A DNA stretch of 57,541 bases from the IMG/VR virus record IMGVR_UViG_3300029935_000001, positions 265,867 through 323,407 of that record, one strand, 5' to 3'. The position numbers and the translations under genes are program-made. Positions 1 through 57,541 of this stretch are shown in pieces; the stretch's first letter is position 1; the number at the start of each line of letters is the position of its first letter. Source of the DNA: a virus. Taxonomy: Duplodnaviria; Heunggongvirae; Uroviricota; Caudoviricetes. The notes under the pieces are model-generated. The model did not search any database and was not told where the DNA came from. It was given only the letters and a program-made list of their open reading frames with translations.

Positions 1-195
1 GCGAGTTTGCTACTATGCTGGTACACCTGGTCGTCTCTGAGTGCGCTGCTGTAGTCGACTCGTTGACCGAAGAAAGCTACGGCGTAGCAAACCGCTGGGC
101 AACTGGCGATGACCTGATCAAACACTTTGAGGATGGCAAGTAACTCCTCTGGCACAGTTCGAACGTTAATCTAGCATTTGGACAAAGGTGTAAGC

Positions 196-456
196 ATGGC
201 ACTTGACTTTACTGGTTTTGAATCCATCCCGTTCCACACCCGCGGCGCCCTCGAGCGTTATGCCGAGCATCGCATTCCGCCTGGCAGCTTCTTGCGCGCC
301 GTGCTCGTTGGCGATTTGTACTTGGCAATCGACCGCGCCGACTACATTAACTTCTACATCTTGCCTGAGATCGCTCGGTTTATCCAACAAAAACTTCCTG
401 GCAATATCTGGGGCAACGCAGAAAACATTGAAAATCACTTGGATGGCCGCAGCTAA
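196..456 (+). CDS. hypothetical phage protein
   Basis: ORF with AAGG RBS before ATG 196 (track start 178). Confidence 0.6.
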   Translation: MALDFTGFESIPFHTRGALERYAEHRIPPGSFLRAVLVGDLYLAIDRADYINFYILPEIARFIQQKLPGNIWGNAENIENHLDGRS

Positions 457-579
457 GTCTTTGAATCTACAAGGGCCAAAACCGCATTGTAGCGTTTAAA
501 ACTACAAAACGCCCTAGTACCGCTGACAAACTGCCTTTACCGCCCTGTAGCGTCTAAATGCTTAAAAAGGAGGCACATC

Positions 580-1014
580 ATGCCTGTACACGGATACAAA
601 ATCAAACTTGAGAGCACTCTCGAGTTTTCTGAGTCAGAACCTGAGCGGTATGGACGCTGGGAGAAGGCGAGCTCGTGGGAAATTGGACGCATTGCTGAGC
701 AAGTTGCCGAGTTCCCTGATGTAACAACTACTTTGGATTTGCCCAAAAATTCCACAGCGTTTGTGGTCTGGGTCAGATGGTCTAGTGGGGATTCCTTCGG
801 ATGGCATAAAAACGGTTATGCCGAAGCTATTGGCATTTTTGCTGACTACCGTGTTGCGCAGGAACTGGCGCGCGCAGTCGAAACCGAAAAGTGCGAAGAT
901 TATCGGTTCAAAGTCACCACCAGCGACGGACAAACGCACTCATGTTGTCCAGGCTGGGTTGGGTATTTCGAGAGTTTGGAGGCAGTTGAGATCGACGCCG
1001 TGACTGTTGTTTAG
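580..1014 (+). CDS. hypothetical phage protein
   Basis: 144-aa ORF, strong AGGAGG RBS. Confidence 0.75.
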   Translation: MPVHGYKIKLESTLEFSESEPERYGRWEKASSWEIGRIAEQVAEFPDVTTTLDLPKNSTAFVVWVRWSSGDSFGWHKNGYAEAIGIFADYRVAQELARAVETEKCEDYRFKVTTSDGQTHSCCPGWVGYFESLEAVEIDAVTVV

Positions 1015-1055
1015 TATAATAGCGATACTGTTTAACAACCACACGGGATTCAACG

Positions 1056-1574
1056 ATGGCTACTAAACTCGAAAATCTAGAACTTGAAGTCGCACACTTT
1101 CGTCAGTTTTCTAAATACCTGCCGGGCATCAAGCAGTGTTGTGAAGAAACCATTGAGCATTTGCTTGCGCTCGGCGTGCTGCAGGTGAGCACTGCCTTTG
1201 AGCAAGCCATCGCCAAGACTGCAGGTACTACGGTTGTATCGCAAGACACGGCTGACCTGTCTGATGGGTCCGACGCTAAGCTGTCCTCGGTCCGCACCAT
1301 GAGCAATGGCACCTGCTACTCGGCTCCGGTGTGCGAGATTCACGGCAAGACCGGAGCCCTCCGAGTGCAGGTTTACGAGCGCAAGCAAGACAAGTTTTAT
1401 TACTTCGTTATCCCTAACCAATCCTACTCGGTGATCCCAAAGACTTCGAACATCGAAATCCCGTTTGAGCTTGACGGGACACCCCGCCGAGTTCCTGCCG
1501 GTCGTCGCAAGTACGCTAACTGGTGGGATTTTGAAGTCAAGTCATTTAAAGCGATGAGCAAGCAAGCGGCATGA
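1056..1574 (+). CDS. hypothetical protein, possible PD-(D/E)XK nuclease-like fold
   Basis: 172-aa ORF; FEQAIAK...DLSDGSDAKLSS resembles an E...D...D-x-K active site; function weakly supported. Confidence 0.55.
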   Translation: MATKLENLELEVAHFRQFSKYLPGIKQCCEETIEHLLALGVLQVSTAFEQAIAKTAGTTVVSQDTADLSDGSDAKLSSVRTMSNGTCYSAPVCEIHGKTGALRVQVYERKQDKFYYFVIPNQSYSVIPKTSNIEIPFELDGTPRRVPAGRRKYANWWDFEVKSFKAMSKQAA

Positions 1575-1891
1575 TCATCCATCAATACAGTGACGGGTCA
1601 CGCGGATACGAGTACCAACCCGGTGATCGGGTTCGTATCCGCGACACAATCACAAAAATCTTTGACGAGGCAGCACGGACTGCGACCGAATGTGTGGTGC
1701 TCGGCTACTGGTACCCTCGAGACACTGCCTGGAATGTCGCACCTTTGCGCGTACAGTGGAGCCCCGAGTGGGGACCAGCAATGTGCGCACCGTGGGGTCT
1801 TGTGCCCACACACGAAACCCTCGCTAACGCAACCATGGAGTACGTAGAATGGAATACCCTAGCCAACAAGAACGAATCCGCCAGCAGCTAG
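1571..1891 (+). CDS. hypothetical phage protein
   Basis: ATGA overlap with upstream stop; YQPGDRVRI KOW/SH3-like start. Confidence 0.65.
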   Translation: MIIHQYSDGSRGYEYQPGDRVRIRDTITKIFDEAARTATECVVLGYWYPRDTAWNVAPLRVQWSPEWGPAMCAPWGLVPTHETLANATMEYVEWNTLANKNESASS

Positions 1892-2047
1892 AGTGGGTTG
1901 AACAGGAGCTCGAGCGATCCAAGCGCTCGGCCAACTCTAGCGGTCTCGACTGCACATCTGCCCCGTTTATGATCGTGAGCGAGTACCGCCTCAAGCTCAA
2001 GCACTTGCGCAGTGTGCTGATGTGCAACCTTGACGACATTTAACAGG

Positions 2048-2076
2048 TTGACCTTTCCTGCTGCTTCTGGTATAAT
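2048..2076 (+). promoter_or_regulatory. sigma70-type early promoter
   Basis: TTGACC-N17-TATAAT. Confidence 0.85.
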
Positions 2077-2106
2077 ACATACACTAACTAACAAAGGAGC
2101 AGCAAA

Positions 2107-2340
2107 ATGTCGATCTCGGCCCGTCAGCAGGTGCAACTCGATCTCGTTTGCGAACTAGTAGCTTTTCAGAGTCAAGCCCCGCATACTGTGCGCCGCGGCC
2201 TTGCTGCAATGGAAGCTAATCCGGTCCTTGTTGAGGAGTGCCCTGCGGTGTTTGGTATGCCGTTTCCTGCGCTCAAAGAAGGGCTAACTGAATTGGTCGA
2301 TCTCGATCGCGAGTATGAGCCCGAAAATCTGTTTGCGTAA
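2107..2340 (+). CDS. hypothetical protein
   Basis: First ORF after the promoter, AAGGAG RBS. Confidence 0.65.
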   Translation: MSISARQQVQLDLVCELVAFQSQAPHTVRRGLAAMEANPVLVEECPAVFGMPFPALKEGLTELVDLDREYEPENLFA

Positions 2341-2357
2341 CCCATTAGGAGCACAAA

Positions 2358-3152
2358 ATGAAGCAGATTGTTATTTCTGGAAAAAACGCAGCAGAAAATA
2401 TTAGACTTTCGCGATTGGCTACACGAAAAAGCAATTTAGTCGAAGACAAATGTATTTGGGAGGTTTTGGCCAAAACCCCATGCTCTAACTTGTTGCCAAT
2501 AACAACAACTAAAGGCAACAAGCTGGTTAAAGACGCTGCGTTCAAGACTGCCATGGCAGTAGGATCAACAATAACAAAGAGAATTGTTACAAGATATGCC
2601 GACGAGTTCGGGGTGCTATGCGACGAAGACGTATCTGCGCAAATGATCCAGGAGATTGCTGCAAGGTATCTTGCTTGGGACTATTACGCACAGTTGTTGG
2701 TTTGTAGGGACCCTAGTCGTCAGAGTATCGACGAAGAAGTGCAGATCGAAACTCTCCGACGCCACCTCAAACATGCAAACGTAGTAAAACTAACCAACGG
2801 TAGTGTTACTTTGTTTGACGGAAGGTTAATTTCAAAACCTAAAGATACTAAGTTTGACGCACGAAGCGTTGATTTTCAGGTTCTGCATAAAGGTATTGTT
2901 TTCAACATCTTTGCGAAATACTCGTTGGTGTCAGGATCGGGACAGTCTCATCAAGCAATTGAGAGTAAAAACTTTATTCTCGAAGCAGCAAAGTACATCC
3001 GCAACACACACGATAATGCTGTGTTTGTAGTAATGCTCGATGGAGCCGAAGCCGAGCGGCACATTGCAGAGCTGCAAGCAATTAGCAACTCCAACAGGAT
3101 TTTTGTTGGAAACTCAGAGATGGTGATTAATTTTGTTAACACTTATTTGTAG
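2358..3152 (+). CDS. putative restriction endonuclease-like protein (PD-(D/E)XK)
   Basis: RDPSRQSIDE..Q, SVDF, FAKY..SGSGQSHQ..E segments; adjacent to a methyltransferase; lower GC. Confidence 0.5.
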   Translation: MKQIVISGKNAAENIRLSRLATRKSNLVEDKCIWEVLAKTPCSNLLPITTTKGNKLVKDAAFKTAMAVGSTITKRIVTRYADEFGVLCDEDVSAQMIQEIAARYLAWDYYAQLLVCRDPSRQSIDEEVQIETLRRHLKHANVVKLTNGSVTLFDGRLISKPKDTKFDARSVDFQVLHKGIVFNIFAKYSLVSGSGQSHQAIESKNFILEAAKYIRNTHDNAVFVVMLDGAEAERHIAELQAISNSNRIFVGNSEMVINFVNTYL

Positions 3153-3153
3153 T

Positions 3154-3161
3154 TATAAATA
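3154..3161 (+). promoter_or_regulatory. T4-late-type promoter
   Basis: TATAAATA 5 nt upstream of the MTase ATG. Confidence 0.6.
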
Positions 3162-3166
3162 GTTGC

Positions 3167-4192
3167 ATGAAGAAAATAGAGCTTGGTCAATATTATACTA
3201 AGGCTACGTCTTGGTTGCTGCCACAAATTGCTGAGTTTATTACCTCACGTAATCCGTTACGGATCGTAGATCCGTTTGCTGGGGAAGGTGACTTATTGCG
3301 TGCGGTCTGCAAGGATTTTCCTGTTGCTGGGTTTGATATTGATAAGCCTGCACTGTGGGCAGTTAACGATAGCTTAGTGCATATACCGTCCCAGATTGGC
3401 GATTTTTGCTTAACGAATCCACCATACTTAGCAAAAACAACAGCTACTAGGTTCTCGCGCTCTGCAGCGCTTAAATATTTTACTCAATACCCGCATGCTA
3501 TTGACTTATACTTGATTGCTCTAGAGCGCTGCTTTGAAACTTTCGATTGCGGAGTTGCTATTGTACCCGAAACTTATCTATTGAACAATAAACGATCGGC
3601 TCGGATTTCGAGCCTAACAGTTCTCGAAGAAAATCCGTTTACTGACACTGAATTTCCAGTAGCGGTTATCACATGGACTTCAACTAACAACGCAGACTTT
3701 TCTGTATTTAAGGGAAAGACCTATTTAGGTCAATACCAGGATTTAAAGAAGTTTGATATAAAGCAGAAACACACAACAATAGAACCCGTAGGAATTAAGT
3801 TCAACGTCGCCCGCGGCGGAAACATAGGTGCAATCTGCATTGATAACGGTCGCAAAATCGGAGGTATCCAATTTGTACCAACAAATATGATCAAGGGCGT
3901 AATTAAACCGAGTAGTAGAACTTATACAATAATTGCAGTAGACACAAATGTTGACATCAAACTGCTAATACAGAAGTGTAATCAGCTACTCGACGAATAC
4001 CGACACGCAACCCACGACATATTCATGGCCCCGTTTAAAGGAAACGATATGTTTGGCCGCCGGCGCCGGCGGCTCGACTTTGCTACTGCTAGATCAATTA
4101 TTTCAGTAGCAGTAAACGAGCTAAAGGCGCCGGCCCAACTACCCAAAGTACCAGCAAAAGAGCTATTTGACGGCCTCGAAAACATTTCGTGA
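3167..4192 (+). CDS. N6-adenine DNA methyltransferase
   Basis: Motif X LGQYYT, motif I DPFAGEG, motif IV NPPY. Confidence 0.9.
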   Translation: MKKIELGQYYTKATSWLLPQIAEFITSRNPLRIVDPFAGEGDLLRAVCKDFPVAGFDIDKPALWAVNDSLVHIPSQIGDFCLTNPPYLAKTTATRFSRSAALKYFTQYPHAIDLYLIALERCFETFDCGVAIVPETYLLNNKRSARISSLTVLEENPFTDTEFPVAVITWTSTNNADFSVFKGKTYLGQYQDLKKFDIKQKHTTIEPVGIKFNVARGGNIGAICIDNGRKIGGIQFVPTNMIKGVIKPSSRTYTIIAVDTNVDIKLLIQKCNQLLDEYRHATHDIFMAPFKGNDMFGRRRRRLDFATARSIISVAVNELKAPAQLPKVPAKELFDGLENIS

Positions 4193-4223
4193 CCTTAGCG
4201 ATGGTAGTATTGCAGTTTCGCAA

Positions 4224-4601
4224 ATGACTGGCGATCTCAAAAAATTCATCGACCTAGTGGACCGAGAGTGGCAAAATGATGAGCTGTTTGAAATGGCCAA
4301 CATCACGCCAAAGTACCACGGGATCGAAAATGTTGTTATTTGGGTCGGCCTGGCACCAAAAAATCACAGACTAAGAGTGAAAGTGTCAAATGTCCCAGGG
4401 CGAATGGACATGGATGACAGCTTTGTTATTATGATGCCTAGCCTCGACTATGATCCAAAAGCGGTAGCAAAGTGGATTACCCCCAAAACGATGAGAAAGA
4501 TCCTACAATGGATTACGCTCAATCAGAAACTGTTATTTGATTACGAAACTGGCTTGATTACCGACACTGTAGAATTTGTGACTAGTCTATCAAAAGTTTG
4601 A
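4224..4601 (+). CDS. hypothetical protein, possibly virion-internal
   Basis: MTGDLKKFIDLV...ELFE-MANI; LFE resembles the protease-site motif of the 24.7-34.3 kb array. Confidence 0.6.
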   Translation: MTGDLKKFIDLVDREWQNDELFEMANITPKYHGIENVVIWVGLAPKNHRLRVKVSNVPGRMDMDDSFVIMMPSLDYDPKAVAKWITPKTMRKILQWITLNQKLLFDYETGLITDTVEFVTSLSKV

Positions 4602-4626
4602 TAGTTTTCCGCAGATCAACTCGCAA

Positions 4627-4851
4627 ATGACCCGCAAACAAATCGTTGACATCATCTACCTCGTTACCGCTTTTGCTGGTGCGATCATCGTAGCGTCAAA
4701 CATCGGCCAAGCCCGTCTTGGCTACTCGATCTTTTTTGTGTCGAGCTTGGCCGCCCTGTACCTACTTGCGATCAGCAACGCCAGCCGTAGCTTGGTCGTA
4801 GTGAACATTCTTTTTATGGTTATTAATGTATATGGAATCATTCGAGGATAG
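4627..4851 (+). CDS. small membrane protein
   Basis: Three hydrophobic segments in 74 aa. Confidence 0.65.
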   Translation: MTRKQIVDIIYLVTAFAGAIIVASNIGQARLGYSIFFVSSLAALYLLAISNASRSLVVVNILFMVINVYGIIRG

Positions 4852-5158
4852 TCAACCTGATTACACGCCCGACGTGTGGGAGATCGTGGTGATCACTGAT
4901 CACGCCGCCGGCGAATCAACGCGCCGCGTTCTTGCTGGGTGGTACGGGGGATATGCTAAGTCTGATTCTTGGCAGCTTTCGTCCGGAATCGTTGACGAGA
5001 AGCCCGGGGAGAAATACACCGACTACCACAACCACTCGGGCTCGATCTACCGCTGCTACCACAACAGCCGCCGTACCAGCTCGCTCACGCAAAGCGTATT
5101 CAATCGTCTTGCTGCGGGCCAGACGGAAACGCTCCGGGTCACTATGGAAAAAGGTTGA
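4826..5158 (+). CDS. hypothetical phage protein
   Basis: YTPDVW...VLAGWYGGY..SDSWQLSSGI...SGSIYRC; coding-like ORF overlapping the upstream gene. Confidence 0.7.
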   Translation: MYMESFEDSQPDYTPDVWEIVVITDHAAGESTRRVLAGWYGGYAKSDSWQLSSGIVDEKPGEKYTDYHNHSGSIYRCYHNSRRTSSLTQSVFNRLAAGQTETLRVTMEKG

Positions 5159-5183
5159 CCTCCGCGCTCGCCTTGCGTATAAT
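5155..5183 (+). promoter_or_regulatory. sigma70-type early promoter
   Basis: TTGACC-N17-TATAAT followed by TACATA and an AACGCAACGGAG leader. Confidence 0.85.
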
Positions 5184-5215
5184 AGGTACATACAATAACG
5201 CAACGGAGCAAGCAA

Positions 5216-5413
5216 ATGTTCGAAAAGATCGTAGGTTGGAGTTTTTACGCCGCTGCTCCGTTTGTGGGCCCGACTCTTCTGCTCACGCTGTATGTCGGCA
5301 CTACGTTTGTTCCGATAAACCAGGCTGTGTATGGCTTTGCTGCTTATACTCTGGTTTGGATGTATGTGTTCGCAGCGTGGTTTGACAACAGCCGCTTTCA
5401 ACGCGCACTCTAA
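5216..5413 (+). CDS. small membrane protein
   Basis: GGAG RBS; two hydrophobic segments. Confidence 0.65.
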   Translation: MFEKIVGWSFYAAAPFVGPTLLLTLYVGTTFVPINQAVYGFAAYTLVWMYVFAAWFDNSRFQRAL

Positions 5414-5425
5414 CGAGGAGCTATA

Positions 5426-5692
5426 ATGAAATTCCGCAAACCCAGTGAAGTTGGCTGCGCTTCGCTCAGTGCTTTTATTGGCTTTAACCTCGGCCGCGTT
5501 GTTGAAGGCATTCGCGGGATGGCGTGGGGTCTTGTTGCGCTGATTGTGCTCGTGCTTGCTCCGGTTCTGTGGCCGTTGGGCTACTTGTACCAAAACTTTT
5601 ACGGCCATGCGCGCGCGGTTGCTCAGAACAAAAAAGCCCGCCAGCGCTACATGGACGAATATCGTCAGAGGCTCGCCGGTAATGATAACTGA
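5426..5692 (+). CDS. small membrane protein
   Basis: GAGGAG RBS; hydrophobic central helix. Confidence 0.65.
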   Translation: MKFRKPSEVGCASLSAFIGFNLGRVVEGIRGMAWGLVALIVLVLAPVLWPLGYLYQNFYGHARAVAQNKKARQRYMDEYRQRLAGNDN

Positions 5693-5885
5693 AAGCACCC
5701 GAGACTACCTCTCGGGCATTGTGTTCTTGATGTTCGAGAGCAGTGTCCCTTCCTCGGACGAGATCAATGATTACTGCAAGACCAATTACGGGTTTGTACC
5801 AGCTCGGTCCGAGCTCGACATGCCCGCTGAGTTCCGCGGATACACTAACCCTGGTTGGGTGCGGTGTTATCCTGACCGCAAGTAA
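5682..5885 (+). CDS. hypothetical protein
   Basis: ATG 5682 overlaps the end of the upstream gene. Confidence 0.55.
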   Translation: MITESTRDYLSGIVFLMFESSVPSSDEINDYCKTNYGFVPARSELDMPAEFRGYTNPGWVRCYPDRK

Positions 5886-5897
5886 AAGGAGCATGCC

Positions 5898-6098
5898 ATG
5901 GCTGTAGAAGTGGTTCGAGTTTACACCAGTTTCAGCGACGACTTCGTTGCGGTTATCAACGGCAACGAAGTCGATCGGTTTTACAAGATAAGCGAGCAAA
6001 CGGTGGCGGCCATTATCCAAGCCGCTGGGCTCTCCGTGCAAATGGGCAAGACTGTAAACCGCAGCCAGTTTGCTGACACGTATGGCTTTCCGCCGTAA
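5898..6098 (+). CDS. hypothetical protein
   Basis: AAGGAG RBS. Confidence 0.65.
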   Translation: MAVEVVRVYTSFSDDFVAVINGNEVDRFYKISEQTVAAIIQAAGLSVQMGKTVNRSQFADTYGFPP

Positions 6099-6167
6099 CT
6101 CTCCTAACAACTATTACTCCCAGCGAGACACTCTTGTGTTTATTCGCAACGTCTACAAAGGCCGATC

Positions 6168-6659
6168 ATGAGCATCAAAGCCATCACCGAGATCGTCGTC
6201 TCTTCCCCTACTCGGTATCCCGACTGCCTTGTTGGCCTCGCTCGCGAGCTTGCTGCTGGATTCGCAACCCGGGCTGAATCAATGCGCGTGCTGCGTGGCG
6301 TTGCTCGGCCGCTGTGGGTTACGTACATTCTCAACGTCAGCTCTGTGCGGCGCCGTGTTATTACGCCGGTTCTTCGCAAGAGCTTCTCCGAAGCAGCAAT
6401 CAGCGAGTTCCACAAAGCCAAGTCCGACTGGCACACTGCCCGCTGGATTGAAGTCTCTTCGCAACGCAGACTGAAAGCGATGTATCGTTTGGCTGTAACC
6501 GAAGACCAGCAAGATTTTGCCGACGCCTACGAGTTCATTGTCGCAGCGCAGCATAAAACATCCACCCACACAATGCCTGGCGCGTGGGTCAACTCAGTCT
6601 CCCCTAACGATATCGCAGAAATTCTGGCCTGGCGCTGTGCCAAAGGAGTATCGCAATGA
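6168..6659 (+). CDS. hypothetical protein
   Basis: 163-aa ORF, ATGA-coupled to the next gene. Confidence 0.6.
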   Translation: MSIKAITEIVVSSPTRYPDCLVGLARELAAGFATRAESMRVLRGVARPLWVTYILNVSSVRRRVITPVLRKSFSEAAISEFHKAKSDWHTARWIEVSSQRRLKAMYRLAVTEDQQDFADAYEFIVAAQHKTSTHTMPGAWVNSVSPNDIAEILAWRCAKGVSQ

Positions 6660-6940
6660 AAATCCTCAAATACACAAACGACTGGGAGCATGACGTCTAC
6701 GCCGTCGACGGCGAGCGGGTGACCCAGCTCAAGGTCGTTGAGATCGACGAAGTCCAGTACCCAGTCATCGCCAAGATCTGCTCAGTCCAATATGATGACA
6801 TGGGGCACGTCTACACTGCTACGTCAACCCACTACTTTGTGGAGATTGATGTGCTCGGAGTCAAGACTCGAGTCGACCTAAACACCATTGTGCCTAAGCG
6901 CCGAGTGTATGCTGTAGCGTACTCGGTAAAGATAGGTTGA
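6656..6940 (+). CDS. hypothetical protein
   Basis: GGAG RBS, ATGA overlap. Confidence 0.65.
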   Translation: MKILKYTNDWEHDVYAVDGERVTQLKVVEIDEVQYPVIAKICSVQYDDMGHVYTATSTHYFVEIDVLGVKTRVDLNTIVPKRRVYAVAYSVKIG

Positions 6941-6965
6941 CCATTGGCCCAGATTCTGGTATAAT
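6937..6965 (+). promoter_or_regulatory. sigma70-type early promoter
   Basis: TTGACC-N17-TATAAT. Confidence 0.85.
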
Positions 6966-6991
6966 AGCTACATAACGAAACGGGGCCTACT

Positions 6992-7174
6992 ATGAAAGCC
7001 AAAAAAGTTGTTTTGATCTACGCAGACGTCGAACACAATGGTGTTGAGTTCCGCGTATACCCGAACGGTTATGTTGAGCAGTACCGGCACAACCTCTGGT
7101 GGGAATACGACACCTACGAAGACGACTACGATGCTATCCAAGCCGCTGGTGTTGCTGCGATTCGGGGAGAATGA
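6992..7174 (+). CDS. hypothetical protein
   Basis: First ORF after the promoter. Confidence 0.6.
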   Translation: MKAKKVVLIYADVEHNGVEFRVYPNGYVEQYRHNLWWEYDTYEDDYDAIQAAGVAAIRGE

Positions 7175-7761
7175 CCTTGTTTAAGATTGGCGATACAGTC
7201 GAATACATTGAAACCGGCGAGCTTGGCACTGTAATCGAGATCGACCGCGACGCAGGCGGCCCTGACTTTGGTATCTTGTGGGCAAGCGGCGACGAGTCGT
7301 GGGCCGAAGAAGAAGACCTGCGCCACGCTGCCCCGCTTGCTAAAGGCGACGTGGTCACTCTCACTGCTGACATATTTAGCAATGCCATAGAAAACGATGT
7401 CCTTAGGAACCTAACCGAAAACTGTTCACCGAACTTTTTCCAGGTGTTTGAAGCGCAAAGCAACGACATGTTCGATTACGACATTGCGCTTCCGGTGTAT
7501 CAACATTCCAATCTTTCATGGGCGCACGGCGCGGCCTACGATCTTTGGAAGGCTAACCCAGGTAAGCGTTACACTATCATTCAGCCGTACAATGGCTCGT
7601 GTGCCGGCGGCTACGGGTTTTCTGAACAACACTCGGAGGCAACAGAGCTCAAAATCATCCATCTCGAAGGCCCGTACTACATGGTCGTTGATCCGGTTAC
7701 TAACCATGAGCTGTACACTGGCTCGTACGAAAAGTGTCAGCAGTTCATTGATCTGTTCTAA
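7171..7761 (+). CDS. hypothetical protein with N-terminal KOW/SH3-like domain
   Basis: GGAG RBS, ATGA overlap; N-terminal ~65 aa paralogous to 7767..8066. Confidence 0.7.
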   Translation: MTLFKIGDTVEYIETGELGTVIEIDRDAGGPDFGILWASGDESWAEEEDLRHAAPLAKGDVVTLTADIFSNAIENDVLRNLTENCSPNFFQVFEAQSNDMFDYDIALPVYQHSNLSWAHGAAYDLWKANPGKRYTIIQPYNGSCAGGYGFSEQHSEATELKIIHLEGPYYMVVDPVTNHELYTGSYEKCQQFIDLF

Positions 7762-7766
7762 GGAGA

Positions 7767-8066
7767 ATGCTAATGTTTAAAGTGGGCGATCGTGTGGAGT
7801 ATATCGACGACGGCGAGCCTGGCACTGTAGTCGAAGTAGATCGGTCAACCAGCGAGCCTGATTATTGTGTTGCTTGGGCAAGTGGTCACCAGACTTGGGA
7901 GGAAGCAGCCGATCTGCGCAACGTCACTCCACTGGCTGCAGGCGACACGGTATCGCTTACTGCCGAAGTGGTCAGCGTTGGTGTTGATGGCAAGACCGCA
8001 ATGGTGCGCATTGCGGGCATGACCGAATGCTACCTTGTGCCGATTGCGGTGGCCTACGTAAAATAA
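7767..8066 (+). CDS. KOW/SH3-like domain protein
   Basis: FKVGDRVEYIDDGEPGTV; paralog of the upstream N-terminus. Confidence 0.7.
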   Translation: MLMFKVGDRVEYIDDGEPGTVVEVDRSTSEPDYCVAWASGHQTWEEAADLRNVTPLAAGDTVSLTAEVVSVGVDGKTAMVRIAGMTECYLVPIAVAYVK

Positions 8067-8071
8067 AAAGG

Positions 8072-8100
8072 TTGACCATTCGACTCGAATCCGGTATAAT
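8072..8100 (+). promoter_or_regulatory. sigma70-type early promoter
   Basis: TTGACC-N17-TATAAT. Confidence 0.85.
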
Positions 8101-8133
8101 AGCTACATAACGTAACGCAACGGAGCAAACGAA

Positions 8134-8316
8134 ATGGACTACCGCAAAGCCGGATACACGCACGAGATCAAGTACGAAACAGTCCACGAAACTTTTGGCG
8201 TGGTGAAACAGTCGTTTCCGACTGTGGCTGATGCTGTTGATTTTTGGGTCAACACCCTTCGCGGTAATAGCCAGGTGTTTAATATTGAGGTTGTTAGCCT
8301 CACTAAGGAGAATTAA
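8134..8316 (+). CDS. hypothetical protein
   Basis: GGAG RBS after the promoter. Confidence 0.65.
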   Translation: MDYRKAGYTHEIKYETVHETFGVVKQSFPTVADAVDFWVNTLRGNSQVFNIEVVSLTKEN

Positions 8317-8318
8317 CT

Positions 8319-8516
8319 ATGCGCTCAGCTTCTGAACTGTATTGGAGTGGGTATTCTGCTGCTACTCGCGGCGAAACGCGCAACCCGTATTCGCCTGTTG
8401 ATTTTTTGCGCGGGTTCGATGACTCTGTTGCAGACAACCAAGTACGGCGCACTCAGCCTTACGTTGACTGGTATAACAAAACCGTCCACACTGAATTTTA
8501 CACCATGGTATATTAA
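8319..8516 (+). CDS. hypothetical protein
   Basis: AAGGAG RBS. Confidence 0.6.
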   Translation: MRSASELYWSGYSAATRGETRNPYSPVDFLRGFDDSVADNQVRRTQPYVDWYNKTVHTEFYTMVY

Positions 8517-8518
8517 AC

Positions 8519-8680
8519 ATGTCTACTATGCCGATGTATCGAGGAACGCTTCTCTCCCCTAACTCTGAAGCTTATGCGATGTGGGAAAAGAAAGAGTTCA
8601 AAAAACTTGACGAACATCTCAAGCAGCTTGAAAAGAACGAACGCGAGTTGCTTGCCAGGTACACCAAGGAAAAATCATGA
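8519..8680 (+). CDS. small hypothetical protein (53 aa, not in track)
   Basis: MSTMPMYRGTLLSPNSEAYAMWEKKEFKKL...; fills the gap and is ATGA-coupled to the next gene. Confidence 0.55.
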   Translation: MSTMPMYRGTLLSPNSEAYAMWEKKEFKKLDEHLKQLEKNERELLARYTKEKS

Positions 8681-8850
8681 GCTTGGGCGCTGTTGTGTTG
8701 TTTTTAGCAATGCTCGTCGGCTTGCTGTTAATTTTTGTAGTAGGTGAAATTCGTGCGTACCACATCCACGGTCGAAAAAATCCGTCGTGCACTTACTCTT
8801 GGGTCCGGACACTTTATGAAAAATTTCGCCTTGACCGATATCGGTGGTAG
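8677..8850 (+). CDS. small membrane protein (57 aa, not in track)
   Basis: MSLGAVVLFLAMLVGLLLIFVVG transmembrane helix; AAGG RBS. Confidence 0.55.
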   Translation: MSLGAVVLFLAMLVGLLLIFVVGEIRAYHIHGRKNPSCTYSWVRTLYEKFRLDRYRW

Positions 8851-8854
8851 GCGA

Positions 8855-9025
8855 ATGCTGTTGCTTGGGGCAGCAATGCTCGTCGCTGGGTGCAGCCAAA
8901 AGCCCGAGGATGAAATTCGCCACCAAGTGCGAGAAGTCCGCCTGTCCGACGGAACTCAGTGCGTAGCGATAGTTCACGAAGCTGTAGTCCAATCTCTTGT
9001 CTGTAATTGGAAGTCATCTACGTAA
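8855..9025 (+). CDS. small lipoprotein
   Basis: MLLLGAAMLVAGC lipobox. Confidence 0.55.
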   Translation: MLLLGAAMLVAGCSQKPEDEIRHQVREVRLSDGTQCVAIVHEAVVQSLVCNWKSST

Positions 9026-9065
9026 ACCCACAGGCACTGGCCCGCATTTTTGAAAAGGAGCTTAA

Positions 9066-9281
9066 ATGAGCCATGTTGTAACATTTTCTACCGAAGTATC
9101 AAGTCTGCTGTGCGACCAATTGCTTGAGTGGGCCAAGCGTAGTTGCGCAAGTTATATCACAAACGGCGCCGCGTATGGTCATTATGAATTTTATTTCAAC
9201 AACCGCTGTGATGCTGCGAATTTTTTCGAACATGGTCGCGCGCTCGGGCTGTCCATGCAAATCATTGAACGTTTCGGTTGA
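9066..9281 (+). CDS. hypothetical protein
   Basis: AAGGAG RBS. Confidence 0.65.
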   Translation: MSHVVTFSTEVSSLLCDQLLEWAKRSCASYITNGAAYGHYEFYFNNRCDAANFFEHGRALGLSMQIIERFG

Positions 9282-9306
9282 CCAGAGCAGCCACTTTGCG
9301 TATAAT
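9278..9306 (+). promoter_or_regulatory. sigma70-type early promoter
   Basis: TTGACC-N17-TATAAT. Confidence 0.85.
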
Positions 9307-9339
9307 TACTACATAAGATAACGCAACGGAGAAAACATC

Positions 9340-9756
9340 GTGGCCTACATGTCCCAAGAGCACAAAGCAAAGCTGGCACCGTCGATCAAGGCTGTGTTGA
9401 AGAAATACGGCGTAACCGGTTCGCTCAGCGTTCGCAATCACTCCACCCTGGTGCTGACCATCAAGGGCGGCAAGCTGGACTTCATCGGCAACTACAATGC
9501 TCGTGCCAAGGCCGAAGATCCGTGCGGTACGCGTGGTCTCCGTCAAATCACCGACTCGTACATGGACGTCAACGTGTATTGGACGGACACCAGCTACACC
9601 GGCAAGGTCAAAAAGTTTTTCGCCGAAGTGATTCAGGCCATGAAAGGCCCGGACTTTTTCGATGACTCGGACATTCAGAGTGACTACTTTTCGGTATCGC
9701 ACTACATCGATATTAACGTGGGGAAGTGGAACAAGCCCTACGTGCTGGTTGCTTGA
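9340..9756 (+). CDS. hypothetical phage protein
   Basis: 138-aa ORF with GGAG RBS after the promoter; strongly C-ending codon bias. Confidence 0.8.
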   Translation: MAYMSQEHKAKLAPSIKAVLKKYGVTGSLSVRNHSTLVLTIKGGKLDFIGNYNARAKAEDPCGTRGLRQITDSYMDVNVYWTDTSYTGKVKKFFAEVIQAMKGPDFFDDSDIQSDYFSVSHYIDINVGKWNKPYVLVA

Positions 9757-9769
9757 GCGGAGACAGATT

Positions 9770-9943
9770 ATGCGCGACGACTTCAAAAAATACGTGGGCG
9801 GCAACAAGAAAAACAATGGCCTCTTTGCTTACTTCGAAGATGGGCGAATGCTTATTGGCTGGAACCACGTGCCTATGACCAAGCTCGAACGCAAGCGCTT
9901 TTTCAACTCGAGGCACTTGCAGAAAGGCAGGAAAATTCATTGA
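9770..9943 (+). CDS. small hypothetical protein
   Basis: GGAG RBS, ATG 9770. Confidence 0.55.
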   Translation: MRDDFKKYVGGNKKNNGLFAYFEDGRMLIGWNHVPMTKLERKRFFNSRHLQKGRKIH

Positions 9944-10326
9944 TGGCATTACTGCGCCGAGTCCGCAGACTGTTTGGTAGGAAGAAGCCGCAGGAGATCT
10001 CAAAGATTTGGCCTGCGGCTACTTTTATTCGGCACTACTACCACGGGTATCTCAACGTCGTGATAGTCAACGCCCAGGAAGTGTTGTGGACAGTTGCCCC
10101 TGAGATCACAGATCGGCTATACTCCGACATTGCGCAGATGGGCCGCGAAGACCCGACTTTAACCCATTGTGTTCATCGGATTTCAATCCTCAACGGCGAG
10201 TGGCAGTTTGACGAGTTCGGTGGCGGTGACTACCCTGTCCTTGCTACTGACTCCGACGCTACTGCTGCCTACTTTATGCTAAAATACGGACAAGCCTGGA
10301 TTAAAAATGAGCCAACCAGCAACTGA
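9940..10326 (+). CDS. hypothetical protein
   Basis: Coupled ORF. Confidence 0.65.
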   Translation: MMALLRRVRRLFGRKKPQEISKIWPAATFIRHYYHGYLNVVIVNAQEVLWTVAPEITDRLYSDIAQMGREDPTLTHCVHRISILNGEWQFDEFGGGDYPVLATDSDATAAYFMLKYGQAWIKNEPTSN

Positions 10327-10600
10327 AGAACAAATGGTCAATGACCTTTTCTACTGGCTTACTGTTGAGGCCGGCGAAGCAGCGTACCCGTTCTTCTCGA
10401 GCCCGCGCGAATCGTTGATTAATTACCACCACACACTTGGACAGTCGATCCGCAACCAGTACCGACTATGGGAGCGCGAGTGGGAGCCCGACCTTCGTGA
10501 TGACGTAGACTATTCACCTGACCACCCCGACGCAGTAAGCCAGCGAGTGATCGAAAAAACATGGGAAAAAATTCAAGTATGGCAAAAACTTCGAAACTGA
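10307..10600 (+). CDS. hypothetical phage protein
   Basis: YHHTLGQSIRNQYRLW...HPDAVS. Confidence 0.65.
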   Translation: MSQPATEEQMVNDLFYWLTVEAGEAAYPFFSSPRESLINYHHTLGQSIRNQYRLWEREWEPDLRDDVDYSPDHPDAVSQRVIEKTWEKIQVWQKLRN

Positions 10601-11163
10601 TTGTAAGCGATTGCGACAATGTCTTGCTGGACTGGGAGTATGCCTTTGATTGCTACGCTAACAGCCACGGCTTTTACCGCGATCCAACTGTAAAGCCCAC
10701 GTTTGAGCTTGCGCCGATGTATCGTTTGCAGAACGAGCATTGCTACCAGCTAGCTAAGCAGTTCAACGAAAGCGCTGCCATTGGGTTCTTGCCAGCAGTG
10801 CGTGATGCTTACCAGTGGGTCCGAAAGCTGGGCGAGGAAGGATGGCGTTTTCATGTGGTGTCGTCGGCCTCAAGTGACCCTTGCGTGAAGGAGCTCCGGG
10901 TCCGAAATCTCGAAAAACTCTTCGGGCCCATCTTTGAGCACGTTGAATGCCTGCCGATCGGCGCGTCCAAGCGTGCGTACCTCGAGCAGAACTTTAGTGG
11001 CTCTGGTCTCTTCTGGATTGAGGACAACGCACAGAACGCCACTGACGGACTCGAAGTGGGACTAACCCCACTACTGATGGCTCACGGGTATAGTCGTGAT
11101 TACGCGGGGCCTATCCCCCGCGTAATGAATTGGGAAGAAATCTATAATATCGTCACTCGATAG
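10579..11163 (+). CDS. HAD-superfamily 5'(3')-deoxyribonucleotidase-like protein
   Basis: SDCDNVLLDW (DxD) motif I; IEDN motif IV. Confidence 0.8.
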   Translation: MAKTSKLIVSDCDNVLLDWEYAFDCYANSHGFYRDPTVKPTFELAPMYRLQNEHCYQLAKQFNESAAIGFLPAVRDAYQWVRKLGEEGWRFHVVSSASSDPCVKELRVRNLEKLFGPIFEHVECLPIGASKRAYLEQNFSGSGLFWIEDNAQNATDGLEVGLTPLLMAHGYSRDYAGPIPRVMNWEEIYNIVTR

Positions 11164-11904
11164 TTATTCTCCGTACATTTTGAGGACTTCGACTACAGCA
11201 GGGTGACGCTGCACATCTTTGAGCGAGTACTCGATGGTCGCAATACGTGACGACGGAGTTTTTTTGCAACGAGCAACAAAATCAAGTAACCCGTTATCCT
11301 TGCAAAACTTACGGTCGAGCTGGTTTAAATCGCCGGTGACAACAATCTTAGAGTTTGGTCCTATTCGAGTCAAAAGCATTTTCATTTGATTTATTGTAGA
11401 ATTTTGCGATTCGTCAAATACAATCCACGCATCAGTAAATGTTCGACCTCTCATAAATGCTAGGGGGGCTATTTCCACTATTTGTTCTTCTAGCATTCTT
11501 AGGATTTCGCGCGGCGGATAATACTCACGTAACACATCAAACAACGGCCGAGTCCACGGCTCCATTTTAGCGTTAAGATCGCCTGGCAGGAAACCGTGCT
11601 CTTCTTCTTCAACACCAACTGCAGGCCTTGTCAAGATAATACGCGAGCACTCGCCTTTGCGAAGAGCTCGTATCGCCGCTAGCATAGCAAGATACGTTTT
11701 ACCGGTACCAGCAGGTCCGTATGCTGCAACAATATTTTTCTCAGGGTTAAGCAAGTGTGAAATGTAGCGCTCTTGAGTAAGTGTTTTAGGGACTAAGTCA
11801 GCCTCAATGCTTCTACGTGATCGCGGAGCAATGTCCAGTTTGATTGTGTTTTCTACATAAACTTCTTTTTTTTGCGCTGTGGCAGCGCGTGCTTTTCGAG
11901 ACAA
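11164..11904 (-). CDS. phoH: PhoH-like ATPase
   Basis: GPAGTGKT, LTRPAV, GFLPG, PLAFMRGRT, DESQN, KMLLTRIG, TGDLNQ; CTAAATA on the minus strand at 11948-11954. Confidence 0.95.
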   Translation of the reverse strand: MSRKARAATAQKKEVYVENTIKLDIAPRSRRSIEADLVPKTLTQERYISHLLNPEKNIVAAYGPAGTGKTYLAMLAAIRALRKGECSRIILTRPAVGVEEEEHGFLPGDLNAKMEPWTRPLFDVLREYYPPREILRMLEEQIVEIAPLAFMRGRTFTDAWIVFDESQNSTINQMKMLLTRIGPNSKIVVTGDLNQLDRKFCKDNGLLDFVARCKKTPSSRIATIEYSLKDVQRHPAVVEVLKMYGE

Positions 11905-12046
11905 GAGTTTCTCCTTGTTGTTTTGACAGGAAATGTGCTGTCAAAAGTATTTAGGCTATAAAATCTCTCATTGAGTAACAGGTTTAAACGATAGAATTTT
12001 TGCTAAATATCGCATTAGATTACAAATAGTTCTTGCCTGTGCATGG

Positions 12047-12053
12047 CTAAATA
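12047..12053 (+). promoter_or_regulatory. late-type promoter
   Basis: CTAAATA 8 nt before ATG 12062. Confidence 0.6.
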
Positions 12054-12061
12054 GTATTACT

Positions 12062-12631
12062 ATGGCACAATCATTTTTCGACGAAGAATTTAACTACTGG
12101 GGCGTAGCCAAAACTGTCAAAGACATTTACATGTCAGACGGCGCTATGAACTCGCTACTCGACTTTGAGCGCGTGCTCGACGAGCTCGATCTCTACGCGT
12201 TCCCAAATTGGGAACTTGGTGAGTTGGTTGCAGGACCCGACGTTGGTCGGTATCGCGTTAGTTGCATTTTTATGTGGCCGCTGGAGCTAATGCCCGATCC
12301 TCGCGGCGGCAAGCGTTTGTTGCCGTTTGATTGCGACGTGCGTTATAAGAAAACCACTATCAAAGTACCGGTGAAAATCAAAACACCCGATGATTATCAA
12401 CCCGGCACACGGCTTGCTCGCGTTATTGAAAAAGAAGTTTGGTTTGTTGAGATTGACATGCCTAAGGCGTTAATGTCAGACATCAGCACAGGCGCAATCG
12501 AAATTGAAGGCGAAACCATAGACCTAGCCGACCTCGACGCTGCTTACGAAGAAGACTTAGATCAGCAAGAGTTTAAACAAGGATCACCAAATAATGACCA
12601 ACCACAGTCAGCACCACTCCCAGGCCTCTAA
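12062..12631 (+). CDS. hypothetical phage late protein
   Basis: 189-aa ORF after the late promoter. Confidence 0.75.
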   Translation: MAQSFFDEEFNYWGVAKTVKDIYMSDGAMNSLLDFERVLDELDLYAFPNWELGELVAGPDVGRYRVSCIFMWPLELMPDPRGGKRLLPFDCDVRYKKTTIKVPVKIKTPDDYQPGTRLARVIEKEVWFVEIDMPKALMSDISTGAIEIEGETIDLADLDAAYEEDLDQQEFKQGSPNNDQPQSAPLPGL

Positions 12632-13160
12632 GTTTTTAACTGAAGGGCTACGGTATAAAGATTTAGTTGGCCTAGTAAAGCCAGAAATCCATGTCGATGA
12701 ATTTGCGTCTAAAATGGGCGACGATGATGATATTGTTGTGCTATCGTTTTATGTCCGCGACCAGCGTGCAGCAGCCGATCTAGTTAACTGGTTTGAAAAA
12801 GGTTATGAATTTGTAATAGACGCAGATCGCTCGCCAGGTGAATTAAAACCAAACCGGTATCTGGTATACGTCGAAATGAAACGTAGATCTAACGTCGTGA
12901 AACACTTACACGAAATGCTCGAAGACATGTCCAACGTCACTGAGTTTGAACCCTCTCAGTGGGCAGTGCGGTACAAAGACCAAGTAGTTCAGTTTGACGT
13001 AGCTACGTTAGAATCAATCATACCACTTAGTCCTAAGGAATACCGAGCAAACAGCGACGTTGGCCTAAACGAATTTCGAAATTTAGCAGGTCTAAAACAT
13101 CGCGCTATTTTCGAAAAAGATGAATTTATGCTAGCATTGCAGCGTCAAGCAGGTATGTAA
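12594..13160 (+). CDS. hypothetical phage late protein
   Basis: 188-aa ORF; KFLTE near the N-terminus. Confidence 0.75.
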   Translation: MTNHSQHHSQASKFLTEGLRYKDLVGLVKPEIHVDEFASKMGDDDDIVVLSFYVRDQRAAADLVNWFEKGYEFVIDADRSPGELKPNRYLVYVEMKRRSNVVKHLHEMLEDMSNVTEFEPSQWAVRYKDQVVQFDVATLESIIPLSPKEYRANSDVGLNEFRNLAGLKHRAIFEKDEFMLALQRQAGM

Positions 13161-13171
13161 GGAAGGAGAAT

Positions 13172-13639
13172 ATGATGCAACTTTCGAAGAACTTTTGGCT
13201 GTCTGAGTTCACTAAAAGTCAAACTGCTACTCGCCTCGGGTTAATTAACATACCAAACTCGGCCGAAATAGCAGCCTTAAGACAACTATCGGAACGGGTA
13301 CTGCAACCAATACGCGACCATTTTGGCAAGCCAGTGGTAATTAATAGCGGTTACCGAAGCGCAGTAGTGAATCAACGCATCGGCGGCGCAGCATCTAGTC
13401 AACACACCCGCGGCGAAGCCGCTGACATTGAGATACCTGGTATCTCAAACTTCGAATTGGCAGATTGGATACGCAAAAATATAGAATTCGATCAGTTAAT
13501 TCTCGAAGGATACAACCCCGCGGCGGGACCAAGTTCTGGGTGGGTTCACGTTAGCTACAACAATGCACCTAGAAAGTCCGTTTTAACAGCAACCTTTCAA
13601 AACGGACGAGCAAGTTATACTGGTGGGTTAAATGTTTAA
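13172..13639 (+). CDS. endolysin, peptidase M15 family
   Basis: SGYRS, SQHTRGEAADI, WVHVS zinc-peptidase motifs. Confidence 0.9.
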   Translation: MMQLSKNFWLSEFTKSQTATRLGLINIPNSAEIAALRQLSERVLQPIRDHFGKPVVINSGYRSAVVNQRIGGAASSQHTRGEAADIEIPGISNFELADWIRKNIEFDQLILEGYNPAAGPSSGWVHVSYNNAPRKSVLTATFQNGRASYTGGLNV

Positions 13640-14126
13640 AAAATACTTACTGGCTGCAAAAATAGGCGCTGCTGCAATCTGTCTGCTACTAATAATAGCA
13701 GCAGCATGGTATGTAGACTATCTAAGGCGCGAGTTACACACTGCCCAAGAATCAGTTCGGAATTTAACTACTGCAGTCGAGATCCAACAAAAAACTATTA
13801 AAGCAATGCAAACCGACATTGCTGCAATTAACGAAGCCGGGCGCGCAGTAAATACTGTAGTATCTCGGGCCCAACAAGAAATCACAGACCTCCGCAATCG
13901 GTTCAATACCACTTCCGGTGGCACTGCGCGAGACATAGGGCGTCTTGCAATCAAAAAACCTCAGTTAATCGAAAACGCAGTAAATCGCGGTTCACTTCAA
14001 GCTACACGATGTATGGAAATTGCGTCAGGCGCTGCGTTAACCAGTGCTGAATTGTCTGCTACAAAACCATCTGAGATTAACTCTCTTTGCCCTGGCTTAG
14101 CGAATCCAAATTATGTCGCCCGTTAA
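13632..14126 (+). CDS. i-spanin (Rz-like)
   Basis: N-terminal transmembrane helix then coiled coil; follows the endolysin. Confidence 0.7.
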   Translation: MFKKYLLAAKIGAAAICLLLIIAAAWYVDYLRRELHTAQESVRNLTTAVEIQQKTIKAMQTDIAAINEAGRAVNTVVSRAQQEITDLRNRFNTTSGGTARDIGRLAIKKPQLIENAVNRGSLQATRCMEIASGAALTSAELSATKPSEINSLCPGLANPNYVAR

Positions 14127-14469
14127 AATCCTCCTTGTTGCTCTAGCCACTGTGACACTCACTGGTTGTCAACTTTTTTCTAAAAAACCAATTGAGATTA
14201 AGGCCGACTCGGTTGCCCGTGTTCCGCTGAACTTAGCGCTGCCAACTCCGCTTGTTTTAAACAAGCCGCAGTGGGTTGTTATCACGCCCGACAATGCTAA
14301 CGAAGTGTGGCAGCGCTTAGAAAAGCAACGAACCGATCTAGTATTGTTTGCGCTAACCGATCACGGGTACGAACAACTAGCGTTAGATTTTGCCCAAATC
14401 CGGTTGCTAGTAGAACAGCAACGTGCTATTATATTACAGTATCAAAAATACTACGAACAGTCAAAATAA
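14113..14469 (+). CDS. o-spanin lipoprotein (Rz1-like)
   Basis: Lipobox LTGC at residue 19, Pro-rich; overlaps the i-spanin end. Confidence 0.75.
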   Translation: MSPVKILLVALATVTLTGCQLFSKKPIEIKADSVARVPLNLALPTPLVLNKPQWVVITPDNANEVWQRLEKQRTDLVLFALTDHGYEQLALDFAQIRLLVEQQRAIILQYQKYYEQSK

Positions 14470-14504
14470 GGTATTTGGGTAAATAGTTATAAAGGAACAT
14501 AACT

Positions 14505-14783
14505 ATGCCTAATTCACTTTCGGACAGTTGGATGCAATCTCGTTGGCGGCCGATGATGGGCTTTACCTACATGATTATTTGTATCTTCGATTTTATTGTT
14601 GCTCCTGTATTGTGGAGTTTGGTCCAGGCTTTGCAAGCTGGTAACGTAACACTACAATGGAACCCATTAACTCTCATTGCTGGCGGCTTTTTTCACATAG
14701 CAATGGGGGCCGTGTTAGGTGTTGCTGCGTTCACCCGCGGACAAGAAAAAGTAGCTTCACTGTCCGCGCCAGATAATCGTTAA
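14505..14783 (+). CDS. putative holin
   Basis: 92 aa with 2-3 transmembrane segments, WRP motif, within the lysis cassette; GTAAATA at 14479. Confidence 0.6.
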   Translation: MPNSLSDSWMQSRWRPMMGFTYMIICIFDFIVAPVLWSLVQALQAGNVTLQWNPLTLIAGGFFHIAMGAVLGVAAFTRGQEKVASLSAPDNR

Positions 14784-14810
14784 GCCCTCAGGGATTAACT
14801 AAGTAGTAGT

Positions 14811-15518
14811 ATGATTGATTCATACTACAGAACATTGGGGTTGCCGCCTGGTGTAGGCGAAGCTGAAATTCGAAGTGCGTATAGGCGCTTAGCTATGAAG
14901 CTGCATCCAGACCGCGGCGGCAACCCGGTCGACTTTCAACATCTTAACGAAGCTTACTCAAAGCTAATTTCGTGGACGCAAACACATCGTAGACCTGCGC
15001 CTGTGTTTGCGTCTGTGACTGTAACACTAGAACAGCTTGCTAGCGGCGAAGATAAAGTGATTGTTGTTGCGCCAACAGGAAAGCCAATTTGGGTCACAGT
15101 AACACTAAGGCCTGACATTTCGCACGGACAAGAACTGCGATTTTCTAACGTCAGCGGCCTCGATAGTGACTTGTATGTCACTGTCAAAATAGCCGATCAT
15201 CCACAGTTTAAAAAATTAGCCTTAGATTTGTATACCACAGTCGAGGTGCCAATTTTAGAGCTGTTAGTGGGCACTCGGGTTACAGTCACGACATTGTATA
15301 ACAAAACCGTTGAGTTAGAAATACCTGAGCTGAGCACTCACAATCAACTTTTCCGAGTCGCAGGGCACGGCATGGCCACGTCGTCGCACTGCGGCGACTT
15401 GTTTGTTCGGCTATTGCCGATTTTACCTAAATCTATCTCACCTGCTCTCAAAGCTGCTATACTACAAGAACTAAACGCCTTAAAGGAACCTCAGAATGCA
15501 ATCCAATCCAGAACTTGA
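14811..15518 (+). CDS. DnaJ/CbpA-like co-chaperone
   Basis: J domain with HPD (LHPDRGG) plus DnaJ C-terminal domain, no Zn finger. Confidence 0.85.
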
Positions 15519-17733
15519 GCATCTAATTGACTCGGCTATCAACACAGCAAAAAAGTTCAACCATGAGTATGTGACTGTCGAGCATTTGTTCTTAGCATTG
15601 GTCCGGCATGCTCCGTTTCGTGACTTGCTCAAAAAAGCCAACATCAATGCCGACGTTGTTGAGCACGAAACTACAGCGTATATTAGCTCGCTGAAGTCGC
15701 TCGAAACACCGGTCGAAGTTCCACAAAAGAGAACCGCAGCGCTCGAGCGCGTATTGAACCGAACATTTACTCAAGCCTTGCTAACTGGACGAAAATATGT
15801 AACCGTTGCTGATTTGTGTCTGGCTATGTTTGCTGAAACAACCAGTCACGCACAGTATTTTATGACCAAGCACGGTCTTACTCCAGCTAGTTTAGTTGAT
15901 TTGTATAACAAGCATTATAACAACAAGGCTAGTGAAATGACCAGCGATCAGGCATCTGACGTTCTTTCGCAATATTGCGTGAATATGACCGAACAAGCAG
16001 CCAGCGGCGTATATGAACCGCTTATTGGCCGAGTAACTGAGCTTGAGGAAATGATTAATGTTCTTGCTAAGCGGTTCAAGAGCAACGTACTAATGGTCGG
16101 CGATCCGGGCACTGGCAAAACCGCTATTGTTGAGGGACTAGCACAACGTCTGGTTGCAGGCGAAGTGCCAGCTTTCCTCGCTGGTCACGAGTTGTGGTCA
16201 GTCGAGGTTGGTAGTTTGCTAGCAGGGTCTAAGTATCGCGGCGACTTTGAGGAAAAACTCAAAAACATTATTGCAGCACTTAGCGCTAAGAAAAATGCAA
16301 TTCTATTTATTGACGAAGCCCACACTATGCGAGGTGCTGGATCAAACGGCGGATCGGGCCTTGACTTTGCTAATATGGTCAAGCCTGCGATTACAAACGG
16401 GCAATTAAAGGTAATCGCAAATACCACGTGGGAAGAGTATTACGAAAGCTTTGAAAAAGATCGCGCACTTATGCGGCGTTTCTACCGTGTTGTCATTGAC
16501 GAGCCGTCGTCGGAAACTACTGTAGAAATTCTTCAAGGCCTTCGGCCTCGGTTAAATGAGTTTCACCGTGTTGTAATCACCGACGACGCGATTGAGGCTG
16601 CAGTTAAATTAGCATCCCGCTATATCAATGATCGCAAAAACCCAGATAAAAGTATCGACCTTATCGACGCTGCAGCAGCGCGCGCTCGAGCTCAAGATGC
16701 TGTAGGCGCAGTGATCGGAAAAGACGAAATCCAAGCGCAAGTAGCCCGACTGGTGCAAATTCCCGAAGACCACCTCAAGAGCGAGCGCACAAGCATGGTT
16801 GCAATGCTCGACCAAAATATCAAGACTTACCTTTTTGGGCAAGACTCTGTAGTAGACGAAGTTCTTGAACACGTTTATGTAGGGTATTCTGGCATTGGTA
16901 ATCCTAACAAGCCAATTGGCAGCTTTTTGTTCCTTGGGCCAACAGGCTCAGGCAAGACTGAATTTGCAAAACTGCTGTCCCAAAACCTCGACATGAAGCT
17001 CTTGCGTTATGACATGGGCGAGTTTCAAGAAAAACACTCAGTTGCGTCGTTTATTGGAGCGCCTCCTGGATATGTTGGGTTCGAAGACGGCAATTTATCC
17101 GGCGGTCGCCTAATCTCAGACGTGTCCAAGCACCCGTACTCGGTCATTTTGTTTGACGAAGTTGAAAAAGCGCACCCCGACATCTTCAACGTGCTACTGC
17201 AACTACTCGACGAAGGGCGCGCTACTTCGACTAATGGCAAAGAGATTAACGCAAGAAACTGCATTATTATTCTAACGTCTAACCTTGGAGCACAGGCCAA
17301 TGATTCCAATGCCATTGGGTTTGGGCGTGACTTGCAAAAAACCGGCGAGGATGATCGGGCAGTAAAAGAATTCTTCAAGCCTGAGTTCCGCAATCGACTG
17401 TCTGCCATTTGTAAATTCAACCGACTCGACACACACTCGATCAACTTGGTGGTATTGAAGTTTATCAACGAACTTCGTCAAACCCTCAAAGACAAAGCTA
17501 TCAACTTCCAAATCACCGACGCCGCAGTCGAGTACCTGGCTAGCAAGGGGTTTGATTCTAAGCTTGGCGCTAGACCTATTGCTCGAGTCATTGACAAAGA
17601 AATTCGCGTGCAACTTTCGAAGAAAATCTTGTTTGAAGGACTACACGATTGCACAGTAACCTGCGATATTTCTGGCAACGAACTGGCGTTTGAAATAGCG
17701 CCATGCGAGCAAAATGAATCCATTGTTGCGTAG
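15496..17733 (+). CDS. clpA: ClpA-type AAA+ unfoldase
   Basis: Clp N domain; [16 protein letters not shown] and [19 protein letters not shown]; IGF loop; no ClpB M-domain. Confidence 0.9.
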
Positions 17734-18529
17734 TTTGATTGCTGCTGGTCAGCCCATACGAATTTGTAATACAAAGCCTCGGGCTTTGTATTACAATAAG
17801 TACCTGCATAGTGTAAATTGGACTATTCCATACTCATATTGTCTAAGAATATGCATGAACGAAAAAGGCCTGCCGCCTACCAGACACACAGATTATCTTG
17901 AGGCTCAAGAAAATACAGTCCGACGAATAATTGAGCGAGAGCAGACCGAAAGCTATAAGCCAGCATGGTCTTTGCTCAACGAAAAATGGATTAAGCATTG
18001 GATTCGTAACGGGTATTCGCCTGCAGCAATTGCCGCTGGGTTTGCCGACTTGAAAATCATCCACGAAGCAGCGTTCCATGCTTTGGTTAAACTAAAAGCC
18101 AATGGAGCAAGAATATCTACTTCGTACCGAAACATAGTTGTATACTGCAACAACTTAGACTGGTTGAGCTCGGTTAAATTTGCAGAATATACGCCAGCAG
18201 TAATTAACTCGGTCACCAACGTGCTTCCTAGCGGAACTTTATTTGTAAAATCTAGCAAACACAAATACCGGGCATATCTTCGCGAAGTTCGCAAGTTAAC
18301 GGTCGAACATGCAACAACATTGTTGATGTTGCTCGAAACCAACTCAAACCTCAGTCCTAGTAATGCGTTGGTATGGGCTCTAAAAAATCAAATCCGCAGC
18401 GATTCTCGTAAGTATTGGATTAAGACATATTATTACATTGATTACGACACCGACAGCGACTTAGGGTTTATTTTGCTTAGCTATCCGCAGGTTTTTCGGG
18501 CTGTTGTTGAGCTAGTAAACAAAGTATAA
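17714..18529 (+). CDS. hypothetical protein
   Basis: 271-aa ORF. Confidence 0.65.
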   Translation: MNPLLRSLIAAGQPIRICNTKPRALYYNKYLHSVNWTIPYSYCLRICMNEKGLPPTRHTDYLEAQENTVRRIIEREQTESYKPAWSLLNEKWIKHWIRNGYSPAAIAAGFADLKIIHEAAFHALVKLKANGARISTSYRNIVVYCNNLDWLSSVKFAEYTPAVINSVTNVLPSGTLFVKSSKHKYRAYLREVRKLTVEHATTLLMLLETNSNLSPSNALVWALKNQIRSDSRKYWIKTYYYIDYDTDSDLGFILLSYPQVFRAVVELVNKV

Positions 18530-18532
18530 ATA
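18525..18532 (+). promoter_or_regulatory. T4-late-type promoter
   Basis: TATAAATA 7 nt before ATG 18540. Confidence 0.7.
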
Positions 18533-18539
18533 GTAGACT

Positions 18540-18716
18540 ATGGCTAAACTAATTCAAACTAACATTGCAGTTACTCTTTCCCGACTGGTGCGCACTGCAG
18601 ACCCAGATCACCCTATTTTAACCGACGAGTTAAAGGATGCGCTCGCTGAAGTCATTCAACAACTTGCTGGCAGCGACGTATTAGTTGAAGTTGAGATCAC
18701 CGATGAGCTTCCATAA
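18540..18716 (+). CDS. small late protein (58 aa, not in track)
   Basis: MAKLIQTNIAVTLSRLV...VEVEITDELP. Confidence 0.65.
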   Translation: MAKLIQTNIAVTLSRLVRTADPDHPILTDELKDALAEVIQQLAGSDVLVEVEITDELP

Positions 18717-19053
18717 TGCTGTTCTAATTCCTGCGCTTTCGCAAGGAACGCAAACCGCTGGTTATTTAGGCGGCGGTACATATGTTGGTGTCCCACAACC
18801 GGCTGCTTCGTTATACAGCCGTGTTGGCAGCAAGCAGTCGATATTATATTCCCTTAGTGGGTTTGTTGGAACCATCGAAATTCAAACTACGTTGTTAACC
18901 AACCCATCCGAGCAGGATTGGACTGTTGTGGCTAGATTAACAGAACCTGACGCTAATTCTGTTGCGGTTATTGACGGAAATTACACATATATTCGCGCGG
19001 TAGTGACCGATTTCGTTGCAGGTACAATCAATAATGTAAGGGTAGTGTTTTAA
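18703..19053 (+). CDS. beta-rich late protein, possibly structural
   Basis: Alternating beta pattern (FVGTIEIQTTL, YTYIRAVV). Confidence 0.6.
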   Translation: MSFHNAVLIPALSQGTQTAGYLGGGTYVGVPQPAASLYSRVGSKQSILYSLSGFVGTIEIQTTLLTNPSEQDWTVVARLTEPDANSVAVIDGNYTYIRAVVTDFVAGTINNVRVVF

Positions 19054-19055
19054 CT

Positions 19056-19772
19056 ATGAAAACCATTGCAATATACCCTGGGCGCTTTCATCCGTTTCAC
19101 CGCGGACACTATGCCACTTACGAATACCTAGTTCGCAGTTACGGTAAGGAAAATGTGTTTGTAGCTAGCACCAATACTCAAGCACCATTAACTTCGCCGT
19201 TTTCGTTTGAAGAAAAAAAGCAAATGATGGTTGCATTGGGCATTCCTGCAAATCGAATAGTTCAGGTTAAAAATCCGTACAAAGCCGACGAAATTACACA
19301 GCAATTTGACAAGAATGATACTGCAGTGGTGTTTGCTTTATCAGAAAAAGACACAGCGCGATTTTCTTATACTAAAAAAGATGGGTCGCCATCATATATG
19401 CAACCATTTTCAGATAAGATACAATTGCAACCGTACTCACAGCACGCATATGTTGAAATAGCGCCAACTGTAAACTTCTCAGTCGGCGGCCAAAGTGTTA
19501 TGTCAGCAAGTGCGATTCGGAGTTTATATATTGGCGCAACCGATGAACTTAGAGAAAAAATCATTGCCGATTTATATGGCGCTTACCTTCCAAAGATCAA
19601 GCAGCTTTTTGATCGTAAGCTAGCGCTTGTTGAAGCAGCAAATACGCTATTACTAGCGTACAAACAACAACTGTTTGAATCTAAGTCAGCGCCAATAACA
19701 CGGCTAGTTGGAATCTTAGACGCAGAAAAGCGTGCAACAGCAGAATTTAACCTACAAAATTATATAATCTAA
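19056..19772 (+). CDS. cytidyltransferase-like (HIGH) nucleotidyltransferase
   Basis: YPGRFHPFHRGH, PFSFEEK, SASAIR. Confidence 0.8.
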   Translation: MKTIAIYPGRFHPFHRGHYATYEYLVRSYGKENVFVASTNTQAPLTSPFSFEEKKQMMVALGIPANRIVQVKNPYKADEITQQFDKNDTAVVFALSEKDTARFSYTKKDGSPSYMQPFSDKIQLQPYSQHAYVEIAPTVNFSVGGQSVMSASAIRSLYIGATDELREKIIADLYGAYLPKIKQLFDRKLALVEAANTLLLAYKQQLFESKSAPITRLVGILDAEKRATAEFNLQNYII

Positions 19773-20485
19773 TGCAAATCAAAGCCAACGTAGAGTACCT
19801 CAGAAAACAATCAATTCACATTTGCATGCCATGTTACGGTGGCCAGCTAACTGAATCTACTTTTATGAGCTTTATTAAGTGGAGTCAAACTGCTCATCAG
19901 CTAGGGTTATCGTGGACAATGGAAACCCTTACTAACGAATCTTTGATTTCGCGAGCCCGAAATACTCTTGCAGCAAAGTTCTTAGCTAACGAAAAAAGCA
20001 CCCATTTGCTGTTTGTTGACGCAGACATTGGTTGGGAGCCGTGGCACTTGATTGCATTGTTAATGCACGATGTTGACTTAGTCGGCGGCTTATACCCGAT
20101 GAAGACTTTACCTATTAAATGGGTAGTTAATGGATTGCCGGGCGCAGTTTCAAATGAAAACCAGCTACTCGAAGTGTCCAAAACTGGCACCGGGTTTATG
20201 TTAATCAAGCGCAATGTATTCGAGCAGATTGATTCGCACCCAGAAGTAGTACCATTTGTTTCCGACATTGGCCTGGACCCGAAATATAATTCTTACATGA
20301 AAACCTACTTTGACACTGCGGTACGAGAAGGTCGGTATTACTCAGAGGATTGGGATTTTTGCGAAAAGTTTCGAGACCAAGGCGGTCAAGTGTTTGTGGA
20401 CAAGCGCGTATTGCTAAAGCACTCGGGCACGTATGTGTTTTCTCAAGACAACAACGACTTGCTCCGAGAACAATTTAACAAGTAA
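19772..20485 (+). CDS. GT-A fold glycosyltransferase
   Basis: ESLISRARN, LLFVDADIGW (DxD), GTGFMLIKR, SEDWDFC. Confidence 0.8.
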   Translation: MQIKANVEYLRKQSIHICMPCYGGQLTESTFMSFIKWSQTAHQLGLSWTMETLTNESLISRARNTLAAKFLANEKSTHLLFVDADIGWEPWHLIALLMHDVDLVGGLYPMKTLPIKWVVNGLPGAVSNENQLLEVSKTGTGFMLIKRNVFEQIDSHPEVVPFVSDIGLDPKYNSYMKTYFDTAVREGRYYSEDWDFCEKFRDQGGQVFVDKRVLLKHSGTYVFSQDNNDLLREQFNK

Positions 20486-20492
20486 CACTCAA

Positions 20493-20515
20493 AGCTGCCT
20501 TAGGGCAGCTAAATA
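20493..20515 (+). promoter_or_regulatory. hairpin overlapping a late promoter
   Basis: AGCTGCC-TTAG-GGCAGCT stem; CTAAATA 20509-20515. Confidence 0.55.
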
Positions 20516-20520
20516 CTGGT

Positions 20521-23500
20521 ATGAACATCTTAGAATTAGATTCCTACCAACTTGTTGATCCCGTTCAGTTTAACGACGAACTAAACCCTCGCTTGTTTGA
20601 TGGCAAAAAGTTAAGACCAGACATCCGCGATCAACTACTTGTAATTGCGCAAGACTTTCAAAGTTTCCTTGGAGTAACTGGTCTTAACCTCAAAGACATT
20701 ACTATTTCAGGGTCAAATGCAGCGTACTCGTATACTTCAGGGTCCGACCTCGACTTACACTTAGTAGTCGACCTACCCGAAGCTGACCGCTCCGAAGTTT
20801 TTCGCGAACTGTTTGATGCCAAGAAGTATCAGTATAATGATCAATACGAGATCACTATAAAAGGCATCCCGGTTGAGCTGTACGTTCAAAACGCCAACGT
20901 CAAACAAGTGTCTCAGGGCATATACTCAGTGCTCAACGACGAGTGGGTGTCTATGCCAAAGCAACAAGCGCCTGCTGCCAATGATATTTCCGTTCAGTCG
21001 CGAGTTGAAACAGCAATGGCTCGCAGCGAATCTGCAATTCGTTCTCGTGACAAAGGCGCTATTGATGCGCTACTCACCAAACTCCACGCAATGAGGCGCG
21101 CCGGGTTAGAACAAGGCGGCGAGTACTCGCCAGAGAACTTAGCGTATAAAACCCTTCGCGCCAACAATGTAATCGATCGACTGTATCGTGCCCGTAATCA
21201 AGCAAAATCAAAAAAGCTTTCATTAGAAAGCAGCAAGACACCTGCAGATTACGGGTGGGTCGGCGACGCGGTTGCTAAAGAGCAATCGCCAACCAACTCA
21301 GCTGCACCCAAAGAAACTACTACTGCAATATCGCCGCGGCAGCTAGCAGCGCAATTTAGAAACCAAATAGCCGCAAAATATCCCGGAGTGACCGCCGATT
21401 TATTTGCTGCAACACACGGCGGTCTTCACCTTAGTAAAATTGAAATCCCCAAAAACCAACGGAGACTAGGCACTGCTACCGAAATCCTTAAAGGAATTGT
21501 TGCACTAGCCGATAGATACCAGCTAGTGGTATCGTTGTCGCCGACCAACGAATTTGGCACTCCTAAGACCGTATTGATTGAATTTTACAAGCGGTTTGGC
21601 TTTGTCTTCAACCGGGGCAAAAACAAAAACTATCGAGTCTCTGAAGCGATGTATCGCGAGCCTCGCACGCTGGCAGAATGTGCGGGGCGAATCACCCCGC
21701 AGAACCAAACAGCGGACGTTGGCCCCAACGAGATTAAAACACAGGCCGCCAAGTTTGGCAACGTGGTCGATCGTGACGGCTATCCTGCGCGCACAATGAC
21801 TGATCGTGTGCCACGAGCGACCGAGGCTCGGTCGCTCGCAACTGCAGCCGACTTGCGCGAACACTGCGTAGCCGGCAACCGATATCTGTCCGAAAACTAC
21901 ACTCAAGAAAAGCTGATATCGTCTACTGCGGCGATATACCCAATAAGAGATTTTCCAGTATACGATGCAAACGGCGTTGTAGACGGCATGGCTAGTGTTG
22001 AGCGACATTTACTGCTTTCGGAAGGAGCAGAATCCGACCTCGACATTAATTTGGTTAACTTTTTAAAGAGCCTTGCGTCGCTATCAAAGCCGGTGATTGG
22101 CAAGAGACATATTACAGTGCTCTTATCAGTAATAGGAAACCAGCTGCACCTTAATAACCCGGTTGAGCTAACCACCTTTGAGCAAAGTGCAATCGAAGAC
22201 GGGGTTAAAGTTGTGCTATTACGGCCTGCAAACGGCCCATCGTTTAAGTTTCCACGATTATACTTACGATCGAAGAGTTTTTGGGCACCGTTCTTGTTTA
22301 GGTCCACTAATAGTTATAATCAATTCAGAACTGCCTTATCGCTAAAAACGTCAATTTCACTTCCAGATATTGCTAGCCTCAGCAAACCCAGCTCGTTTGA
22401 AGTTAATACGCCGTTGCGTGAGGCCGGCGAGGGTGCTGAAGTAAACTCCTCGCGTCTGTCAGTGCCAGTTCAGCGCATGCTTCGCCGGGCGCGCGTTAAA
22501 TTTCCATATGCTAAAACTGACACCGAAGCCTTCTTGAGCTTGATGAACAAGAATGTTAAAGACGTTCGGCAGCAGGTGCAGGATGTTGATCGAGAAAATC
22601 AAGTCCAGCAGCAAGAAATCGACCAGCTCGACAGCGAAACCAACAACCTCGAACACGAAGTTGAAATTGACCTTCGCAGAGAAATCGAGCAGCTCGAGCG
22701 CGATAAACAAGCACTAGCGGCTAAAAATCAACAGCAAGATACTGCTATACAAATCCTAAACACGCACCGGCGCCGCGAAGTTGACACGCTAACTGCTGAA
22801 ATTACCAAGTTATGGAAAGCGTTTAAAAAGCAACCTGTAACAGAAGCCGTGGAAGACCTATACGAAGTTAATATGTCGCCGGGTGTGCTAAGACAGTGGG
22901 CAAACTCTTCAGCAGCACAAGGCATCCGGCTAGGATTTGAGGCGGAGCTGGTCTTTCCGGGATACGGCGCCGGCGGGGATGAATACGAGGATTGGCGCGA
23001 CACTCGAGTTGAGTCCATTGAACAAATTGCTAGCATGTTCCCTGACGACTACCACGACCAGTACAATCTCGATAAAGCACTGCGCGCTCTTGAAGACGAG
23101 TACGATAGTTATGTTACCGAAGTTCGAGTTAGCCAATCTGACGAGTATGCCGCTGAGGCGTGGGTTGAACACCGTTTCCAAAACGATTGGGAAGAGTTCC
23201 GTGACGAGTGGATACGCAACGAAGCGAGTGATGATGGGCTTTCCGAAGAGGAAATCGACGAGCTTCTCGATAACACACATTCGCGCGAGTATCGCAATTA
23301 TAGAATAAGTGCCCGCGAGGAGTTTGACCGCACAGTCCAAGACGAAATAGACTCCGGCGATGGCGAATACGGTCGTTTTGTCCAACAATACCAAGCTAAC
23401 GTGGATGTTGACAGTTTTGAAGATTGGGCATTAAACGAAGGGTACGACACAATAGGTGATTTTATGCGCTACTTCCGATTAGACTATCCAGAAATCCCCG

Positions 23501-24663
23501 AAGGGGCTGGTCAAAGCTATTCGGAAGCAGAAGCCAGTCGCTTAGCGACTGATCTCGGAAAACTAACTGGCGAGGATTACGTTGTTCTAAGCGGATACCA
23601 CACTGCAGACAAAGATGTCAACAAGTGGTACATCGAGAACGACGGGTCTATTGAGGTACCCGATGATATGCAGCATGCGATGCCGGTTGAGATTGTGTCG
23701 CCTGCGTTACCGCTAGACCAAGCATTAGACGCGATGTCTGTGTTCTTCAATGCTACTCGCAGGATGGGCGCAATTTCAAACCGGTCAACCGGCTTTCATA
23801 TGTCCTTGTCGATCGATCAAGGCCCGCTAGCAAATAAGCGACCAAATTACCTAAAGTTAGTTTTGTTTACCGGCGACGAGTATGTGCTCGACCAATTCTC
23901 TCGAGCATCTAACAAATATGCTATGTCGGCAGGTAAGCAGCTTGCCCGGGTAGATCCACTCGACACCGCTAAGGCCGCACAGATTATTGAGATGTTCCGC
24001 AAAGGGTTAACTGACTTAGCAGCTAACGCATTTGTTCAGGCTAATGCTACCCGATACTCAGCAGTTAATATGAAAGATAACTACGTTGAATTCCGAGCAG
24101 CAGGCGGAGCCAATTATTCTAACGACGTTAATAAGCTTATACAAACTGCATATCGTTATGCCTACGCGTATGCCATTGCAGTCGACGAAAACGCTTATCG
24201 CAACGAGTTTGCTAAGAAGCTGTATAAGTTCATCTCAGACTTCCGCTTGCCAGTTCATGCCGACACTGTGCAACTATTTGCTAACTACGCCGTTGATAAG
24301 AACGTAGCAGCACTAAAGCAAGGGTTAGCAATGTATCGCGGACGTCGACACCAACCTGACGTACAAAGACTGGTACGGTTATTGTTTGATACAGCAATCA
24401 ACACATTAACCACTTACACCGATAACTGGCGCTCGCGGGGAACATGGCGGCCTGTTGACGACGAAGTATTACGCCCGATCCTTGCGCAATGGCAAGCCGC
24501 GTCTGCCACAGAAACCTCTGGGGCTGCGCAAACTATTATACGCGATTTAAACTCATTAGTTAACAGCCAAGCACTCGAGCAGCAAACGATGCGAATACTA
24601 CGCGACGAGATCTTCGACGAGTTTGGCGCAGCAGCTCGTGAACAAGGGCTAATGCAACAGTAA
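20521..24663 (+). CDS. 1380-aa multidomain protein: Pol-beta-type nucleotidyltransferase, GNAT, coiled coil, amidoligase-like domain
   Basis: SGSNAAY..SDLDLH; NQRRLGTATEIL..FYKRFGF; GFEAE..ENDGSI..EIVSP..TGFHM..RYSAVN..VEFRAAGG. Confidence 0.75.
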   Translation: MNILELDSYQLVDPVQFNDELNPRLFDGKKLRPDIRDQLLVIAQDFQSFLGVTGLNLKDITISGSNAAYSYTSGSDLDLHLVVDLPEADRSEVFRELFDAKKYQYNDQYEITIKGIPVELYVQNANVKQVSQGIYSVLNDEWVSMPKQQAPAANDISVQSRVETAMARSESAIRSRDKGAIDALLTKLHAMRRAGLEQGGEYSPENLAYKTLRANNVIDRLYRARNQAKSKKLSLESSKTPADYGWVGDAVAKEQSPTNSAAPKETTTAISPRQLAAQFRNQIAAKYPGVTADLFAATHGGLHLSKIEIPKNQRRLGTATEILKGIVALADRYQLVVSLSPTNEFGTPKTVLIEFYKRFGFVFNRGKNKNYRVSEAMYREPRTLAECAGRITPQNQTADVGPNEIKTQAAKFGNVVDRDGYPARTMTDRVPRATEARSLATAADLREHCVAGNRYLSENYTQEKLISSTAAIYPIRDFPVYDANGVVDGMASVERHLLLSEGAESDLDINLVNFLKSLASLSKPVIGKRHITVLLSVIGNQLHLNNPVELTTFEQSAIEDGVKVVLLRPANGPSFKFPRLYLRSKSFWAPFLFRSTNSYNQFRTALSLKTSISLPDIASLSKPSSFEVNTPLREAGEGAEVNSSRLSVPVQRMLRRARVKFPYAKTDTEAFLSLMNKNVKDVRQQVQDVDRENQVQQQEIDQLDSETNNLEHEVEIDLRREIEQLERDKQALAAKNQQQDTAIQILNTHRRREVDTLTAEITKLWKAFKKQPVTEAVEDLYEVNMSPGVLRQWANSSAAQGIRLGFEAELVFPGYGAGGDEYEDWRDTRVESIEQIASMFPDDYHDQYNLDKALRALEDEYDSYVTEVRVSQSDEYAAEAWVEHRFQNDWEEFRDEWIRNEASDDGLSEEEIDELLDNTHSREYRNYRISAREEFDRTVQDEIDSGDGEYGRFVQQYQANVDVDSFEDWALNEGYDTIGDFMRYFRLDYPEIPEGAGQSYSEAEASRLATDLGKLTGEDYVVLSGYHTADKDVNKWYIENDGSIEVPDDMQHAMPVEIVSPALPLDQALDAMSVFFNATRRMGAISNRSTGFHMSLSIDQGPLANKRPNYLKLVLFTGDEYVLDQFSRASNKYAMSAGKQLARVDPLDTAKAAQIIEMFRKGLTDLAANAFVQANATRYSAVNMKDNYVEFRAAGGANYSNDVNKLIQTAYRYAYAYAIAVDENAYRNEFAKKLYKFISDFRLPVHADTVQLFANYAVDKNVAALKQGLAMYRGRRHQPDVQRLVRLLFDTAINTLTTYTDNWRSRGTWRPVDDEVLRPILAQWQAASATETSGAAQTIIRDLNSLVNSQALEQQTMRILRDEIFDEFGAAAREQGLMQQ

Positions 24664-24683
24664 ACCGATAACGCATAGCGTAG

Positions 24684-24690
24684 GTAAATA
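24684..24690 (+). promoter_or_regulatory. late-type promoter heading the tagged-gene array
   Basis: GTAAATA 7 nt before ATG 24698. Confidence 0.6.
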
Positions 24691-24697
24691 CTACACT

Positions 24698-25585
24698 ATG
24701 CGTTATTCTGAATTATTTGAAGCTGTTTCGCAGCAAATATTCCATTACACTAGCATTCACAATGCTTATCGGATCCTGGCTCAACGGCGGTTTAAGTTGT
24801 CACCTGCAGGCGGAACTGACTCTGAGGTTGCCCATCAGCGTGGCAAGCTGTATTTTTTATCCACAGCGAGATCTCCTGCTGCGGACTATACCGTCCAGTC
24901 TGCTTACTACTATGGGGTTGTGTTTAACCTCAACGGTGACTGGCTAAACCAGCGACACAAGGGCGCGGCTGTAGACTACTGGGAGCGTATGTGGGCATCT
25001 GGCCAAGGGCGCACCTCCGAGCAAGAAGATCGCGTTCTCTCTGATAAGCCTTATATTGAATTCCCCAAGAGCACCACTGCGCTGATCAGCGCAGTTCACA
25101 TTTTAGTAAGGCCCGTCGAGCGAGACTTCCAAGACCGGTATGCTGGTACGTTGCGAGGGCTTATTTTTGAGGCCAAGCGACAGGGCATACCGGTCTTTGT
25201 CTACGAGACTGTCAACGACTGGCTAGTTCAAGACACACGAAAAAGCGTGCTGACTACCGAGTATATAAAGGCGCTAACCGGCGAGCGGCCAAAGCCTTAC
25301 GTGTCGCGGTACTCATCGCGCGACGACTTTGAGAAATACCGTGAGATGTATTACAAGCACACCATAGATTCACTCTCCAAAGCAGCTCGCGATGAGGTGT
25401 GGAAGATGCTATCATACAGTGACCGCGGGCGCGTTTTAGATAATGATATCCACAATAGCAAGAAGGATGCCCCAGAAGGGTTGGCCAAGCTGCTCGCTAT
25501 CTTCAAGCGGCTTGGTGTGCGTACCGGCAGCCAGTTTGTGACTGCTATGACAGAAAAATGGAAGGCCATTACTAATGCGCGCTAA
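24698..25585 (+). CDS. putative capsid-internal protein (tag MRYSELFE)
   Basis: CTS-like N-terminus; FHYT..FKLS..YFLSTAR segments could be a divergent ADP-ribosyltransferase-like fold (weak). Confidence 0.65.
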   Translation: MRYSELFEAVSQQIFHYTSIHNAYRILAQRRFKLSPAGGTDSEVAHQRGKLYFLSTARSPAADYTVQSAYYYGVVFNLNGDWLNQRHKGAAVDYWERMWASGQGRTSEQEDRVLSDKPYIEFPKSTTALISAVHILVRPVERDFQDRYAGTLRGLIFEAKRQGIPVFVYETVNDWLVQDTRKSVLTTEYIKALTGERPKPYVSRYSSRDDFEKYREMYYKHTIDSLSKAARDEVWKMLSYSDRGRVLDNDIHNSKKDAPEGLAKLLAIFKRLGVRTGSQFVTAMTEKWKAITNAR

Positions 25586-26723
25586 CGAAATATTAACAGA
25601 ACTATTCACTCAGCCATACCCTTATCGGTTTGGCTCAACTGGCAACTGGGCCGAGTTTAAAGCAGCAGACGGCAGCGACGTCGAAGTTCGTTTTAACAAA
25701 TTTAATGACTACCGCGTCATTAACATTTCATTTGAACGAAATGGGCGCTATTCGCTGACTGGAGCTGGCGATTCATTCAAGATTATGGCCACTGTAGTTA
25801 AGATTGTCGGCGAGTGGATCCAAAGCAAAACCCCACCGATTATTATGTTCACTGCTGACTTAGACGAACCGAGTCGCGTCCAGTTATATGCTCGTTTAAC
25901 ACAGAAATTAATTCAACAGTTTGGCTACACGGATATATCCGGGCACTCAAAGAAGCTGGCCAACAAAGAGTTAGCTGCGGTAGTAGCAGCTATGTATTGG
26001 GATCACAGTGAGGAAAAGCGGGTATTCTTCCTCGCACGCCAAGACATGCTGGCGAAACCTGCTGCGCCAATTTCCGAAGCTCCGTTACCGCCAGACTGGG
26101 ACGAGCAGGCTATGGTGGCACGAAAAGGCACAACCATAAAGAGCAGGCTCCAGTATGCGCTTGAACGGGCACAGCGCTTAGGGGCAGGGTCAAGCCGCGT
26201 GGCAATGATCATCCCATACCAGGGTCGCGAGACGGTGCTCAAGGTCGCCAAGAACCGAAAAGGACTGGCGCAAAACGCTGAGGAAGTTAGCATCCTCAAC
26301 GACGGGTACTTTAGCCAACAAGGCATCTTGATCCCGCTGATCGACTATGCCGAGGGCCCGGAGGTGACCTGGCTACAGACTGAGCTCGCACAGAAGATCC
26401 CCGATAATCGGGCGTTGACTAATCTTCTCGGCGCCGATATTCGCATGGTGCTCGAGTATGTTAAGACGTACAGCGGAAAGTTTCGATACAGCCGAGCCAA
26501 CAATGTCGAGCAGTATCGAGAGATCATCATGAAGGAAGTTCTTCCTGGCCGCGAAGAAGACTTTATCACGCTAGCCGAACAGCTATATGACCTGCAGCAA
26601 GGCAGCGCCTTGGATTTAGATGATTTGTACCAAGAAGCAAACTGGGGCGTTTACCAAGGTCGCCCTGTTATTATTGACGCCGGTTACGCTGGCTCAGTGA
26701 TACCTATGTACCGGATGAGGTAA
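25575..26723 (+). CDS. putative capsid-internal protein: paralog-family domain plus protein-kinase-like domain
   Basis: MRANEILTE; LGAGSSRVA, VLKVAK, QNAEE, DDLYQEANWG, IIDAG. Confidence 0.75.
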   Translation: MRANEILTELFTQPYPYRFGSTGNWAEFKAADGSDVEVRFNKFNDYRVINISFERNGRYSLTGAGDSFKIMATVVKIVGEWIQSKTPPIIMFTADLDEPSRVQLYARLTQKLIQQFGYTDISGHSKKLANKELAAVVAAMYWDHSEEKRVFFLARQDMLAKPAAPISEAPLPPDWDEQAMVARKGTTIKSRLQYALERAQRLGAGSSRVAMIIPYQGRETVLKVAKNRKGLAQNAEEVSILNDGYFSQQGILIPLIDYAEGPEVTWLQTELAQKIPDNRALTNLLGADIRMVLEYVKTYSGKFRYSRANNVEQYREIIMKEVLPGREEDFITLAEQLYDLQQGSALDLDDLYQEANWGVYQGRPVIIDAGYAGSVIPMYRMR

Positions 26724-26728
26724 CTGTA

Positions 26729-27178
26729 ATGTTAGCATACGAAATATTTGAGTCAGACGCCGAGCATGCTGCGGCTTTGGAGAAGACAGGCTTTTGGGGC
26801 AAGCAAGCCGCGGGCTGTATCTTTTTAGCGCGCGACACTGGGCGCTACCTTATTGCGCACCGCTCGCCGTACGTTCAAGAGCCCAACACTTGGGGCACGT
26901 GGGGCGGCGCCATTGACTCGGGCGAGAATCCAGAAACTGCGCTAAAACGTGAGATTGCCGAAGAGGCTGGCTATCACGGTCCTTTGTTACTCAAGCACCT
27001 TTGGACGTTCAAGCATAGCTCAGGGTTTCAGTACCATAACTACTTAGCAGTGGTCGCTACTGAGTTTGAGCCGCAGCTCGACTGGGAAACCCAGGGTTTT
27101 GCTTGGGTAGAGAAGGGCGACTGGCCGCAGCCGATTCACCCAGGATTTGCGCAACTTTTAAAGAACACAAGACTATGA
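26729..27178 (+). CDS. Nudix hydrolase (tag MLAYEIFE)
   Basis: Nudix box GGAIDSGENPETALKREIAEEAG. Confidence 0.9.
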   Translation: MLAYEIFESDAEHAAALEKTGFWGKQAAGCIFLARDTGRYLIAHRSPYVQEPNTWGTWGGAIDSGENPETALKREIAEEAGYHGPLLLKHLWTFKHSSGFQYHNYLAVVATEFEPQLDWETQGFAWVEKGDWPQPIHPGFAQLLKNTRL

Positions 27179-27555
27179 AAATTAACGAAATCGTCAACGA
27201 AGGCATTATTGATTATTTAAAACGGCTGTTGTTTAAGAAAAAACAAAATAACCCGACATACGTTCCTGTGACCCCAGAGCAACGAGACCTAATTAAATCA
27301 GTTTTTGCTGATTCAAACGCACATATTAAACTAACGCCCGATGGCGATTACGTGTTGCCTTATAATGTCCATGCTCGGTTAGGCGCCGCGGCGATCGCGT
27401 TTTACAGTCTAGACGGACAGCTAATGGCATCAGTTGCGCATTACCGCAATGCCAGGTTTAAGCACACTGACCGACCAGTCATTCACTCCGACCACGCAAT
27501 TAATAGTGTTGCTGATTTAGAAAAGCTAAAGGCCCAGTTAAATGAGAGCCACTGA
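27175..27555 (+). CDS. putative capsid-internal protein (tag MKINEIVNE)
   Basis: ATG 27175 overlaps the upstream stop. Confidence 0.65.
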   Translation: MKINEIVNEGIIDYLKRLLFKKKQNNPTYVPVTPEQRDLIKSVFADSNAHIKLTPDGDYVLPYNVHARLGAAAIAFYSLDGQLMASVAHYRNARFKHTDRPVIHSDHAINSVADLEKLKAQLNESH

Positions 27556-28978
27556 ATTTTTAGCCGAGTATAAACGCGACATTACTGCGCAAAACTATGC
27601 TCAATCGCTAGTAGATCGCATTAGTAAAGACCCGTCTATGGCTAGCGAATACCAAGGTCTTGCTGATTCAACATTAGAGCAACAATTAACCATCGTTGAC
27701 GGAATTTTAAAAAACTTTTTTGAAGTAGCTGACCCTACTCAGAATAAGCAATATGTTCGATGGTTAGTTCGCATGTATGCGAACGGACAGATCAAGCGAA
27801 TCGAGGACGTTACAGCATCAGTGGCGCCAGTGTTAGAAAAATATCACCGCCTAAAGAGCAGGAACTTGCTGCCCGCCCACATTCGAGATATCAATCAATT
27901 TAAAACTATTACACAGTTTTATAACGCCGTCGGGAACTTAGAAGAACCTGCTGCTGAGTTAAAAGATAAAGGCACTGCAGAAGAAGTATTTCGCAACAAC
28001 GAAATGCGGATTATTAAGCCTATTGACCAAGCTGCCGCTTGCTACTACGGACAAGGAACTCGCTGGTGCACGGCTGCTACTAACGCGCGCAATATGTTTA
28101 ACAACTATAACAGCGATGGTCCATTGTATATTGTAGTGCCTGCTCAAGCGAAACACCCAGGCGAAAAATATCAACTTCACTTCCAGTCGGAACAGTATAT
28201 GGACGAAAAGGATGATCCAGTGAATTTAAACTGGCTAATCAACGAGCGGTTTCCATCACTGAAAGAAATAGTAGTTCAATTGGCAGGCGATCCAAACTTT
28301 GCGTTCTCTATGCACTTGCTGTCAGATTCAAAGTTTGACAGCATTCTCGCACAGTGCGCCGACTTAGCCGAAATGGTGATCCGGAAAGTCTCCGAAGATC
28401 CAGAAATACTCGACGACCATTACCATGCTCGACGATTACATTCGTTTTTGATGGTCATCGAGGATCGTATTAATTCCAATGTATCACGCAAAGATATTGA
28501 GTGGACGTTTGATGAACACAGTTATTCGCACGAATACTCAAGCACCGTTGCAGATATTCCTATGCTATATTATCGATACCTGCAGGACGGAGAAAAAGAA
28601 TTATATTATCAATACAATTATCCTCGCGACTGGTTTAATGTTGATATTAAGCCTTTTTATACAGCTTTTAAATCATTCAGTGACCGCTTACGCGCAGCAA
28701 TCAACAGCGGCGAGTATGTGGTAGAAAGCTCAATAGCCTGGCGGCGCACGGGCAAGCGTATTAAGCCAAAGTTTCGGTGTAGTAGCGGGCCCCGGGCCGG
28801 TCGTGTGGTCTCGGACCTTGCGCAGTGCAGCGAGCACCCCAACCCAGCTCGAGCTGCTAAGATGAAACTAACCCGGGCACGCACCAAGATACGTGCTGCC
28901 AAACGAGCCAAGAAAACCAAGCGTGTTAATCCATTTTCAAAGCTAATACAAGCGCTGAACAAGGCAAGGAAAAAATGA
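27542..28978 (+). CDS. putative capsid-internal protein, PcfJ-like central domain and basic C-terminal module
   Basis: MRATEFLAE; AACYYGQGTRWCTAA..FNNY...GPLYIV; K/R-rich tail after VVE. Confidence 0.65.
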   Translation: MRATEFLAEYKRDITAQNYAQSLVDRISKDPSMASEYQGLADSTLEQQLTIVDGILKNFFEVADPTQNKQYVRWLVRMYANGQIKRIEDVTASVAPVLEKYHRLKSRNLLPAHIRDINQFKTITQFYNAVGNLEEPAAELKDKGTAEEVFRNNEMRIIKPIDQAAACYYGQGTRWCTAATNARNMFNNYNSDGPLYIVVPAQAKHPGEKYQLHFQSEQYMDEKDDPVNLNWLINERFPSLKEIVVQLAGDPNFAFSMHLLSDSKFDSILAQCADLAEMVIRKVSEDPEILDDHYHARRLHSFLMVIEDRINSNVSRKDIEWTFDEHSYSHEYSSTVADIPMLYYRYLQDGEKELYYQYNYPRDWFNVDIKPFYTAFKSFSDRLRAAINSGEYVVESSIAWRRTGKRIKPKFRCSSGPRAGRVVSDLAQCSEHPNPARAAKMKLTRARTKIRAAKRAKKTKRVNPFSKLIQALNKARKK

Positions 28979-29544
28979 GAGCCGAAGAGTTTTTACTCGA
29001 AATAGGGTACGCCACCGAACTGGGCCCGCTGTCAATTGGCTACTCAGAATTAACGCAGCACGCAGTTGAAGTGGGTAACATAGACCAAAGCCCGGTATTT
29101 TTGTACGAGACTAATAATCAAGAACTATTTTTTTTACAATACGAAGATAAAATTGCTGCATTTGCACTAATAACCGATAATCAATTCCTCCGTGGTATTA
29201 CTTCGATTACTAAAAAGAAAGGCGTAATTACTGCTTTGATCACTTTTATTGTGAGGAAGTTAGGGAGACGACTAATTATTAGCAAAGACGAAGGGCTAAC
29301 CAGCCAAGGATTACAGTGGTTACAAAACATTATTAAAAGCGGTGGCCGCGGCCTGCGGTTTACTACAGCAGGTAACCCCGTTGATCTATCGCAACTGTCG
29401 AAGGAATGGGCGCAATCTATCGAAACCGACGTACCAGGGCCCACCGAGATTATAATCGAAGGCACACTATTGACAGAAGCACAGTTTAACCCCCCGCTGT
29501 TAATGACACTGCGTAAATACATCGGAGACACTGCAAACTTATGA
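28975..29544 (+). CDS. putative capsid-internal protein, possible GNAT-like fold
   Basis: MRAEEFLLE; KKGVITAL..LIISKDEGLTSQGLQW. Confidence 0.6.
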   Translation: MRAEEFLLEIGYATELGPLSIGYSELTQHAVEVGNIDQSPVFLYETNNQELFFLQYEDKIAAFALITDNQFLRGITSITKKKGVITALITFIVRKLGRRLIISKDEGLTSQGLQWLQNIIKSGGRGLRFTTAGNPVDLSQLSKEWAQSIETDVPGPTEIIIEGTLLTEAQFNPPLLMTLRKYIGDTANL

Positions 29545-30023
29545 GAGCAAAAGAATTTTTACCAGAAGTGAACGTAGACAACCGCAGTGGGTGGGGTGCT
29601 ACCCCGCACAATGCTAACGTAGACTATCGTGGCATGGCTGTGCGGATGCGGCCATCGACGTTCTTGAAATTAGCGTTGCCGCTAGCAGCCAATGACCAAG
29701 ACACCACTGAGATAGAGCGGCATATTGCGCAAGGTGGCACCATTGGTGCGCCGTTCTTAGAAATCCGGGCTCCCGACGAGTGGCGCGACTCGGGCGATTA
29801 CAGTGAACCAGCTGTGGTATACGGTCACGACGGGCGGCATCGCATGCTCGCCATTTACCGCAGCGAAGGCGACGAGCCAGTTGAGGTTCATTTATTCCTA
29901 ATGAGCAAGCACTCAGAGTGGCGAAACCGCCACATGACCCCAGAAGTTATGCAGGCACTAAACGCCCAGCTAGTGCCACAAGGCAGCAATGCTGCTATTC
30001 AAGGCCCATTTTTTACATTATGA
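29541..30023 (+). CDS. putative capsid-internal ParB/Srx-like protein
   Basis: MRAKEFLPE; GAPFLEI..VYGHDGRHRMLAI. Confidence 0.7.
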   Translation: MRAKEFLPEVNVDNRSGWGATPHNANVDYRGMAVRMRPSTFLKLALPLAANDQDTTEIERHIAQGGTIGAPFLEIRAPDEWRDSGDYSEPAVVYGHDGRHRMLAIYRSEGDEPVEVHLFLMSKHSEWRNRHMTPEVMQALNAQLVPQGSNAAIQGPFFTL

Positions 30024-30460
30024 GAGCTAACGAAATACTGCTTGAGCTAGGAGACGCTATCTACCCTTATACCCAAGTAGGCAATAAGCTAGTTGCCACA
30101 TTACGGGATGGCCGTGTTTTAGATCTAGCGTTTTGGCGGACCGGTACCGAGCTGGAGATTATCTTCGGGGTCGATGACGAGACCGAAATGACCGGCGGCG
30201 GCGATCAGTTCAAGATTATGGCTACGGTGATTGACATGATCACTCGGCACCTTGGCTCTGCTTCGGAGCAACGAACCCCTAACCGTAAGCCTATCACTAC
30301 CGTCTACTTCACTGCTGCCGCCAACGAACGCTCGAGAGTTAAATACTACACGCGGCGGCTAGTTCCGGTTGTAACCCAGGCGCTACGAGCCGAAGATCCC
30401 GAATGGACGTTTTCTACTGACCTTGTAGACGGACAGCAAGCGTTTGTTTGGCGCCGATAA
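30020..30460 (+). CDS. putative capsid-internal protein, 4-copy paralog family
   Basis: MRANEILLE; TGGGDQFKIMATV..FTA..ERSRVKYY. Confidence 0.7.
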   Translation: MRANEILLELGDAIYPYTQVGNKLVATLRDGRVLDLAFWRTGTELEIIFGVDDETEMTGGGDQFKIMATVIDMITRHLGSASEQRTPNRKPITTVYFTAAANERSRVKYYTRRLVPVVTQALRAEDPEWTFSTDLVDGQQAFVWRR

Positions 30461-30475
30461 TAACAGAGCTAAGAC

Positions 30476-30829
30476 ATGAAAGCAAGAGAAATTTTTACCG
30501 AAGGGTCCACAGATGGCAGACCGGTTAACGTTAATGTTACAGTGACCTTGGACTCGGCACGATTATCACAGAACATCGACAATATTATTGTTCGCAGTGA
30601 TAGCCAGCTTGAGTGGCAACTATATACCGCCGAGAAATGGGCGCCTGGCACGGTCGAAAAATTCAGGCAGTACCAAGCTCAGGTCGACGAACAAATGACC
30701 AAGCAGCTTCACCAGCTCACCCTTGCCTACCACGACACTGCGCACCTAGCTCTTGCTGAAGCACAACAGCAGCTAATCGCCTTTGCCCAACAACTCGTAG
30801 ACCAAAATGGCCAAGATAGCACTGTTTGA
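30476..30829 (+). CDS. putative capsid-internal protein (tag MKAREIFTE)
   Basis: CTS-like N-terminus. Confidence 0.65.
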   Translation: MKAREIFTEGSTDGRPVNVNVTVTLDSARLSQNIDNIIVRSDSQLEWQLYTAEKWAPGTVEKFRQYQAQVDEQMTKQLHQLTLAYHDTAHLALAEAQQQLIAFAQQLVDQNGQDSTV

Positions 30830-31946
30830 AGCGGCCGAGCTGGTCAAGACGCCGGTTGAAGTGCCGCGCGATGTGGTGCGGACGTTAAAGCTGTTCCAGA
30901 CGGTGCTCCGCATTGTGTTTGATCATTACCACAGTGAGTATCGCAGCGACAAGCGCGGGCAACTACGTTCGCTTGAAGAATTTAAGTCATTAAAGGCCAA
31001 GCTAAAGCAGTATCAATCAGTGCCGTTTGTTCGGCCAATATTTGCGCAGATTGAAGCTATTAACCGCGCCTACATTGAAAAATACCAAAGCCAGCGACAG
31101 CTAAAGAAGCAAAACATTTCGGCACCGCTCGCAGCAGTTATGGCCGCTTGGAACACTAAGAACATCTCGGCCATATTACAAGCTGCACGCCCAGTATCAG
31201 CGTTAGTAGCGCAGCACCGGCGAGCCACAGCAGAACCACTGCAAGGCAAGTTCAACCCATACTACATCGAAAACCCGCTATTCTTCATCTCTGCGTCTTT
31301 CTTGGAAATGTTTGAACGTGAGCAAATCGAAGCCGTAATGAATTTAGATCTAAATGAATACCGCTACTCGTATTTGCCGTTGCCTCCCGATAAGCAAGGC
31401 GACTTTCAGTACCTTGGCTACTATATGCTAAAGCTAAGAAATAACCAGGAGCCTGTTTCGATTACCGGCAAGGAAGCAAAAAAATACTTCGACCTGGCGT
31501 TCGACGGATCAAAGTATCGAGAGTTGGTTACTGACATAACCAACTACTTACACAACAATAACAAAGAATTAATTCCAAAGATTGTTGCTGGCATTCAAGA
31601 GTTTCCTGAAATTGCTGAGCTTAACGAAAAAGCCAAGCAAGGCGTTACTCGCGTATATCGAGGTGTAGGTGGCGAGCCAAGCATCACAAAGATACTGCGC
31701 CAAGATCGCGAATCGCGGTATGTAGCAACAAGCACCAGCCACTCAGTGGCTGAGAACTTTGCGCTACAGCGCGGCCATTTAGAAGACCGTAACTTACGGC
31801 GGGTTGAGGACGCTGTGATTATTACTTACACTGTTGGGCCTGCGAGTATTTTATTTGACACTACCATTTTCGGCGGACTGTTCGGCGAAGGCGAAGTGTT
31901 GATTGACGTAAGTAAGGCCGCAGTAGAGGAAACTGAAACATTATGA
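30807..31946 (+). CDS. ADP-ribosyltransferase, R-S-E clade (tag MAKIALFE)
   Basis: RVYRG..YVATSTS..VAENFA..FGEGEVLI. Confidence 0.75.
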   Translation: MAKIALFEAAELVKTPVEVPRDVVRTLKLFQTVLRIVFDHYHSEYRSDKRGQLRSLEEFKSLKAKLKQYQSVPFVRPIFAQIEAINRAYIEKYQSQRQLKKQNISAPLAAVMAAWNTKNISAILQAARPVSALVAQHRRATAEPLQGKFNPYYIENPLFFISASFLEMFEREQIEAVMNLDLNEYRYSYLPLPPDKQGDFQYLGYYMLKLRNNQEPVSITGKEAKKYFDLAFDGSKYRELVTDITNYLHNNNKELIPKIVAGIQEFPEIAELNEKAKQGVTRVYRGVGGEPSITKILRQDRESRYVATSTSHSVAENFALQRGHLEDRNLRRVEDAVIITYTVGPASILFDTTIFGGLFGEGEVLIDVSKAAVEETETL

Positions 31947-32677
31947 GAATTAACGACATCACTGAAGCTGTAAAATCGCGACGTCCTGCCAACCTATTTA
32001 GCATGCCATGGCAGATCTTTACGCTTGATGCCACTACAGTGCTTGATTACCGGCACAGTGCCGGTGAACTCATGGCCTATGTAGAACACCGGGGTAGAAT
32101 AATACTGTGGGTGCCATTTGATTTTTGGAATCGAATTGGGTTTTTTTATATTATGACTCCTGACGAACTGCAGGCTATACAAAAAACACCCAAGACTGAT
32201 GTTACTATACACGACATTCATGCTGCTTATCTTTATATGCTTTGGGACCGAGCAGCTAAAGAAAAAAGGCAGGGCCTTGCTGAAGAGTTTGCTCAATTAA
32301 GCCCGCGCATAAGCAAACAATTTAAATCAGCACCGCCTATATTATACCGCGGTATGGTGTTAGACAATAACTCTATACAGCAATTGCAGTCAGGCGCCAG
32401 TATTAACTTATTAGCAACTACTGTTAGCTCATGGACCACACTCCCAAGCGTAGCCGAGGTGTTTGCGTCGAGAACAAAGGCGACTGGAATTATAATAGAA
32501 AAACAAATGCCAGCGAATCAGATCGTATGCAATTTGTACGCGTTAAATCAAGAGTTTCGCTTACCACTCAACGATCGCTATAGCGACGAACACGAAGTAT
32601 TAGTTGCAGGTAATGGCATTGGGCCGACACTGTCTGCTAATGACCCATCATTGACAATTAAATTACATAAAAAATGA
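31943..32677 (+). CDS. ADP-ribosyltransferase, R-S-E clade (tag MRINDITE)
   Basis: ILYRGM..VSSWTT..VAEVFA..DEHEVLV. Confidence 0.75.
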   Translation: MRINDITEAVKSRRPANLFSMPWQIFTLDATTVLDYRHSAGELMAYVEHRGRIILWVPFDFWNRIGFFYIMTPDELQAIQKTPKTDVTIHDIHAAYLYMLWDRAAKEKRQGLAEEFAQLSPRISKQFKSAPPILYRGMVLDNNSIQQLQSGASINLLATTVSSWTTLPSVAEVFASRTKATGIIIEKQMPANQIVCNLYALNQEFRLPLNDRYSDEHEVLVAGNGIGPTLSANDPSLTIKLHKK

Positions 32678-33330
32678 GAGCATCCGAGTTTTTAAACGAA
32701 AATATAACCGCAACGGACCTGACTCACTTGCGGTATTACTTGATTGACTTGTTTGCGCCATTTGGGCTTGACTTTGAGTTCAGTCGCCACTTCTTGGATC
32801 GAGCCAATGACTTGCGGAACCGAAAGCCTATTACTCCTGGCGAGCTGACGCGGCTGTTCCGCAAGGTGCTCAAACAGCATGGGCGCAGCATTGTGGAGCT
32901 GGCGCCGAACATCGAAGTGGTGCTAAAGGACTTGGCCACCAAGATCAACGTGCCTGTTGCTATCATCCCACCTGAGACTGAGGACGACGCCCGCACAATT
33001 GTGGCCAAGACTGTGATGCGCAAGCAAGATTTCCAAACCTCCAACCCAACATTTGTTATCGAATCGCTTGCAGGAGCCGATCAAAGAGTGTACTATGTAG
33101 CTCTGCATGGCTCGTCCCAGGTTGGTCACGCGATAGTAAACATTAATAAACAGAAAGCCACTGTAGTAGCAAGCAGAGGTATCAATCTCGCTGAATGTAT
33201 TCGCCGAGATCTTTTAAAAAGTGGCATTCAAAATGTTATTATCTCAGAAGACGCACAAAAGAAAGGTAGCAGAGTACCTGGAGTATTTAGAGGCCAAGAA
33301 GAAGGCGTTACAAAAGGCCACGCCCAATGA
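32674..33330 (+). CDS. putative capsid-internal protein, possible RelE/barnase-like RNase domain
   Basis: MRASEFLNE; FEFSRHFLDRAND.RN..VAKTVMRK; fold assignment is inference. Confidence 0.6.
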   Translation: MRASEFLNENITATDLTHLRYYLIDLFAPFGLDFEFSRHFLDRANDLRNRKPITPGELTRLFRKVLKQHGRSIVELAPNIEVVLKDLATKINVPVAIIPPETEDDARTIVAKTVMRKQDFQTSNPTFVIESLAGADQRVYYVALHGSSQVGHAIVNINKQKATVVASRGINLAECIRRDLLKSGIQNVIISEDAQKKGSRVPGVFRGQEEGVTKGHAQ

Positions 33331-33806
33331 GAGCAAAAGAAATCATAAATGAGCTTGGCAATGCCAGTTATCCGTATGTTGAGCCGTTTCTGGGCGAGTA
33401 CAGTGTAGCGCTGCCAACTGGTAAAGAGTTGTATGTAACAATATTGCCTGACACGATGCTCAATAGTGACAACACCGGATTTGCTTACCAAGACGGTCTT
33501 AACATTGAGTTTGCGCTCGACGGCGAATACGCGTTGACCGGCACTAGCGACCAGTTCCGCATTTTGGCAACAGTGATGAAGATTGTGCGGAATCATCTAC
33601 CCCAGTTAGCAGCGCCCGAGGATGTGAGGTTTGTTCGGTTTACAGCCGACAGCGACGAGCCATCCCGTGTGTCGCTGTACCAACGCGCTGCGCCCAAGAT
33701 AGGGCAAATACTACAGGCGATGCCGGTCCAGTGGCAGTTTTCTGAGCGCCCAGGCCGATCAGTATCGTTTTTATGGACAAAGGAAGACAACAATGAGGGC
33801 CGCTGA
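33327..33806 (+). CDS. putative capsid-internal protein, 4-copy paralog family
   Basis: MRAKEIINE; TGTSDQFRILATV..FTADSDEPSRVSLY. Confidence 0.7.
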   Translation: MRAKEIINELGNASYPYVEPFLGEYSVALPTGKELYVTILPDTMLNSDNTGFAYQDGLNIEFALDGEYALTGTSDQFRILATVMKIVRNHLPQLAAPEDVRFVRFTADSDEPSRVSLYQRAAPKIGQILQAMPVQWQFSERPGRSVSFLWTKEDNNEGR

Positions 33807-34284
33807 ACTACTGCTTGAGTTAGCCGACTCGCACTATGAAATACTAATGCAGAATACCGATCATTATGGGCTGCATTACTTTTTTGAAACCCGGACCGGC
33901 GACGAATATAAGGTGCAGATTTTATGGGATGGTCCGCCAGGACAAGTGTCTGTTCAGTTTGCGTTACGGCAAGGCGCTGAGTGGGCCGACCATGTCACTG
34001 GCGGCGCCGGTACCGAATCACTGCGCGTTTTCTCTACGGTGATTCATTGTGTCAAGGATGCGATTGCCCGTGAGCCCGAGATTGATACCATTGCCTTTGA
34101 CGCGACGTTTGCTGAGCCATCGCGAGTTGCGCTGTACCGGCGGTTTGCTGCCAACGCCAGCCGATACCTGCCTGGATGGCGTTATGTTGGCGAAAAAGGG
34201 CGTGAGTGGTCAGGTGGTCGCAGCGGGAATAACTACGTTATAACGCGAAAGCCAAAAACTATCCTCAGCTCGCCAAAACTGTAG
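33793..34284 (+). CDS. putative capsid-internal protein, 4-copy paralog family
   Basis: MRAAELLLE; TGGAGTESLRVFSTV..FDA..EPSRVALYRR. Confidence 0.7.
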   Translation: MRAAELLLELADSHYEILMQNTDHYGLHYFFETRTGDEYKVQILWDGPPGQVSVQFALRQGAEWADHVTGGAGTESLRVFSTVIHCVKDAIAREPEIDTIAFDATFAEPSRVALYRRFAANASRYLPGWRYVGEKGREWSGGRSGNNYVITRKPKTILSSPKL

Positions 34285-34329
34285 ACTACTTTTAATAACG
34301 ATGCTATTAAGACTAAGCAGTTTGTTAAA

Positions 34330-34599
34330 GTGTGTTTTACTGTTTCAACACAGGTAGAAGGGTTTGAACCTCGATACCGAGTGTATGTTAACGACGAGCT
34401 TTTTACTGAGCGCACTTACTATGCCGGGCCGCTGGAATGCTACGAAGAAATCTTACAGGTATTGGCGCCGCCTGGCTCCTACACTGTTCGACTCGAGCCG
34501 TTAGATCAGCAGGCTTATACAGTAGGGCCTTTGCGTGTAATTTACGGGCCCGCAGCGGCAACAGAAAAAAATAAATTCCGCATTTTAGGTCATAAGTAA
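34330..34599 (+). CDS. hypothetical protein
   Basis: 89-aa ORF, start uncertain. Confidence 0.55.
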   Translation: MCFTVSTQVEGFEPRYRVYVNDELFTERTYYAGPLECYEEILQVLAPPGSYTVRLEPLDQQAYTVGPLRVIYGPAAATEKNKFRILGHK

Positions 34600-34610
34600 C
34601 AGTAACAAAG

Positions 34611-34712
34611 AATTCACCTAGGACCGTTAAGTTGCGGTGGATGCGGCGCGCCTCGGCCGGTAGTAAAGGATTCGCTACCCTTTTGCTACAAATAAGGGCT
34701 TCGCCTTTTTAC
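34611..34712 (+). ncRNA. candidate small structured RNA or regulatory leader
   Basis: Follows CATAAGTA; ACCG/CGGT stem; GTAGTAAAGG/CCTTTTGCTAC stem; terminator-like AAGGGC-TTC-GCCTTTTT. Confidence 0.35.
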
Positions 34713-34789
34713 CCCTTATCATTTACCAAACCCTATTGCAGTATAGTCATCAACTATGTATAGTTGTGGTTATACCAGGAGAAATTTAT

Positions 34790-34840
34790 ATGTCTAATTC
34801 CCGTATGTTTAGCGCCGAAGAAAAGGCGAAACATACCTAA
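34790..34840 (+). pseudogene. stranded 5' fragment of the 35621 gene
   Basis: MSNSRMFSAEEKAK(HT*) versus MANSRMFSAEERAK; retains AGGAG RBS. Confidence 0.85.
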
Positions 34841-34844
34841 TTAG

Positions 34845-34870
34845 TATAAATATTAGCGGAGGCGCTAATG
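34845..34870 (+). promoter_or_regulatory. late promoter plus RBS-sequestering hairpin
   Basis: TATAAATA; ATTAGCG-GAGG-CGCTAAT covers the SD and start codon. Confidence 0.8.
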
Positions 34871-35617
34871 AATACTTTTTATGTTTACGTACACAAACGG
34901 TTAAGCGATGGCAACATCTTTTATGTTGGAAAGGGCAAAGGAAACCGCGCATTTGACCGGTCAGGTAGAAACAACCTATGGCAAAAGATTGTAGACAAGC
35001 ACGGCCTAGTTGTAGAAATAATCCATGCTAATCTTCTCGAACAAACTGCGTGGGACATAGAAACAAGACTCATTGAGCAGTACGGCCGGTTGTGCGACAA
35101 CACTGGAGTATTAGCAAACCTGTCAACTGGCGGCGAGGGCGCCGCAGGAGTCACACATTCGCCAGAAACAAAACAAAAGTGGTCTGTTGCTAAAAAGGGC
35201 AAAAAACGAAATTTAACTGACGAGCAACGAGAAGCAATATCTAACTGGCTACGTGCTCGCACGGTGACTGCCGAGACAAGACAAAAAATGTCTGCTGCGC
35301 GCAAGGCCAGGAAAAGCGAACCTAAAGTAACCGATGAGACTCGCAAAAAATTGAGCGAGATGCGGAAGGGGCGACCTTCGCCAACAAAAGGAATGACCTT
35401 ATCCGCAGAGGCTAGACAAAATATGTCTGCTGCTGCTACAATACGAGGGCAAGACCCAGAGATCCGGGCGAGGATATCAAATAGCATGAAGGGTCGGCCG
35501 AAGTCCGAAGAAACAAAACTAAAAATGAAAGAGGCAGCAGCAAGAAGAGCTGCTGACCCCGAGTATAGAAAAAAATGCTCTGAATCAGCAAAAAACCGTA
35601 AATCAAAAAAGGATTAG
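34868..35617 (+). mobile_element. free-standing GIY-YIG homing endonuclease with NUMOD3-like repeats
   Basis: FYVYVH..FYVGKG..RA; repeated HSPETKQKWS / TAETRQKMS / TDETRKKLS / SEETKLKM. Confidence 0.85.
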
Positions 35618-35620
35618 TAA

Positions 35621-35884
35621 ATGGCAAATTCAAGAATGTTCTCGGCAGAGGAACGCGCGAAATTAACACAAATCGTCAACGAAGCCTTGTCTATTATGAT
35701 GGAAGTCGAAACGCTCAACGGCGGTCTTTCTGACACCATCAAAGCAGTGGCCGAAGAGATGGATATCAAGCCTGCCTTGCTTCGAAAGGCTATTAAAATT
35801 GCCCACAAGGCTACATTTACCCAAACACAAGAAGACAACGAGCTTGTTGAGCAAATTCTCGTTACTGTTGGCAAGACGCTTTAA
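35621..35884 (+). CDS. DsbA/GapR-like dsDNA-binding protein
   Basis: 87-aa helical protein, DTIKAVAEEMDIKPALLRKAIK; sits before the polymerase; family assignment from pattern only. Confidence 0.55.
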   Translation: MANSRMFSAEERAKLTQIVNEALSIMMEVETLNGGLSDTIKAVAEEMDIKPALLRKAIKIAHKATFTQTQEDNELVEQILVTVGKTL

Positions 35885-35887
35885 CCT

Positions 35888-38776
35888 ATGTATGTAGACG
35901 GTATCTACAGTAAAGATAACGATCGAATATATATTTCCGAACGCGTAAATGGTGTTCGGAAATATATCGATTACCCTGCTGAGCACATCTTTTATTACGA
36001 AGACATGCGCGGCAAACACAAAACAATTTTTGGCTCTCCGTGTTCGCGGTTTGCTACTCGGTCTAACAAGGAATTTCAGCGCGAAGTCAAGGCCCGTAGC
36101 GGGCAGCGATTGTTCGAAAGCGACTTCAATCCCGTTTTTCGCTGCTTAGAAACTTACTATAAAGGTGCCGAGTCGCCTAAGCTGCACACAGCGTTTTTTG
36201 ACATCGAGACCGGGTTTGACCCAATCCAAGGTTTTGCACCAACCGACGATCCGTTTAACCCGGTCACTGCAATCACTGTTTACCTCGATTGGGTTAAGCA
36301 ACTCATTACGTTCGTAATGCCACCAAAGGGTATGAGCCTCGAGGAAGCCGAACGCATTGCCAGCCAGTTTGATAATACCTATGTCTTCACCGACGAAGCA
36401 GAGCTGTTGTCGACATTTTTAGGCATCATCGACGACGCAGACGTGCTGTCGGGGTGGAACTCCGAAGGCTATGATATCCCGTATACAGTTAATCGTGTGA
36501 CACGGGTGTTATCTAAAGACGACACACGAAAGTTTTGTTTGTGGGGGCAGCTACCTAAAAAGCGCACGTTTGAGCGCTACGGCGCTGAGTCGATTACCTA
36601 CGACACAGTAGGCCGAGTGCATATGGACTATATGCAGCTATACCGCAAATATACCTACGAAGAACGGCACTCTTACAGCCTCGACGCAATCGGTGAGTAT
36701 GAGCTCAACGAACGCAAAACTCCGTACGAAGGAACGCTAGATCAGCTGTACAACAACGATTGGAAAACGTTCATTGAGTATAACCGCCAAGACGTGGCGC
36801 TGTTGGCTAAGCTTGACGAAAAGCTAAAGTTCCTCGACCTTGCTAACAAGATTGCTCACGAAAACACTGTATTACTACAAACCACAATGGGCGCAGTAGC
36901 AGTGACTGAGCAAGCAATTATTAACGAAGCACACGAGCAAGGTCTAGTAGTACAAAATCGAACTTGGCGCGACCCCAACGCCCCGCCTGACGCCGCTGCT
37001 GGTGCGTATGTAGCATATCCCAAAAAAGGCCTGCACGATTGGATCGGGTCAGTTGACATCAACTCACTATACCCATCTGTTATCCGCGCGCTAAACATGG
37101 CGCCGGAAACTATTGTAGGACAGATTCGACCCGACCGCACCGATGCATATATTGCCAGCAAAATGGCCGACAACGACGACGGGTCAAAAGGCGATTCGTT
37201 TGCTGCTGCATGGGAAGGAATGTTTGCTACCATCGAGTACGATCTAGTAATGAATAAAGATCGTAGCGAAGTAATGTTAGTCGACTGGGAAGGGGCTGAA
37301 ACTCTTGAAATGACCGGCGCACAGATTTGGGAACTAGTGTTTAACTCGCACTCGGATTTAGTGTTGTCTGCCAATGGAACTATCTTCACGTTGTCACGAG
37401 CTGGGGTTATTCCTGGGCTACTTGAGCGGTGGTATGCTGAGCGCAAGGCTATGCAACAAACGCTCAAGCAGTTTATTGAGCTTGACGCTGGGATCCCAGT
37501 TCCTAAGAGATTTGTCAACATAACCCTTGAGGCCAAAACAGTCACTGGCAAAACTCTGCGCAATTTAGATTGGAAGCTGTTTGATATTATCCTCGAGTCG
37601 GGCACCGAAGCCGAACTAGTTCAGTTTTTGCACGACAACGAACTTGGTATCAAAGACGGTAAGATAATACCGTTGTCTAAGCACGAAAGCAGCGAGGCTA
37701 TTGAATATTGGGACAAGCGCCAATTAGTAAAGAAAATTAACCTAAACTCGTTGTACGGCGCTATTTTGAACCCTGGCTGTCGCTTTTTCGATAAACGCAT
37801 CGGCCAGTCCACCACACTTACCGGTCGATCGATTACCAAATCTATGACCGAAACAATTAACGAGTGTATTGCTGGTGTTAGAGATCACACCGGAATTGCT
37901 GCGATCTACAACGATACAGACTCAAGTTATTTCTCTGCATGGCCAGTGATCAAGGACGATGTTGAGGCTGGTCGAATGGAGTGGAACAAGGAAATTGCCG
38001 TTGCGCTATACGATTCGATTGCGGATAGCGTGAATGAAGATTTTCCGCGGTTTATGCGTGAGGCGTTCCACTGTCCTGAGGACAAAGGCAGTATCATCCG
38101 AGCTGGGCGAGAGATTGTGGCGACCAAAGGGCTTTTCATTACAAAGAAACGGTACGCCCTGCTCTACTATGACAAGGACGGTAAGCGCAAGGATAAGGAC
38201 GGGAAGGTCGGCGAGGTAAAAGCAATGGGTCTCGACCTCAAGCGTGCTGATACGCCTAAGGTGGTACAGCAGTTCCTGTGGGGCTTGCTTGACAAGGTGC
38301 TCCATGGTGCTCAGAAGGAAGAGATCATCGAGGACGTTCTTGCGTTTAAGCGTGAATTTACTAAGAAAAAGGCTTGGGAAAAAGGATCGCCGAAGCGCGT
38401 CAACAATCTTACTAAATATGGGTTATTAGAAAAAACCCGGGGCAAGGCGAATATGCCCGGCCACGTGCGTGCTGCTTTAAATTGGAATAATCTGCGAGAA
38501 ATGAGCGGCGATAACTACAGCATGAAGATTGTCGACGGGCAAAAAGCTGTAGTATGTAAGCTCAAGCCAAACCCGCTAGGCTGGAGTTCCGTAGCCTACC
38601 CGACAGATGAGCTTAGACTGCCGCAATGGTTTTTAGATCTTCCGTTTGACGAGCTTGCTATGGAAGACGTGGTAGTGACTCAAAAAGTAGAAAACCTACT
38701 AGGAGTCCTAGGGTGGGATCTACGCAATAAAACCGACATTACTACCACCTTTGGGTCGTTGTTTGACTTTGACTAA
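35888..38776 (+). CDS. family B DNA polymerase (T4 gp43-like)
   Basis: FFDIET, WNSEGYDIPY, YNRQDV, SVDINSLYPS, KKINLNSLYG, YNDTDS. Confidence 0.97.
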   Translation: MYVDGIYSKDNDRIYISERVNGVRKYIDYPAEHIFYYEDMRGKHKTIFGSPCSRFATRSNKEFQREVKARSGQRLFESDFNPVFRCLETYYKGAESPKLHTAFFDIETGFDPIQGFAPTDDPFNPVTAITVYLDWVKQLITFVMPPKGMSLEEAERIASQFDNTYVFTDEAELLSTFLGIIDDADVLSGWNSEGYDIPYTVNRVTRVLSKDDTRKFCLWGQLPKKRTFERYGAESITYDTVGRVHMDYMQLYRKYTYEERHSYSLDAIGEYELNERKTPYEGTLDQLYNNDWKTFIEYNRQDVALLAKLDEKLKFLDLANKIAHENTVLLQTTMGAVAVTEQAIINEAHEQGLVVQNRTWRDPNAPPDAAAGAYVAYPKKGLHDWIGSVDINSLYPSVIRALNMAPETIVGQIRPDRTDAYIASKMADNDDGSKGDSFAAAWEGMFATIEYDLVMNKDRSEVMLVDWEGAETLEMTGAQIWELVFNSHSDLVLSANGTIFTLSRAGVIPGLLERWYAERKAMQQTLKQFIELDAGIPVPKRFVNITLEAKTVTGKTLRNLDWKLFDIILESGTEAELVQFLHDNELGIKDGKIIPLSKHESSEAIEYWDKRQLVKKINLNSLYGAILNPGCRFFDKRIGQSTTLTGRSITKSMTETINECIAGVRDHTGIAAIYNDTDSSYFSAWPVIKDDVEAGRMEWNKEIAVALYDSIADSVNEDFPRFMREAFHCPEDKGSIIRAGREIVATKGLFITKKRYALLYYDKDGKRKDKDGKVGEVKAMGLDLKRADTPKVVQQFLWGLLDKVLHGAQKEEIIEDVLAFKREFTKKKAWEKGSPKRVNNLTKYGLLEKTRGKANMPGHVRAALNWNNLREMSGDNYSMKIVDGQKAVVCKLKPNPLGWSSVAYPTDELRLPQWFLDLPFDELAMEDVVVTQKVENLLGVLGWDLRNKTDITTTFGSLFDFD

Positions 38777-38790
38777 GTTAGCCAAAATTA

Positions 38791-38819
38791 TTGACCGACC
38801 CGGTCAATCCGCATAAAAT
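38791..38819 (+). promoter_or_regulatory. sigma70-type promoter
   Basis: TTGACC-N17-TAAAAT. Confidence 0.7.
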
Positions 38820-38850
38820 ACAGTATCACCCCACTTAATTAGGAGAACAC

Positions 38851-39576
38851 ATGAAAGATAACCTACGCGACCTCGTAGAGCACACTTACGACCTTGGCTG
38901 CATCGACACTGTTAAAGTAGTTGGCACCGACGAAGACACCGAAGTATTCGGTGTTGCTGACGACCGCACTGTAGTCTTGCAAGGCAAATTTAAAAAGCCA
39001 GTGGCAGAATTCAAAGGCACGTTTGGAATGCCAAATCTGTCTAAGCTGAAAATTCTGCTTGGAATTCCAGAATACAAATCCGACGCTGTTATTAAAATTC
39101 AAACCCGCGACGACAACGGCGAACCCGCAGGAATGAGCTTTACAAACAAAACCGGCGACTTCAAGAACGAATATCGATTTATGACTTCTGAGATCGTAGC
39201 CGAAAAGCTCAAGACTGTAAAGTTCCGTGGCGCTACTTGGAATATCCAATTTAGTCCCGCAGCAGCAGCAATCCAGCGCCTCAAGTTCCAAGCACAAGCT
39301 AACGCCGACGAAACTACGTTTCAAGCTCGAGTCGAAGGCAACGACCTCAAGTTTTATTTTGGCGACCACTCGACGCACGCTGGCAACTTTGTGTTCCATG
39401 CAAATGTAAAAGGCACACTATCGCAAAGCTGGTCGTGGCCCGTCAAGCAGGTTATGGCCATTCTCGATCTTCCTGGTGACAAAATCATGAAGATCTCAGA
39501 CCAAGGTGCTACTGAAATCACTGTCGACTCGGGTGTGGGCGTTTACACTTACCTTTTGCCTGCTATGTCCAAGTAA
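38851..39576 (+). CDS. probable DNA sliding clamp (gp45-like)
   Basis: 241 aa, repeating alpha/beta pattern, directly after the polymerase. Confidence 0.55.
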   Translation: MKDNLRDLVEHTYDLGCIDTVKVVGTDEDTEVFGVADDRTVVLQGKFKKPVAEFKGTFGMPNLSKLKILLGIPEYKSDAVIKIQTRDDNGEPAGMSFTNKTGDFKNEYRFMTSEIVAEKLKTVKFRGATWNIQFSPAAAAIQRLKFQAQANADETTFQARVEGNDLKFYFGDHSTHAGNFVFHANVKGTLSQSWSWPVKQVMAILDLPGDKIMKISDQGATEITVDSGVGVYTYLLPAMSK

Positions 39577-39606
39577 TAAGCAAGTGGCCTCAAGGCCACT
39601 TGCTTA
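39577..39606 (+). terminator. perfect 13-bp hairpin (terminator or processing site)
   Basis: TAAGCAAGTGGCC-TCAA-GGCCACTTGCTTA; no clear U tract. Confidence 0.6.
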
Positions 39607-39621
39607 ATCTCTAAACTATAC

Positions 39622-41187
39622 ATGATAGATCAACACAACATGACTGAGCGCCAAACTGGCGCAGACGGACGCAGCAAATGGGCTTGTTTCTTGCCGGCCA
39701 TTAGCTCGTTCTACTCAACATACATCGGGCGGCAGCGACACGAAAACTATGTAGATGCTGCGCGAATGCCTGCTGGCATCCCGGACATGGAGCAGCTTAA
39801 CTTCCTCAACGATCAAAAGGGCTTGTTCCATTATCGTTGGGGATTGTACTCTGCTGGGCACGCTGACTTAGACATAACTAAGTTTGCGCCCAAAGAGGAC
39901 ATGATCCGTAATCGAGATCCTAACACTATTATTCTGGGCGACAGCGGAGGCTTCCAAATAGCCAAAGGTGTTTGGGAAGGCGACTGGAAAAACCCTTCTG
40001 ACCCAAAGAGCGCCAAGCGCCGCGAAACCGTACTAAAGTGGCTTGACGGAATTGCTGACTATGCAATGACGCTTGATGTACCAACTTGGATTATTCACGA
40101 CCCAGAAGCTTCTCGCAAGACTGGGATTTCTACATACCAAGAGGCCGTTGACACTACACAATACAATAACGAATATTTTATTGCTAACCGCAAAGGATGG
40201 CAAAATGGCGGTACCAAGTTCCTTAATGTAATGCAAGGGTCAAACCACGCCGAGTCGGACAACTGGTACAACTTGATGAAAAAGTATTGCGACCCAAAGG
40301 TGTACCCTGATCGTCACTTTAACGGATGGGCGTTTGGTGGTCAAAATATGTGCGATGTTCACCTAATCTTGCGTCGCATTGTTATTATGATTCACGACGG
40401 GTTGCTTGAGGAAGGAATCCACGACTGGATCCACGTTTTGGGCACGTCAAAACTCGAGTGGGCAGTAGTGCTGACTGAAATTCAGCGTGCTGTGCGCAAA
40501 TACCATAACCCCAACCTGACCATCAGCTTCGACTGCGCTAGTCCATTCCTTGCTACTGCTAACGGGCAGATTTACGTTGACACAGAAACTCCGCACGAAG
40601 GCAAATGGACGTATCGAATGGAGCCAACTGCCGATAACAAAGCATATGCAGGTGATAGCCGAAGCTTTAGAGATGCTGTGCTTCAAGACAGTATCCATAA
40701 GCGATTTATGGACAGTCCGGTCTCATCACGCCTTAAAATCTCTGATGTGTGCTACTATGCACCAGGCGCGCTGAACAAACTTGGAAAAGAAGGACGCACG
40801 TCGTGGGACTCATTTTCATACGCGCTAATGATGGGGCATAACGTGTGGATGCACATTAACGCCGTTCAACGTGCTAACGAGCAGTATGACCTCGGCGAAT
40901 ACCCTAAAATGTTAGTGGATGATACTTTTTCCAAATTAGAGTTTGGACAACTAGTTGACCAAATTTTTGCCCAAAAAGATCTTAAAAAAAGCTTAGAACT
41001 AATAGAATATTATTCTCGTTTTTGGACTAACATCGTTGGCACTCGAGGGTTTACCGGCAAACGTGCGGTTAATGCTCACACACAATTTAACGCGTTATTT
41101 GAAATAGAAGAAGAGCCACCAGTTAACGACGAAGGCTTAGATGAAACCTTACTTGACAATCTTGAACACGAGGTAGATGAGGAATGA
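39622..41187 (+). CDS. dpdA: TGT-fold guanine transglycosylase (DpdA-like)
   Basis: GDSGGFQ, LDVP, GWAFGG, IHVLG, SFDCAS; clustered with folE/queD/queE. Confidence 0.7.
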   Translation: MIDQHNMTERQTGADGRSKWACFLPAISSFYSTYIGRQRHENYVDAARMPAGIPDMEQLNFLNDQKGLFHYRWGLYSAGHADLDITKFAPKEDMIRNRDPNTIILGDSGGFQIAKGVWEGDWKNPSDPKSAKRRETVLKWLDGIADYAMTLDVPTWIIHDPEASRKTGISTYQEAVDTTQYNNEYFIANRKGWQNGGTKFLNVMQGSNHAESDNWYNLMKKYCDPKVYPDRHFNGWAFGGQNMCDVHLILRRIVIMIHDGLLEEGIHDWIHVLGTSKLEWAVVLTEIQRAVRKYHNPNLTISFDCASPFLATANGQIYVDTETPHEGKWTYRMEPTADNKAYAGDSRSFRDAVLQDSIHKRFMDSPVSSRLKISDVCYYAPGALNKLGKEGRTSWDSFSYALMMGHNVWMHINAVQRANEQYDLGEYPKMLVDDTFSKLEFGQLVDQIFAQKDLKKSLELIEYYSRFWTNIVGTRGFTGKRAVNAHTQFNALFEIEEEPPVNDEGLDETLLDNLEHEVDEE

Positions 41188-41690
41188 ACCGTGAAGGGCA
41201 CGACGATGTAAAGTTTTTTGTTGGCAACGAGGTCGAGCGCAGCCCAGCGCTGGGCTACCGCACACTGTTTGTAGTAGGTATTCAAGAGGTTGGCGAGATT
41301 ATCCAGCAAGCCAAGCAAAACCAGTGTCGGCACATTTACTTTGGCGCAAACCAAAGCTACTCAGCTAACAAGGATCATGAGCTTTGGGACCGCATGATTT
41401 TTGCTGTTCTAAGGCAGCATCCTGAATTTTTTGTGACGCTGGACTTCGACAGTCGTGATCTCGTGTCTGTACTCGAGAGTGGCTATACCGAGTATCGTCA
41501 GTTCATTCCAATGGTCTCGGTTAAGCTCCCTTACATCAACCAGCTCGGCTATAACGCCGTAATTAAGCTCGACGACCACGACTTTGCTGCTACTAACCCC
41601 GGGGTTTGGTGCCACATGCTAACCTCGCTAACCACCGAAAACTCAATGACTCGGTGGACTGAATACACCGGAGATACTACAATTGAATAA
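41184..41690 (+). CDS. hypothetical protein coupled to the DpdA-like gene
   Basis: ATGA overlap; 168 aa. Confidence 0.75.
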   Translation: MNREGHDDVKFFVGNEVERSPALGYRTLFVVGIQEVGEIIQQAKQNQCRHIYFGANQSYSANKDHELWDRMIFAVLRQHPEFFVTLDFDSRDLVSVLESGYTEYRQFIPMVSVKLPYINQLGYNAVIKLDDHDFAATNPGVWCHMLTSLTTENSMTRWTEYTGDTTIE

Positions 41691-41976
41691 GCTCAAGCGT
41701 TTTTTGCGCAACTGGCTCAATGATTGCTTGGCCAGCGAACCAGTGCGCGTTATCCGTGACGGCGACGGGCGCCTCGAAGGCCGGAAGTTTAGCTTCTCAG
41801 TGATTGCTGCCCAAGGCGGCAACATTGTCGAGGTTTACCACGCCGAAGAAACCAAGTACCACAACCCACAGGGCCCTTCGGCAGGACCTACGTTCTCGCA
41901 TCACATCATACCCGACAGTGAAGACTTTACCGAAGCTTTAGGTAAAATTGTCACTATGGAAATGCTACGGCGGTAG
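41683..41976 (+). CDS. hypothetical protein
   Basis: Coupled ORF. Confidence 0.6.
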   Translation: MNKLKRFLRNWLNDCLASEPVRVIRDGDGRLEGRKFSFSVIAAQGGNIVEVYHAEETKYHNPQGPSAGPTFSHHIIPDSEDFTEALGKIVTMEMLRR

Positions 41977-42005
41977 TTGACAAGGACCGCTTACATAGGT
42001 ATAAT
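41977..42005 (+). promoter_or_regulatory. sigma70-type promoter
   Basis: TTGACA-N17-TATAAT. Confidence 0.85.
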
Positions 42006-42011
42006 ACATAC

Positions 42012-42566
42012 ATGACAGCAACAAAAACATTCATTCGAGTTCGCACGCAGTTTGAAGGGTTTCATTACTACCCAGATGCCAACGAGATTGACACTCGCAT
42101 TGCGTTTCTCGAACACCCGCATCGACACTTGTTTAAAGTTGAAGCGAAAATCTCCGTAGAACACACTGACCGAGAACTCGAATTTTTCCTTGTTAAATGG
42201 GCGCTCGAAGCGTTTATTAAGTCGGGCAATCAAAACCACAAATCTTGCGAAATGATCGCAACCGACATTCTCGAGAAGCATCTAATCCCTTCGTATGGAG
42301 CCAAACGGTACTATGAAGTAACTGTATCTGAAGATGGCGAATCCGACGGTATTGTTGAACACCAACCCACTACTACAGGAACTCACAAGTATGAAGTAGA
42401 GAATCTTGGCACAGTAAACGAGACTGACACGCTGGTTGTTCGTATTCCAGCAACATTTAACAGCAAAGACGCTGAGCGACTCCAACATCAGCTGCTTGCG
42501 CAATACCCCAAAAACAATTTCATCATCGTACCTAACTCTCTTTCAATCACTAAGGAAAGTAACTAA
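42012..42566 (+). CDS. T-fold (QueD-like) protein, candidate DpdL-type enzyme
   Basis: FEGFH..HPHRHLF.V..DRELEF..SCEMIA..VTVSEDGE; ATG lies ~6 nt after the -10, so probably leaderless. Confidence 0.6.
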   Translation: MTATKTFIRVRTQFEGFHYYPDANEIDTRIAFLEHPHRHLFKVEAKISVEHTDRELEFFLVKWALEAFIKSGNQNHKSCEMIATDILEKHLIPSYGAKRYYEVTVSEDGESDGIVEHQPTTTGTHKYEVENLGTVNETDTLVVRIPATFNSKDAERLQHQLLAQYPKNNFIIVPNSLSITKESN

Positions 42567-42567
42567 A

Positions 42568-42798
42568 ATGGCTAAAATCACTATTAAACCCAATGCCAAG
42601 GCAGCCGAAGTCCTCAACGACCTCGAGGCTTATCTCAACTTCTGCCGCGCCTACGGCTATAAGTTTAATGAGGCCGATCTATACAACAGCAAGGCTTATG
42701 CCTACCAGCAATACACCAAGTTCCAAGCTGGTAAGCGGGCCAAGGATATGTGGGCTGAGGATGCTCGGCGCTTCGGCCTCACAATCGAGTCGGAATAA
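42568..42798 (+). CDS. hypothetical phage protein
   Basis: AAGGA RBS, ATG 42568. Confidence 0.7.
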   Translation: MAKITIKPNAKAAEVLNDLEAYLNFCRAYGYKFNEADLYNSKAYAYQQYTKFQAGKRAKDMWAEDARRFGLTIESE

Positions 42799-42824
42799 CC
42801 AATTCTGCTGTAACTGGTAAAACA

Positions 42825-42847
42825 AAAAGGGGCCTTGCGCCCCTTTT
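42825..42847 (+). terminator. intrinsic terminator
   Basis: AAAAGGGGC-CTTGC-GCCCCTTTT. Confidence 0.75.
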
Positions 42848-42863
42848 GTGCTATACTGTATTC

Positions 42864-43106
42864 ATGAGCTCTCTTAAATACCAAACTAAATTTATCGGGG
42901 GTTACGAGGCTGCTGTCCATATGTCCGCTTTCTTGAAGAAAAGCGGGTATGAACATTACTTGAATAAGAAGCGCGATAGCGATCCCTCGAATGTGTATTC
43001 GTGGCATGTAAGTTCAAAAGGTCGCGGCATAATTTACCTCCAGTACAATGACCCTAAGATTGCTTCGCTGCTTTCCCTTTCACACTTAAACTTGGAAACT
43101 TATTAA
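42864..43106 (+). CDS. hypothetical protein
   Basis: ORF filling the gap. Confidence 0.5.
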   Translation: MSSLKYQTKFIGGYEAAVHMSAFLKKSGYEHYLNKKRDSDPSNVYSWHVSSKGRGIIYLQYNDPKIASLLSLSHLNLETY

Positions 43107-43107
43107 T

Positions 43108-44283
43108 ATGCGTAAAATCTTCCATATGGGGCTTGAGTCATACCAAGCCCGCTACACTTACCAACTCACCGACTGGACTGAACGTATCTATAAGCGGCGC
43201 GGAGTTGATTACGTGATTGTCACTGGACAAGAACTTGACAACACCAAAGCTATCCAAGTTGGGCAAGTGCTCGACGCGCACGGTCGCGGCTACTACTCGC
43301 TCACGCAAATGGCCAATCTCATCCAACGAATGCGAAATGGTGAGGTCACTGGCAAGGATGTCATCTTTTTTGAAGACATGTTCACGCCAGGCATCGAATC
43401 GCTGCCCTATGTTCTGAATCAGATTCCCGAGCAGGATCGCCCGCGTGTGTTTGTGCGCTGCTTGGCGCAGACCATCGACCCTGACGATTTTGTCCACGTA
43501 TGGGACATGAGCAAGTGGATGGCCTACTATGAGCGCATGGTCGGCGAGTTTGCTACGGTCCTGGCCAGCAACGAAGAAATGGTCGCACATGCCAAGGTGG
43601 CCGGCTGGACTGCGCCGATCTACAACATCAGCGGCCTTGCGTTTAACTCCGCAGAGGTTCGCGAGCGGGTCAGCAACACAATCACCCCGTGGGCGCAACG
43701 AGACCAACGCGCGGTTTTTTCTGCACGTTGGGACCAAGAGAAGCAGCCCGAGTTTTACATGAGCCTCGCACGTCAGTATTACAAGATCAACCCCACGGTA
43801 GAGTTTGCGCTGCTTCAAGGTGGGCCGCTACGCTCTAACATTCCAGGCATGGTCGAACAGACTCGGGCATTCGCAGCCAGTGGCGAGGCCAATTTCAAGA
43901 TTTACGAAAATCTTCCAAAGAACGAATACTACCGCATGCTCAACACGTCGCGCGTGCTTGTAAATTCCGCCCTCCAGGATTGGACGAGTAATACTGTGAG
44001 CGAAGCAGACGCTCTGGGATGTAATGTGCTGTATCCTGCGTATCGCTCTTTCCCTGAGATCTTTGCGAATGACCACGAGCGCATGTATATTCCGTGGTCC
44101 GAAACTGACGCGATTAACAAGCTCGCCCTGTTGCTACAGGATGCGCATCCTAACATGGGCAAGATTTCGCGTTGGACCGACGGCACAATCGACCGCTGTA
44201 TCGACATCATGGAAGGCAAGGGCGAGCAGTGGAACCGCTCAGGTAAAGACTATCGCAGCAAAGTCTCGGCTGCGAAGTATTAA
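43108..44283 (+). CDS. GT-B (GT4-like) glycosyltransferase
   Basis: FSARWDQEKQP; QDWTSNTVSEADALG (D-x7-E); YPAYRSFPE. Confidence 0.8.
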   Translation: MRKIFHMGLESYQARYTYQLTDWTERIYKRRGVDYVIVTGQELDNTKAIQVGQVLDAHGRGYYSLTQMANLIQRMRNGEVTGKDVIFFEDMFTPGIESLPYVLNQIPEQDRPRVFVRCLAQTIDPDDFVHVWDMSKWMAYYERMVGEFATVLASNEEMVAHAKVAGWTAPIYNISGLAFNSAEVRERVSNTITPWAQRDQRAVFSARWDQEKQPEFYMSLARQYYKINPTVEFALLQGGPLRSNIPGMVEQTRAFAASGEANFKIYENLPKNEYYRMLNTSRVLVNSALQDWTSNTVSEADALGCNVLYPAYRSFPEIFANDHERMYIPWSETDAINKLALLLQDAHPNMGKISRWTDGTIDRCIDIMEGKGEQWNRSGKDYRSKVSAAKY

Positions 44284-44293
44284 AATATACGCA

Positions 44294-44557
44294 ATGAACG
44301 CACCCATCATATATAGTAAAGTAGACACACATATGCGAATTGAACGGTGTTACGGAGGGGTTTGGATTCACGGGCCCCTCAAACATCGGCAGAATGTGAT
44401 TGAGTGGTGCGAAGCTACATTTGGCGCCAGCGGTCACAATCCAAAATGCCGCTGGCGCGTCGGTAACTGGACACAGCATCGAGAATCATCGTCGTCGTGG
44501 CTGCTGTTCAAGCATGACGCAGATAAAATGATGTTCATGCTACGGTGGAAGAGCTAA
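44294..44557 (+). CDS. hypothetical protein
   Basis: VIEWCEATFG..RW..LLFKHDADKMMFMLRW. Confidence 0.6.
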   Translation: MNAPIIYSKVDTHMRIERCYGGVWIHGPLKHRQNVIEWCEATFGASGHNPKCRWRVGNWTQHRESSSSWLLFKHDADKMMFMLRWKS

Positions 44558-44580
44558 CCACCCTAATAAATGCCCATACA

Positions 44581-44946
44581 ATTGGCCTTGTCTGGTATGC
44601 GCTCGCATACCCCTATTGAGCTAGCCGAGGTAGTGCTCGTAGCCAGCGGAACTTAGGTGCTACTGTTATCGGAACGAGTTGATTCTCTTTCGATAGCCGT
44701 TAGAAGCGGACGATATCGCTTTAAATGATGCGGGCAACTGTGAAAAAGAAACAACCCGCGGTTTGGTATTTGCTGGCTGAAGGTGAATATCAAGCATCCG
44801 TTGATAGTCAAATAGAACGTAGGGAGTACCGGTCAACCGCTTCCGCGCTGCTGCTTGTATAGGGTGGTACATCGTTTTTTCAGCCAAAGTACGACTCACT
44901 GGAGTTCCTTTGTAAATTTGCCCGCTCTGGGCAAATTACGGCCAAT
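44581..44946 (+). ncRNA. candidate large structured ncRNA (~366 nt)
   Basis: Gene-free region closed by ATTGGCC/GGCCAAT; TGGCTGAA/TTCAGCCA long-range helix; several internal hairpins. Confidence 0.45.
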
Positions 44947-44990
44947 CTGCCTGGAATCATCAAAAGTTAAATCAAAAATGTTGCTTCAGA

Positions 44991-45028
44991 ACGAGTCGAA
45001 CACGAGTGACAAACGAGTGTGAGCGAGT
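44991..45028. repeat. four phased (A/G)CGAGT repeats
   Basis: Starts at 44991, 45002, 45013 and 45023 (period 11, 11, 10). Confidence 0.6.
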
Positions 45029-45204
45029 GATAGAAGCCCGTAGTGCGCAGCACTCGGTTCTGCAGTTGCTCTAATTCTACCCCTAGATTTAACATAGTCT
45101 TGTATAATGACTAAATACTTTTGTATCTCGCATGCACACGCCATGTCGCAGTAGACACACTGCATTAGACATGGCGAGACATATTTTATGGAGGATACCA
45201 CAAC

Positions 45205-45912
45205 ATGTCTCTTAACCGTACCAAAACTGACGCCGCGCTCGGACAACGAGTTCACGAACACTTAGTTCGCATGGGAGTAGAAACTCCCGGTGTAGGCACT
45301 ACACCAAAATTTGCCGGCGGAAACGACATCCCGGACCGAAAAACGCAGATTGAATATATCCAATCTAAGTTTGCTGACATTATGGAAGCTCTTGGTCTTG
45401 ACCTTTCCGATGATTCTCTTGAAGAAACTCCTAAGCGGGTAGCAAAAATGCTAGTGGGGGAAACCATGTACGGGCTCGAAATTGAATCGTTCCCAAAATG
45501 CACCACAGTTGAAAACAAAATGGGATACGACGAGATGGTCATTGAGCGCTCTATCACAGTCAAAAGCAACTGCGAGCATCACTTCCTGCCTATTGTTGGG
45601 CAAGCGTATGTAGCCTATATACCCAACACCAAGGTACTAGGTCTGTCCAAGATGCCGCGTGTAGTAGATTATTTCTCGCGTCGACCACAGATCCAAGAGC
45701 GGCTCACCGAGCAAGTATTTCACGCCCTTCAGTTCATCCTCGAAACTGACAACATCGCCGTAGTCATTGATGCTGACCATATGTGCGTATCACAACGTGG
45801 CGTTGAAGACACTTCGGCCAACACCGTAACGTCCAAACTCGGTGGGGTCTTCAAGACCGATCCTGCTGTGCGGGCTGAGTTCATGCGTCTGGTTCAGGTC
45901 AACACACGTTAA
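45205..45912 (+). CDS. folE: GTP cyclohydrolase I
   Basis: ETPKRVAK, CEHHFLP, GLSKMPR, RPQIQERLT, HMCVSQRGV. Confidence 0.95.
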   Translation: MSLNRTKTDAALGQRVHEHLVRMGVETPGVGTTPKFAGGNDIPDRKTQIEYIQSKFADIMEALGLDLSDDSLEETPKRVAKMLVGETMYGLEIESFPKCTTVENKMGYDEMVIERSITVKSNCEHHFLPIVGQAYVAYIPNTKVLGLSKMPRVVDYFSRRPQIQERLTEQVFHALQFILETDNIAVVIDADHMCVSQRGVEDTSANTVTSKLGGVFKTDPAVRAEFMRLVQVNTR

Positions 45913-45921
45913 CCTAAATCA

Positions 45922-45960
45922 TTGACAGTGTTACGCACCGGTAGTTATACTGTGCGTAAC
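45922..45960 (+). promoter_or_regulatory. sigma70-type promoter with a 9-bp inverted repeat around the -10
   Basis: TTGACA-N18-TATACT; GTTACGCAC/GTGCGTAAC. Confidence 0.65.
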
Positions 45961-45980
45961 ACTTACACTATAGGTTAATC

Positions 45981-46385
45981 ATGGACGACCAATATTCGAC
46001 TACCATCAACCCCGAGCTGCCCGCTGCTATCTCCGACGTCCCATGGGGCACAGATTCTCTTGTTGCTGAAGATTTTCATGTTCGCATTCATCGCGACCGG
46101 AGTCCTGTGAGTCCAGGACATCTGCTTTTTGTTCCGCGCTATAACACCACGCTAATCTTAGGCGAAGCGTTCAACGAGGCGTTTCGATATGGCCGGCACC
46201 GCGTCGATATAGGCGAGTGGGCCGGATTCAACATTGGTATGAACTACGGAACGGCCGCAGGGCAAACAGTGGCCTGGCCGCATATTCACTTAATTCCGCG
46301 GTACGAAGGTGACGTTGCGGACCCAACAGGCGGCGTTCGGAATGTTATTCCGGGCAAAGGTAACTACATTAAAGGCAATGAATAA
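45981..46385 (+). CDS. HIT-family nucleotide hydrolase
   Basis: SPGHLLFVP, AAGQTV.WPHIHLIPR. Confidence 0.9.
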   Translation: MDDQYSTTINPELPAAISDVPWGTDSLVAEDFHVRIHRDRSPVSPGHLLFVPRYNTTLILGEAFNEAFRYGRHRVDIGEWAGFNIGMNYGTAAGQTVAWPHIHLIPRYEGDVADPTGGVRNVIPGKGNYIKGNE

Positions 46386-46912
46386 TGAAATTTCCAGCAG
46401 TAACGTATCGTTACACCTCGACTAAAGAGTACATTGACGCGTTCCCATGTGCATACCGGCAATGGCGTGCCGACGACAAGCCAGATGGTCGGCCTGGTTG
46501 CAATAAAATCCATGGATACTCGTTTAGTATCAAGCTTTATTTTGGCTCTAATCACTTGGATGTTCGAAATTGGATTGTAGATTACGGCGGGTTGCGCGAG
46601 TTGAAGCAGGTACTCGAAGATCAGTTTGATCACACATTGCTAGTCAGTGCCGACGACCCCCATATTGATTGGTTCAAAGAAGCCGAAAAGCGTGGAATTG
46701 CTAAGCTAACTGTGCTGCCAAAGGTTGGGTGCGAAGGACTGGCAGATCAAATTTACAAGTTTGTAAATGGTGTTTTTATTCCTGACTGCTTAGGGCAAGG
46801 CGAAGCTGAACGCTTGTGGTGTTATCGCGTTTCGGTTAGGGAGACGCAGTCTAACGAAGCTCATCGCAGTGGTCACCGAGAGTGGAACGAAGACCTGTAT
46901 GAAGGGCTATAA
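46385..46912 (+). CDS. queD: 6-carboxy-tetrahydropterin synthase
   Basis: CNKIHGYS, VDYGGL, FDHTLL, GCEGLA, VRET. Confidence 0.85.
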   Translation: MKFPAVTYRYTSTKEYIDAFPCAYRQWRADDKPDGRPGCNKIHGYSFSIKLYFGSNHLDVRNWIVDYGGLRELKQVLEDQFDHTLLVSADDPHIDWFKEAEKRGIAKLTVLPKVGCEGLADQIYKFVNGVFIPDCLGQGEAERLWCYRVSVRETQSNEAHRSGHREWNEDLYEGL

Positions 46913-46914
46913 CA

Positions 46915-47775
46915 GTGGAAAAGATTAAAGTTTCTGAAAAGTTCTACTCACTTCAAGGCGAAGGTCGCTTTGTGGGTGTGCCTAGTGTGTTTTTGCGGAC
47001 GTTTGGTTGCAATTTTACCTGCGCTGGGTTTGGTCTTGGGCGCGGTGAACGCAGCACTGAAGCCGACGCAGTAGCTAAGAACGTTCAGCTATATAGCAAG
47101 CTTGAAGATTTACCGCTAGTTAAAACGGGCTGTGATTCCTACGCAAGTTGGCATCCAAAGTTCAAGCACCTTAGTCCTACATATGCTGTAGACGATTTAG
47201 CGCGCGAATTAGCGTCTCTTGTTCCGGGGCACCAGTGGGTAACAGCAAATGGCAACGATACTCACTTAGTTATCACCGGTGGCGAGCCTCTGCTTGGCTG
47301 GCAACGTGCATACGGCGGGCTACTTGACCAGGCGCCGATGCGGTCGCTGCGGAATCTCACCTTCGAAACCAACGGCACTCAAGAGCTTAGCGACGCACTA
47401 GCAACCTACCTCGAATGCTGGCAAGGGCAAAGCAATCGCGAAGTGACCTTCTCAGTGAGCCCAAAGCTATCCGCTAGCGGCGAAAAGTGGAGCGAAGCGA
47501 TTCGTCCCGAAATTATTTCCGGATATGCCGACATTGGCTTCGTTTACCTCAAGTTTGTGGTAGCAACACAAGACGACTTTGACGAAGCACGGCGAGCCAC
47601 TGTTGAGTACCGAGCTGCAGGATTTGAAGGGCCAGTCTACCTAATGCCAGTAGGCGGAGTTGCTGAGGTCTATGGAGAGAATCGGTTCAACGTAGCGCAC
47701 GCTGCTATGAGCGAAGGCTGGTACTATTCCCCAAGACTTCACATCGACCTCTGGGGGAACCAGTGGGGGTCTTAA
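46915..47775 (+). CDS. queE: 7-carboxy-7-deazaguanine synthase (radical SAM)
   Basis: SEKFYSLQGEG, FLRTFGCNFTC..CDS, ITGGEPL, ETNGT, SPKL, SPRLH. Confidence 0.92.
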   Translation: MEKIKVSEKFYSLQGEGRFVGVPSVFLRTFGCNFTCAGFGLGRGERSTEADAVAKNVQLYSKLEDLPLVKTGCDSYASWHPKFKHLSPTYAVDDLARELASLVPGHQWVTANGNDTHLVITGGEPLLGWQRAYGGLLDQAPMRSLRNLTFETNGTQELSDALATYLECWQGQSNREVTFSVSPKLSASGEKWSEAIRPEIISGYADIGFVYLKFVVATQDDFDEARRATVEYRAAGFEGPVYLMPVGGVAEVYGENRFNVAHAAMSEGWYYSPRLHIDLWGNQWGS

Positions 47776-47785
47776 CAACCCAACC

Positions 47786-47820
47786 GTTGCCTAATAGACT
47801 AAATAAAACTATTAGGCAAC
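47786..47820 (+). promoter_or_regulatory. 12-bp hairpin with a late promoter in the loop and the SD in the 3' arm
   Basis: GTTGCCTAATAG-ACTAAATAAAA-CTATTAGGCAAC, ATG at 47824. Confidence 0.85.
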
Positions 47821-47823
47821 AAT

Positions 47824-48603
47824 ATGACAAATCCCCCACATAAGTTTAATAAAGACACGTTTACTCGGTTAGTTTATCAAAATAATGTCAACATCGAACT
47901 CATTGAGCCGTTTCAATATACAACCGTCGATGCCAAATATAAAATTCGGTGCCAGCACACTGAGTCAGAAGTAATGGGTTGGCAACTAACTAAAGGCAGA
48001 AAGCACTGCTGTAAAACTGGGTACTGGGAGTCAAAAGTAAAAAGTGTTGAGCAAGCTACAGCGGAGTTTATTGAGAAATCTAAAAGGTTATGGCCCGAAG
48101 GTTCAATAGATTATTCACAATGTGTTTCGAGGGCCGATGCAGCAACGCACGGGCACAAGGTAAATCTTCGCTGCGTTGCGCACGACACCTGGTTTAGCCA
48201 ACATGTTGGCTCGCATTTAAATAAAAGGTTTGGGTGTCCTGTTTGTAAAAGACTAGTGCAGTCGGCTCACACAAAAGAAATGCATAACAAAGGCATATTA
48301 GGAGGCAAGAGTATAAAGTCAGTTAGTAAACCCGAAACAGCATGGCTGGACGCGCTTAACGTTCCTGCCAGGCAGTTCCGCCTTAAGGATGTTGAAAACT
48401 ATAATGTCGATGGCTACGATCCAGCAACAAACACAGTTTACTTATTTCATGGCCGGTTTTGGCACGGATGCCCCGAAACATATGACCCAGAAGAAACGCA
48501 CCCAATAACAGGACTAAAGATGAAAGAGCTGTATGAATCAACTAAGGCTTGGGAACGTAAAATAACGAATGCAGGGTATAACTTAATAGTTAAATGGGGG
48601 TAA
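47824..48603 (+). mobile_element. putative free-standing homing endonuclease (Zn-finger repeats plus Vsr/DUF559-like PD-(D/E)XK domain)
   Basis: Two C..H..CxxC repeats; KPETAWLD..VDGYD..YLFHGRFWHG. Confidence 0.7.
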
Positions 48604-48653
48604 TGTGCGTAAAAGCATAAATCTGCTCTTTGGAAACACCTGGAATACATAAA

Positions 48654-48926
48654 ATGTCAATCCCATTTGCCCAAGGTCACGATACTTATAACCAGTACGT
48701 TATTCAGACGTTTGGGCCCAGAATGCAGTGGCGCAAGCGTTTCGCTCTATGGCCGCGTCGCAGTACGCTTTCGAACCAACTGATCTGGTTCAAGTCTGCG
48801 GTTGTAGGGTTTCACGAGTACAGGGTTAACCTTGGAATGCAGAAGATGCGCCAGCAACTAGCAGTAGTCACCGAGGAAGAGTTCACTTACCTGTCACTGA
48901 TGAATTTTTTTCAAGAAGCAGAATGA
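48654..48926 (+). CDS. hypothetical protein
   Basis: WRKRFALWPRR. Confidence 0.55.
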   Translation: MSIPFAQGHDTYNQYVIQTFGPRMQWRKRFALWPRRSTLSNQLIWFKSAVVGFHEYRVNLGMQKMRQQLAVVTEEEFTYLSLMNFFQEAE

Positions 48927-49321
48927 TAACGATTTTAGATGGAGTGGTAGAAATGTTTGCGTGGATTCGAAGTAAATTTACAAAAAAGAAAACTGTTGCA
49001 GAAAAGATTCAAGCAACTCAGACTGAAAAAGAGCTGGCTACTGCTAGCGGAGAACCTTATGTGAATGTTATTCGAGTCGATATAGATCCTGCTACTGCAG
49101 CAGTGGGGTCGTTTGAGTTAGACTGGAATGATATTTTTGTTGCTCGTTTGATTAAACAAGGCTACTCTGGCAAAACTGACGCAGACATTGTAGACCAGTG
49201 GTTTACGCAAGTATGTCAAGGCATAGCAATGGAATTGTGGGAGCAAACCGAAGCTCAAGAAAGTCCAGCGCGGCGAGTGCGCACACAAAATTTAGGCAAC
49301 GGACGGAGCGAAGTATCGTGA
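48923..49321 (+). CDS. hypothetical phage protein
   Basis: GEPYVNV..GSFELDWND.FV..L..GYSG..VDQWF. Confidence 0.75.
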   Translation: MITILDGVVEMFAWIRSKFTKKKTVAEKIQATQTEKELATASGEPYVNVIRVDIDPATAAVGSFELDWNDIFVARLIKQGYSGKTDADIVDQWFTQVCQGIAMELWEQTEAQESPARRVRTQNLGNGRSEVS

Positions 49322-49806
49322 TTGTGATTGTTGGGTCTATGTACCTTTGCGGAGCATACTCTCGGGTTCCGTATTGTTACGCACATGAAGATCCGCGATA
49401 CCAATACAATAACAATCTTCCGCACCCTGAGAATTTAAAGTTCTCGGCTGCTGCACAAGTAGCAAATATTCTCAAAGAACCTTTTATATATGGTCGCCCG
49501 GTAATTGCGGATACTATGGTAATAAGTGAAATTAATCAGTTGTTAGCAAAGTATCCAGACGCATTTGTTATAGCCGAAACCTTTCAACCACCGGGAACTT
49601 CTGGGGTAGTCAAACGTTTGACCAATCACCCGTCACTGGTAGTGTCTAAAACGCACGCAATCGGGATCCCAGCGTTGAATGTTATTGCAGCAAACACTGA
49701 AGCGGTTAACGATCCTCAGTTTGTTGACGACGAAGGGCATAGATTAATAGCAAAATCTATGCTACAATATATCATAACCACTCATAAAGAATTTTTTAAC
49801 CTATGA
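49318..49806 (+). CDS. hypothetical protein, weak SGNH-like pattern
   Basis: GTGA overlap; VIVGS..DDEGHRLIA. Confidence 0.5.
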   Translation: MIVIVGSMYLCGAYSRVPYCYAHEDPRYQYNNNLPHPENLKFSAAAQVANILKEPFIYGRPVIADTMVISEINQLLAKYPDAFVIAETFQPPGTSGVVKRLTNHPSLVVSKTHAIGIPALNVIAANTEAVNDPQFVDDEGHRLIAKSMLQYIITTHKEFFNL

Positions 49807-50804
49807 AATACATCTTAGTTGACAGCCTGAATACATTTTTCCGCTGTATTCATACCGCCCACCGGGCAAGTGATACTTGGGCAAAAATGGGGTTAGCGCT
49901 TCACGTCACACTGTCGTCTGTAAACTCGGTGGTGCAAAAGCTTGGCGCAGATCATGTTATTTTTGCTACCGAAGGAAAAAGTTGGCGCAAACAGGTATAT
50001 CCCCCGTACAAGAAAAATCGCGAAGCAGCACGGGCCGCACAAACCGAAAAAGAAGTTGAAGAAGGTCGTATGCTAATGGAAGCGTACTCGGCGATGATTG
50101 CTTTTTTGGGAGAAAAAACCAATGTGTCGGTCCTCCACAACCCAGAAGCCGAAGCCGACGATTTGATTGCCCGGTTCGTAGCGCTACACCCAAACGATGA
50201 AATTGTAATTGTGTCCTCAGACACCGACTACTACCAACTGGTTAACACTCGAGTCTCGATCTTTAACGGGGTAACTGACGAGTTAATTACTATCGGCGGT
50301 ATTTTCACCAGTGGTGGCAAGCCAGTAATAGACCGAAAAACCAAAGAACACAAAACGCTCGGCAATCCACAGTGGTTGTTGTTTGAGAAGTGTATGCGCG
50401 GCGACACTTCCGACAATGTTTTTTCAGCGTTCCCGGGAGTTCGAGTTAAAGGAACTAAAAACAAAGTTGGGCTGCTCGAAGCCTTTGAAGATCGAGATAA
50501 GAAAGGATACGCGTGGAATAACCTAATGTTACAAAAATGGGTAGACCACAACGGAGAAGACCACCGAGTCATGGACGATTACGCTCGCAATGTTATGTTA
50601 ATCGACCTTACTGCGCAGCCCGAGCGCATCAAAGCGGCAGTTGACGCGTCCATTGATACGCAGCTAAAAAAATCAGCAGTGGCCGGAACGGTTGGGTTAC
50701 ATTTTCTCAAGTTTTGCGGAAAATTTGAGCTCAATAAGCTAAGTGATAACCCAGCGAGTTTTGCTGTATGGCTAAACAAGGCTTACGACGGAGTCCTAAA
50801 ATGA
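49803..50804 (+). CDS. rnh: T4 RNase H-like 5'-3' exonuclease
   Basis: ILVDS, EADDLIA, IVSSDTDYYQL, GDTSDNV, GVRVKG. Confidence 0.9.
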   Translation: MKYILVDSLNTFFRCIHTAHRASDTWAKMGLALHVTLSSVNSVVQKLGADHVIFATEGKSWRKQVYPPYKKNREAARAAQTEKEVEEGRMLMEAYSAMIAFLGEKTNVSVLHNPEAEADDLIARFVALHPNDEIVIVSSDTDYYQLVNTRVSIFNGVTDELITIGGIFTSGGKPVIDRKTKEHKTLGNPQWLLFEKCMRGDTSDNVFSAFPGVRVKGTKNKVGLLEAFEDRDKKGYAWNNLMLQKWVDHNGEDHRVMDDYARNVMLIDLTAQPERIKAAVDASIDTQLKKSAVAGTVGLHFLKFCGKFELNKLSDNPASFAVWLNKAYDGVLK

Positions 50805-51229
50805 TCGTAGCTAAACCAGTGGTAAATGGACAATACTGGATTCTCAAAGACGGCGAAGTTAAAGTTGGCGAGATTCAAAAACAAGCCAGCGGGGTTCGTG
50901 TTTCGGTAAACCATCGAGCTACTACGTTTAAGTCATTGTCGTTAGCTGAGCAAAGGTTGTCCCTACAAATTGACCGTACTCCCTTGCCAGCGCCTGAGCA
51001 AACGTTTGACACACTCCAAGGGTACCCAACCGTTGGGGAGGTTCACAATCCAGTATACGATATTCAGCGCCGGATTCCGCTCTACACCAAAGAAGCAAAG
51101 TCAAAATCACAATTCGCAGCCGGCTGGTATCGTGTAAAACAAGGCGCCGACTACGAATGGATGCTCTGTCCAAAGCTAATTTTGCTTCAGCGTTACCCAT
51201 GGACGGGCCCGTACAAGGAATCAGAATGA
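50801..51229 (+). CDS. hypothetical phage protein
   Basis: ATGA overlap; PLYTK..KS.FAAGWY..CPKLI.LQRY...GP. Confidence 0.75.
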   Translation: MIVAKPVVNGQYWILKDGEVKVGEIQKQASGVRVSVNHRATTFKSLSLAEQRLSLQIDRTPLPAPEQTFDTLQGYPTVGEVHNPVYDIQRRIPLYTKEAKSKSQFAAGWYRVKQGADYEWMLCPKLILLQRYPWTGPYKESE

Positions 51230-51411
51230 TATATGTCAACCATTTTCTAAACAAAATCAAAGCTGCCCAGGCATCAAATAATCGTGCTGTAACATTATCA
51301 ATGGCCGAGGCCACTGGCTTGCATGCTGACATAACCGCGTTACTTCTTGAGTTACAAAAAAAGACCGAACCTGCAAACGAAAAAATTATGTTGCGTGGTG
51401 AAGATTTTTGA
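51226..51411 (+). CDS. small hypothetical protein
   Basis: AAGGA RBS, ATGA overlap. Confidence 0.6.
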   Translation: MIYVNHFLNKIKAAQASNNRAVTLSMAEATGLHADITALLLELQKKTEPANEKIMLRGEDF

Positions 51412-51454
51412 ATAAACCGCTCAGTTAATGGGGTAAATACAAGCGGAGGCACCA

Positions 51455-51745
51455 ATGTCAAGACCAAAGCCGCAAGTATTATCTGAAATTACAAGCAAAA
51501 CAACTTTTAAGACTGAACAAGTGTTAGCATCCGCTGGCATTTGGGCGGTCTTTTTTAATGGTCAGCCAATTAACTTAAAATCGTTTCATTACTTAGGTCA
51601 CGGACCTGGCCCTAAGTACAAGAAAGTTTCGTTTTCGAACCAGGGTCACGCAATTAATCTCTGTAAAAAACTGAATAAACAATTTCGCACTAACCAGTTT
51701 ACTGTAGTGCTATTGACTGCTGGAGAGGTAGTTTTCTCCGGATGA
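51455..51745 (+). CDS. hypothetical phage late protein
   Basis: GTAAATA at 51433, GGAGG RBS. Confidence 0.75.
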   Translation: MSRPKPQVLSEITSKTTFKTEQVLASAGIWAVFFNGQPINLKSFHYLGHGPGPKYKKVSFSNQGHAINLCKKLNKQFRTNQFTVVLLTAGEVVFSG

Positions 51746-52161
51746 ACCAAAAGCTGCGTATAACTCAAGATGTTTTTGCCGAGCTGCGCGCCAGCGGCAT
51801 TAACATGAAGTTAAACGATGGGTTTATGTCATTGTATTCGCGATTGTGGCAAAACCCGCGCAACACCGGCGGCTTACGATTGTCTGACTCGGGTCGAAAG
51901 ATATTTGCTGAACTAGGCCAGCCCGGTATCGAAGTGCCTGTAGTTGCCGAAACTGTTCAATCGAACAATCGCTATCGGCCAGAAGTATTCACTTCGCGAA
52001 CGCTGCTGTTGTTAGATCAACGCGTGCCATGTCCTTATTACATCAGCAAAGTTCCGTTGCGTCTTTTCTTATATGACGAGCGCGAAGTGGTAGTGTTTAC
52101 GCTAGCTGGAACCATTTCTCAGTATCTTAGTATAGTCGGTCGAGAGAACCCCGCGCTGTAA
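51742..52161 (+). CDS. hypothetical protein
   Basis: ATGA overlap. Confidence 0.7.
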   Translation: MNQKLRITQDVFAELRASGINMKLNDGFMSLYSRLWQNPRNTGGLRLSDSGRKIFAELGQPGIEVPVVAETVQSNNRYRPEVFTSRTLLLLDQRVPCPYYISKVPLRLFLYDEREVVVFTLAGTISQYLSIVGRENPAL

Positions 52162-52175
52162 TATAAATAAGTATT

Positions 52176-52769
52176 ATGCTACTACATAATCTTCTTAACG
52201 AACACATCGTCAACCTCCGGAGCCCAACTGAAAAACGCGCATACGCAGATCGTGTTTGGGAACTGCTTCAACAGTCTTACTCGAGCATCGGTGGGTTTAA
52301 GTCAGCTAGTTCCCCCGAGGAACTAATCGCAGACTCAGGGTTGTGGAAGCTAGTCACTCGATCGGGCGAAATCACAGCAGTTAACATTTATAAAGATTCG
52401 TTTGGGCGCAAATCTATAGCGTCAGGCACCAATAGCACGCCCCAAGGCAAAGCTGACTACAGGATGGTCAAAGACGAAGATTTTAAGTTAAAGCGTGCGT
52501 GGGCTGAGGTTTCGGGCGCAGTTGAGCGTGTTATGGCTAAAAGTGGTGGTCGACCAATTCCGGCTAAGTACGCTGAGATTTTAACCGGTAAGCGGATCTT
52601 AGACATCAGCGACGACGGTGCGCACTACACTAGACTGATCGCTGGACACCCGCACGAAAAAGTAATTTACGGATTTGTTAATCTATCCCCAATTGATGTT
52701 GCCAATCTCAAGGCCTTAGGCATTGATGTTCATCAGTTGCCCGATCAATTTGTAGTTAGTCGAGGTTGA
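52176..52769 (+). CDS. putative capsid-internal protein (tag MLLHNLLNE)
   Basis: TATAAATA at 52162; CTS-like N-terminus. Confidence 0.65.
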   Translation: MLLHNLLNEHIVNLRSPTEKRAYADRVWELLQQSYSSIGGFKSASSPEELIADSGLWKLVTRSGEITAVNIYKDSFGRKSIASGTNSTPQGKADYRMVKDEDFKLKRAWAEVSGAVERVMAKSGGRPIPAKYAEILTGKRILDISDDGAHYTRLIAGHPHEKVIYGFVNLSPIDVANLKALGIDVHQLPDQFVVSRG

Positions 52770-52794
52770 CTTCAACCGTCAAATACTGTATTAT
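52766..52794 (+). promoter_or_regulatory. sigma70-type promoter
   Basis: TTGACT-N17-TATTAT. Confidence 0.65.
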
Positions 52795-52814
52795 AGTATT
52801 TGGAGGTAGTGAGT

Positions 52815-53393
52815 ATGGGTTTAGTCATTTATTTACATGGGTTTGCGTCAAAAGGCGAGTCGCCTAAGAGCATTTTGTTGGCTGAGAATCTTGCAGGCCA
52901 CACAGTAGTGGCACCAGACCTTCCACTTGATCCAGCTGCGCTCGAGCAGCAAATCACTGAGATTGTAGAATCTCACCACGAGCGCCCGGTGGTCTTCGTT
53001 GGTACCAGCCTTGGTGGGTTCTGGGCAAACTATTTTGCTCAGCGTTTTGACGCTCCATGCGTAATTGCCAACCCGTCGCCGTCACCGTCGGTGACATTAG
53101 CCCGCCGGGCTAATCAAGACACCCCAGTGTATGGTACCGATCGCACAGTACGCGTAACTGATGTGGTTCTCAGTGGGTTGTTGCGTGCTGAATCTTACTT
53201 GGTAAATAACACAAACGGAGCACTAATCAATCTCTTTGTTGCCAAGGACGACGAACAGCTAGATTATCAAGCTATGTTAGCAGCGTTTCCGTTCACTGCG
53301 TTCAAGGCGGTGATGGAAACTGGCGGTCACCGATTTGAGCAACACTGGCCCTTGGTAGTAAAGCGTGTGAAGGAACTGGTTGGTGATGTATGA
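52815..53393 (+). CDS. YqiA/YcfP-like alpha/beta hydrolase (esterase)
   Basis: YLHGFAS, GTSLGG nucleophile elbow, DEQL, GGHRF. Confidence 0.85.
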   Translation: MGLVIYLHGFASKGESPKSILLAENLAGHTVVAPDLPLDPAALEQQITEIVESHHERPVVFVGTSLGGFWANYFAQRFDAPCVIANPSPSPSVTLARRANQDTPVYGTDRTVRVTDVVLSGLLRAESYLVNNTNGALINLFVAKDDEQLDYQAMLAAFPFTAFKAVMETGGHRFEQHWPLVVKRVKELVGDV

Positions 53394-53520
53394 TCAGCCG
53401 CAACCGTGGCAGTGCCAACATTGTGGGGCCACAATAGGATACCTTGGTAGATTGTTAGAGTTTTTGTTAAAAGTGTTTGGCTACACCGAACACGAATGCT
53501 CAAAAACCACCGAAAAATAA
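53386..53520 (+). CDS. small Cys/His protein (44 aa, not in track)
   Basis: WQCQHCGATIG...HEC. Confidence 0.45.
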   Translation: MYDQPQPWQCQHCGATIGYLGRLLEFLLKVFGYTEHECSKTTEK

Positions 53521-53550
53521 CATTTTTTTATCGTAGGGATAAATAAAAGT

Positions 53551-53691
53551 ATGAAACTAGAAACAATCCTCCATTGGCAACCAATGACACCGGCACTTGA
53601 GTGCCCGGTCTTTGCGGCCGAAGGAACCGGGATTGGTGGTCGTTTAGACCAGTATAATAATAAAAGTATCTCTGAGGGGTGGGATGGGTAA
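53551..53691 (+). CDS. 46-aa leader-like ORF
   Basis: GATAAATA at 53538; MKLETILHWQPMTPALECPVFAAEG... Confidence 0.35.
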   Translation: MKLETILHWQPMTPALECPVFAAEGTGIGGRLDQYNNKSISEGWDG

Positions 53692-53731
53692 GCAGACCTA
53701 AAAAGAATTAAAAATGCTGCGAAACCGAGAC

Positions 53732-53763
53732 TGCCCTGGAGATAAAAGCCCAGGGCATTTTTT
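53732..53763 (+). terminator. intrinsic terminator
   Basis: TGCCCTGG-N10-CCAGGGCA-TTTTTT. Confidence 0.85.
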
Positions 53764-53767
53764 GTGG

Positions 53768-53796
53768 TTGACACCTGGTGTTGAGAGTAGTATACT
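53768..53796 (+). promoter_or_regulatory. sigma70-type promoter
   Basis: TTGACA-N17-TATACT. Confidence 0.8.
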
Positions 53797-53822
53797 GTTA
53801 AAACTGTAGGGAGGAGCTAGCG

Positions 53823-53993
53823 ATGAAAGCCGAACTAGACAAGCTTAACGAGCAAATCAAGTTTTTCTCGAAACTCTCAGTAGAGTATCCTGCCTACAGT
53901 GAGATGCTAGCACAGCTCGAAAAGCAACGCGCTGAGTTGGTGTCGAGAATCGGTCACAAGCGCATGATTATGCGCTTGCGCAGCAAACGGTAA
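53823..53993 (+). CDS. small coiled-coil protein (56 aa, not in track)
   Basis: GGAGGAG RBS; MKAELDKLNEQIKFF. Confidence 0.6.
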   Translation: MKAELDKLNEQIKFFSKLSVEYPAYSEMLAQLEKQRAELVSRIGHKRMIMRLRSKR

Positions 53994-54025
53994 TGCGCTG
54001 CGGCAACAAAAGTTGTAAAAAGTGG

Positions 54026-54054
54026 TTGACAGCAAGCCGAGTAGGCAGTATAGT
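54026..54054 (+). promoter_or_regulatory. sigma70-type promoter
   Basis: AAAAAGTGG-TTGACA-N17-TATAGT. Confidence 0.8.
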
Positions 54055-54081
54055 GTAATAAACTAAGCAACGGAGCACACC

Positions 54082-54282
54082 ATGAAAGACGTAACAGGCA
54101 AGGCACTGGAAGTGGGCGACAAGATTGTGTTAATCCCGCAAGACGGATACACATCTGCGCTGTCGATGGGTGTGGTCATTGGATTTACCCCTAAAAAGGT
54201 AAAGATCCAGCTAACTAACAAGGCCTGGGCTTACTCGGCCGCTGAGTGTTTGAAGTTTCCGGAGCAGGTAGCAAAAGTTTAA
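54082..54282 (+). CDS. small KOW/SH3-like protein
   Basis: MKDVTGKALEVGDKIV..GVVIGFTPKKVKI. Confidence 0.7.
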   Translation: MKDVTGKALEVGDKIVLIPQDGYTSALSMGVVIGFTPKKVKIQLTNKAWAYSAAECLKFPEQVAKV

Positions 54283-54290
54283 AAAAGTGG

Positions 54291-54318
54291 TTGACACAAA
54301 AAGTAAGTAGTGTATAAT
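54291..54318 (+). promoter_or_regulatory. sigma70-type promoter
   Basis: TTGACA-N16-TATAAT with an upstream A tract. Confidence 0.8.
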
Positions 54319-54382
54319 AAGAACTGTAGTAAATGATGTCGAGCGTGGGGTTGAAACTGGAACCCAGTCACTAAGACATCAA

Positions 54383-54394
54383 GCTCTTTTAAAA
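54383..54394 (+). promoter_or_regulatory. rrn-like boxA
   Basis: GCTCTTTTAAAA; further copies at 54776, 54836 and 56388. Confidence 0.55.
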
Positions 54395-54395
54395 T

Positions 54396-54703
54396 TTAAC
54401 CGCCTAGGACTGTTGGCTTAAGAGCAGCCACCAGCTAAGGAGTCGAGCAAGGGCATGTAGTGACATTTAGTACCGCAGTGAAGGGCATCCAGCTGCGGGA
54501 AAGCTCAATAGGTTCGCACGTAAGCCGGCCACGATAACCGTGATTACCGTGTAACACAGCAAGGCAGTTTCGCTAGCTGCCAAAGCAATGGGATAGCTTC
54601 CCTGAGAGCGAGTTGCGCATGAGCCACCTGGTAAGCACGAGGACACCCCGGAGACGGTAAGGTCCAACTCTCGTTTGGCGTAATAGCACACCTAGGCGGT
54701 TAA
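54396..54703 (+). ncRNA. candidate 308-nt structured RNA
   Basis: Perfect 13-bp terminal helix TTAACCGCCTAGG/CCTAGGCGGTTAA with many internal hairpins; no convincing ORF. Confidence 0.6.
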
Positions 54704-54728
54704 GTTTTAAGTGAGTTTGAAAAAGAGG

Positions 54729-54757
54729 TTGACAGTAAGCGCAGTAGGCAGTAAAAT
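54729..54757 (+). promoter_or_regulatory. sigma70-type promoter
   Basis: TTGACA-N17-TAAAAT. Confidence 0.8.
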
Positions 54758-54794
54758 TAACACTTGGTAGTAACTGTTCTTTAAACAATCTGAT

Positions 54795-54826
54795 GCGGGA
54801 GTGGTGGAATTGGTAGTCACATCACT
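54795..54826 (+). pseudogene. tRNA-Leu-like 5' half remnant
   Basis: GCGGGAGTGGTGGAATTGGTAGTCAC; no matching 3' half in the window. Confidence 0.45.
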
Positions 54827-54869
54827 AAGACATCAGCTCTTTAAAAATTAGTGCCCTGGGGCAAAACCG

Positions 54870-54901
54870 CTAAATAATTGGTAGACACAGGATCAATTAT
54901 G
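54870..54901 (+). promoter_or_regulatory. late promoter plus RBS/start-sequestering hairpin
   Basis: CTAAATA; ATAATTGGT-AGACACAGG-ATCAATTAT(G). Confidence 0.7.
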
Positions 54902-55675
54902 AAGCGAATTGCAACGCCTATAGAAACAACAGAACTTTGTTCGTATGGTTGTGGCCAGGTTGGGAAGTATGTTAACGGATCGGGAAAAATAATGTGCTCC
55001 GAACGACATAACTCTTGCCCAGCAAACAGAAAGAAAAACTCTGCCGGCTTGAAAGAAGCACATAGGAGAGTTTTTGAAAAAACTGGAAAAGCAACCTTTT
55101 ATGATTATTCGATGTTGCCAGAAGAAACAAAACATCGAATGAATCATAATAAGGGCAAAACAGCCGAAACCTATGAACCAGTTAGGAAACGGACAGAAGC
55201 GTGGAAAAAGAGTTATTCTAAGCATAAATGTAATGCTACGCCAAAAGGTGTAGCAGCTGATCCGAGTTTGCGATGGAAGAGGAATAAAATTCCGTATATT
55301 GATTGGCAAGGAAACAAGTGTGTTTTAGAGTCAATACACGAATGGCAAGTAGCTAATGAACTTGACAAAAATCAAGTTCGCTGGATTAGGCCAAGATATA
55401 TTAGGTTAGCAGACGGAAGGAAATATGAACCGGATTTTTATCTAATAGATTTTGATATCTATTTAGATCCAAAAACAGAATGGAAAGGTAAAGCTAAAAA
55501 ATACCAAGGTTATTCCGGTCAAGACGGGCAACTTGAAAAAATAAAACAAGTTGAAAAAGAATTAGGTGTAAAAATTCTAATTTTATGGTCTTCTGATAAA
55601 AGATCGTTTAGTTGGAAAGGCATAGAGGAACAAATAAGGGCGTGTGGCGAAATTGGTAAGACGCAATGGACTTAA
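54899..55675 (+). mobile_element. putative homing endonuclease (Zn finger plus PD-(D/E)XK domain)
   Basis: LCSYGC..C..CPAN; ESIHE..YEPDFYL..IYLDPK; AT-rich; 3' end overlaps tRNA-Leu. Confidence 0.7.
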
Positions 55676-55724
55676 AATCCATCGACCTTGAGTCATGTGG
55701 GTTCGAATCCCACCATGCCCACCA
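55638..55724 (+). tRNA. tRNA-Leu (UAA)
   Basis: GGGCGTG/CATGCCC acceptor stem, ATGGA-CT-TAA-AA-TCCAT anticodon arm, long variable arm, GTTCGAATC, encoded CCA. Confidence 0.95.
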
Positions 55725-55729
55725 AACAC

Positions 55730-55752
55730 GGTGCCCCGGGGTACCACTTTTT
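55730..55752 (+). terminator. terminator-like hairpin
   Basis: GGTGCCC-CG-GGGTACC followed by ACTTTTT. Confidence 0.55.
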
Positions 55753-55803
55753 AACTGCGTTCGCTCAGTGAGCAACATTAAAGTGAGCGCAGTTAAAAAG
55801 TGG

Positions 55804-55832
55804 TTGACACGCAACAAATAGGCGTGTAAAAT
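55804..55832 (+). promoter_or_regulatory. sigma70-type promoter
   Basis: TTGACA-N17-TAAAAT. Confidence 0.8.
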
Positions 55833-55837
55833 TAACA

Positions 55838-55929
55838 CAGTTGATTACTTGTAGAACGCACAGCAACAAACGCCGAGCATGGGGCGCTGTGTAATGCGAC
55901 AAGGACACTTGGGCTTCGTGAGTTCAACT
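55838..55929 (+). ncRNA. candidate ~90-nt structured RNA
   Basis: CAGTTGA/TCAACTG closing stem; CTTGT/ACAAG and GCACAGC/GCTGTGT inner stems. Confidence 0.45.
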
Positions 55930-55960
55930 GGTATAAAGTTAACGAAGTGCGAACAAAAGG

Positions 55961-55989
55961 TTGACAGTGTAAGCTAGCTAAGTTATACT
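55961..55989 (+). promoter_or_regulatory. sigma70-type promoter
   Basis: TTGACA-N17-TATACT; ~45-bp near-identical copy at 56271. Confidence 0.85.
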
Positions 55990-56007
55990 GTTGACACAGT
56001 AGCAGCA

Positions 56008-56090
56008 GCTAGGAGCAGGTAGAAGTCCTGCGTAAAGACTCCGACGCTAGTAACCTAGTTAGGATGAAATGATTGACGATCTCCTAGTTG
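56008..56090 (+). ncRNA. candidate ~83-nt RNA with a T-arm-like hairpin
   Basis: AGCTAGGAG/CTCCTAGTT closing stem; GCAGG-TAGAAGT-CCTGC. Confidence 0.45.
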
Positions 56091-56097
56091 AAAAGAG

Positions 56098-56126
56098 TTG
56101 ACATGCTGCTGTTGAGCATGTATAAT
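56098..56126 (+). promoter_or_regulatory. sigma70-type promoter
   Basis: TTGACA-N17-TATAAT. Confidence 0.85.
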
Positions 56127-56139
56127 ATTTAAAAATTAG

Positions 56140-56258
56140 AGCTTTGCGTGTAAGGTGTGTGCTAGCAGCAACGCTAGACTAACTGCGAGGGGCAGGGCAC
56201 CAGCTGGGACACTTCGGCAGGAGGACTTGGGTTCGAATCCCAGGTTACACAAAAAGCT
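56140..56258 (+). ncRNA. tRNA-like RNA without a canonical anticodon arm
   Basis: GTGTAA/TTACAC acceptor-like stem, TTGGG-TTCGAAT-CCCAG T arm, outer AGCTTT/AAAGCT; no CCA. Confidence 0.55.
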
Positions 56259-56270
56259 TTAAAAAAGTGG

Positions 56271-56299
56271 TTGACAGCGTAAGCTAACTAAGTTATACT
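56271..56299 (+). promoter_or_regulatory. sigma70-type promoter
   Basis: TTGACA-N17-TATACT. Confidence 0.85.
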
Positions 56300-56316
56300 G
56301 TTGACACTGTAGTAAA

Positions 56317-56386
56317 GCAAGTTGACAACGACGCGGATGAAAAGCCCGCCAAGAGCGAAAAGCGCACGGTATATGTTGAACTTGCT
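56317..56386 (+). ncRNA. structured leader or small RNA before boxA
   Basis: AGCAAGTT/AACTTGCT closing stem. Confidence 0.4.
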
Positions 56387-56418
56387 GACTCTTTAAAAAC
56401 TTGGATCTATAACCATTA

Positions 56419-56528
56419 CTGAGCGTCAGTAATGCTCGCAAATGGTGTTGACTGCTACACGGCCCCCGGCTTATGGGGCAACCGTAAAACCCGGCGGCAC
56501 TGTTTGCGTGTTTGAAACGCGCTCAGTT
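56419..56528 (+). ncRNA. candidate ~110-nt structured RNA
   Basis: ACTGAGCG/CGCTCAGT long-range stem competing with a local CATTACTGA/TCAGTAATG hairpin; GCCCC/GGGGC. Confidence 0.4.
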
Positions 56529-56535
56529 TTAATGT

Positions 56536-56696
56536 TCTTGATTAAGGGAAGCCCTTAGAGCCCAAAGCGTAAGTGAGGGATTGGGCAAGTACCGATCGGA
56601 GGAAGTCGAAAAACTAGCAAAGTCCTTGCTAGCCGGGAAACCGGAGCGTGATTCGAAGCTGTCATCACCTGAGATACGGCCGATCTAAATCAAGAT
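56536..56696 (+). ncRNA. candidate ~160-nt structured RNA
   Basis: TCTTGATT/AATCAAGA closing stem; GATCGG/CCGATC; CTAGCAA/TTGCTAG; CCGG-GAAA-CCGG. Confidence 0.5.
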
Positions 56697-56699
56697 ACT

Positions 56700-56786
56700 G
56701 CGGATGTGGCCTAATGGTTGGGCGCCAGCCTTCCAAGCTGGTAAGGCGAAAGCCGTAAGCAGGTTCGATTCCTGTCATCCGCTCCA
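56700..56786 (+). tRNA. tRNA-Gly (UCC) with a 17-nt variable arm
   Basis: GCGGATG/CATCCGC, U73, CCA; CCAGC-CT-TCC-AA-GCTGG; variable region TAAGGCGAAAGCCGTAA. Confidence 0.92.
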
Positions 56787-56890
56787 TTTTAAATCAAGTC
56801 TATAGCGTTCTTTGGCGTAGGTCTGAGGTTAGACTACTATAGTTACCAAGCCGTTCAAATCGGTGAGACGACCAAAGTGATTTAAAATGG
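56784..56890 (+). ncRNA. degenerate tRNA-like module in a 13-bp stem
   Basis: CCATTTTAAATCA/TGATTTAAAATGG; GTCT-GAGGTT-AGAC D-like arm; GCCG-TTCAAAT-CGGT T-like arm; ACCA. Confidence 0.4.
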
Positions 56891-56997
56891 ATCAGTTATG
56901 TAGGGCGCAACTTAACCCTGCCGCTGCGAAAGCTATACGGCGATGAGAAAGGCACGGACTTCAGTGGAAATACGCCGTTCGTCCCCTACTAACTGAT
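56891..56997 (+). ncRNA. candidate ~107-nt structured RNA
   Basis: ATCAGTTA/TAACTGAT and GTAGGG/CCCTAC closing stems; GCCG/CGGC with GC-GAAA-GC. Confidence 0.5.
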
Positions 56998-57002
56998 TCA
57001 AT

Positions 57003-57035
57003 GCGCAGGTGGTGTAATGGCAGCCACGCCTGACT
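57003..57035 (+). pseudogene. tRNA 5' half interrupted at the anticodon loop
   Basis: GCGCAGG-TG-GTGTAATGGCAGCCAC-G-CCTGA-CT, then non-tRNA sequence containing CTAAATA. Confidence 0.75.
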
Positions 57036-57064
57036 TTCGACTAAATACTGTTGAGGACAGGATA

Positions 57065-57541
57065 ATGCCAAAAGCCATAATAAAAGCCATCGATACAGAA
57101 GAACTATGCTCGTATGGATGCGATCAACGAGCAAAATATATAAACGCTTCAAATAAACTAATGTGCGATGTATCGTCAAATAAGTGCCCGGCAAACCGGC
57201 AAAAGAATAGCGAAAAAGGCAAGCAAGTCTACGCAAGCGGTAGACGACCGCCTAGTGCTACTGCCTATGCTCTAATGACTGATGACTCCAAAACTCGCAT
57301 GAATTGGGCAAAAGGGTTAACTAAAGAAATCGACCCGCGAGTCGCAAGACCACAGTTTATCGGAAGACGATTTGGCGCCTCATTAAATGGGCATTCGGAC
57401 GAAACAAAACAGAAACTAGCAGTGCTTAGGACTGAATATTTAAAGAAATCGGAAAATAGGAAAAACCTAGGAAGCCATAAACCAAGTTGGATGGAGCTCA
57501 AATTTGCAGAGTATCTCAATACTAACTCCATAGTTGGGTGG
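57065..57541 (+). mobile_element. putative homing endonuclease, paralog of 54899 (runs off the window; not in track)
   Basis: MPKAIIKAIDTEELCSYGCDQRAKYINASNKLMC..CPANRQKNS; HSDETKQKL NUMOD3-like; late promoter in a hairpin. Confidence 0.75.

Follow-up and report, generated by a model that had tools for sequence, protein, structure and literature searches.

Introduction

Tagged internal proteins are, in principle, known from published work on T-even phages (PMC3012670, PMC12373910). In the T4 record, IPII and IPIII start with the leader MKTYQEFIAE followed by Ala, IPI starts with MKTFKEF... and Alt with MELITELFDE. Residues 7, 8 and 10 of this capsid targeting sequence (CTS) are reported to be important for targeting and processing, and T4 cleaves at Glu followed by Ala (PMC9026906). 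Alt, an ADP-ribosyltransferase (ART), is packaged into the head and reaches the host along with the DNA; its short N-terminal leader is processed by gp21 (PMC9026906).

Ejection proteins of phiKZ-like phages and SPN3US are processed by a gp21-related protease at S/A-x-E sites (PMC9026906, PMC5694885, PMC7411985), while phage P1 carries variable anti-restriction modules, the Dar internal proteins, in its capsid and delivers them on infection (PMC9024508, PMC12810830). In the account of Iyer et al. 2017 (cited in PMC7824862), polyvalent proteins, which occur in phages and conjugative elements, combine ART, GNAT and other enzymatic domains, and are predicted to be injected together with the DNA to subvert the host.

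Results and discussion

A tagged gene array in a jumbo phage genome

The window analyzed here, a stretch of 57,541 nucleotides, belongs to the 323 kb genome of an uncultured giant phage of the T4 superfamily. Its jumbo clade is distant from T4 and has a DNA polymerase 40-48% identical to those of Atu_ph07, Phosso and Rak2-like phages. Between positions 24698 and 34284 lie 14 adjoining genes (g1 to g14), all on the + strand. The first-pass annotation had listed a related N-terminal peptide for every one of them, and all 14 are present, with a length of 8-9 residues and the consensus M-R-A-x-E-F-[IL]-x-E or a close variant. Junctions between the genes range from -23 to +15 nt, which points to one tight transcription unit. 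The starts of g4 (27175) and g8 (30020) are internal ATGs of longer TTG/GTG open reading frames; since both overlap the preceding stop as ATGA (by 4 nt with the g3 stop in the case of g4, and with the g7 stop in that of g8), they were taken as sensible starts. An untagged ORF (34330-34599) directly follows g14, and the surroundings consist of genes for replication and DNA modification, not of head genes; the ip genes in the T4 record are likewise found away from the head genes, amid such neighbors.

The array consensus keeps E-F, [IL] and the final E, which correspond to CTS residues 7, 8 and 10. As in IPI, IPII and IPIII, the leader runs from Met1 to the gp21 site L/I-x-E and precedes unrelated proteins (PMC3012670, PMC9026906, PMC12373910), and both phages share a gp21-family protease, the E-F-[IL]-x-E core and loci that vary between relatives. 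The array leader has 9 (or 8) residues with R-A, whereas that of T4 has 10 with K-T-Y. The number of genes also differs: T-even phages carry one or two ip genes per locus, as compared to 14-17 in one operon-like array here and in a close relative, and the early description of the set as much larger than that of T4 holds (14 genes here and 17 in the relative versus three Ips plus Alt). The cargo is composed mostly of enzymes and multi-domain fusions of 12-54 kDa, while T-even internal proteins are small (about 8-21 kDa) GmrSD restriction inhibitors. In concept the array follows the T-even ip loci; its tag variant and its scale are new, and so is a cargo rich in enzymes and shuffled domains.

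The array can also be likened to the phiKZ-like phages and SPN3US, in which a diverged gp21 homologue cuts many head-internal proteins after Glu and these proteins enter the host; their propeptides are nevertheless longer and multi-site, a short decapeptide shared at their N-termini has not been reported, and the phage lineage is different. P1 Dar proteins are loaded via partner proteins (DarA/Hdf), whereas array products would be loaded via a predicted cleavable 9-residue leader. MuF/gp7-type polymorphic toxins of temperate phages are also variable effectors carried in the capsid and delivered on infection, with loading that depends on a folded head-protein domain (MuF) and not on a cleavable 9-residue leader.

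The leader is N-terminal, conserved and independent of the domain that follows

A loose regular expression for the tag matched 22 times in the whole 323 kb genome, including 14 matches in the array, and a degenerate DNA pattern gave 11 matches, 10 of which lie in the array (one match for the reversed control). An [LI]-x-E motif ending at residues 5-10 is carried by 13/14 array genes versus 39/404 other genes (9.7%; Fisher P = 5e-12 for the enrichment); two array tags have V or F instead of L/I at P3.

In homologues selected by their cargo, the strict tag is present in 80/88 members of the g7 family, where M1, R2, E5 and E9 are each at least 90% conserved down to 40% identity, and in 93/120 g5 homologues, 115/120 of which carry an early hydrophobic-x-E; for the g2 C-domain, 105/120 homologues are tagged. 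In four cargo families, conservation of the peptide extends to deeply diverged members. Most of the g10 family has other, shorter leaders or none, and an untagged g5 homologue was found on unrelated viral contigs. Cultured relatives either lack the 9-residue tag or have proteomes that make no mention of the one homologue found. Among 450 homologues chosen by cargo, the tag occurs 198 times at residue 2 versus five times internally, and at loci chosen by DNA polymerase the corresponding numbers are 39 and 4.

The tag also stays in place when the domains behind it change. The kinase domain directly follows the tag in 47 proteins, while in 55 others GNAT, Nudix, ART+Nudix, HD or DUF6934 domains are placed between the two, and grouping 296 tagged proteins by their N-terminal domain gave 101 clusters. 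The g1 domain also heads tagged proteins of 422 and 695 aa in other phages, the Nudix domain of g3 elsewhere heads a 406-aa tagged protein, and that of g6 sits inside a tagged protein of 589 aa. These features support the claim of a T4-like tag: at the residues with a reported role the peptide looks like the genuine CTS of T4, and it is conserved across cargo families, confined to the free N-terminus and independent of the following domain.

A shared N-terminus could in principle be a by-product of duplication, gene-start recombination or translational coupling, with no function of the peptide itself. Four of the 14 genes are paralogues, and the genes overlap or abut so that re-initiation is likely, as this explanation would have it. 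However, the remaining ten cargoes are unrelated, the junctions leave no room for an intergenic cassette, and the peptide is kept over deep divergence in the four families and follows domain shuffling. In addition, the tags differ among array genes at synonymous codons and not in residues, which, together with the conservation across cargo families, indicates that selection acts on the peptide. This explanation is already disfavored, and we regard it as very improbable.

A gp21-family protease and its candidate sites

The genome encodes a Peptidase_S77 (gp21 family) within a head module that has the T4 order. Each of the five head-module proteins carries an [LI]-x-E in its first 10 residues; in the capsid protein, such sites occur only at positions 7, 19 and 43, and 22 were counted in the scaffold. 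These sites fit a conserved L/I-x-E specificity (PMC9026906), and the tag ends in the same L/I-x-E, the site of a gp21-type protease. The residue following the predicted cut is mostly small, being S, A, G or N in 50/101 clusters. Internal [LI]-x-E sites were not significantly depleted in the mature cargo (observed/expected 0.92 versus 1.25 genome-wide, P = 0.07).

We also considered whether other machinery, such as a Clp-type chaperone/protease or a localization system, could read the leader for timed degradation or placement. The Met-basic-hydrophobic N-terminus bears a loose resemblance to some of the ClpX recognition motifs that lie at N-termini, but the conserved E-F-[IL]-x-E matches the CTS of T4 and its last residues are precisely the gp21 site, and a Peptidase_S77 is encoded in 5/5 large tag-bearing contigs tested; such a reader is unlikely. 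A variant in which cleavage would expose an N-degron for ClpS failed, as L, F, Y or W follows the Glu in only 11/101 cargo clusters.

The array cargo

The downstream domains had been described as unrelated. This is largely the case, since ten cargoes share nothing detectable; the exceptions are four DUF6934-like paralogues, namely the g2 N-domain, g8 (30020-30460; 146 aa, tag MRANEILLE then L), g13 (33327-33806; 159 aa, MRAKEIINE then L) and the last gene, g14 (33793-34284; 163 aa, MRAAELLLE then L). In BLASTP, g8 matched g13 at 3e-15 and the g2 N-domain at 1.5e-9.

The kinase of the first-pass annotation corresponds to g2 (25575-26723; 382 aa, MRANEILTE then L). Its N-domain gives a weak DUF6934 match (3.4e-5). 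The predicted model of the C-domain (residues about 150-382; pLDDT 86) has 201 PDB kinase/phosphotransferase matches at E<=1e-3, and K74, E88, D201, N207 and D219 are invariant in the family. Fold and catalytic residues thus support a model-based assignment of g2 as a DUF6934-like N-domain joined to a protein-kinase-like C-domain. The Nudix hydrolase, g3 (26729-27178; 149 aa, MLAYEIFE then S), is confirmed by Pfam NUDIX at 3.7e-15.

Two ARTs had been proposed. The better case is g10 (30807-31946; 379 aa, MAKIALFE then A), whose AF2 model (pLDDT 94.7, first ~10 residues disordered) has almost exclusively ART folds as its top structural matches, with Tpt1/KptA at Z 7.9, the Rhs ARTs TreTu/TreX at 7.3-7.4 and cholera/LT/pertussis toxins at about 6. 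The family keeps R285-G286, A307-T308, E361 and E363 invariant, and the fold and the R/S-T-S/E-x-E residues support a helical N-region followed by a predicted C-terminal ADP-ribosyltransferase domain (about 280-379). In the model, g10 is like Alt in its R-S-ExE type and in having a helical N-region before the catalytic domain; it is, however, roughly half as large, minimal ARTs (Tpt1/KptA and the Rhs toxins TreX/TreTu) are the folds nearest to it, and an hhalign comparison of the g10 family with Alt detected no homology in sequence (probability 0.3%). The second protein, g11 (31943-32677; 244 aa, MRINDITE then A), showed an hhalign match to the g10 family that spans the R and S-T-S region (E 5e-4, probability 31%) and no match beyond this, which weakly suggests that it could be a second ART of divergent sequence.

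Of the five domain classes named, two found no confirmation. The protein called ParB-like or ParB/Srx-like, g7 (29541-30023; 160 aa, MRAKEFLPE then V), gave no Pfam or PDB-profile match, and its 88 homologues share the invariant motif GH[DE]GR[HN]RM. The PcfJ-like call on g5 (27542-28978; 478 aa, MRATEFLAE then Y) found no Pfam match, the sole lead being an Atlas PcfJ hit of fairly high score; this family numbers at least 476 homologues, in which Pfam domains are essentially absent.

Among the other products, neither g1 (24698-25585; 295 aa, MRYSELFE then A) nor g4 (27175-27555; 126 aa, MKINEIVNE then G) matched a family in Pfam, PHROG, NCBIfam or PADLOC, g1 having Atlas leads only (DUF2971, AbiGi, DarT/PARP). 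A family match was likewise not found for g6 (28975-29544; 189 aa, MRAEEFLLE then I), and those of the acidic g9 (30476-30829; 117 aa, MKAREIFTE then G) were all sub-threshold. The product of g12 (32674-33330; 218 aa, MRASEFLNE then N) matches the C-terminal end of phrog_23027 (positions 480-599 of 602, 5.6e-16) and has a sub-threshold match to MuF_C (E 0.19). The cargo is mostly enzymatic (kinase-like, at least one R-S-ExE ART, Nudix and four DUF6934-like copies, with several unknowns), and its folds fit host-directed enzymes.

Locus turnover and the proposed role of the array

In a close relative, the corresponding locus holds 17 tagged genes; orthologs in this relative are 76-91% identical, and that of g12 is 63% identical. 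At least five gains, losses or replacements separate the two arrays. Among them, g4 and g11 are replaced (g4 by a different tagged gene), g6 is missing and g13 is duplicated again. T-even ip loci show similarly fast turnover.

The leader might also be a packaging and processing signal for proteins that work in the head or in assembly, as core components, DNA-associated proteins or enzymes acting on packaged DNA, and not as host effectors. Head-module proteins bear similar early [LI]-x-E leaders, most of the cargo is without assigned function, and small tagged proteins of about 60-125 aa on other contigs, including a ~60-aa family with a basic C-terminus, look more like classical internal proteins. 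Against this, kinase-like, ART and Nudix domains (and GNAT and HD in relatives) have no obvious use in assembly, gene turnover between close relatives is more in keeping with accessory arms-race genes than with assembly factors, and the T4 precedents, Alt and Ip1-3, are all host-directed (PMC12373910, PMC9026906). We thus consider a role confined to the head or its assembly to be improbable.

The reading that we favor, and hold to be likely by analogy with T4, is that the tag is this clade's T4-type capsid targeting sequence, and that the array products are packaged, cleaved, co-injected and act on the host. The array would be transcribed as one unit, probably late as in T4, and the leader would recruit each product to the scaffolding core of the prohead. 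A gp21-type prohead protease would then cut the leader off after its final Glu, and the mature proteins would remain in the head, enter the next host cell with the DNA and work on targets there before phage gene expression begins. From this analogy we infer packaging, cleavage and ejection, the timing, and a host-directed or anti-defense role; the phage probably injects an enzyme toolkit along with its own DNA. The core of the original proposal, a T4-like targeting and cleavage tag on modular enzymes, passed every computational test run, and the earlier interpretation as a whole is supported in part.

The upstream element and the neighboring multi-enzyme protein

The 34-nt spacer upstream of g1 (24664-24697, + strand) contains GGTAAATA (24683-24690). 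It is 100% identical in two related contigs, while the coding DNA on either side has diverged at about 12% of positions. A late-type promoter had been proposed here; GTAAATA is indeed present at 24684-24690, is conserved and belongs to an enriched class, as 17 genes in the genome have a TAAATA box 3-8 nt before the ATG (about 0.9 expected) and none has one at 9-14 nt. Such boxes are no commoner upstream of tagged genes (15.5%) than of other genes (18.0%), and the box of the array lies only 7 nt from the g1 ATG, both points speaking against late expression; the promoter role is putative. The late-promoter claim is only moderately supported. The spacer is a conserved regulatory element and may be a late promoter of the T4 type, whose transcript would have no leader or almost none.

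The gene preceding this spacer (20521-24663, + strand), 34 nt upstream of g1, encodes a 1380-aa protein with an NTase-like N-terminus and an Amidoligase_2 domain (5.8e-11). Together with the [tag]-[GNAT/Nudix/ART/HD]-[kinase] fusions, this multi-enzyme neighbor recalls the domain shuffling of polyvalent proteins; the latter, however, are single giant polypeptides without a defined short address tag, while the array modules are mostly separate genes with their own leaders. The 1380-aa protein starts with MNILE then L, and its early I-L-E site is I-T-E in the relative's ortholog; with low confidence, it may be a further member of the array.

A tightly packed gene array with a shared N-terminal tag

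All 14 ORFs that the first-pass annotation had listed between 24698 and 34284 (g1 to g14) were found on the + strand with the N-termini it described, and in 14/14 cases the leader peptide, or tag, was located at the extreme N-terminus, from the initiator Met. At 27175 and 30020, the start codons are ATGs located inside longer TTG/GTG frames, and each overlaps the preceding stop codon as ATGA. Junctions between array genes measure, without exception, between -23 and +15 nt, and thus the array forms one tightly packed unit that leaves no space for repeated intergenic cassettes.

We searched the whole genome, taking every ATG-started frame of 59 codons or more, with a permissive regular expression based on the tag; this gave 22 matches, 14 of them corresponding to the array genes. 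A degenerate DNA pattern, for which approximately 0.3 matches per genome are expected by chance, was found 11 times in the genome (10 inside the array), versus once for the reversed control. In addition, the L/I-x-E motif recognized by gp21-type prohead proteases ends at residues 5–10 in 13/14 array genes, as compared to 39/404 other gene calls (9.7%; Fisher P = 5e-12). Taken together, these counts indicate that the tag array is real and far beyond chance. With respect to the tag's final Glu (P1), L or I is present at P3 in 12/14 genes, the exceptions being g4 (V) and g9 (F). The sole clear tagged gene elsewhere in the genome encodes a 147-aa protein starting with MKINEIINE, and is followed by a gene for a 631-aa protein that starts with MKLLE (genome positions 183212–185547 for this region, outside the window).

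Comparison with the T4 capsid targeting sequence

In T4, gp21 cleaves the capsid targeting sequence (CTS) after L/I-x-E. The 10 N-terminal residues of IPIII are sufficient for encapsidation; important for targeting are residues 4 and 7, and for processing residues 8 and 10 (PMC9026906). The leaders in the T4 record are MKTYQEFIAE/A for IPII and IPIII (the slash marking the cut, here and below), MKTFKEF... for IPI, and MELITELFDE for Alt. From 225 tags we derived the consensus M-R(94%)-A(80%)-x-E(91%)-F(88%)-[I 48%/L 40%]-x-E, whose F, I/L and final E align with F7, I8 and E10 of T4, nine residues being too few for a statistical test of homology. In contrast, Y4 of T4 has no counterpart in the tag, which is one residue shorter than the T4 CTS.

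Grouping the 296 tagged proteins from the fetched loci by N-terminal domain generated 101 clusters, and in 50/101 the residue that follows the predicted cut (P1'), which is mostly small, is S, A, G or N; the T4 cut is likewise Glu/Ala. Internal L/I-x-E motifs in the mature cargo, the region that follows the tag, showed a weak trend towards depletion that was not significant. We also considered that cleavage could expose an N-degron (Leu/Tyr) that acts as a timer, an idea that had looked plausible in P1' counts biased by family, and rejected it, since L, F, Y or W occupies P1' in only 11/101 cargo clusters.

The window corresponds to the final 57.5 kb of a 323,407-bp IMG/VR virus record that bears direct terminal repeats, and whose family-B DNA polymerase shares 44–48% identity with its counterparts in Sinorhizobium phage Phosso and Agrobacterium phage Atu_ph07, and approximately 40% with those in Rak2-like jumbo phages. 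The genome encodes, at genome positions 100767–101399, a prohead protease of the gp21 family (Peptidase_S77, 84 bits; cut-off 27), within a head module that follows the T4 order of portal, small core protein, acidic core protein, protease, scaffold and major capsid protein. Five of five head-module proteins carry L/I-x-E inside their first 10 residues. The capsid protein displays such sites at residues 7, 19 and 43 only, with none in the other ~350 residues, and the scaffold protein carries 22. The head proteins thus point to L/I-x-E as the probable protease specificity in this phage too.

Conservation, position and modularity of the tag

At the level of sequence, the strongest tests available were those of tag conservation, position and modularity. 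Within the g7 family (31 aligned homologues), M1, R2, E5 and E9 each stay at 90% conservation or higher even as overall identity falls to 40%, a level comparable to that of the family's putative active-site motif. The strict tag was identified in 80/88 g7, 105/120 g2C (the C-terminal domain of g2) and 93/120 g5 homologues among those listed, and mis-called starts explain several seemingly tag-less members of these three families. Tags of the array differ in synonymous codons, which argues for selection on the tag peptide.

Regarding position, in 450 homologues that were picked by cargo similarity the tag motif was found at residue 2 in 198 instances and internally in 5, and loci picked by their DNA polymerase, rather than by the tag, yielded 39 N-terminal versus 4 internal occurrences. 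The kinase-like domain of g2C follows the tag directly in 47 proteins, while in another 55 a GNAT, Nudix, ADPrib_exo_Tox plus Nudix, HD or DUF6934 domain is inserted between the two. The domains of g1, g3, g6 and g7 were also found within larger tagged proteins of other phages. The tag is therefore independent of the cargo domain that follows it.

Identity of the cargo domains

The cargo domains had been described as unrelated to each other, and all-against-all BLASTP after tag removal bore this out for ten genes, which share nothing detectable; g8, g13, g14 and the N-terminal domain of g2, however, are DUF6934-like paralogues. The Nudix domain belongs to g3 (Pfam NUDIX, 56.5 bits with a cut-off of 21.1, E = 3.7e-15). 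The predicted kinase could be assigned to g2C, whose model (pLDDT 86.3) displays a bilobal kinase-like fold and generated 201 matches in the PDB at E ≤ 1e-3, all of them kinases or phosphotransferases (best E = 1e-5). In the g2C family (48 sequences) K74, E88, D201, N207 and D219 are invariant; the catalytic set, namely the Lys, the helix-C Glu, the D-x4-N loop and the DFG-like Asp, is thus retained.

Two or more ADP-ribosyltransferases (ARTs) had been proposed; g10 is recognizable as one by fold and motif, whereas the second candidate, g11, is related only weakly, through an alignment to the g10 family (E = 5e-4, probability 31%). Residues 280–379 of the g10 model (pLDDT 94.7) align almost exclusively to ART folds: Tpt1/KptA (Z = 7.9, rmsd 3.0, 81 aligned residues) is the best match, and is followed by the Rhs toxins TreTu and TreX (Z = 7.3–7.4) and the cholera, LT and pertussis toxins (Z ~ 6). 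Since Z values lie below 8, the case rests on the uniformity of this list and on the motifs. Among 54 homologues, R285 and E361 are invariant, and A307, T308 (in the S-T-S region) and E363 are at least 90% conserved, and the model and motifs together make g10 a good candidate for an R-S-ExE-type ART.

At the sequence level, g10 matched none of the curated ART families (Pfam ART at E = 0.078, below the cut-off), no member of its family alignment matched an ART model, and comparison of the family with T4 Alt gave no match (hhalign probability 0.3%). Homologues of g10 (P0090–P0197) carry varied short leaders, such as MILTE/S, MKTFKQFLKE/S and MITFKQFLKE/D, and a leader is lacking in approximately 20 of the 54 homologues that were aligned. 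Packaged and non-packaged forms of this putative ART may therefore coexist, as do Alt and ModA/ModB in T4.

Two further assignments of the first-pass annotation found little support in these searches. For g7, proposed to be ParB/Srx-like, there was no Pfam match in 31 members and no meaningful PDB profile match (this was also the outcome for g10), and the invariant GH[DE]GR[HN]RM motif is its only resemblance to the ParB/sulfiredoxin family. For g5, proposed to be PcfJ-like, no match to Pfam PcfJ (PF14284) was detected at E ≤ 5, and 119 of the 120 homologues listed have no Pfam domain, the remaining one carrying PF13475; support for PcfJ is limited to an Atlas lead at 0.81, in a cluster where 26% of the members carry PcfJ. 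Single-sequence PDB searches with g2, g7, g10 and g11 gave nothing meaningful, and NCBIfam and PADLOC searches of the cargo gave nothing useful. Residues 3–126 of g12 (32674–33330), tag region included, match the C-terminal end of phrog_23027 (480–599 of 602). From the position of this match, the g12 domain may, in other phages, form the C-terminal portion of a longer protein, in which the tag-like stretch could perhaps be an internal cleavage site.

Distribution and turnover of tagged genes

The exact DNA pattern for MRAxEFxxE was found in at least 120 IMG/VR contigs, and arrays of 2–5 tagged genes were common in the fetched stretches (≤15 kb). Four related records (199–349 kb, two of them 97% complete) have 3–9 pattern matches each, versus 0–1 for the control, and these matches are scattered, with no single block. 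Peptidase_S77 was also encoded in 5/5 large tag-bearing contigs tested. In a close relative (orthologs 76–91% identical), the same locus, flanked as here by the amidoligase giant gene and the DNA polymerase gene, holds 17 tagged genes: g6 is missing, g4 and g11 are replaced, and a GNAT, two extra DUF6934-like copies and a new gene for a 223-aa protein are gained. Such gain and loss has been described for the ip loci of T-even phages (PMC3012670, PMC12373910).

In cultured phages, a megablast search with the array gave no match, and the 9-residue form showed no clear enrichment in Phosso, Atu_ph07, CBB and GAP32 and is absent from T4, which has the 10-residue CTS. Atu_ph07 and Phosso do contain candidate tagged genes, all of them isolated and hypothetical. 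ORF170 of the cultured jumbo Xanthomonas phage XacN1 (L218:8974–9621) encodes the same kinase-like domain as g2C behind a 12-residue leader that ends in F-L-S-E (MKQVRLSQFLSE/APLPDDW); this ORF is not mentioned in the gel-band proteome of XacN1, and it offers a practical entry point to the question of cleavage and packaging.

The two commonest tagged families on other contigs are small proteins (loci L014, L095, L097, L007, L034, L036 and others), one of ~125 aa that often occurs as tandem pairs, the other of ~60 aa with a basic C-terminus. They resemble classical internal proteins, and both are absent from the present genome.

A putative head-delivered enzyme repertoire

The principle has been published for T-even phages, in which diverse proteins encoded in variable loci enter the head by means of a short N-terminal leader that can be cleaved off (PMC3012670, PMC9026906, PMC12373910). 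Full-text literature searches returned no description of leader arrays of this kind in T4-related jumbo phages; the novelty lies in the tag variant and the phage clade, in the array size, and in a cargo that is enzymatic, multi-domain and shuffled, with the kinase-like module as a recurring fusion partner. By analogy with T4, we infer that the tagged proteins would be packaged, cleaved and ejected, and the nature of the three identified domains suggests that they may have host-directed or anti-defence roles.

A broader reading, to which we give somewhat less than an even chance, is that a predictable address tag of nine residues defines a large, fast-evolving set of head-delivered proteins throughout this uncultured clade of T4-related jumbo phages. 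Hundreds of phages would then package interchangeable enzymes in their heads, with a frequent layout of tag, variable GNAT, Nudix, ART, HD or DUF6934 head domain and conserved kinase-like module, and the tag alone would be enough to load arbitrary proteins. Such a delivery repertoire would rival bacterial secretion-system effectors in diversity.

Should the tag function as it does in T4, the proteins that a phage injects could be read directly from its genome, for a large group of uncultured giant phages that is functionally almost uncharted. Head-delivered cargo would then not be confined to a few small restriction inhibitors and Alt, and could amount to a double-digit, fast-exchanging set of enzymes (kinase, ADP-ribosyltransferase, Nudix, acetyltransferase) that would act ahead of phage transcription. 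The tagged families, most of them unannotated, could be mined at once for candidate enzymes of host takeover and counter-defence, and a short alternative CTS could widen the tools for T4-style protein packaging.

Upstream box and flanking genes

The GTAAATA element reported upstream of the array is present at 24684–24690, 7 nt before the g1 ATG; other TAAATA-type boxes in the window are located at 3154–3161, 20509–20515 and 52162–52169. The 34-nt spacer upstream of g1, with GGTAAATA, is conserved without a single change in two related contigs, against differences at ~12% of positions in the flanking coding DNA. Genome-wide, the distances between TAAATA boxes and start codons are sharply bimodal: 17 genes have a box 3–8 nt upstream (~0.9 expected by chance), none at 9–14 nt, and 35 at 15–26 nt; structural genes have TAAATA-type boxes roughly 20–35 nt upstream. 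Since the 3–8 nt class is enriched, the array box belongs to a real class, and its distance of 7 nt from the ATG would imply a leaderless mRNA. Boxes of this class, which leave no room for a Shine-Dalgarno sequence and also precede the gene for a 4358-aa giant protein and GIY-YIG-like genes, could be T4-type late promoters that give rise to leaderless transcripts.

A comparison of tagged and untagged genes across the clade revealed no enrichment of upstream TAAATA boxes. Between 18000 and 36500, sigma-70 promoter-like sites occurred at the shuffled expectation and terminator-like sites in slight excess, with none outstanding within the array in either case.

Just upstream of the array (20521–24663) lies the gene for a 1380-aa NTase-like and Amidoligase_2 protein that starts with MNILE/L (MNITE/L in the ortholog of the relative), and that may represent one more multi-enzyme ('polyvalent') protein targeted to the head. 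A NUMOD3 homing-endonuclease-like gene is located in the interval that separates the array from the DNA polymerase gene (region 34845–35617), and is preceded by a perfect TATAAATA at 34845. Both the ribosome-binding site and the start codon of this gene fall within a hairpin (34851–34870), an arrangement shared with the seg and intron endonuclease genes of T4.

Follow-up and report, generated by a model that had tools for sequence, protein, structure and literature searches.

Bacteriophage T4 has several R-loop origins per genome, among them oriF, oriG and oriE, which are located near transcription strand switches (PMC3016281). They are about 100 bp in length, share no common sequence and need no folded RNA; they comprise an A/T-rich unwinding element, and short direct repeats are found at oriE (PMC3016281). 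The rules for R-loop formation at these origins have been listed as open (PMC3016281), and among T4-like giant phages the start of replication is essentially understood for T4 alone. In the ColE1 origin, a structured transcript is followed by a direct-repeat box and by a single-strand signal on the displaced strand (PMC5043065, PMC4412123, PMC3167613). In ColE1 a G6 tract is itself repeated, at 928 and 1174, in keeping with the rG–dC hybrid model (PMC4412123). GOLLD, ROOL and OLE are large, pseudoknotted, phage-borne and apparently abundant RNAs (PMC12286853), whilst the Polynucleobacter-1 RNA motif (RF01718) was described by Weinberg et al. in 2010 (PMC2864571), the only paper on this motif that was found.

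The phage record investigated here is complete and measures 323 kb, the window being its final 57.5 kb. Positions 44583–45057 of its + strand, roughly 475 nt, almost certainly constitute a real RNA element. We propose, with confidence evenly divided for and against, that this element acts in cis as a replication origin primed by RNA, in the manner of ColE1. The likeness to the ColE1 type would probably be one of working and not of homology. The order of the parts would be the same, with the tail as a candidate for the single-strand signal, but the boxes of the element are 50–85 nt apart and variable, whereas the G6 tracts of ColE1 are 245 nt apart, and the phage, unlike ColE1, encodes its own replisome. 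No sequence homology with RNA II of ColE1 was detected and no antisense RNA I or Rop was seen. As in T4, a single genome would contain multiple R-loop origins close to transcription strand switches, and the unwinding element and direct repeats of T4 can be likened to parts of the element; unlike the T4 origins, however, it is a conserved, pseudoknotted RNA of 400–500 nt. GOLLD, ROOL and OLE resemble it in size and pseudoknotting, but the element lies outside tRNA islands and possesses a twin box and a DNA-type tail.

Position and extent of the element

A gap without credible ORFs, noted in a preliminary description at 44558–45110, was confirmed and proved to be longer (44558–45204), extending between a 74-codon ORF and folE. 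The longest stop-free stretch on its + strand was 68 codons, and two short ORFs (45 and 55 aa) within it both lacked a ribosome-binding site. The neighbouring block contains DNA polymerase B, a weak glycosyltransferase match, HIT, queD, queE and a T4 RNase H-type exonuclease, and the element (copy A) is located between the DNA polymerase B gene and the gene for the T4 RNase H-type 5′–3′ exonuclease. The element continues for about 110 nt beyond the end of the extent given previously (44581–44946), to about 45057. Upstream of it are a late-promoter-like motif (44564–44572, presumably a promoter), with one mismatch to the TAAATA consensus of the genome, and, ahead of this motif, a small hairpin (44544–44562) that also occurs before paralog B. 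On the 3′ side the element is bounded by a −10 hexamer and late-promoter motif (45103–45117), which lie outside it and belong to folE.

Folding and covariation

Folding of the + strand was above chance (z −2.96, 0 of 100 shuffles), in contrast to that of the − strand (z −0.88), and eight perfect helices of at least 7 bp were observed in the gap compared with 2.7 expected. All the complementary segments listed in the preliminary description were found (44581/44940, 44774/44879, hairpin 44594–44611, 44704/44717, 44730/44755 and 44912/44929, the last being a hairpin of 11 bp with a one-base bulge). The segments 44581/44940 had been regarded as a closing helix, but this pairing had a probability of 0.01 and several of its columns could pair in fewer than one third of the homologs; the 5′ bases instead pair locally with 44659–44662, where compensatory changes were seen. 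The long-range pairing 44774/44879 was upheld, although not as a nested helix, since it forms a loop pseudoknot that is conserved throughout the family.

The 5′ domain (44583–44662) is 92 % identical to that of paralog B and 85 % identical to that of paralog C, and comprises P1 (44583–44586/44659–44662), hairpin P2 (44594–44611), P3 (44612–44615/44654–44657) and an inner hairpin (44626–44639). It is followed by two hairpins of free sequence that are enlarged in the copies of this genome (44665–44726; about 40 % identity between paralogs, z −3.0). The covariation alignment then gave P5, which has a conserved A-rich loop (44730–44734/44755–44759), and P6 (44763–44773/44783–44793). The element carries two pseudoknots. 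PK2 is formed by the P6 loop (44774–44781) with 44879–44886, whilst PK1 (44800–44805/44832–44837) is contained in the conserved core (44800–44878) together with P7 (44816–44819/44873–44876) and P8 (44822–44827/44839–44844).

In 46 homologs, 41 base pairs in 11 helices were paired in 95.3 % of cases and 27 of them had compensatory changes on both sides. The covariation score for these homologs was 0.335, compared with 0.131 for shuffled and less than 0.09 for slid alignments, for a model drawn with the same 46 sequences in view and with their relatedness uncorrected. Part of P8 and PK1 was fixed by the search pattern itself; more distant members, retrieved by another pattern, revealed further compensatory types in both. 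The sequence of PK2 is entirely different in copies A, B and C with complementarity kept, and over the 46 sequences the complementarity to the own partner was 6.43 nt, against 3.86 ± 0.18 nt with swapped partners.

Three wastewater metatranscriptomes, from three studies, contained contigs of at least 95 % identity that fell, within 5 kb, in the element only (44657–44902, 44672–44887 and 44826–45014); one of them extends into the tail, and a DNA run covered the entire 5-kb stretch. Since the contigs were unstranded and of low depth (2.5–3.2), and the runs had been chosen for containing part of a 2-kb query, they are regarded as a hint of an accumulating transcript that is unmapped, and the missing cover over the flanking genes does not show that those genes are silent. 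Covariation, strand-specific folding and these contigs support the earlier suggestion of a large non-coding RNA. Searches with Rfam, at gathering and E-value thresholds, and with ARAGORN revealed no tmRNA, RNase P, group I or II intron, small ribozyme or known riboswitch, in agreement with the lack of tmRNA, RNase P and group I signatures already noted. The covariance models of GOLLD, ROOL and OLE gave no match either, and by score the element belongs to no Rfam family.

Twin box and tail

Downstream of the core, two anchored 7-mers flank the long hairpin P10 (44912–44939): box 1 (44898–44904; 44894–44906 including its anchor) and box 2 (44950–44956; 44945–44958 including its anchor). These boxes vary together, and across the alignment the top three signals of covariation reflect identity, not complementarity. 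When located by the anchors alone, the boxes were identical in 73 of 75 homologs, and box identity was 91 % compared with 12.5 % after shuffling. Within this genome identity is full in copy C, 6/7 in copy B and 5/7, with a one-base shift, in copy A, whose boxes are thus not identical. No complement of the box was found within the RNA and none was enriched nearby, there being a mild same-strand excess downstream (24 vs 15); the boxes, spaced 49–64 nt apart in this comparison, showed no helical phasing. Of the mismatches at the next two positions downstream of the box, 55 had the wobble direction that would be tolerated if box-1 RNA paired with the box-2 template and 4 had the opposite one; these counts come from related sequences and not from independent events, and the bias was absent from the Rak2-type copies. 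Both mismatches of copy A are in the wobble-tolerated direction, and its RNA at 44899–44906 could pair over 8 bp, including two wobbles, with the template strand of 44951–44958.

Box 2 is followed by an A-rich linker (44959–44982; family mean 48 % A, 26 % T), a candidate unwinding element, and by the tail (44983–45057), a candidate single-stranded DNA priming signal. The first tail hairpin (44983–44987/45033–45037) has a purine-rich repeated loop, with 41 of 42 nt in common with paralog B, and the second (45038–45057) has a C-GCA-G triloop. Mini-hairpins of the GNA type have much greater stability in DNA than in RNA and occur at the origins of phages G4, St-1 and alpha3 and at ssiA of RSF1010 (PMC13037366). 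The tail loops are of this DNA type, with GNA triloops and GNNA loops closed by C–G, tandem GA pairs and hardly any G–U. Stems capped by C-GNA-G or C-GNNA-G numbered 53 on the sense strand of the tails and 0 on the other strand, and their density was 4.3 per kb compared with 0.10 in the background (45 times) and 0.17 in the RNA core. The second tail hairpin was represented by 26 GNA triloops and one GNRA loop, with seven G–U among 410 pairs; the core hairpin, by contrast, had 37 GNRA loops and no GNA triloop. The cultured phages behaved likewise (18 vs 1), and the DNA-type mini-hairpin of copy A is at 45042–45054. Alignment of the tail with plasmids gave nothing significant, and in a plain alignment with ColE1 45 of 200 shuffles scored equally well. 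ColE1 contains a single instance of the tail motif, which lies on the sense strand of RNA II some 140 nt downstream of the origin. ColE1 position 1332 is, we assume, ssiA.

Copies in the genome and home locus

Three co-oriented copies are present in the 323-kb genome, namely A, B (at about 217.6 kb) and C (at about 93.2 kb). They formed one clade in a FastTree tree (support 0.87–0.97), which indicates that A is a lineage-specific duplicate. An independent DNA run contained a strain with A at the same place, plus B. The core motif retrieved more than 120 viral contigs, in which the home locus of the family was directly behind a GIY-YIG gene in 90 of 126 loci, beside gp46/47, and faced baseplate-hub genes in 75 of 117. 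This locus sits at a transcription strand switch; paralog C occupies such a position, behind GIY-YIG and facing the baseplate-hub genes, whereas A and B do not. Fourteen related records, including two complete ones, had one copy each at a fixed locus. No match to viral and metagenome contigs was obtained with copy-specific 5′ patterns.

The spacing of copies was more even than chance, with minimum-gap P values of 0.019 here, 0.003 in Munch, 0.047 in PBECO4 and 0.071 in XaC1, the Rak2-like genomes not being independent of one another. The cumulative GC skew had its minimum at 91.5 kb, near paralog C, but it tracks gene strand; neither the strand-corrected skew nor the third-position skew revealed a switch at any copy. 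Two segments (44590–44647 and 44989–45030) are near-identical in A and B, the middle being about 70 % identical, and assemblies break there; strong selection and gene conversion are alternative explanations. Family members were also seen inside MAG bins labelled Haliscomenobacter and Flavobacteriales; these are probably phage contigs and offer a weak host lead.

Relationship to Polynucleobacter-1 and Rak2-like phages

The element shares a conserved core, and helices with covariation, with the twin-box RNA family of lake phages. It is a homolog of the twin-box RNA of these phages and, at a greater distance, of a multicopy RNA of cultured Rak2-like phages. Beyond the 3′ end of the modelled part, the published rows of Polynucleobacter-1, compared by eye and unscored, contain the core of the element, its two anchors, each with an identical 7-mer, and its tail, and the neighbouring gene is of phage type, as here. 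The 141 positions of the RF01718 model represent the divergent 5′ part only, with the core, pseudoknots, twin box and tail outside it, and the model had no match in this genome at E up to 10.

The cultured relatives were found by synteny only, BLAST searches of 50,697 phage records with copy A and with a lake copy having returned nothing. PBECO4, Munch and XaC1 each have a gap devoid of genes at the home locus or close by, and its architecture and strand are those of the element. The Rak2-like RNA was present in 72 phage records, mostly with 4–5 copies each, two being detected in RaK2 and K64-1. All ten copies extracted from Rak2-like phages had the core, compensatory changes in P7 and P8 and a co-varying twin box. 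A model built from lake cores alone ranked the Rak2-like cores first (E 0.003–0.64, a rough estimate), and a single descriptor, tuned on both groups, found 3 of 3 copies here and 11 of 11 Rak2-type copies, with 0 in shuffles. Plain HMMs of the lake and Rak2 families gave no match in one direction and a best match of E 0.17 in the other. The homology claimed between the two groups covers the core, twin box, hairpin and tail, not the 5′ halves. What is new in these sequence comparisons is that these four parts are common to the lake-phage RNA and to the cultured Rak2-like phages PBECO4, Munch and XaC1, and the element is a member of a barely described superfamily.

The syntenic sites of Phosso, Atu_ph07, Ettore and Vibrio 2.275.O contained no convincing copy. 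Near that of Sinorhizobium phage Phosso there is a 1-kb structured-looking gap without genes (5837–7762 of the piece examined), flanked by RNase HI and Holliday junction resolvase; it has tail-like motifs on the opposite strand and no match to the core model. At the syntenic site of Pseudomonas phage Ettore, a 1.5-kb stretch (5528–7042 of the piece examined) with tiny annotated ORFs only has tail-like hairpins and is possibly a more divergent element. Rak2-type RNA was also present in two Escherichia coli chromosomal islands. The island at ffs in NZ_AP027515.1 (4958–15302 of the piece examined) carries an IS3-split integrase and a full copy of the RNA, its twin box and tail included, together with genes of the DUF4326, DUF488 and dual-OB types; it may be a satellite or defence island.

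Proposed function as a replication origin

The preliminary description had set a replication origin against a non-coding RNA, but the evidence suggests that the two are not exclusive and that the element may be an RNA-primed origin. In the proposed mechanism, the nascent RNA would fold and hairpin P10 would carry box 1 to the transcription bubble, allowing box 1 to pair with the template strand of box 2; because of this pairing the boxes would have to match whatever their sequence. A persistent R-loop would extend through the A-rich linker, and the phage RNase H-type nuclease and polymerase would use the RNA as a primer, whilst the displaced sense DNA strand would fold its tail into mini-hairpins, loading helicase or primase. 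The extra copies would supply one origin per roughly 100 kb.

Action in cis is suggested by the co-oriented, evenly spaced copies. The origin reading is favoured by the occurrence of DNA-type tail hairpins only on the strand that an R-loop would displace, by the tail motif past the ColE1 origin, and by twin boxes that are identical, have no complement in cis and show the wobble bias. Further support comes from the strand switch in transcription at the home locus, a feature also of T4 oriE, oriF and oriG (PMC3016281), and from the location of copy A between the polymerase and exonuclease genes. Early-type promoters, which precede 9 of 11 Rak2-type copies, were also counted in its favour. It is weakened by the promoter motifs of the copies in this genome, which are of late type and not early or middle, the R-loop origins of T4 being shut off late (PMC3016281). 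The RNA seems to accumulate above the neighbouring mRNAs, like a stable RNA rather than a consumed primer, and one RNA contig enters the tail (to 45014); both weaken the reading, as do the imperfect boxes of A and B, the lack of a strand-corrected skew switch and the non-significant plain alignment of the tail with ColE1. More tentatively, the element might exemplify a widespread class of jumbo-phage origin in which the primer RNA is conserved and pseudoknotted, the twin box is a programmable latch for the R-loop and mini-hairpins are the signal for priming. Such a class would span the cultured enterobacterial phages related to Rak2 as well as the uncultured phages of lakes, and would have been captured by chromosomal islands possibly replicating on the machinery of a helper phage. 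If this is true, a conserved RNA-based origin would render origins predictable in hundreds of genomes and would assign a role to an RNA class that has been an orphan since its first sighting in 2010.

Alternative explanations

A free, abundant, trans-acting RNA is a weaker candidate, although one to be taken seriously. It might serve a GOLLD/ROOL-like assembly or be a decoy with two identical boxes that are recognised by a dimeric protein or by a partner RNA evolving with them, with the tail only ending or protecting the transcript and the copies raising dosage. The exclusive coverage of the element in three metatranscriptomes and its ornate fold, which combines two pseudoknots with a core that hardly varies, are consistent with this, as are the phage-borne, abundant GOLLD and ROOL (PMC12286853) and the island copy at ffs beside integrase and DUF4326/DUF488/OB-fold genes. 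Such an RNA leaves unexplained the DNA-type triloops and scarce G–U of the tail and the even dispersal of copies away from tRNA and small-RNA arrays, and the failure to match GOLLD, ROOL or OLE also argues against it. The link to PBECO4, 121Q, Munch and RaK2 makes both this and the origin reading testable in E. coli. A transcription-activated cis site for a late DNA transaction besides initiation (a recombination hotspot, a packaging start, or a place nicked by the GIY-YIG or endonuclease VII encoded nearby) appears improbable. The late-type motifs before the copies of this genome and a home locus beside gp46/47 and GIY-YIG or endonuclease VII would suit it, and even spacing and single-strand hairpins would fit equally; A and paralog B, however, have no adjacent nuclease gene and the Rak2-type copies have early promoters.

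There is very little likelihood of a mobile ribozyme or intron-like selfish element that has spread within the genome. The single clade of A, B and C indicates duplication in this lineage together with the upstream promoter region, but the element is intergenic and interrupts no gene, it matched no group I, group II, RNase P or small-ribozyme model, the genome lacks a reverse transcriptase, and 14 relatives have a single copy at a fixed locus. Least probable of all is a 5′ leader or riboswitch for folE and the 7-deazaguanine genes. The element is directly upstream of folE on the same strand, and the preliminary description had implied a link to this modification cluster, proposing that covariation be sought upstream of folE in relatives. 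None of 80 related folE loci carries the element, however, and no conservation was found there. Paralogs B and C precede genes unrelated to folE, which itself has its own promoter motifs downstream of the element, and no preQ1 or folE-motif match was obtained.

Other features of the window

The 7-deazaguanine block (39622–47775) includes a TGT-like gene, a second T-fold gene, a weak glycosyltransferase match, folE, HIT, queD and queE; no queC was seen within it. The 5′ leader of folE contains a strong hairpin (45140–45175, z −4.4), placed after the promoter motifs and ahead of the ribosome-binding site, that was absent at the 80 related folE loci. Towards the end of the window are genes for tRNA-Leu(TAA) (55638–55724) and for tRNA-Gly(TCC) with an unusually long variable arm (56700–56786).

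Follow-up and report, generated by a model that had tools for sequence, protein, structure and literature searches.

A promoter-dense array of self-closing RNA modules at the head of a giant-phage tRNA cluster, with candidate mimics of translation-apparatus parts

What the non-coding segments packed among the tRNA genes of a giant phage may encode is the question raised by the locus described here. The window was the whole 57,541-nt stretch covering positions 265,867 to 323,407 of IMG/VR record IMGVR_UViG_3300029935_000001, and the array under study (54291-56997, 2.7 kb) forms the head of a ~25-kb tRNA/tmRNA cluster. Nine non-coding modules (M1-M9), each with its own closing helix, share it with two tRNAs and one homing-endonuclease gene, and it also contains six near-consensus sigma-70 promoters and three rrn-type boxA leaders (Table 1). 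Self-closing modules had been claimed in the initial annotation, and every closing helix was found where it had been placed (13 bp in M1, 13-14 bp in M8 and 6-8 bp in the remaining modules, by direct reading and folds); the T-loop-like hairpins and GNRA loops noticed at the same time were located in M4 and M8 and in M1 (GAGA), M7 (GAAA) and M9 (GAAA), respectively. On the reading favored here, to which a probability of about 0.55 is given, the array would be a promoter-dense island of processed stable RNAs that mimic parts of the translation apparatus.

Table 1. Features of the array (positions are those of the window)
Feature	Position	Strand	Basis or remark
Consensus sigma-70 promoter, M1 unit (TTGACA-16-TATAAT)	54291-54318	+	12/12 matches
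Leader 1: hairpin TGATGTC...GACATCA, then rrn-type boxA GCTCTTTTAAAA (54383-54394)	54334-54394	+	sequence
M1, 308-nt RNA, 13-bp closing helix	54396-54703	+	rRNA identity, 12 family members, P1 and P3 covariation
Promoter, endonuclease/tRNA-Leu unit	54729-54757	+	11/12
Leader 2: hairpin CTGATG...CATCAG and boxA GCTCTTTAAAAA (54836-54847)	54790-54847	+	
Homing-endonuclease-like gene, 258 aa	54899-55675	+	protein alignments
tRNA-Leu(UAA)	55638-55724	+	ARAGORN/Rfam
Terminator-like hairpin and U run (55730-55745), then 17-bp inverted repeat reaching the next promoter	55730-55804	+	
Promoter, M2	55804-55832	+	11/12
M2, orphan, 92 nt	55838-55929	+	fold z -0.8; near-identical strains only; 4/4 substitutions in one loop
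Promoter, M3	55961-55989	+	promoter scan
M3, orphan, 83 nt, 8-bp closing helix	56008-56090	+	fold z -1.95
Consensus promoter, M4	56098-56126	+	12/12
M4, tRNA-like RNA, 119-nt span with extra outer helix	56140-56258	+	fold, strain compensation, weak tmRNA match
Promoter, M5-M6-M7-tRNA-Gly-M8-M9 unit	56271-56299	+	promoter scan
M5, 70-nt three-helix RNA with invariant hairpin GCGGAUGAAAAGCCCGC	56317-56386	+	3 distinct members, covariation
Third boxA-like site ACTCTTTAAAAA	56388-56399	+	
M6, orphan, 110 nt, ending in terminator-like hairpin	56419-56528	+	strongest fold signal, z -4.4
M7, orphan, 161 nt	56536-56696	+	fold z -2.5
tRNA-Gly(UCC), long variable arm	56700-56786	+	ARAGORN/Rfam
M8, 107-nt pseudoknotted RNA	56784-56890	+	4 distinct members and strain variant, covariation
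M9, orphan, 107 nt	56891-56997	+	fold z -2.1; 4 substitutions vs strain

Promoter-like sites numbered 15 in the array, against 5.1 ± 2.5 in shuffles. Eight + strand promoters with at least 11/12 matches lay within 2.6 kb, compared with six in the 20 kb that follow in the cluster, and six of these eight (11-12/12) were placed to drive array units (Table 1), which agrees with the sigma-70 promoters claimed for several modules; M1, M2, M3, M4 and M5 are each preceded by a near-consensus promoter of their own. BoxA sites were compared with that of E. coli rrnH (TGCTCTTTAACAATTTA) and scored against the 12-nt consensus GCUCUUUAACAA, to which sites 1, 2 and 3 matched at 9/12, 10/12 and 9/12 positions, respectively. 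The genome size for the whole-genome boxA scan was 323 kb. Three + strand boxA-like sites were found in this genome, all inside the array and each 3′ of a promoter. A conserved hairpin precedes boxA at two of the three sites, where promoter, hairpin and boxA together constitute an rrn-type boxA leader, and the 3′ half of leader 2 is 93% identical to leader 1. As in the rrn leaders of E. coli (boxB-boxA-boxC), the phage element GCTCTTT(T)AAAA, which matches the boxA of rrnH (TGCTCTTTAACAA), stands 60-80 nt 3′ of a strong promoter and after a hairpin; no boxC was identified in the phage leaders and, unlike those of E. coli, they introduce small RNAs and a unit made up of a homing endonuclease and a tRNA. 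Judged from the sequence, the arrangement of promoter and boxA is that of stable-RNA operons.

Closing stems of at least 8 bp spanning 60-320 nt were not in excess (the array has 11, and random windows drawn from the same genome had 9.7 ± 3.6), and fold-energy z scores relative to shuffles were -2.5, -0.8, -2.0, -2.1, -1.8, -4.4, -2.5, -3.2 and -2.1 for M1 to M9, respectively. Comparison of M1-M9 with each other revealed no mutual similarity, and their fold types are unrelated. The G-U pairs of M5 and M8 fit the + strand and not the opposite one. In the Rfam check proposed with the initial annotation, Rfam 15 together with ARAGORN returned tRNA-Leu and tRNA-Gly and nothing else in the array, even at E ≤ 10 and with short stretches. 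The statement that no module could be assigned to a known family therefore holds for Rfam, but M1 was found to copy the GTPase-associated centre of 23S rRNA, which had been missed. The search for covariation in other phages, likewise proposed, gave compensatory changes for four of the nine modules, namely M1, M4 (T arm only), M5 and M8, whose homologues always lie inside or beside tRNA clusters. The core of the claim, a repertoire of small RNAs interleaved with tRNAs, holds, given the covariation of these four in unrelated phages and the layout of promoters and boxA; the other five modules are unproven. These four are not terminators or decayed tRNAs devoid of conservation. The modules are neither decayed tRNAs nor mere terminators.

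On sequence grounds, M1 is a member of a phage RNA family that copies H43 and H44 of 23S rRNA, the uL11/GTPase-associated centre (GAC). By direct reading, its closing helix (54396-54408/54691-54703) occupies the place of H42, and copies of H43 (54410-54434) and H44 (54675-54690) are separated by an insert of ~240 nt. Identity to E. coli 23S rRNA was 25/32 at 1057-1088 and 12/15 at 1089-1103 (23-28/32 in the H43 region for other family members), and the similarity to 1047-1088 had an SW z of 6.9. The family, an uncurated grouping defined by alignment (n = 12 members), has the invariant insert motif CCCCGGAGACGGTAAGG; its members come from Pseudomonas phages and from 10 IMG/VR contigs, and most of them lie between tRNA genes. 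M1 shares this setting and carries the motif exactly (54645-54661, with a GAGA tetraloop), in addition to the covarying H42-place helix and the H43/H44 copies that define membership. Like the bacterial 23S GAC (H42-H44, E. coli 1051-1108), M1 has the H43 hairpin and loop, the H44 loop GCGUAAUAGC and a closing helix at H42, with UAAGGA at the junction versus UAAAGA in E. coli and UUAAGAGCA as H43 loop versus the canonical UUAGAAGCA. Unlike the 23S GAC, it is free-standing, and its insert separates the junction from H44. In strain L058, a C-G pair within the H43 copy is replaced by A-U, a compensatory change, and the loop is back to the canonical sequence.

In the alignment of seven short family members, M1 not among them, 93.9% of cells were paired (39-50% in slid controls), 13 pairs were doubly changed, and P1, the helix in the place of H42, had double changes at 8/10 pairs. 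The consensus fold of the five long members, M1 included, had double changes at 27/53 pairs, with covariation at 4/5 pairs of the closing helix. The insert between the junction and H44 is closed by a 4-bp helix (columns 48-51/180-183) covarying at 4/4 pairs. Searches of the phage genome gave no uL11 gene and no RVT_1 match, i.e. no reverse transcriptase, and any partner of M1 would therefore come from the host or be a phage protein that escaped recognition.

A possible resemblance to rRNA was also seen in M5, members of which occur in Atu_ph07 (L002) and in IMG/VR contig L030, where M5 heads a cluster of 32 tRNAs, and whose closing helix covaries at five of the six pairs counted among the three distinct members. 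The invariant hairpin contains an A.C mismatch and resembles H47 of 23S rRNA; the likeness lies in a 17-mer of M5 that is identical at 16/17 positions to E. coli 23S 1277-1293, with an AACGA flank, and the 3′ half of M5 is without rRNA counterpart. The exact phage 17-mer had more than 120 occurrences in bacterial genomes, and none of the 120 matches listed lay in a 23S context.

M4 consists of an acceptor-like helix (GUGUAA/UUACAC) stacked on a T arm (CUUGGG-UUCGAAU-CCCAGG), and has neither an anticodon arm nor an encoded CCA at its end. In L061 the T stem becomes CUGCGG/CCGCAG, equivalent to two double compensations, and no substitution was found relative to a 96%-identical strain, against 4% overall divergence. 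Such a coaxial acceptor/T-arm minihelix is like the tRNA-like domains of tmRNA, YrlA/Y RNA and viruses; no Rfam match to M4 reaches threshold, a weak local match to the tRNA-like part of tmRNA (11.9 bits, E 0.0095) being far under it, and neither an mRNA-like part nor a Ro-binding stem was noticed on a general reading. Judged against a cloverleaf with a D arm, a 7-bp acceptor stem and a 5-bp anticodon stem with 7-nt loop, M4 and M8 were rejected as tRNAs, with T arms in both, an anticodon arm in neither and no cloverleaf recognised by ARAGORN or Rfam.

In M8, P1 (13-14 bp, 56784-56796/56878-56890) overlaps the CCA of tRNA-Gly, P2 (17-22/54-59, M8 numbering) crosses P3 (27-32/89-94), and of the hairpins at 35-53 and 67-81 one has an invariant GG-loop and one a T-loop, the crossing helices and both hairpins being supported by covariation or invariant. 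The alignment of four distinct members and one strain variant had 97.7% of cells paired (30-46% in slid controls) and 18 pairs with double changes. A cyanophage and metagenome contig L068 both have homologues within their tRNA clusters; the 5′ end adjoins a tRNA 3′ end both here (tRNA-Gly) and in L068 (tRNA-Glu). M5 and M8 are missing from the closest large relatives examined and are therefore dispensable, patchily distributed cassettes. In joining T loop, GG loop and pseudoknot, M8 is like tRNA-like domains outside tRNAs; pseudoknotted tRNA mimicry occurs in plant-virus TLS.

The position of M8 at a tRNA 3′ end would also agree with some modules, notably M8, being processing ribozymes, self-cleavage of M8 aiding the maturation of a polycistronic tRNA/sRNA transcript. 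HDV-like theta ribozymes that cut tRNA 3′ ends have been documented beside phage tRNAs (Kienbeck et al. 2024, PMC10879173), and the core of M8 is, like theirs, a nested double pseudoknot directly after a tRNA gene, backed by covariation and with the HDV-like strand order P1-P2-P3-P1′-P4-P2′; its invariant C86-G87-A88 lies just 5′ of the 3′ strand of the second helix, the catalytic-C position of HDV-like ribozymes. This reading is nevertheless considered unlikely, since M8 lacks the G1.U wobble, the 3-bp P3 with L3 forming P1.1 and the catalytic C as first residue of J4/2. In the P1 equivalent, covariation begins at a C-G or U-A pair. The hairpin that takes the place of P3 is 6 bp long with a loop of 6 nt (GNGGUU) instead of 3 bp and a C-rich L3, and the P4 equivalent is followed immediately by G or A, the invariant C86 coming 4 nt later. 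No HDV-like or other Rfam ribozyme model matched M8, even at E ≤ 10 (711-nt search). The putative cleavage site is 12 nt beyond the tRNA CCA, no tRNA precedes M8 in BUCT-ZZ01 or strain L058, and the 13-bp outer helix, which together with the T-loop hairpin distinguishes M8 from theta ribozymes, would keep both cleavage products joined.

Homologues of M2, M3, M6, M7 and M9 were not found beyond 96%-identical strains. Among these orphan modules, 6 of 20 strain substitutions fell in predicted paired positions, versus ~63% expected. None of 200 shuffles was as stable as M6, and the fold of M2 was no better than shuffles; both substitutions of M3 relative to strain L058 were unpaired, the closing helix in L061 having one U-A to U-G change, and five of the eight substitutions in M7 were unpaired. 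The five have strain-level support from sequence and remain unproven. Short ORFs (30-38 codons) overlap M2, M4, M6 and M7, and both boxA leaders are genuine cis elements, as would be expected if the modules were cis-acting leaders, riboswitch-like elements or hidden small protein genes controlling the endonuclease and its neighbours. This is very improbable: the short ORFs have no ribosome-binding site upstream on sequence reading, what comes after most modules is a further promoter or RNA gene and not a coding gene, and the M1, M5 and M8 of other phages have tRNA genes on either side and no ORF adjoining.

The modules might also be functionless remnants left by rapid turnover of the tRNA cluster (tRNAs in decay, terminators, promoter hairpins, homing scars). 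The cluster is indeed in flux, in that the endonuclease gene splits one tRNA-Leu and 96%-identical strains differ in tRNA-Gly alleles and in an extra segment of ~185 nt; this segment and M4 have tRNA-like T arms, five modules are without distant homologue, and 8-bp closing stems are frequent by chance. We regard this explanation as quite unlikely, because M1, M5 and M8 are kept with compensatory changes across unrelated phage lineages, which requires selection on the fold, because M1 and M5 have nothing tRNA-like and M1-M5 each have their own promoter, and because M4 is unchanged between strains 4% apart.

The existence of the modules as RNA genes is well supported; we infer their transcription, processing, stability and binding partners, as well as a decoy function. 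Under the favored reading of an island of mimics, host RNA polymerase would transcribe the array early from the six promoters, and the Nus antitermination machinery would be loaded at the boxA leaders, as in rRNA operons. The modules would be excised by tRNA/rRNA processing nucleases, the terminal helix of each shielding its ends, and the released RNAs would work in trans, each imitating a part of the translation apparatus: M1 would offer a free copy of the uL11/GTPase-associated centre, M4 a tRNA acceptor/T-arm minihelix, M8 a pseudoknot-held T-loop/GG-loop 'elbow' and M5 its mismatched hairpin. They could bind, and hence titrate or redirect, host proteins recognising those RNA parts, candidate targets being ribosomal proteins or factors, tRNA- or rRNA-directed enzymes and defence nucleases. 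The sequence evidence favors mimicry by M1, M4 and M8, and infected cells are probably filled with phage-encoded mimics of translation components; that a module mimics an RNA site does not by itself establish it as a decoy.

The closest classical analogue is species 1 (rnaC) and species 2 (rnaD) of T4, non-coding RNAs of 119-139 nt that lie head to tail with phage tRNAs, with a homing endonuclease gene adjoining (segB, by annotation) and, in species 1, a T arm of tRNA type as in M4. These T4 RNAs are not known to have a function. Similarity to rnaC was limited to a generic 13-nt T-arm match with M4 (GGGTTCGAATCCC), and rnaD gave nothing. Unlike T4, the array has nine modules, five with their own promoter, boxA leaders and one rRNA-domain copy. 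Phage RNA decoys include pseudo-ToxI repeats, RNA anti-CRISPRs and phage tRNAs replacing those cut by anticodon nucleases, and in the proposed reading a phage RNA would likewise imitate a host RNA to neutralise or bypass a host protein; the known decoys imitate antitoxin RNA, crRNA repeats or whole tRNAs, whereas the modules would imitate an rRNA domain and tRNA sub-domains.

Arrays of phage-encoded structured ncRNAs whose units are gained and lost between close relatives have been described for the UG27 systems of prophages (bioRxiv 10.64898/2026.09.22.753630), and the array might by analogy provide templates for a reverse transcriptase. This idea is close to refuted, and a UG27-type array was rejected, as the genome has no reverse transcriptase gene and the modules are not homologous repeats, whereas UG27 units have one fold in common.

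Part of the 258-aa ORF, up to ~40% of the protein, aligns with proteins bearing Vsr-like (PF04480) or HNH (PF01844) domains, and a domain search of the ORF itself found neither of the two. The segment following tRNA-Leu, with its terminator-like hairpin and inverted repeat, differs among strains and has a 21-nt insert in L058. The stop codon of the endonuclease-like gene, TAA, doubles as the anticodon of tRNA-Leu, and a tRNA-Leu(UAA) adjoins the homologues of this gene in every case.

The nine non-coding modules of the array (M1-M9), which lies on the + strand, were found with their closing helices where the initial annotation had placed them, the sequence, the folds and the listed perfect stems all agreeing. 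At least four unrelated conserved RNA families stand there side by side under consensus promoters, none of them present in Rfam 15 or in the literature searched, and the array as a whole is read here as a repertoire of stable RNAs with a probability of roughly three in four. M1, M4, M5 and M8 are very probably real RNA genes; M2, M3, M6, M7 and M9 (the orphan modules) are probable but unproven ones. Only tRNA-Leu(UAA) and tRNA-Gly(UCC) were recognised in the array by Rfam 15 and ARAGORN. Beyond these two tRNAs, Infernal searches of Rfam 15 with the whole region and with short pieces (gathering score and E ≤ 10) returned noise only, in line with the earlier statement that none of the modules could be assigned to a known family.

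Positions of features in the window (+ strand array 54291-56997) and in other contigs
Feature	Position	Remark
Upstream protein gene	52800-53393	
Promoters	53768-56299	eight, + strand
Leader hairpins	54291; 54729	starts of the units that open with a hairpin
16S-like part of first leader hairpin	54329-54353	
M1	54396-54703	
Endonuclease gene	54899-55675	stop codon 55673-55675
tRNA-Leu(UAA)	55638-55724	
Inverted repeat	55743-55804	
M2	55838-55929	
M3	56008-56090	
M4	56140-56258	
M5	56317-56386	
M6	56419-56528	RNase P-like part 56448-56481
M7	56536-56696	RNase P-like part 56596-56640
tRNA-Gly(UCC)	56700-56786	
M8	56784-56890	
M9	56891-56997	
Split tRNA-Leu(UAG), 5' half	57003-57036	
Split tRNA-Leu(UAG), 3' half	C1:422-464	genome contig
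Rfam tRNA matches	L193:2161-2263; L193:4967-5087	genome contig; 103 and 121 nt
Permuted tmRNA	L193:12794-13188	genome contig
tRNA-Gly, strain L058	L058:2719-2791	73 nt
Extra segment, strain L058	L058:2792-2976	~185 nt
tRNA-Leu(UAG), strain L058	L058:3199-3282	intact
tRNA-Gly(UCC), phage BUCT-ZZ01	L001:5756-5841	86 nt

Closing helices taken alone are weak evidence. Stems of at least 8 bp spanning 60-320 nt numbered 11 in the array against 9.7 ± 3.6 in random windows of the genome, with no enrichment over its AT-rich background, and fold-energy z-scores ranged from -0.8 (M2) to -4.4 (M6). Because closing stems are equally common in random windows and the fold scores are mixed, the case rests on comparison across sequences. 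The structures proposed initially were upheld by covariation for M1, M5 and M8 (multiple phages) and for the T stem of M4 (mosaic contig L061), and not for the orphan modules, whose comparison was confined to strains.

The 3' part of M1 was located by blastn in gaps between tRNA genes of the Pseudomonas phages Astolliot, UNO-G1W1 and pf16, and with an invariant 17-mer of the family, CCCCGGAGACGGTAAGG, ten IMG/VR contigs were found, in most of which a tRNA lies no more than 70 nt away. Twelve members could be aligned; the short forms measure 160-200 nt and the long ones 270-340 nt, and all have a terminal helix that differs in sequence in every member and keeps its pairing. In the seven short forms 93.9% of alignment cells pair (slid controls, 39-50%) and 13 pairs are changed on both sides; in the five long forms, M1 among them, 27 of the 53 predicted pairs are preserved although both partners have changed. 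When compared with 23S rRNA (E. coli rrlH), M1 gave a local-alignment z of 6.9 against positions 1047-1088, with 25/32 identities to 1057-1088 (23-28/32 in other members) and 12/15 to 1089-1103, and it contains the H44 loop GCGUAAUAGC. The family thus reproduces H43, H44 and their junction, with a closing helix in the role of H42 and a variable insert separating the junction from H44. In strain L058, one of three 96%-identical strains (L058-L060), one H43 pair is A-U where M1 has C-G, and the loop has returned to the canonical UUAGAAGCA. Judged by sequence, M1 is a further long-form member of a GTPase-associated-centre-like phage RNA family and an unmistakable copy, and at the level of sequence a mimic, of an rRNA functional site. 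The 58-nt GTPase-associated domain of rRNA binds uL11 and thiostrepton; no uL11 gene was found in the phage genome.

M8 has a 77%-identical counterpart in Synechococcus phage BUCT-ZZ01, in unannotated sequence 4 nt upstream of a tRNA-Tyr. Scanning JGI metagenomes for the M8 core gave two further true members and three chance hairpins, and in one of the former (contig L068) the M8 copy begins where a tRNA-Glu ends; exact and degenerate patterns of the core had zero matches in IMG/VR. All copies are equal in length and possess a 13-bp outer helix, a helix 17-22/54-59 crossed by a helix 27-32/89-94, an invariant hairpin with the loop GNGGUU and a 4-bp hairpin with the T-loop sequence UUCRAAU. In the alignment 97.7% of cells are paired, a value reached by no shuffle (slid controls, 30-46%), and 18 pairs are changed on both sides, a count that is indicative only since the family has four distinct members. 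By its pairing and double changes M8 is a genuine pseudoknotted RNA, and its T-loop motif makes it a putative mimic of an RNA part of the translation apparatus. The 5' end of M8 shares the CCA of tRNA-Gly, and when the outer helix is disregarded the strand order is that of HDV-like ribozymes, which matters because theta ribozymes adjoin phage tRNAs (PMC10879173). Self-cleavage of M8 as an HDV-like ribozyme is nevertheless improbable, as the sequence hallmarks of that class are missing and no Rfam model matches.

M5 matches intergenic DNA of phage Atu_ph07 (86% identity over 56 nt), and a third member was obtained by pattern scan at the head of a 32-tRNA cluster in an IMG/VR contig (L030). Common to the three are AACRAC, the hairpin GCGGAUGAAAAGCCCGC with a conserved A.C mismatch, RAGAGC, a mini-hairpin and GCAYGGUA. 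No two members agree in the sequence of the closing helix, which still pairs (94% of cells), with double changes in 5/6 pairs counted, again indicative only for a family of three distinct members. The hairpin has 16/17 identity to H47 of E. coli 23S rRNA; its exact phage form occurs more than 120 times in bacterial genomes, never in a 23S gene among the 120 matches listed, and no rRNA counterpart was found for the remainder of M5. Possible mimicry of H47 is a lead, not a finding.

In the predicted fold of M4, GUGUAA/UUACAC is stacked on a 6-bp T stem with the loop UUCGAAU, an elaborate body of ~70 nt replaces the D and anticodon arms, CCA is missing and an extra outer helix is present. The T stem is CUGCGG/CCGCAG in L061 versus CUUGGG/CCCAGG in the window (two pairs changed on both sides and one on one side), and between the window and L058 M4 has zero substitutions at an overall divergence of 4%. 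Its T arm motif identifies M4 as an apparent mimic of part of a tRNA; Rfam gave just an 11.9-bit local match to the tRNA-like part of tmRNA. Homology to T4 rnaC/rnaD was considered and rejected, as M4 has nothing in common with T4 species 1 RNA (rnaC) other than a generic T arm.

Homologues of the orphan modules were found neither in phage records, by IMG/VR patterns or in related contigs nor in the whole records of five large phages. Against the 96%-identical strains, 6/20 of their substitutions fall at predicted paired positions (~63% expected) and four of the six pairs hit remain paired, giving modest support to the folds. The fold signal is clear for M6 and absent for M2. M6 shares CCCGGCUUAU with the conserved CR-V/P4 strand of RNase P RNA (local similarity to rnpB 334-368, z 3.9), and M7 carries GGAGGAAGUCG and AGCCGGG, reminiscent of CR-I; given ~100 comparisons, both likenesses were judged compatible with chance.

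Eight + strand promoters match the consensus at 11-12 of 12 positions. Two serve small upstream ORFs and six serve the units M1, endonuclease/tRNA-Leu, M2, M3, M4 and M5-M6-M7-tRNA-Gly-M8-M9, which bears out the claim that several modules have sigma70 promoters of their own. The two leader hairpins share a conserved 3' half, and each is followed by GCTCTTT(T)AAAA; a third boxA-like copy, ACTCTTTAAAAA, follows M5. These three are the only + strand matches in the 323-kb genome and resemble the boxA (rrn-type antitermination site) of E. coli rrnH, TGCTCTTTAACAATTTA. A strong promoter, a hairpin and a boxA make up the layout of the antitermination leaders of rRNA operons, which speaks for production of the downstream RNAs in the manner of stable RNAs. 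The first leader hairpin also resembles 16S rRNA 811-836, where h26 starts (z 4.6; 22 identities in 26 columns, two gaps); given ~100 comparisons, this was judged compatible with chance. The second leader copy has no 16S-like part. Upstream of M2 lies a 17-bp perfect inverted repeat, the 3' arm of which enters the -35 region of the M2 promoter; its loop is a different one with a 21-nt insert in L058 and L061.

In the course of events best supported by these promoter and boxA sequences, host polymerase would transcribe the array early and very strongly, with antitermination through boxA; the tRNA-processing machinery would excise the modules, their ends guarded by the closing helices, and the products would act in trans as mimics of RNA parts of the translation apparatus, with partners and effects that we wholly infer. 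A decoy or sponge function is possible, though somewhat doubtful; if true, phage takeover or counter-defence would gain a layer that consists of RNA alone and is directed at the translation apparatus. Rather unlikely is the broader idea of a purpose-built kit of imitation translation parts (a copy of the rRNA GTPase centre, copies of the tRNA acceptor/T arm and elbow, possibly rRNA- or RNase P-like orphans), each made at rRNA-like levels to sequester the host proteins by which ribosomes and tRNAs are attacked or sensed in infection. Candidate targets of such a kit would be modification enzymes, defence nucleases directed at rRNA or tRNA, and the stringent response that depends on uL11; its modules would be swappable cassettes, traded between phage tRNA clusters, of a counter-defence or takeover system made of RNA only. 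The T4 tRNA cluster has for fifty years been known to encode stable RNAs of unknown function, and the array suggests a far larger and more varied class of which these are just the tip. Literature searches on rRNA mimicry by phages, L11 decoys and stable RNAs of tRNA clusters turned up no description; the present families may stand nameless among ~10,000 unnamed viral candidate RNAs already catalogued (PMC10690425). The array adds two new small folds, M8 (pseudoknot and T loop) and M5 (hairpin with a conserved A.C mismatch), and is a compact, clonable test object of 2.7 kb; as its host-type promoters should work in E. coli, binding of phage RNA mimics can be asked there.

The window is the terminal 57.5 kb of a 323,407-bp phage contig, the overlapping ends of which make the assembly circular. 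The phage DNA polymerase shares 44-48% identity with its counterparts in Sinorhizobium phage Phosso and Agrobacterium phage Atu_ph07, and the lack of a reverse transcriptase gene in the genome sets the array apart from UG27 ncRNA arrays. Of the 27 tRNA genes that ARAGORN found in the genome, 25 lie within 21 kb of the contig start and the other two at the extreme end, which places the array at the head of one ~25-kb tRNA island that spans the contig junction. A permuted (two-piece type) tmRNA lies within this island (Rfam RF04321, 112 bits; RF01850, 90 bits). Two Rfam tRNA matches on contig L193, neither of them called by ARAGORN, could represent tRNA-scaffold RNAs or else tRNAs that carry large inserts.

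When 50,697 phage records were searched by blastn with the array in three pieces and with the copies from BUCT-ZZ01 and L030, the only matches were Atu_ph07 (M5), BUCT-ZZ01 (M8) and the three Pseudomonas phages (M1). Relatives were collected by the upstream protein (three contigs, 46% identity) and by endonuclease homologues, and modules were absent from these contigs except L058-L060 and L061. BLAST with M2-M9 and covariance models of M8 and M5 found nothing in whole large-phage records (the closest IMG/VR relative, three other large IMG/VR contigs, Atu_ph07 with the M8 model and BUCT-ZZ01 with the M5 model). M5 and M8 are missing from the closest large relatives and present in distant phages. 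L058 has an ordinary tRNA-Gly at the place of the long-arm tRNA-Gly of the window, and between it and M8 a strain-specific non-coding segment with a T-arm-like hairpin, GCTGGTTCGATTCCAGC, and no rRNA similarity found. The tRNA-Leu(UAG) gene, intact in L058, is split in the window by a second, paralogous endonuclease gene, with the break after the anticodon-loop U and the 3' half ~930 nt on, across the contig junction. These whole-cassette differences between strains and the patchy occurrence of M5 and M8 indicate that the modules behave as exchangeable cassettes of tRNA clusters.

Immediately before the 3' half of tRNA-Leu(UAG) stands an apparent 3' half of another tRNA (T arm and CCA). The tRNA-Gly(UCC) of the window has Gly identity elements and a 17-nt variable arm with its own hairpin, and that of BUCT-ZZ01 belongs to the same length class. 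Endonuclease homologues fetched from ten contigs (47-69% identity) all lie immediately upstream of tRNA-Leu(UAA), which suggests a homing endonuclease family specific for that gene. In the window, the endonuclease gene overlaps tRNA-Leu(UAA) by 38 nt, and the anticodon of this tRNA doubles as the stop codon of the gene, TAA.
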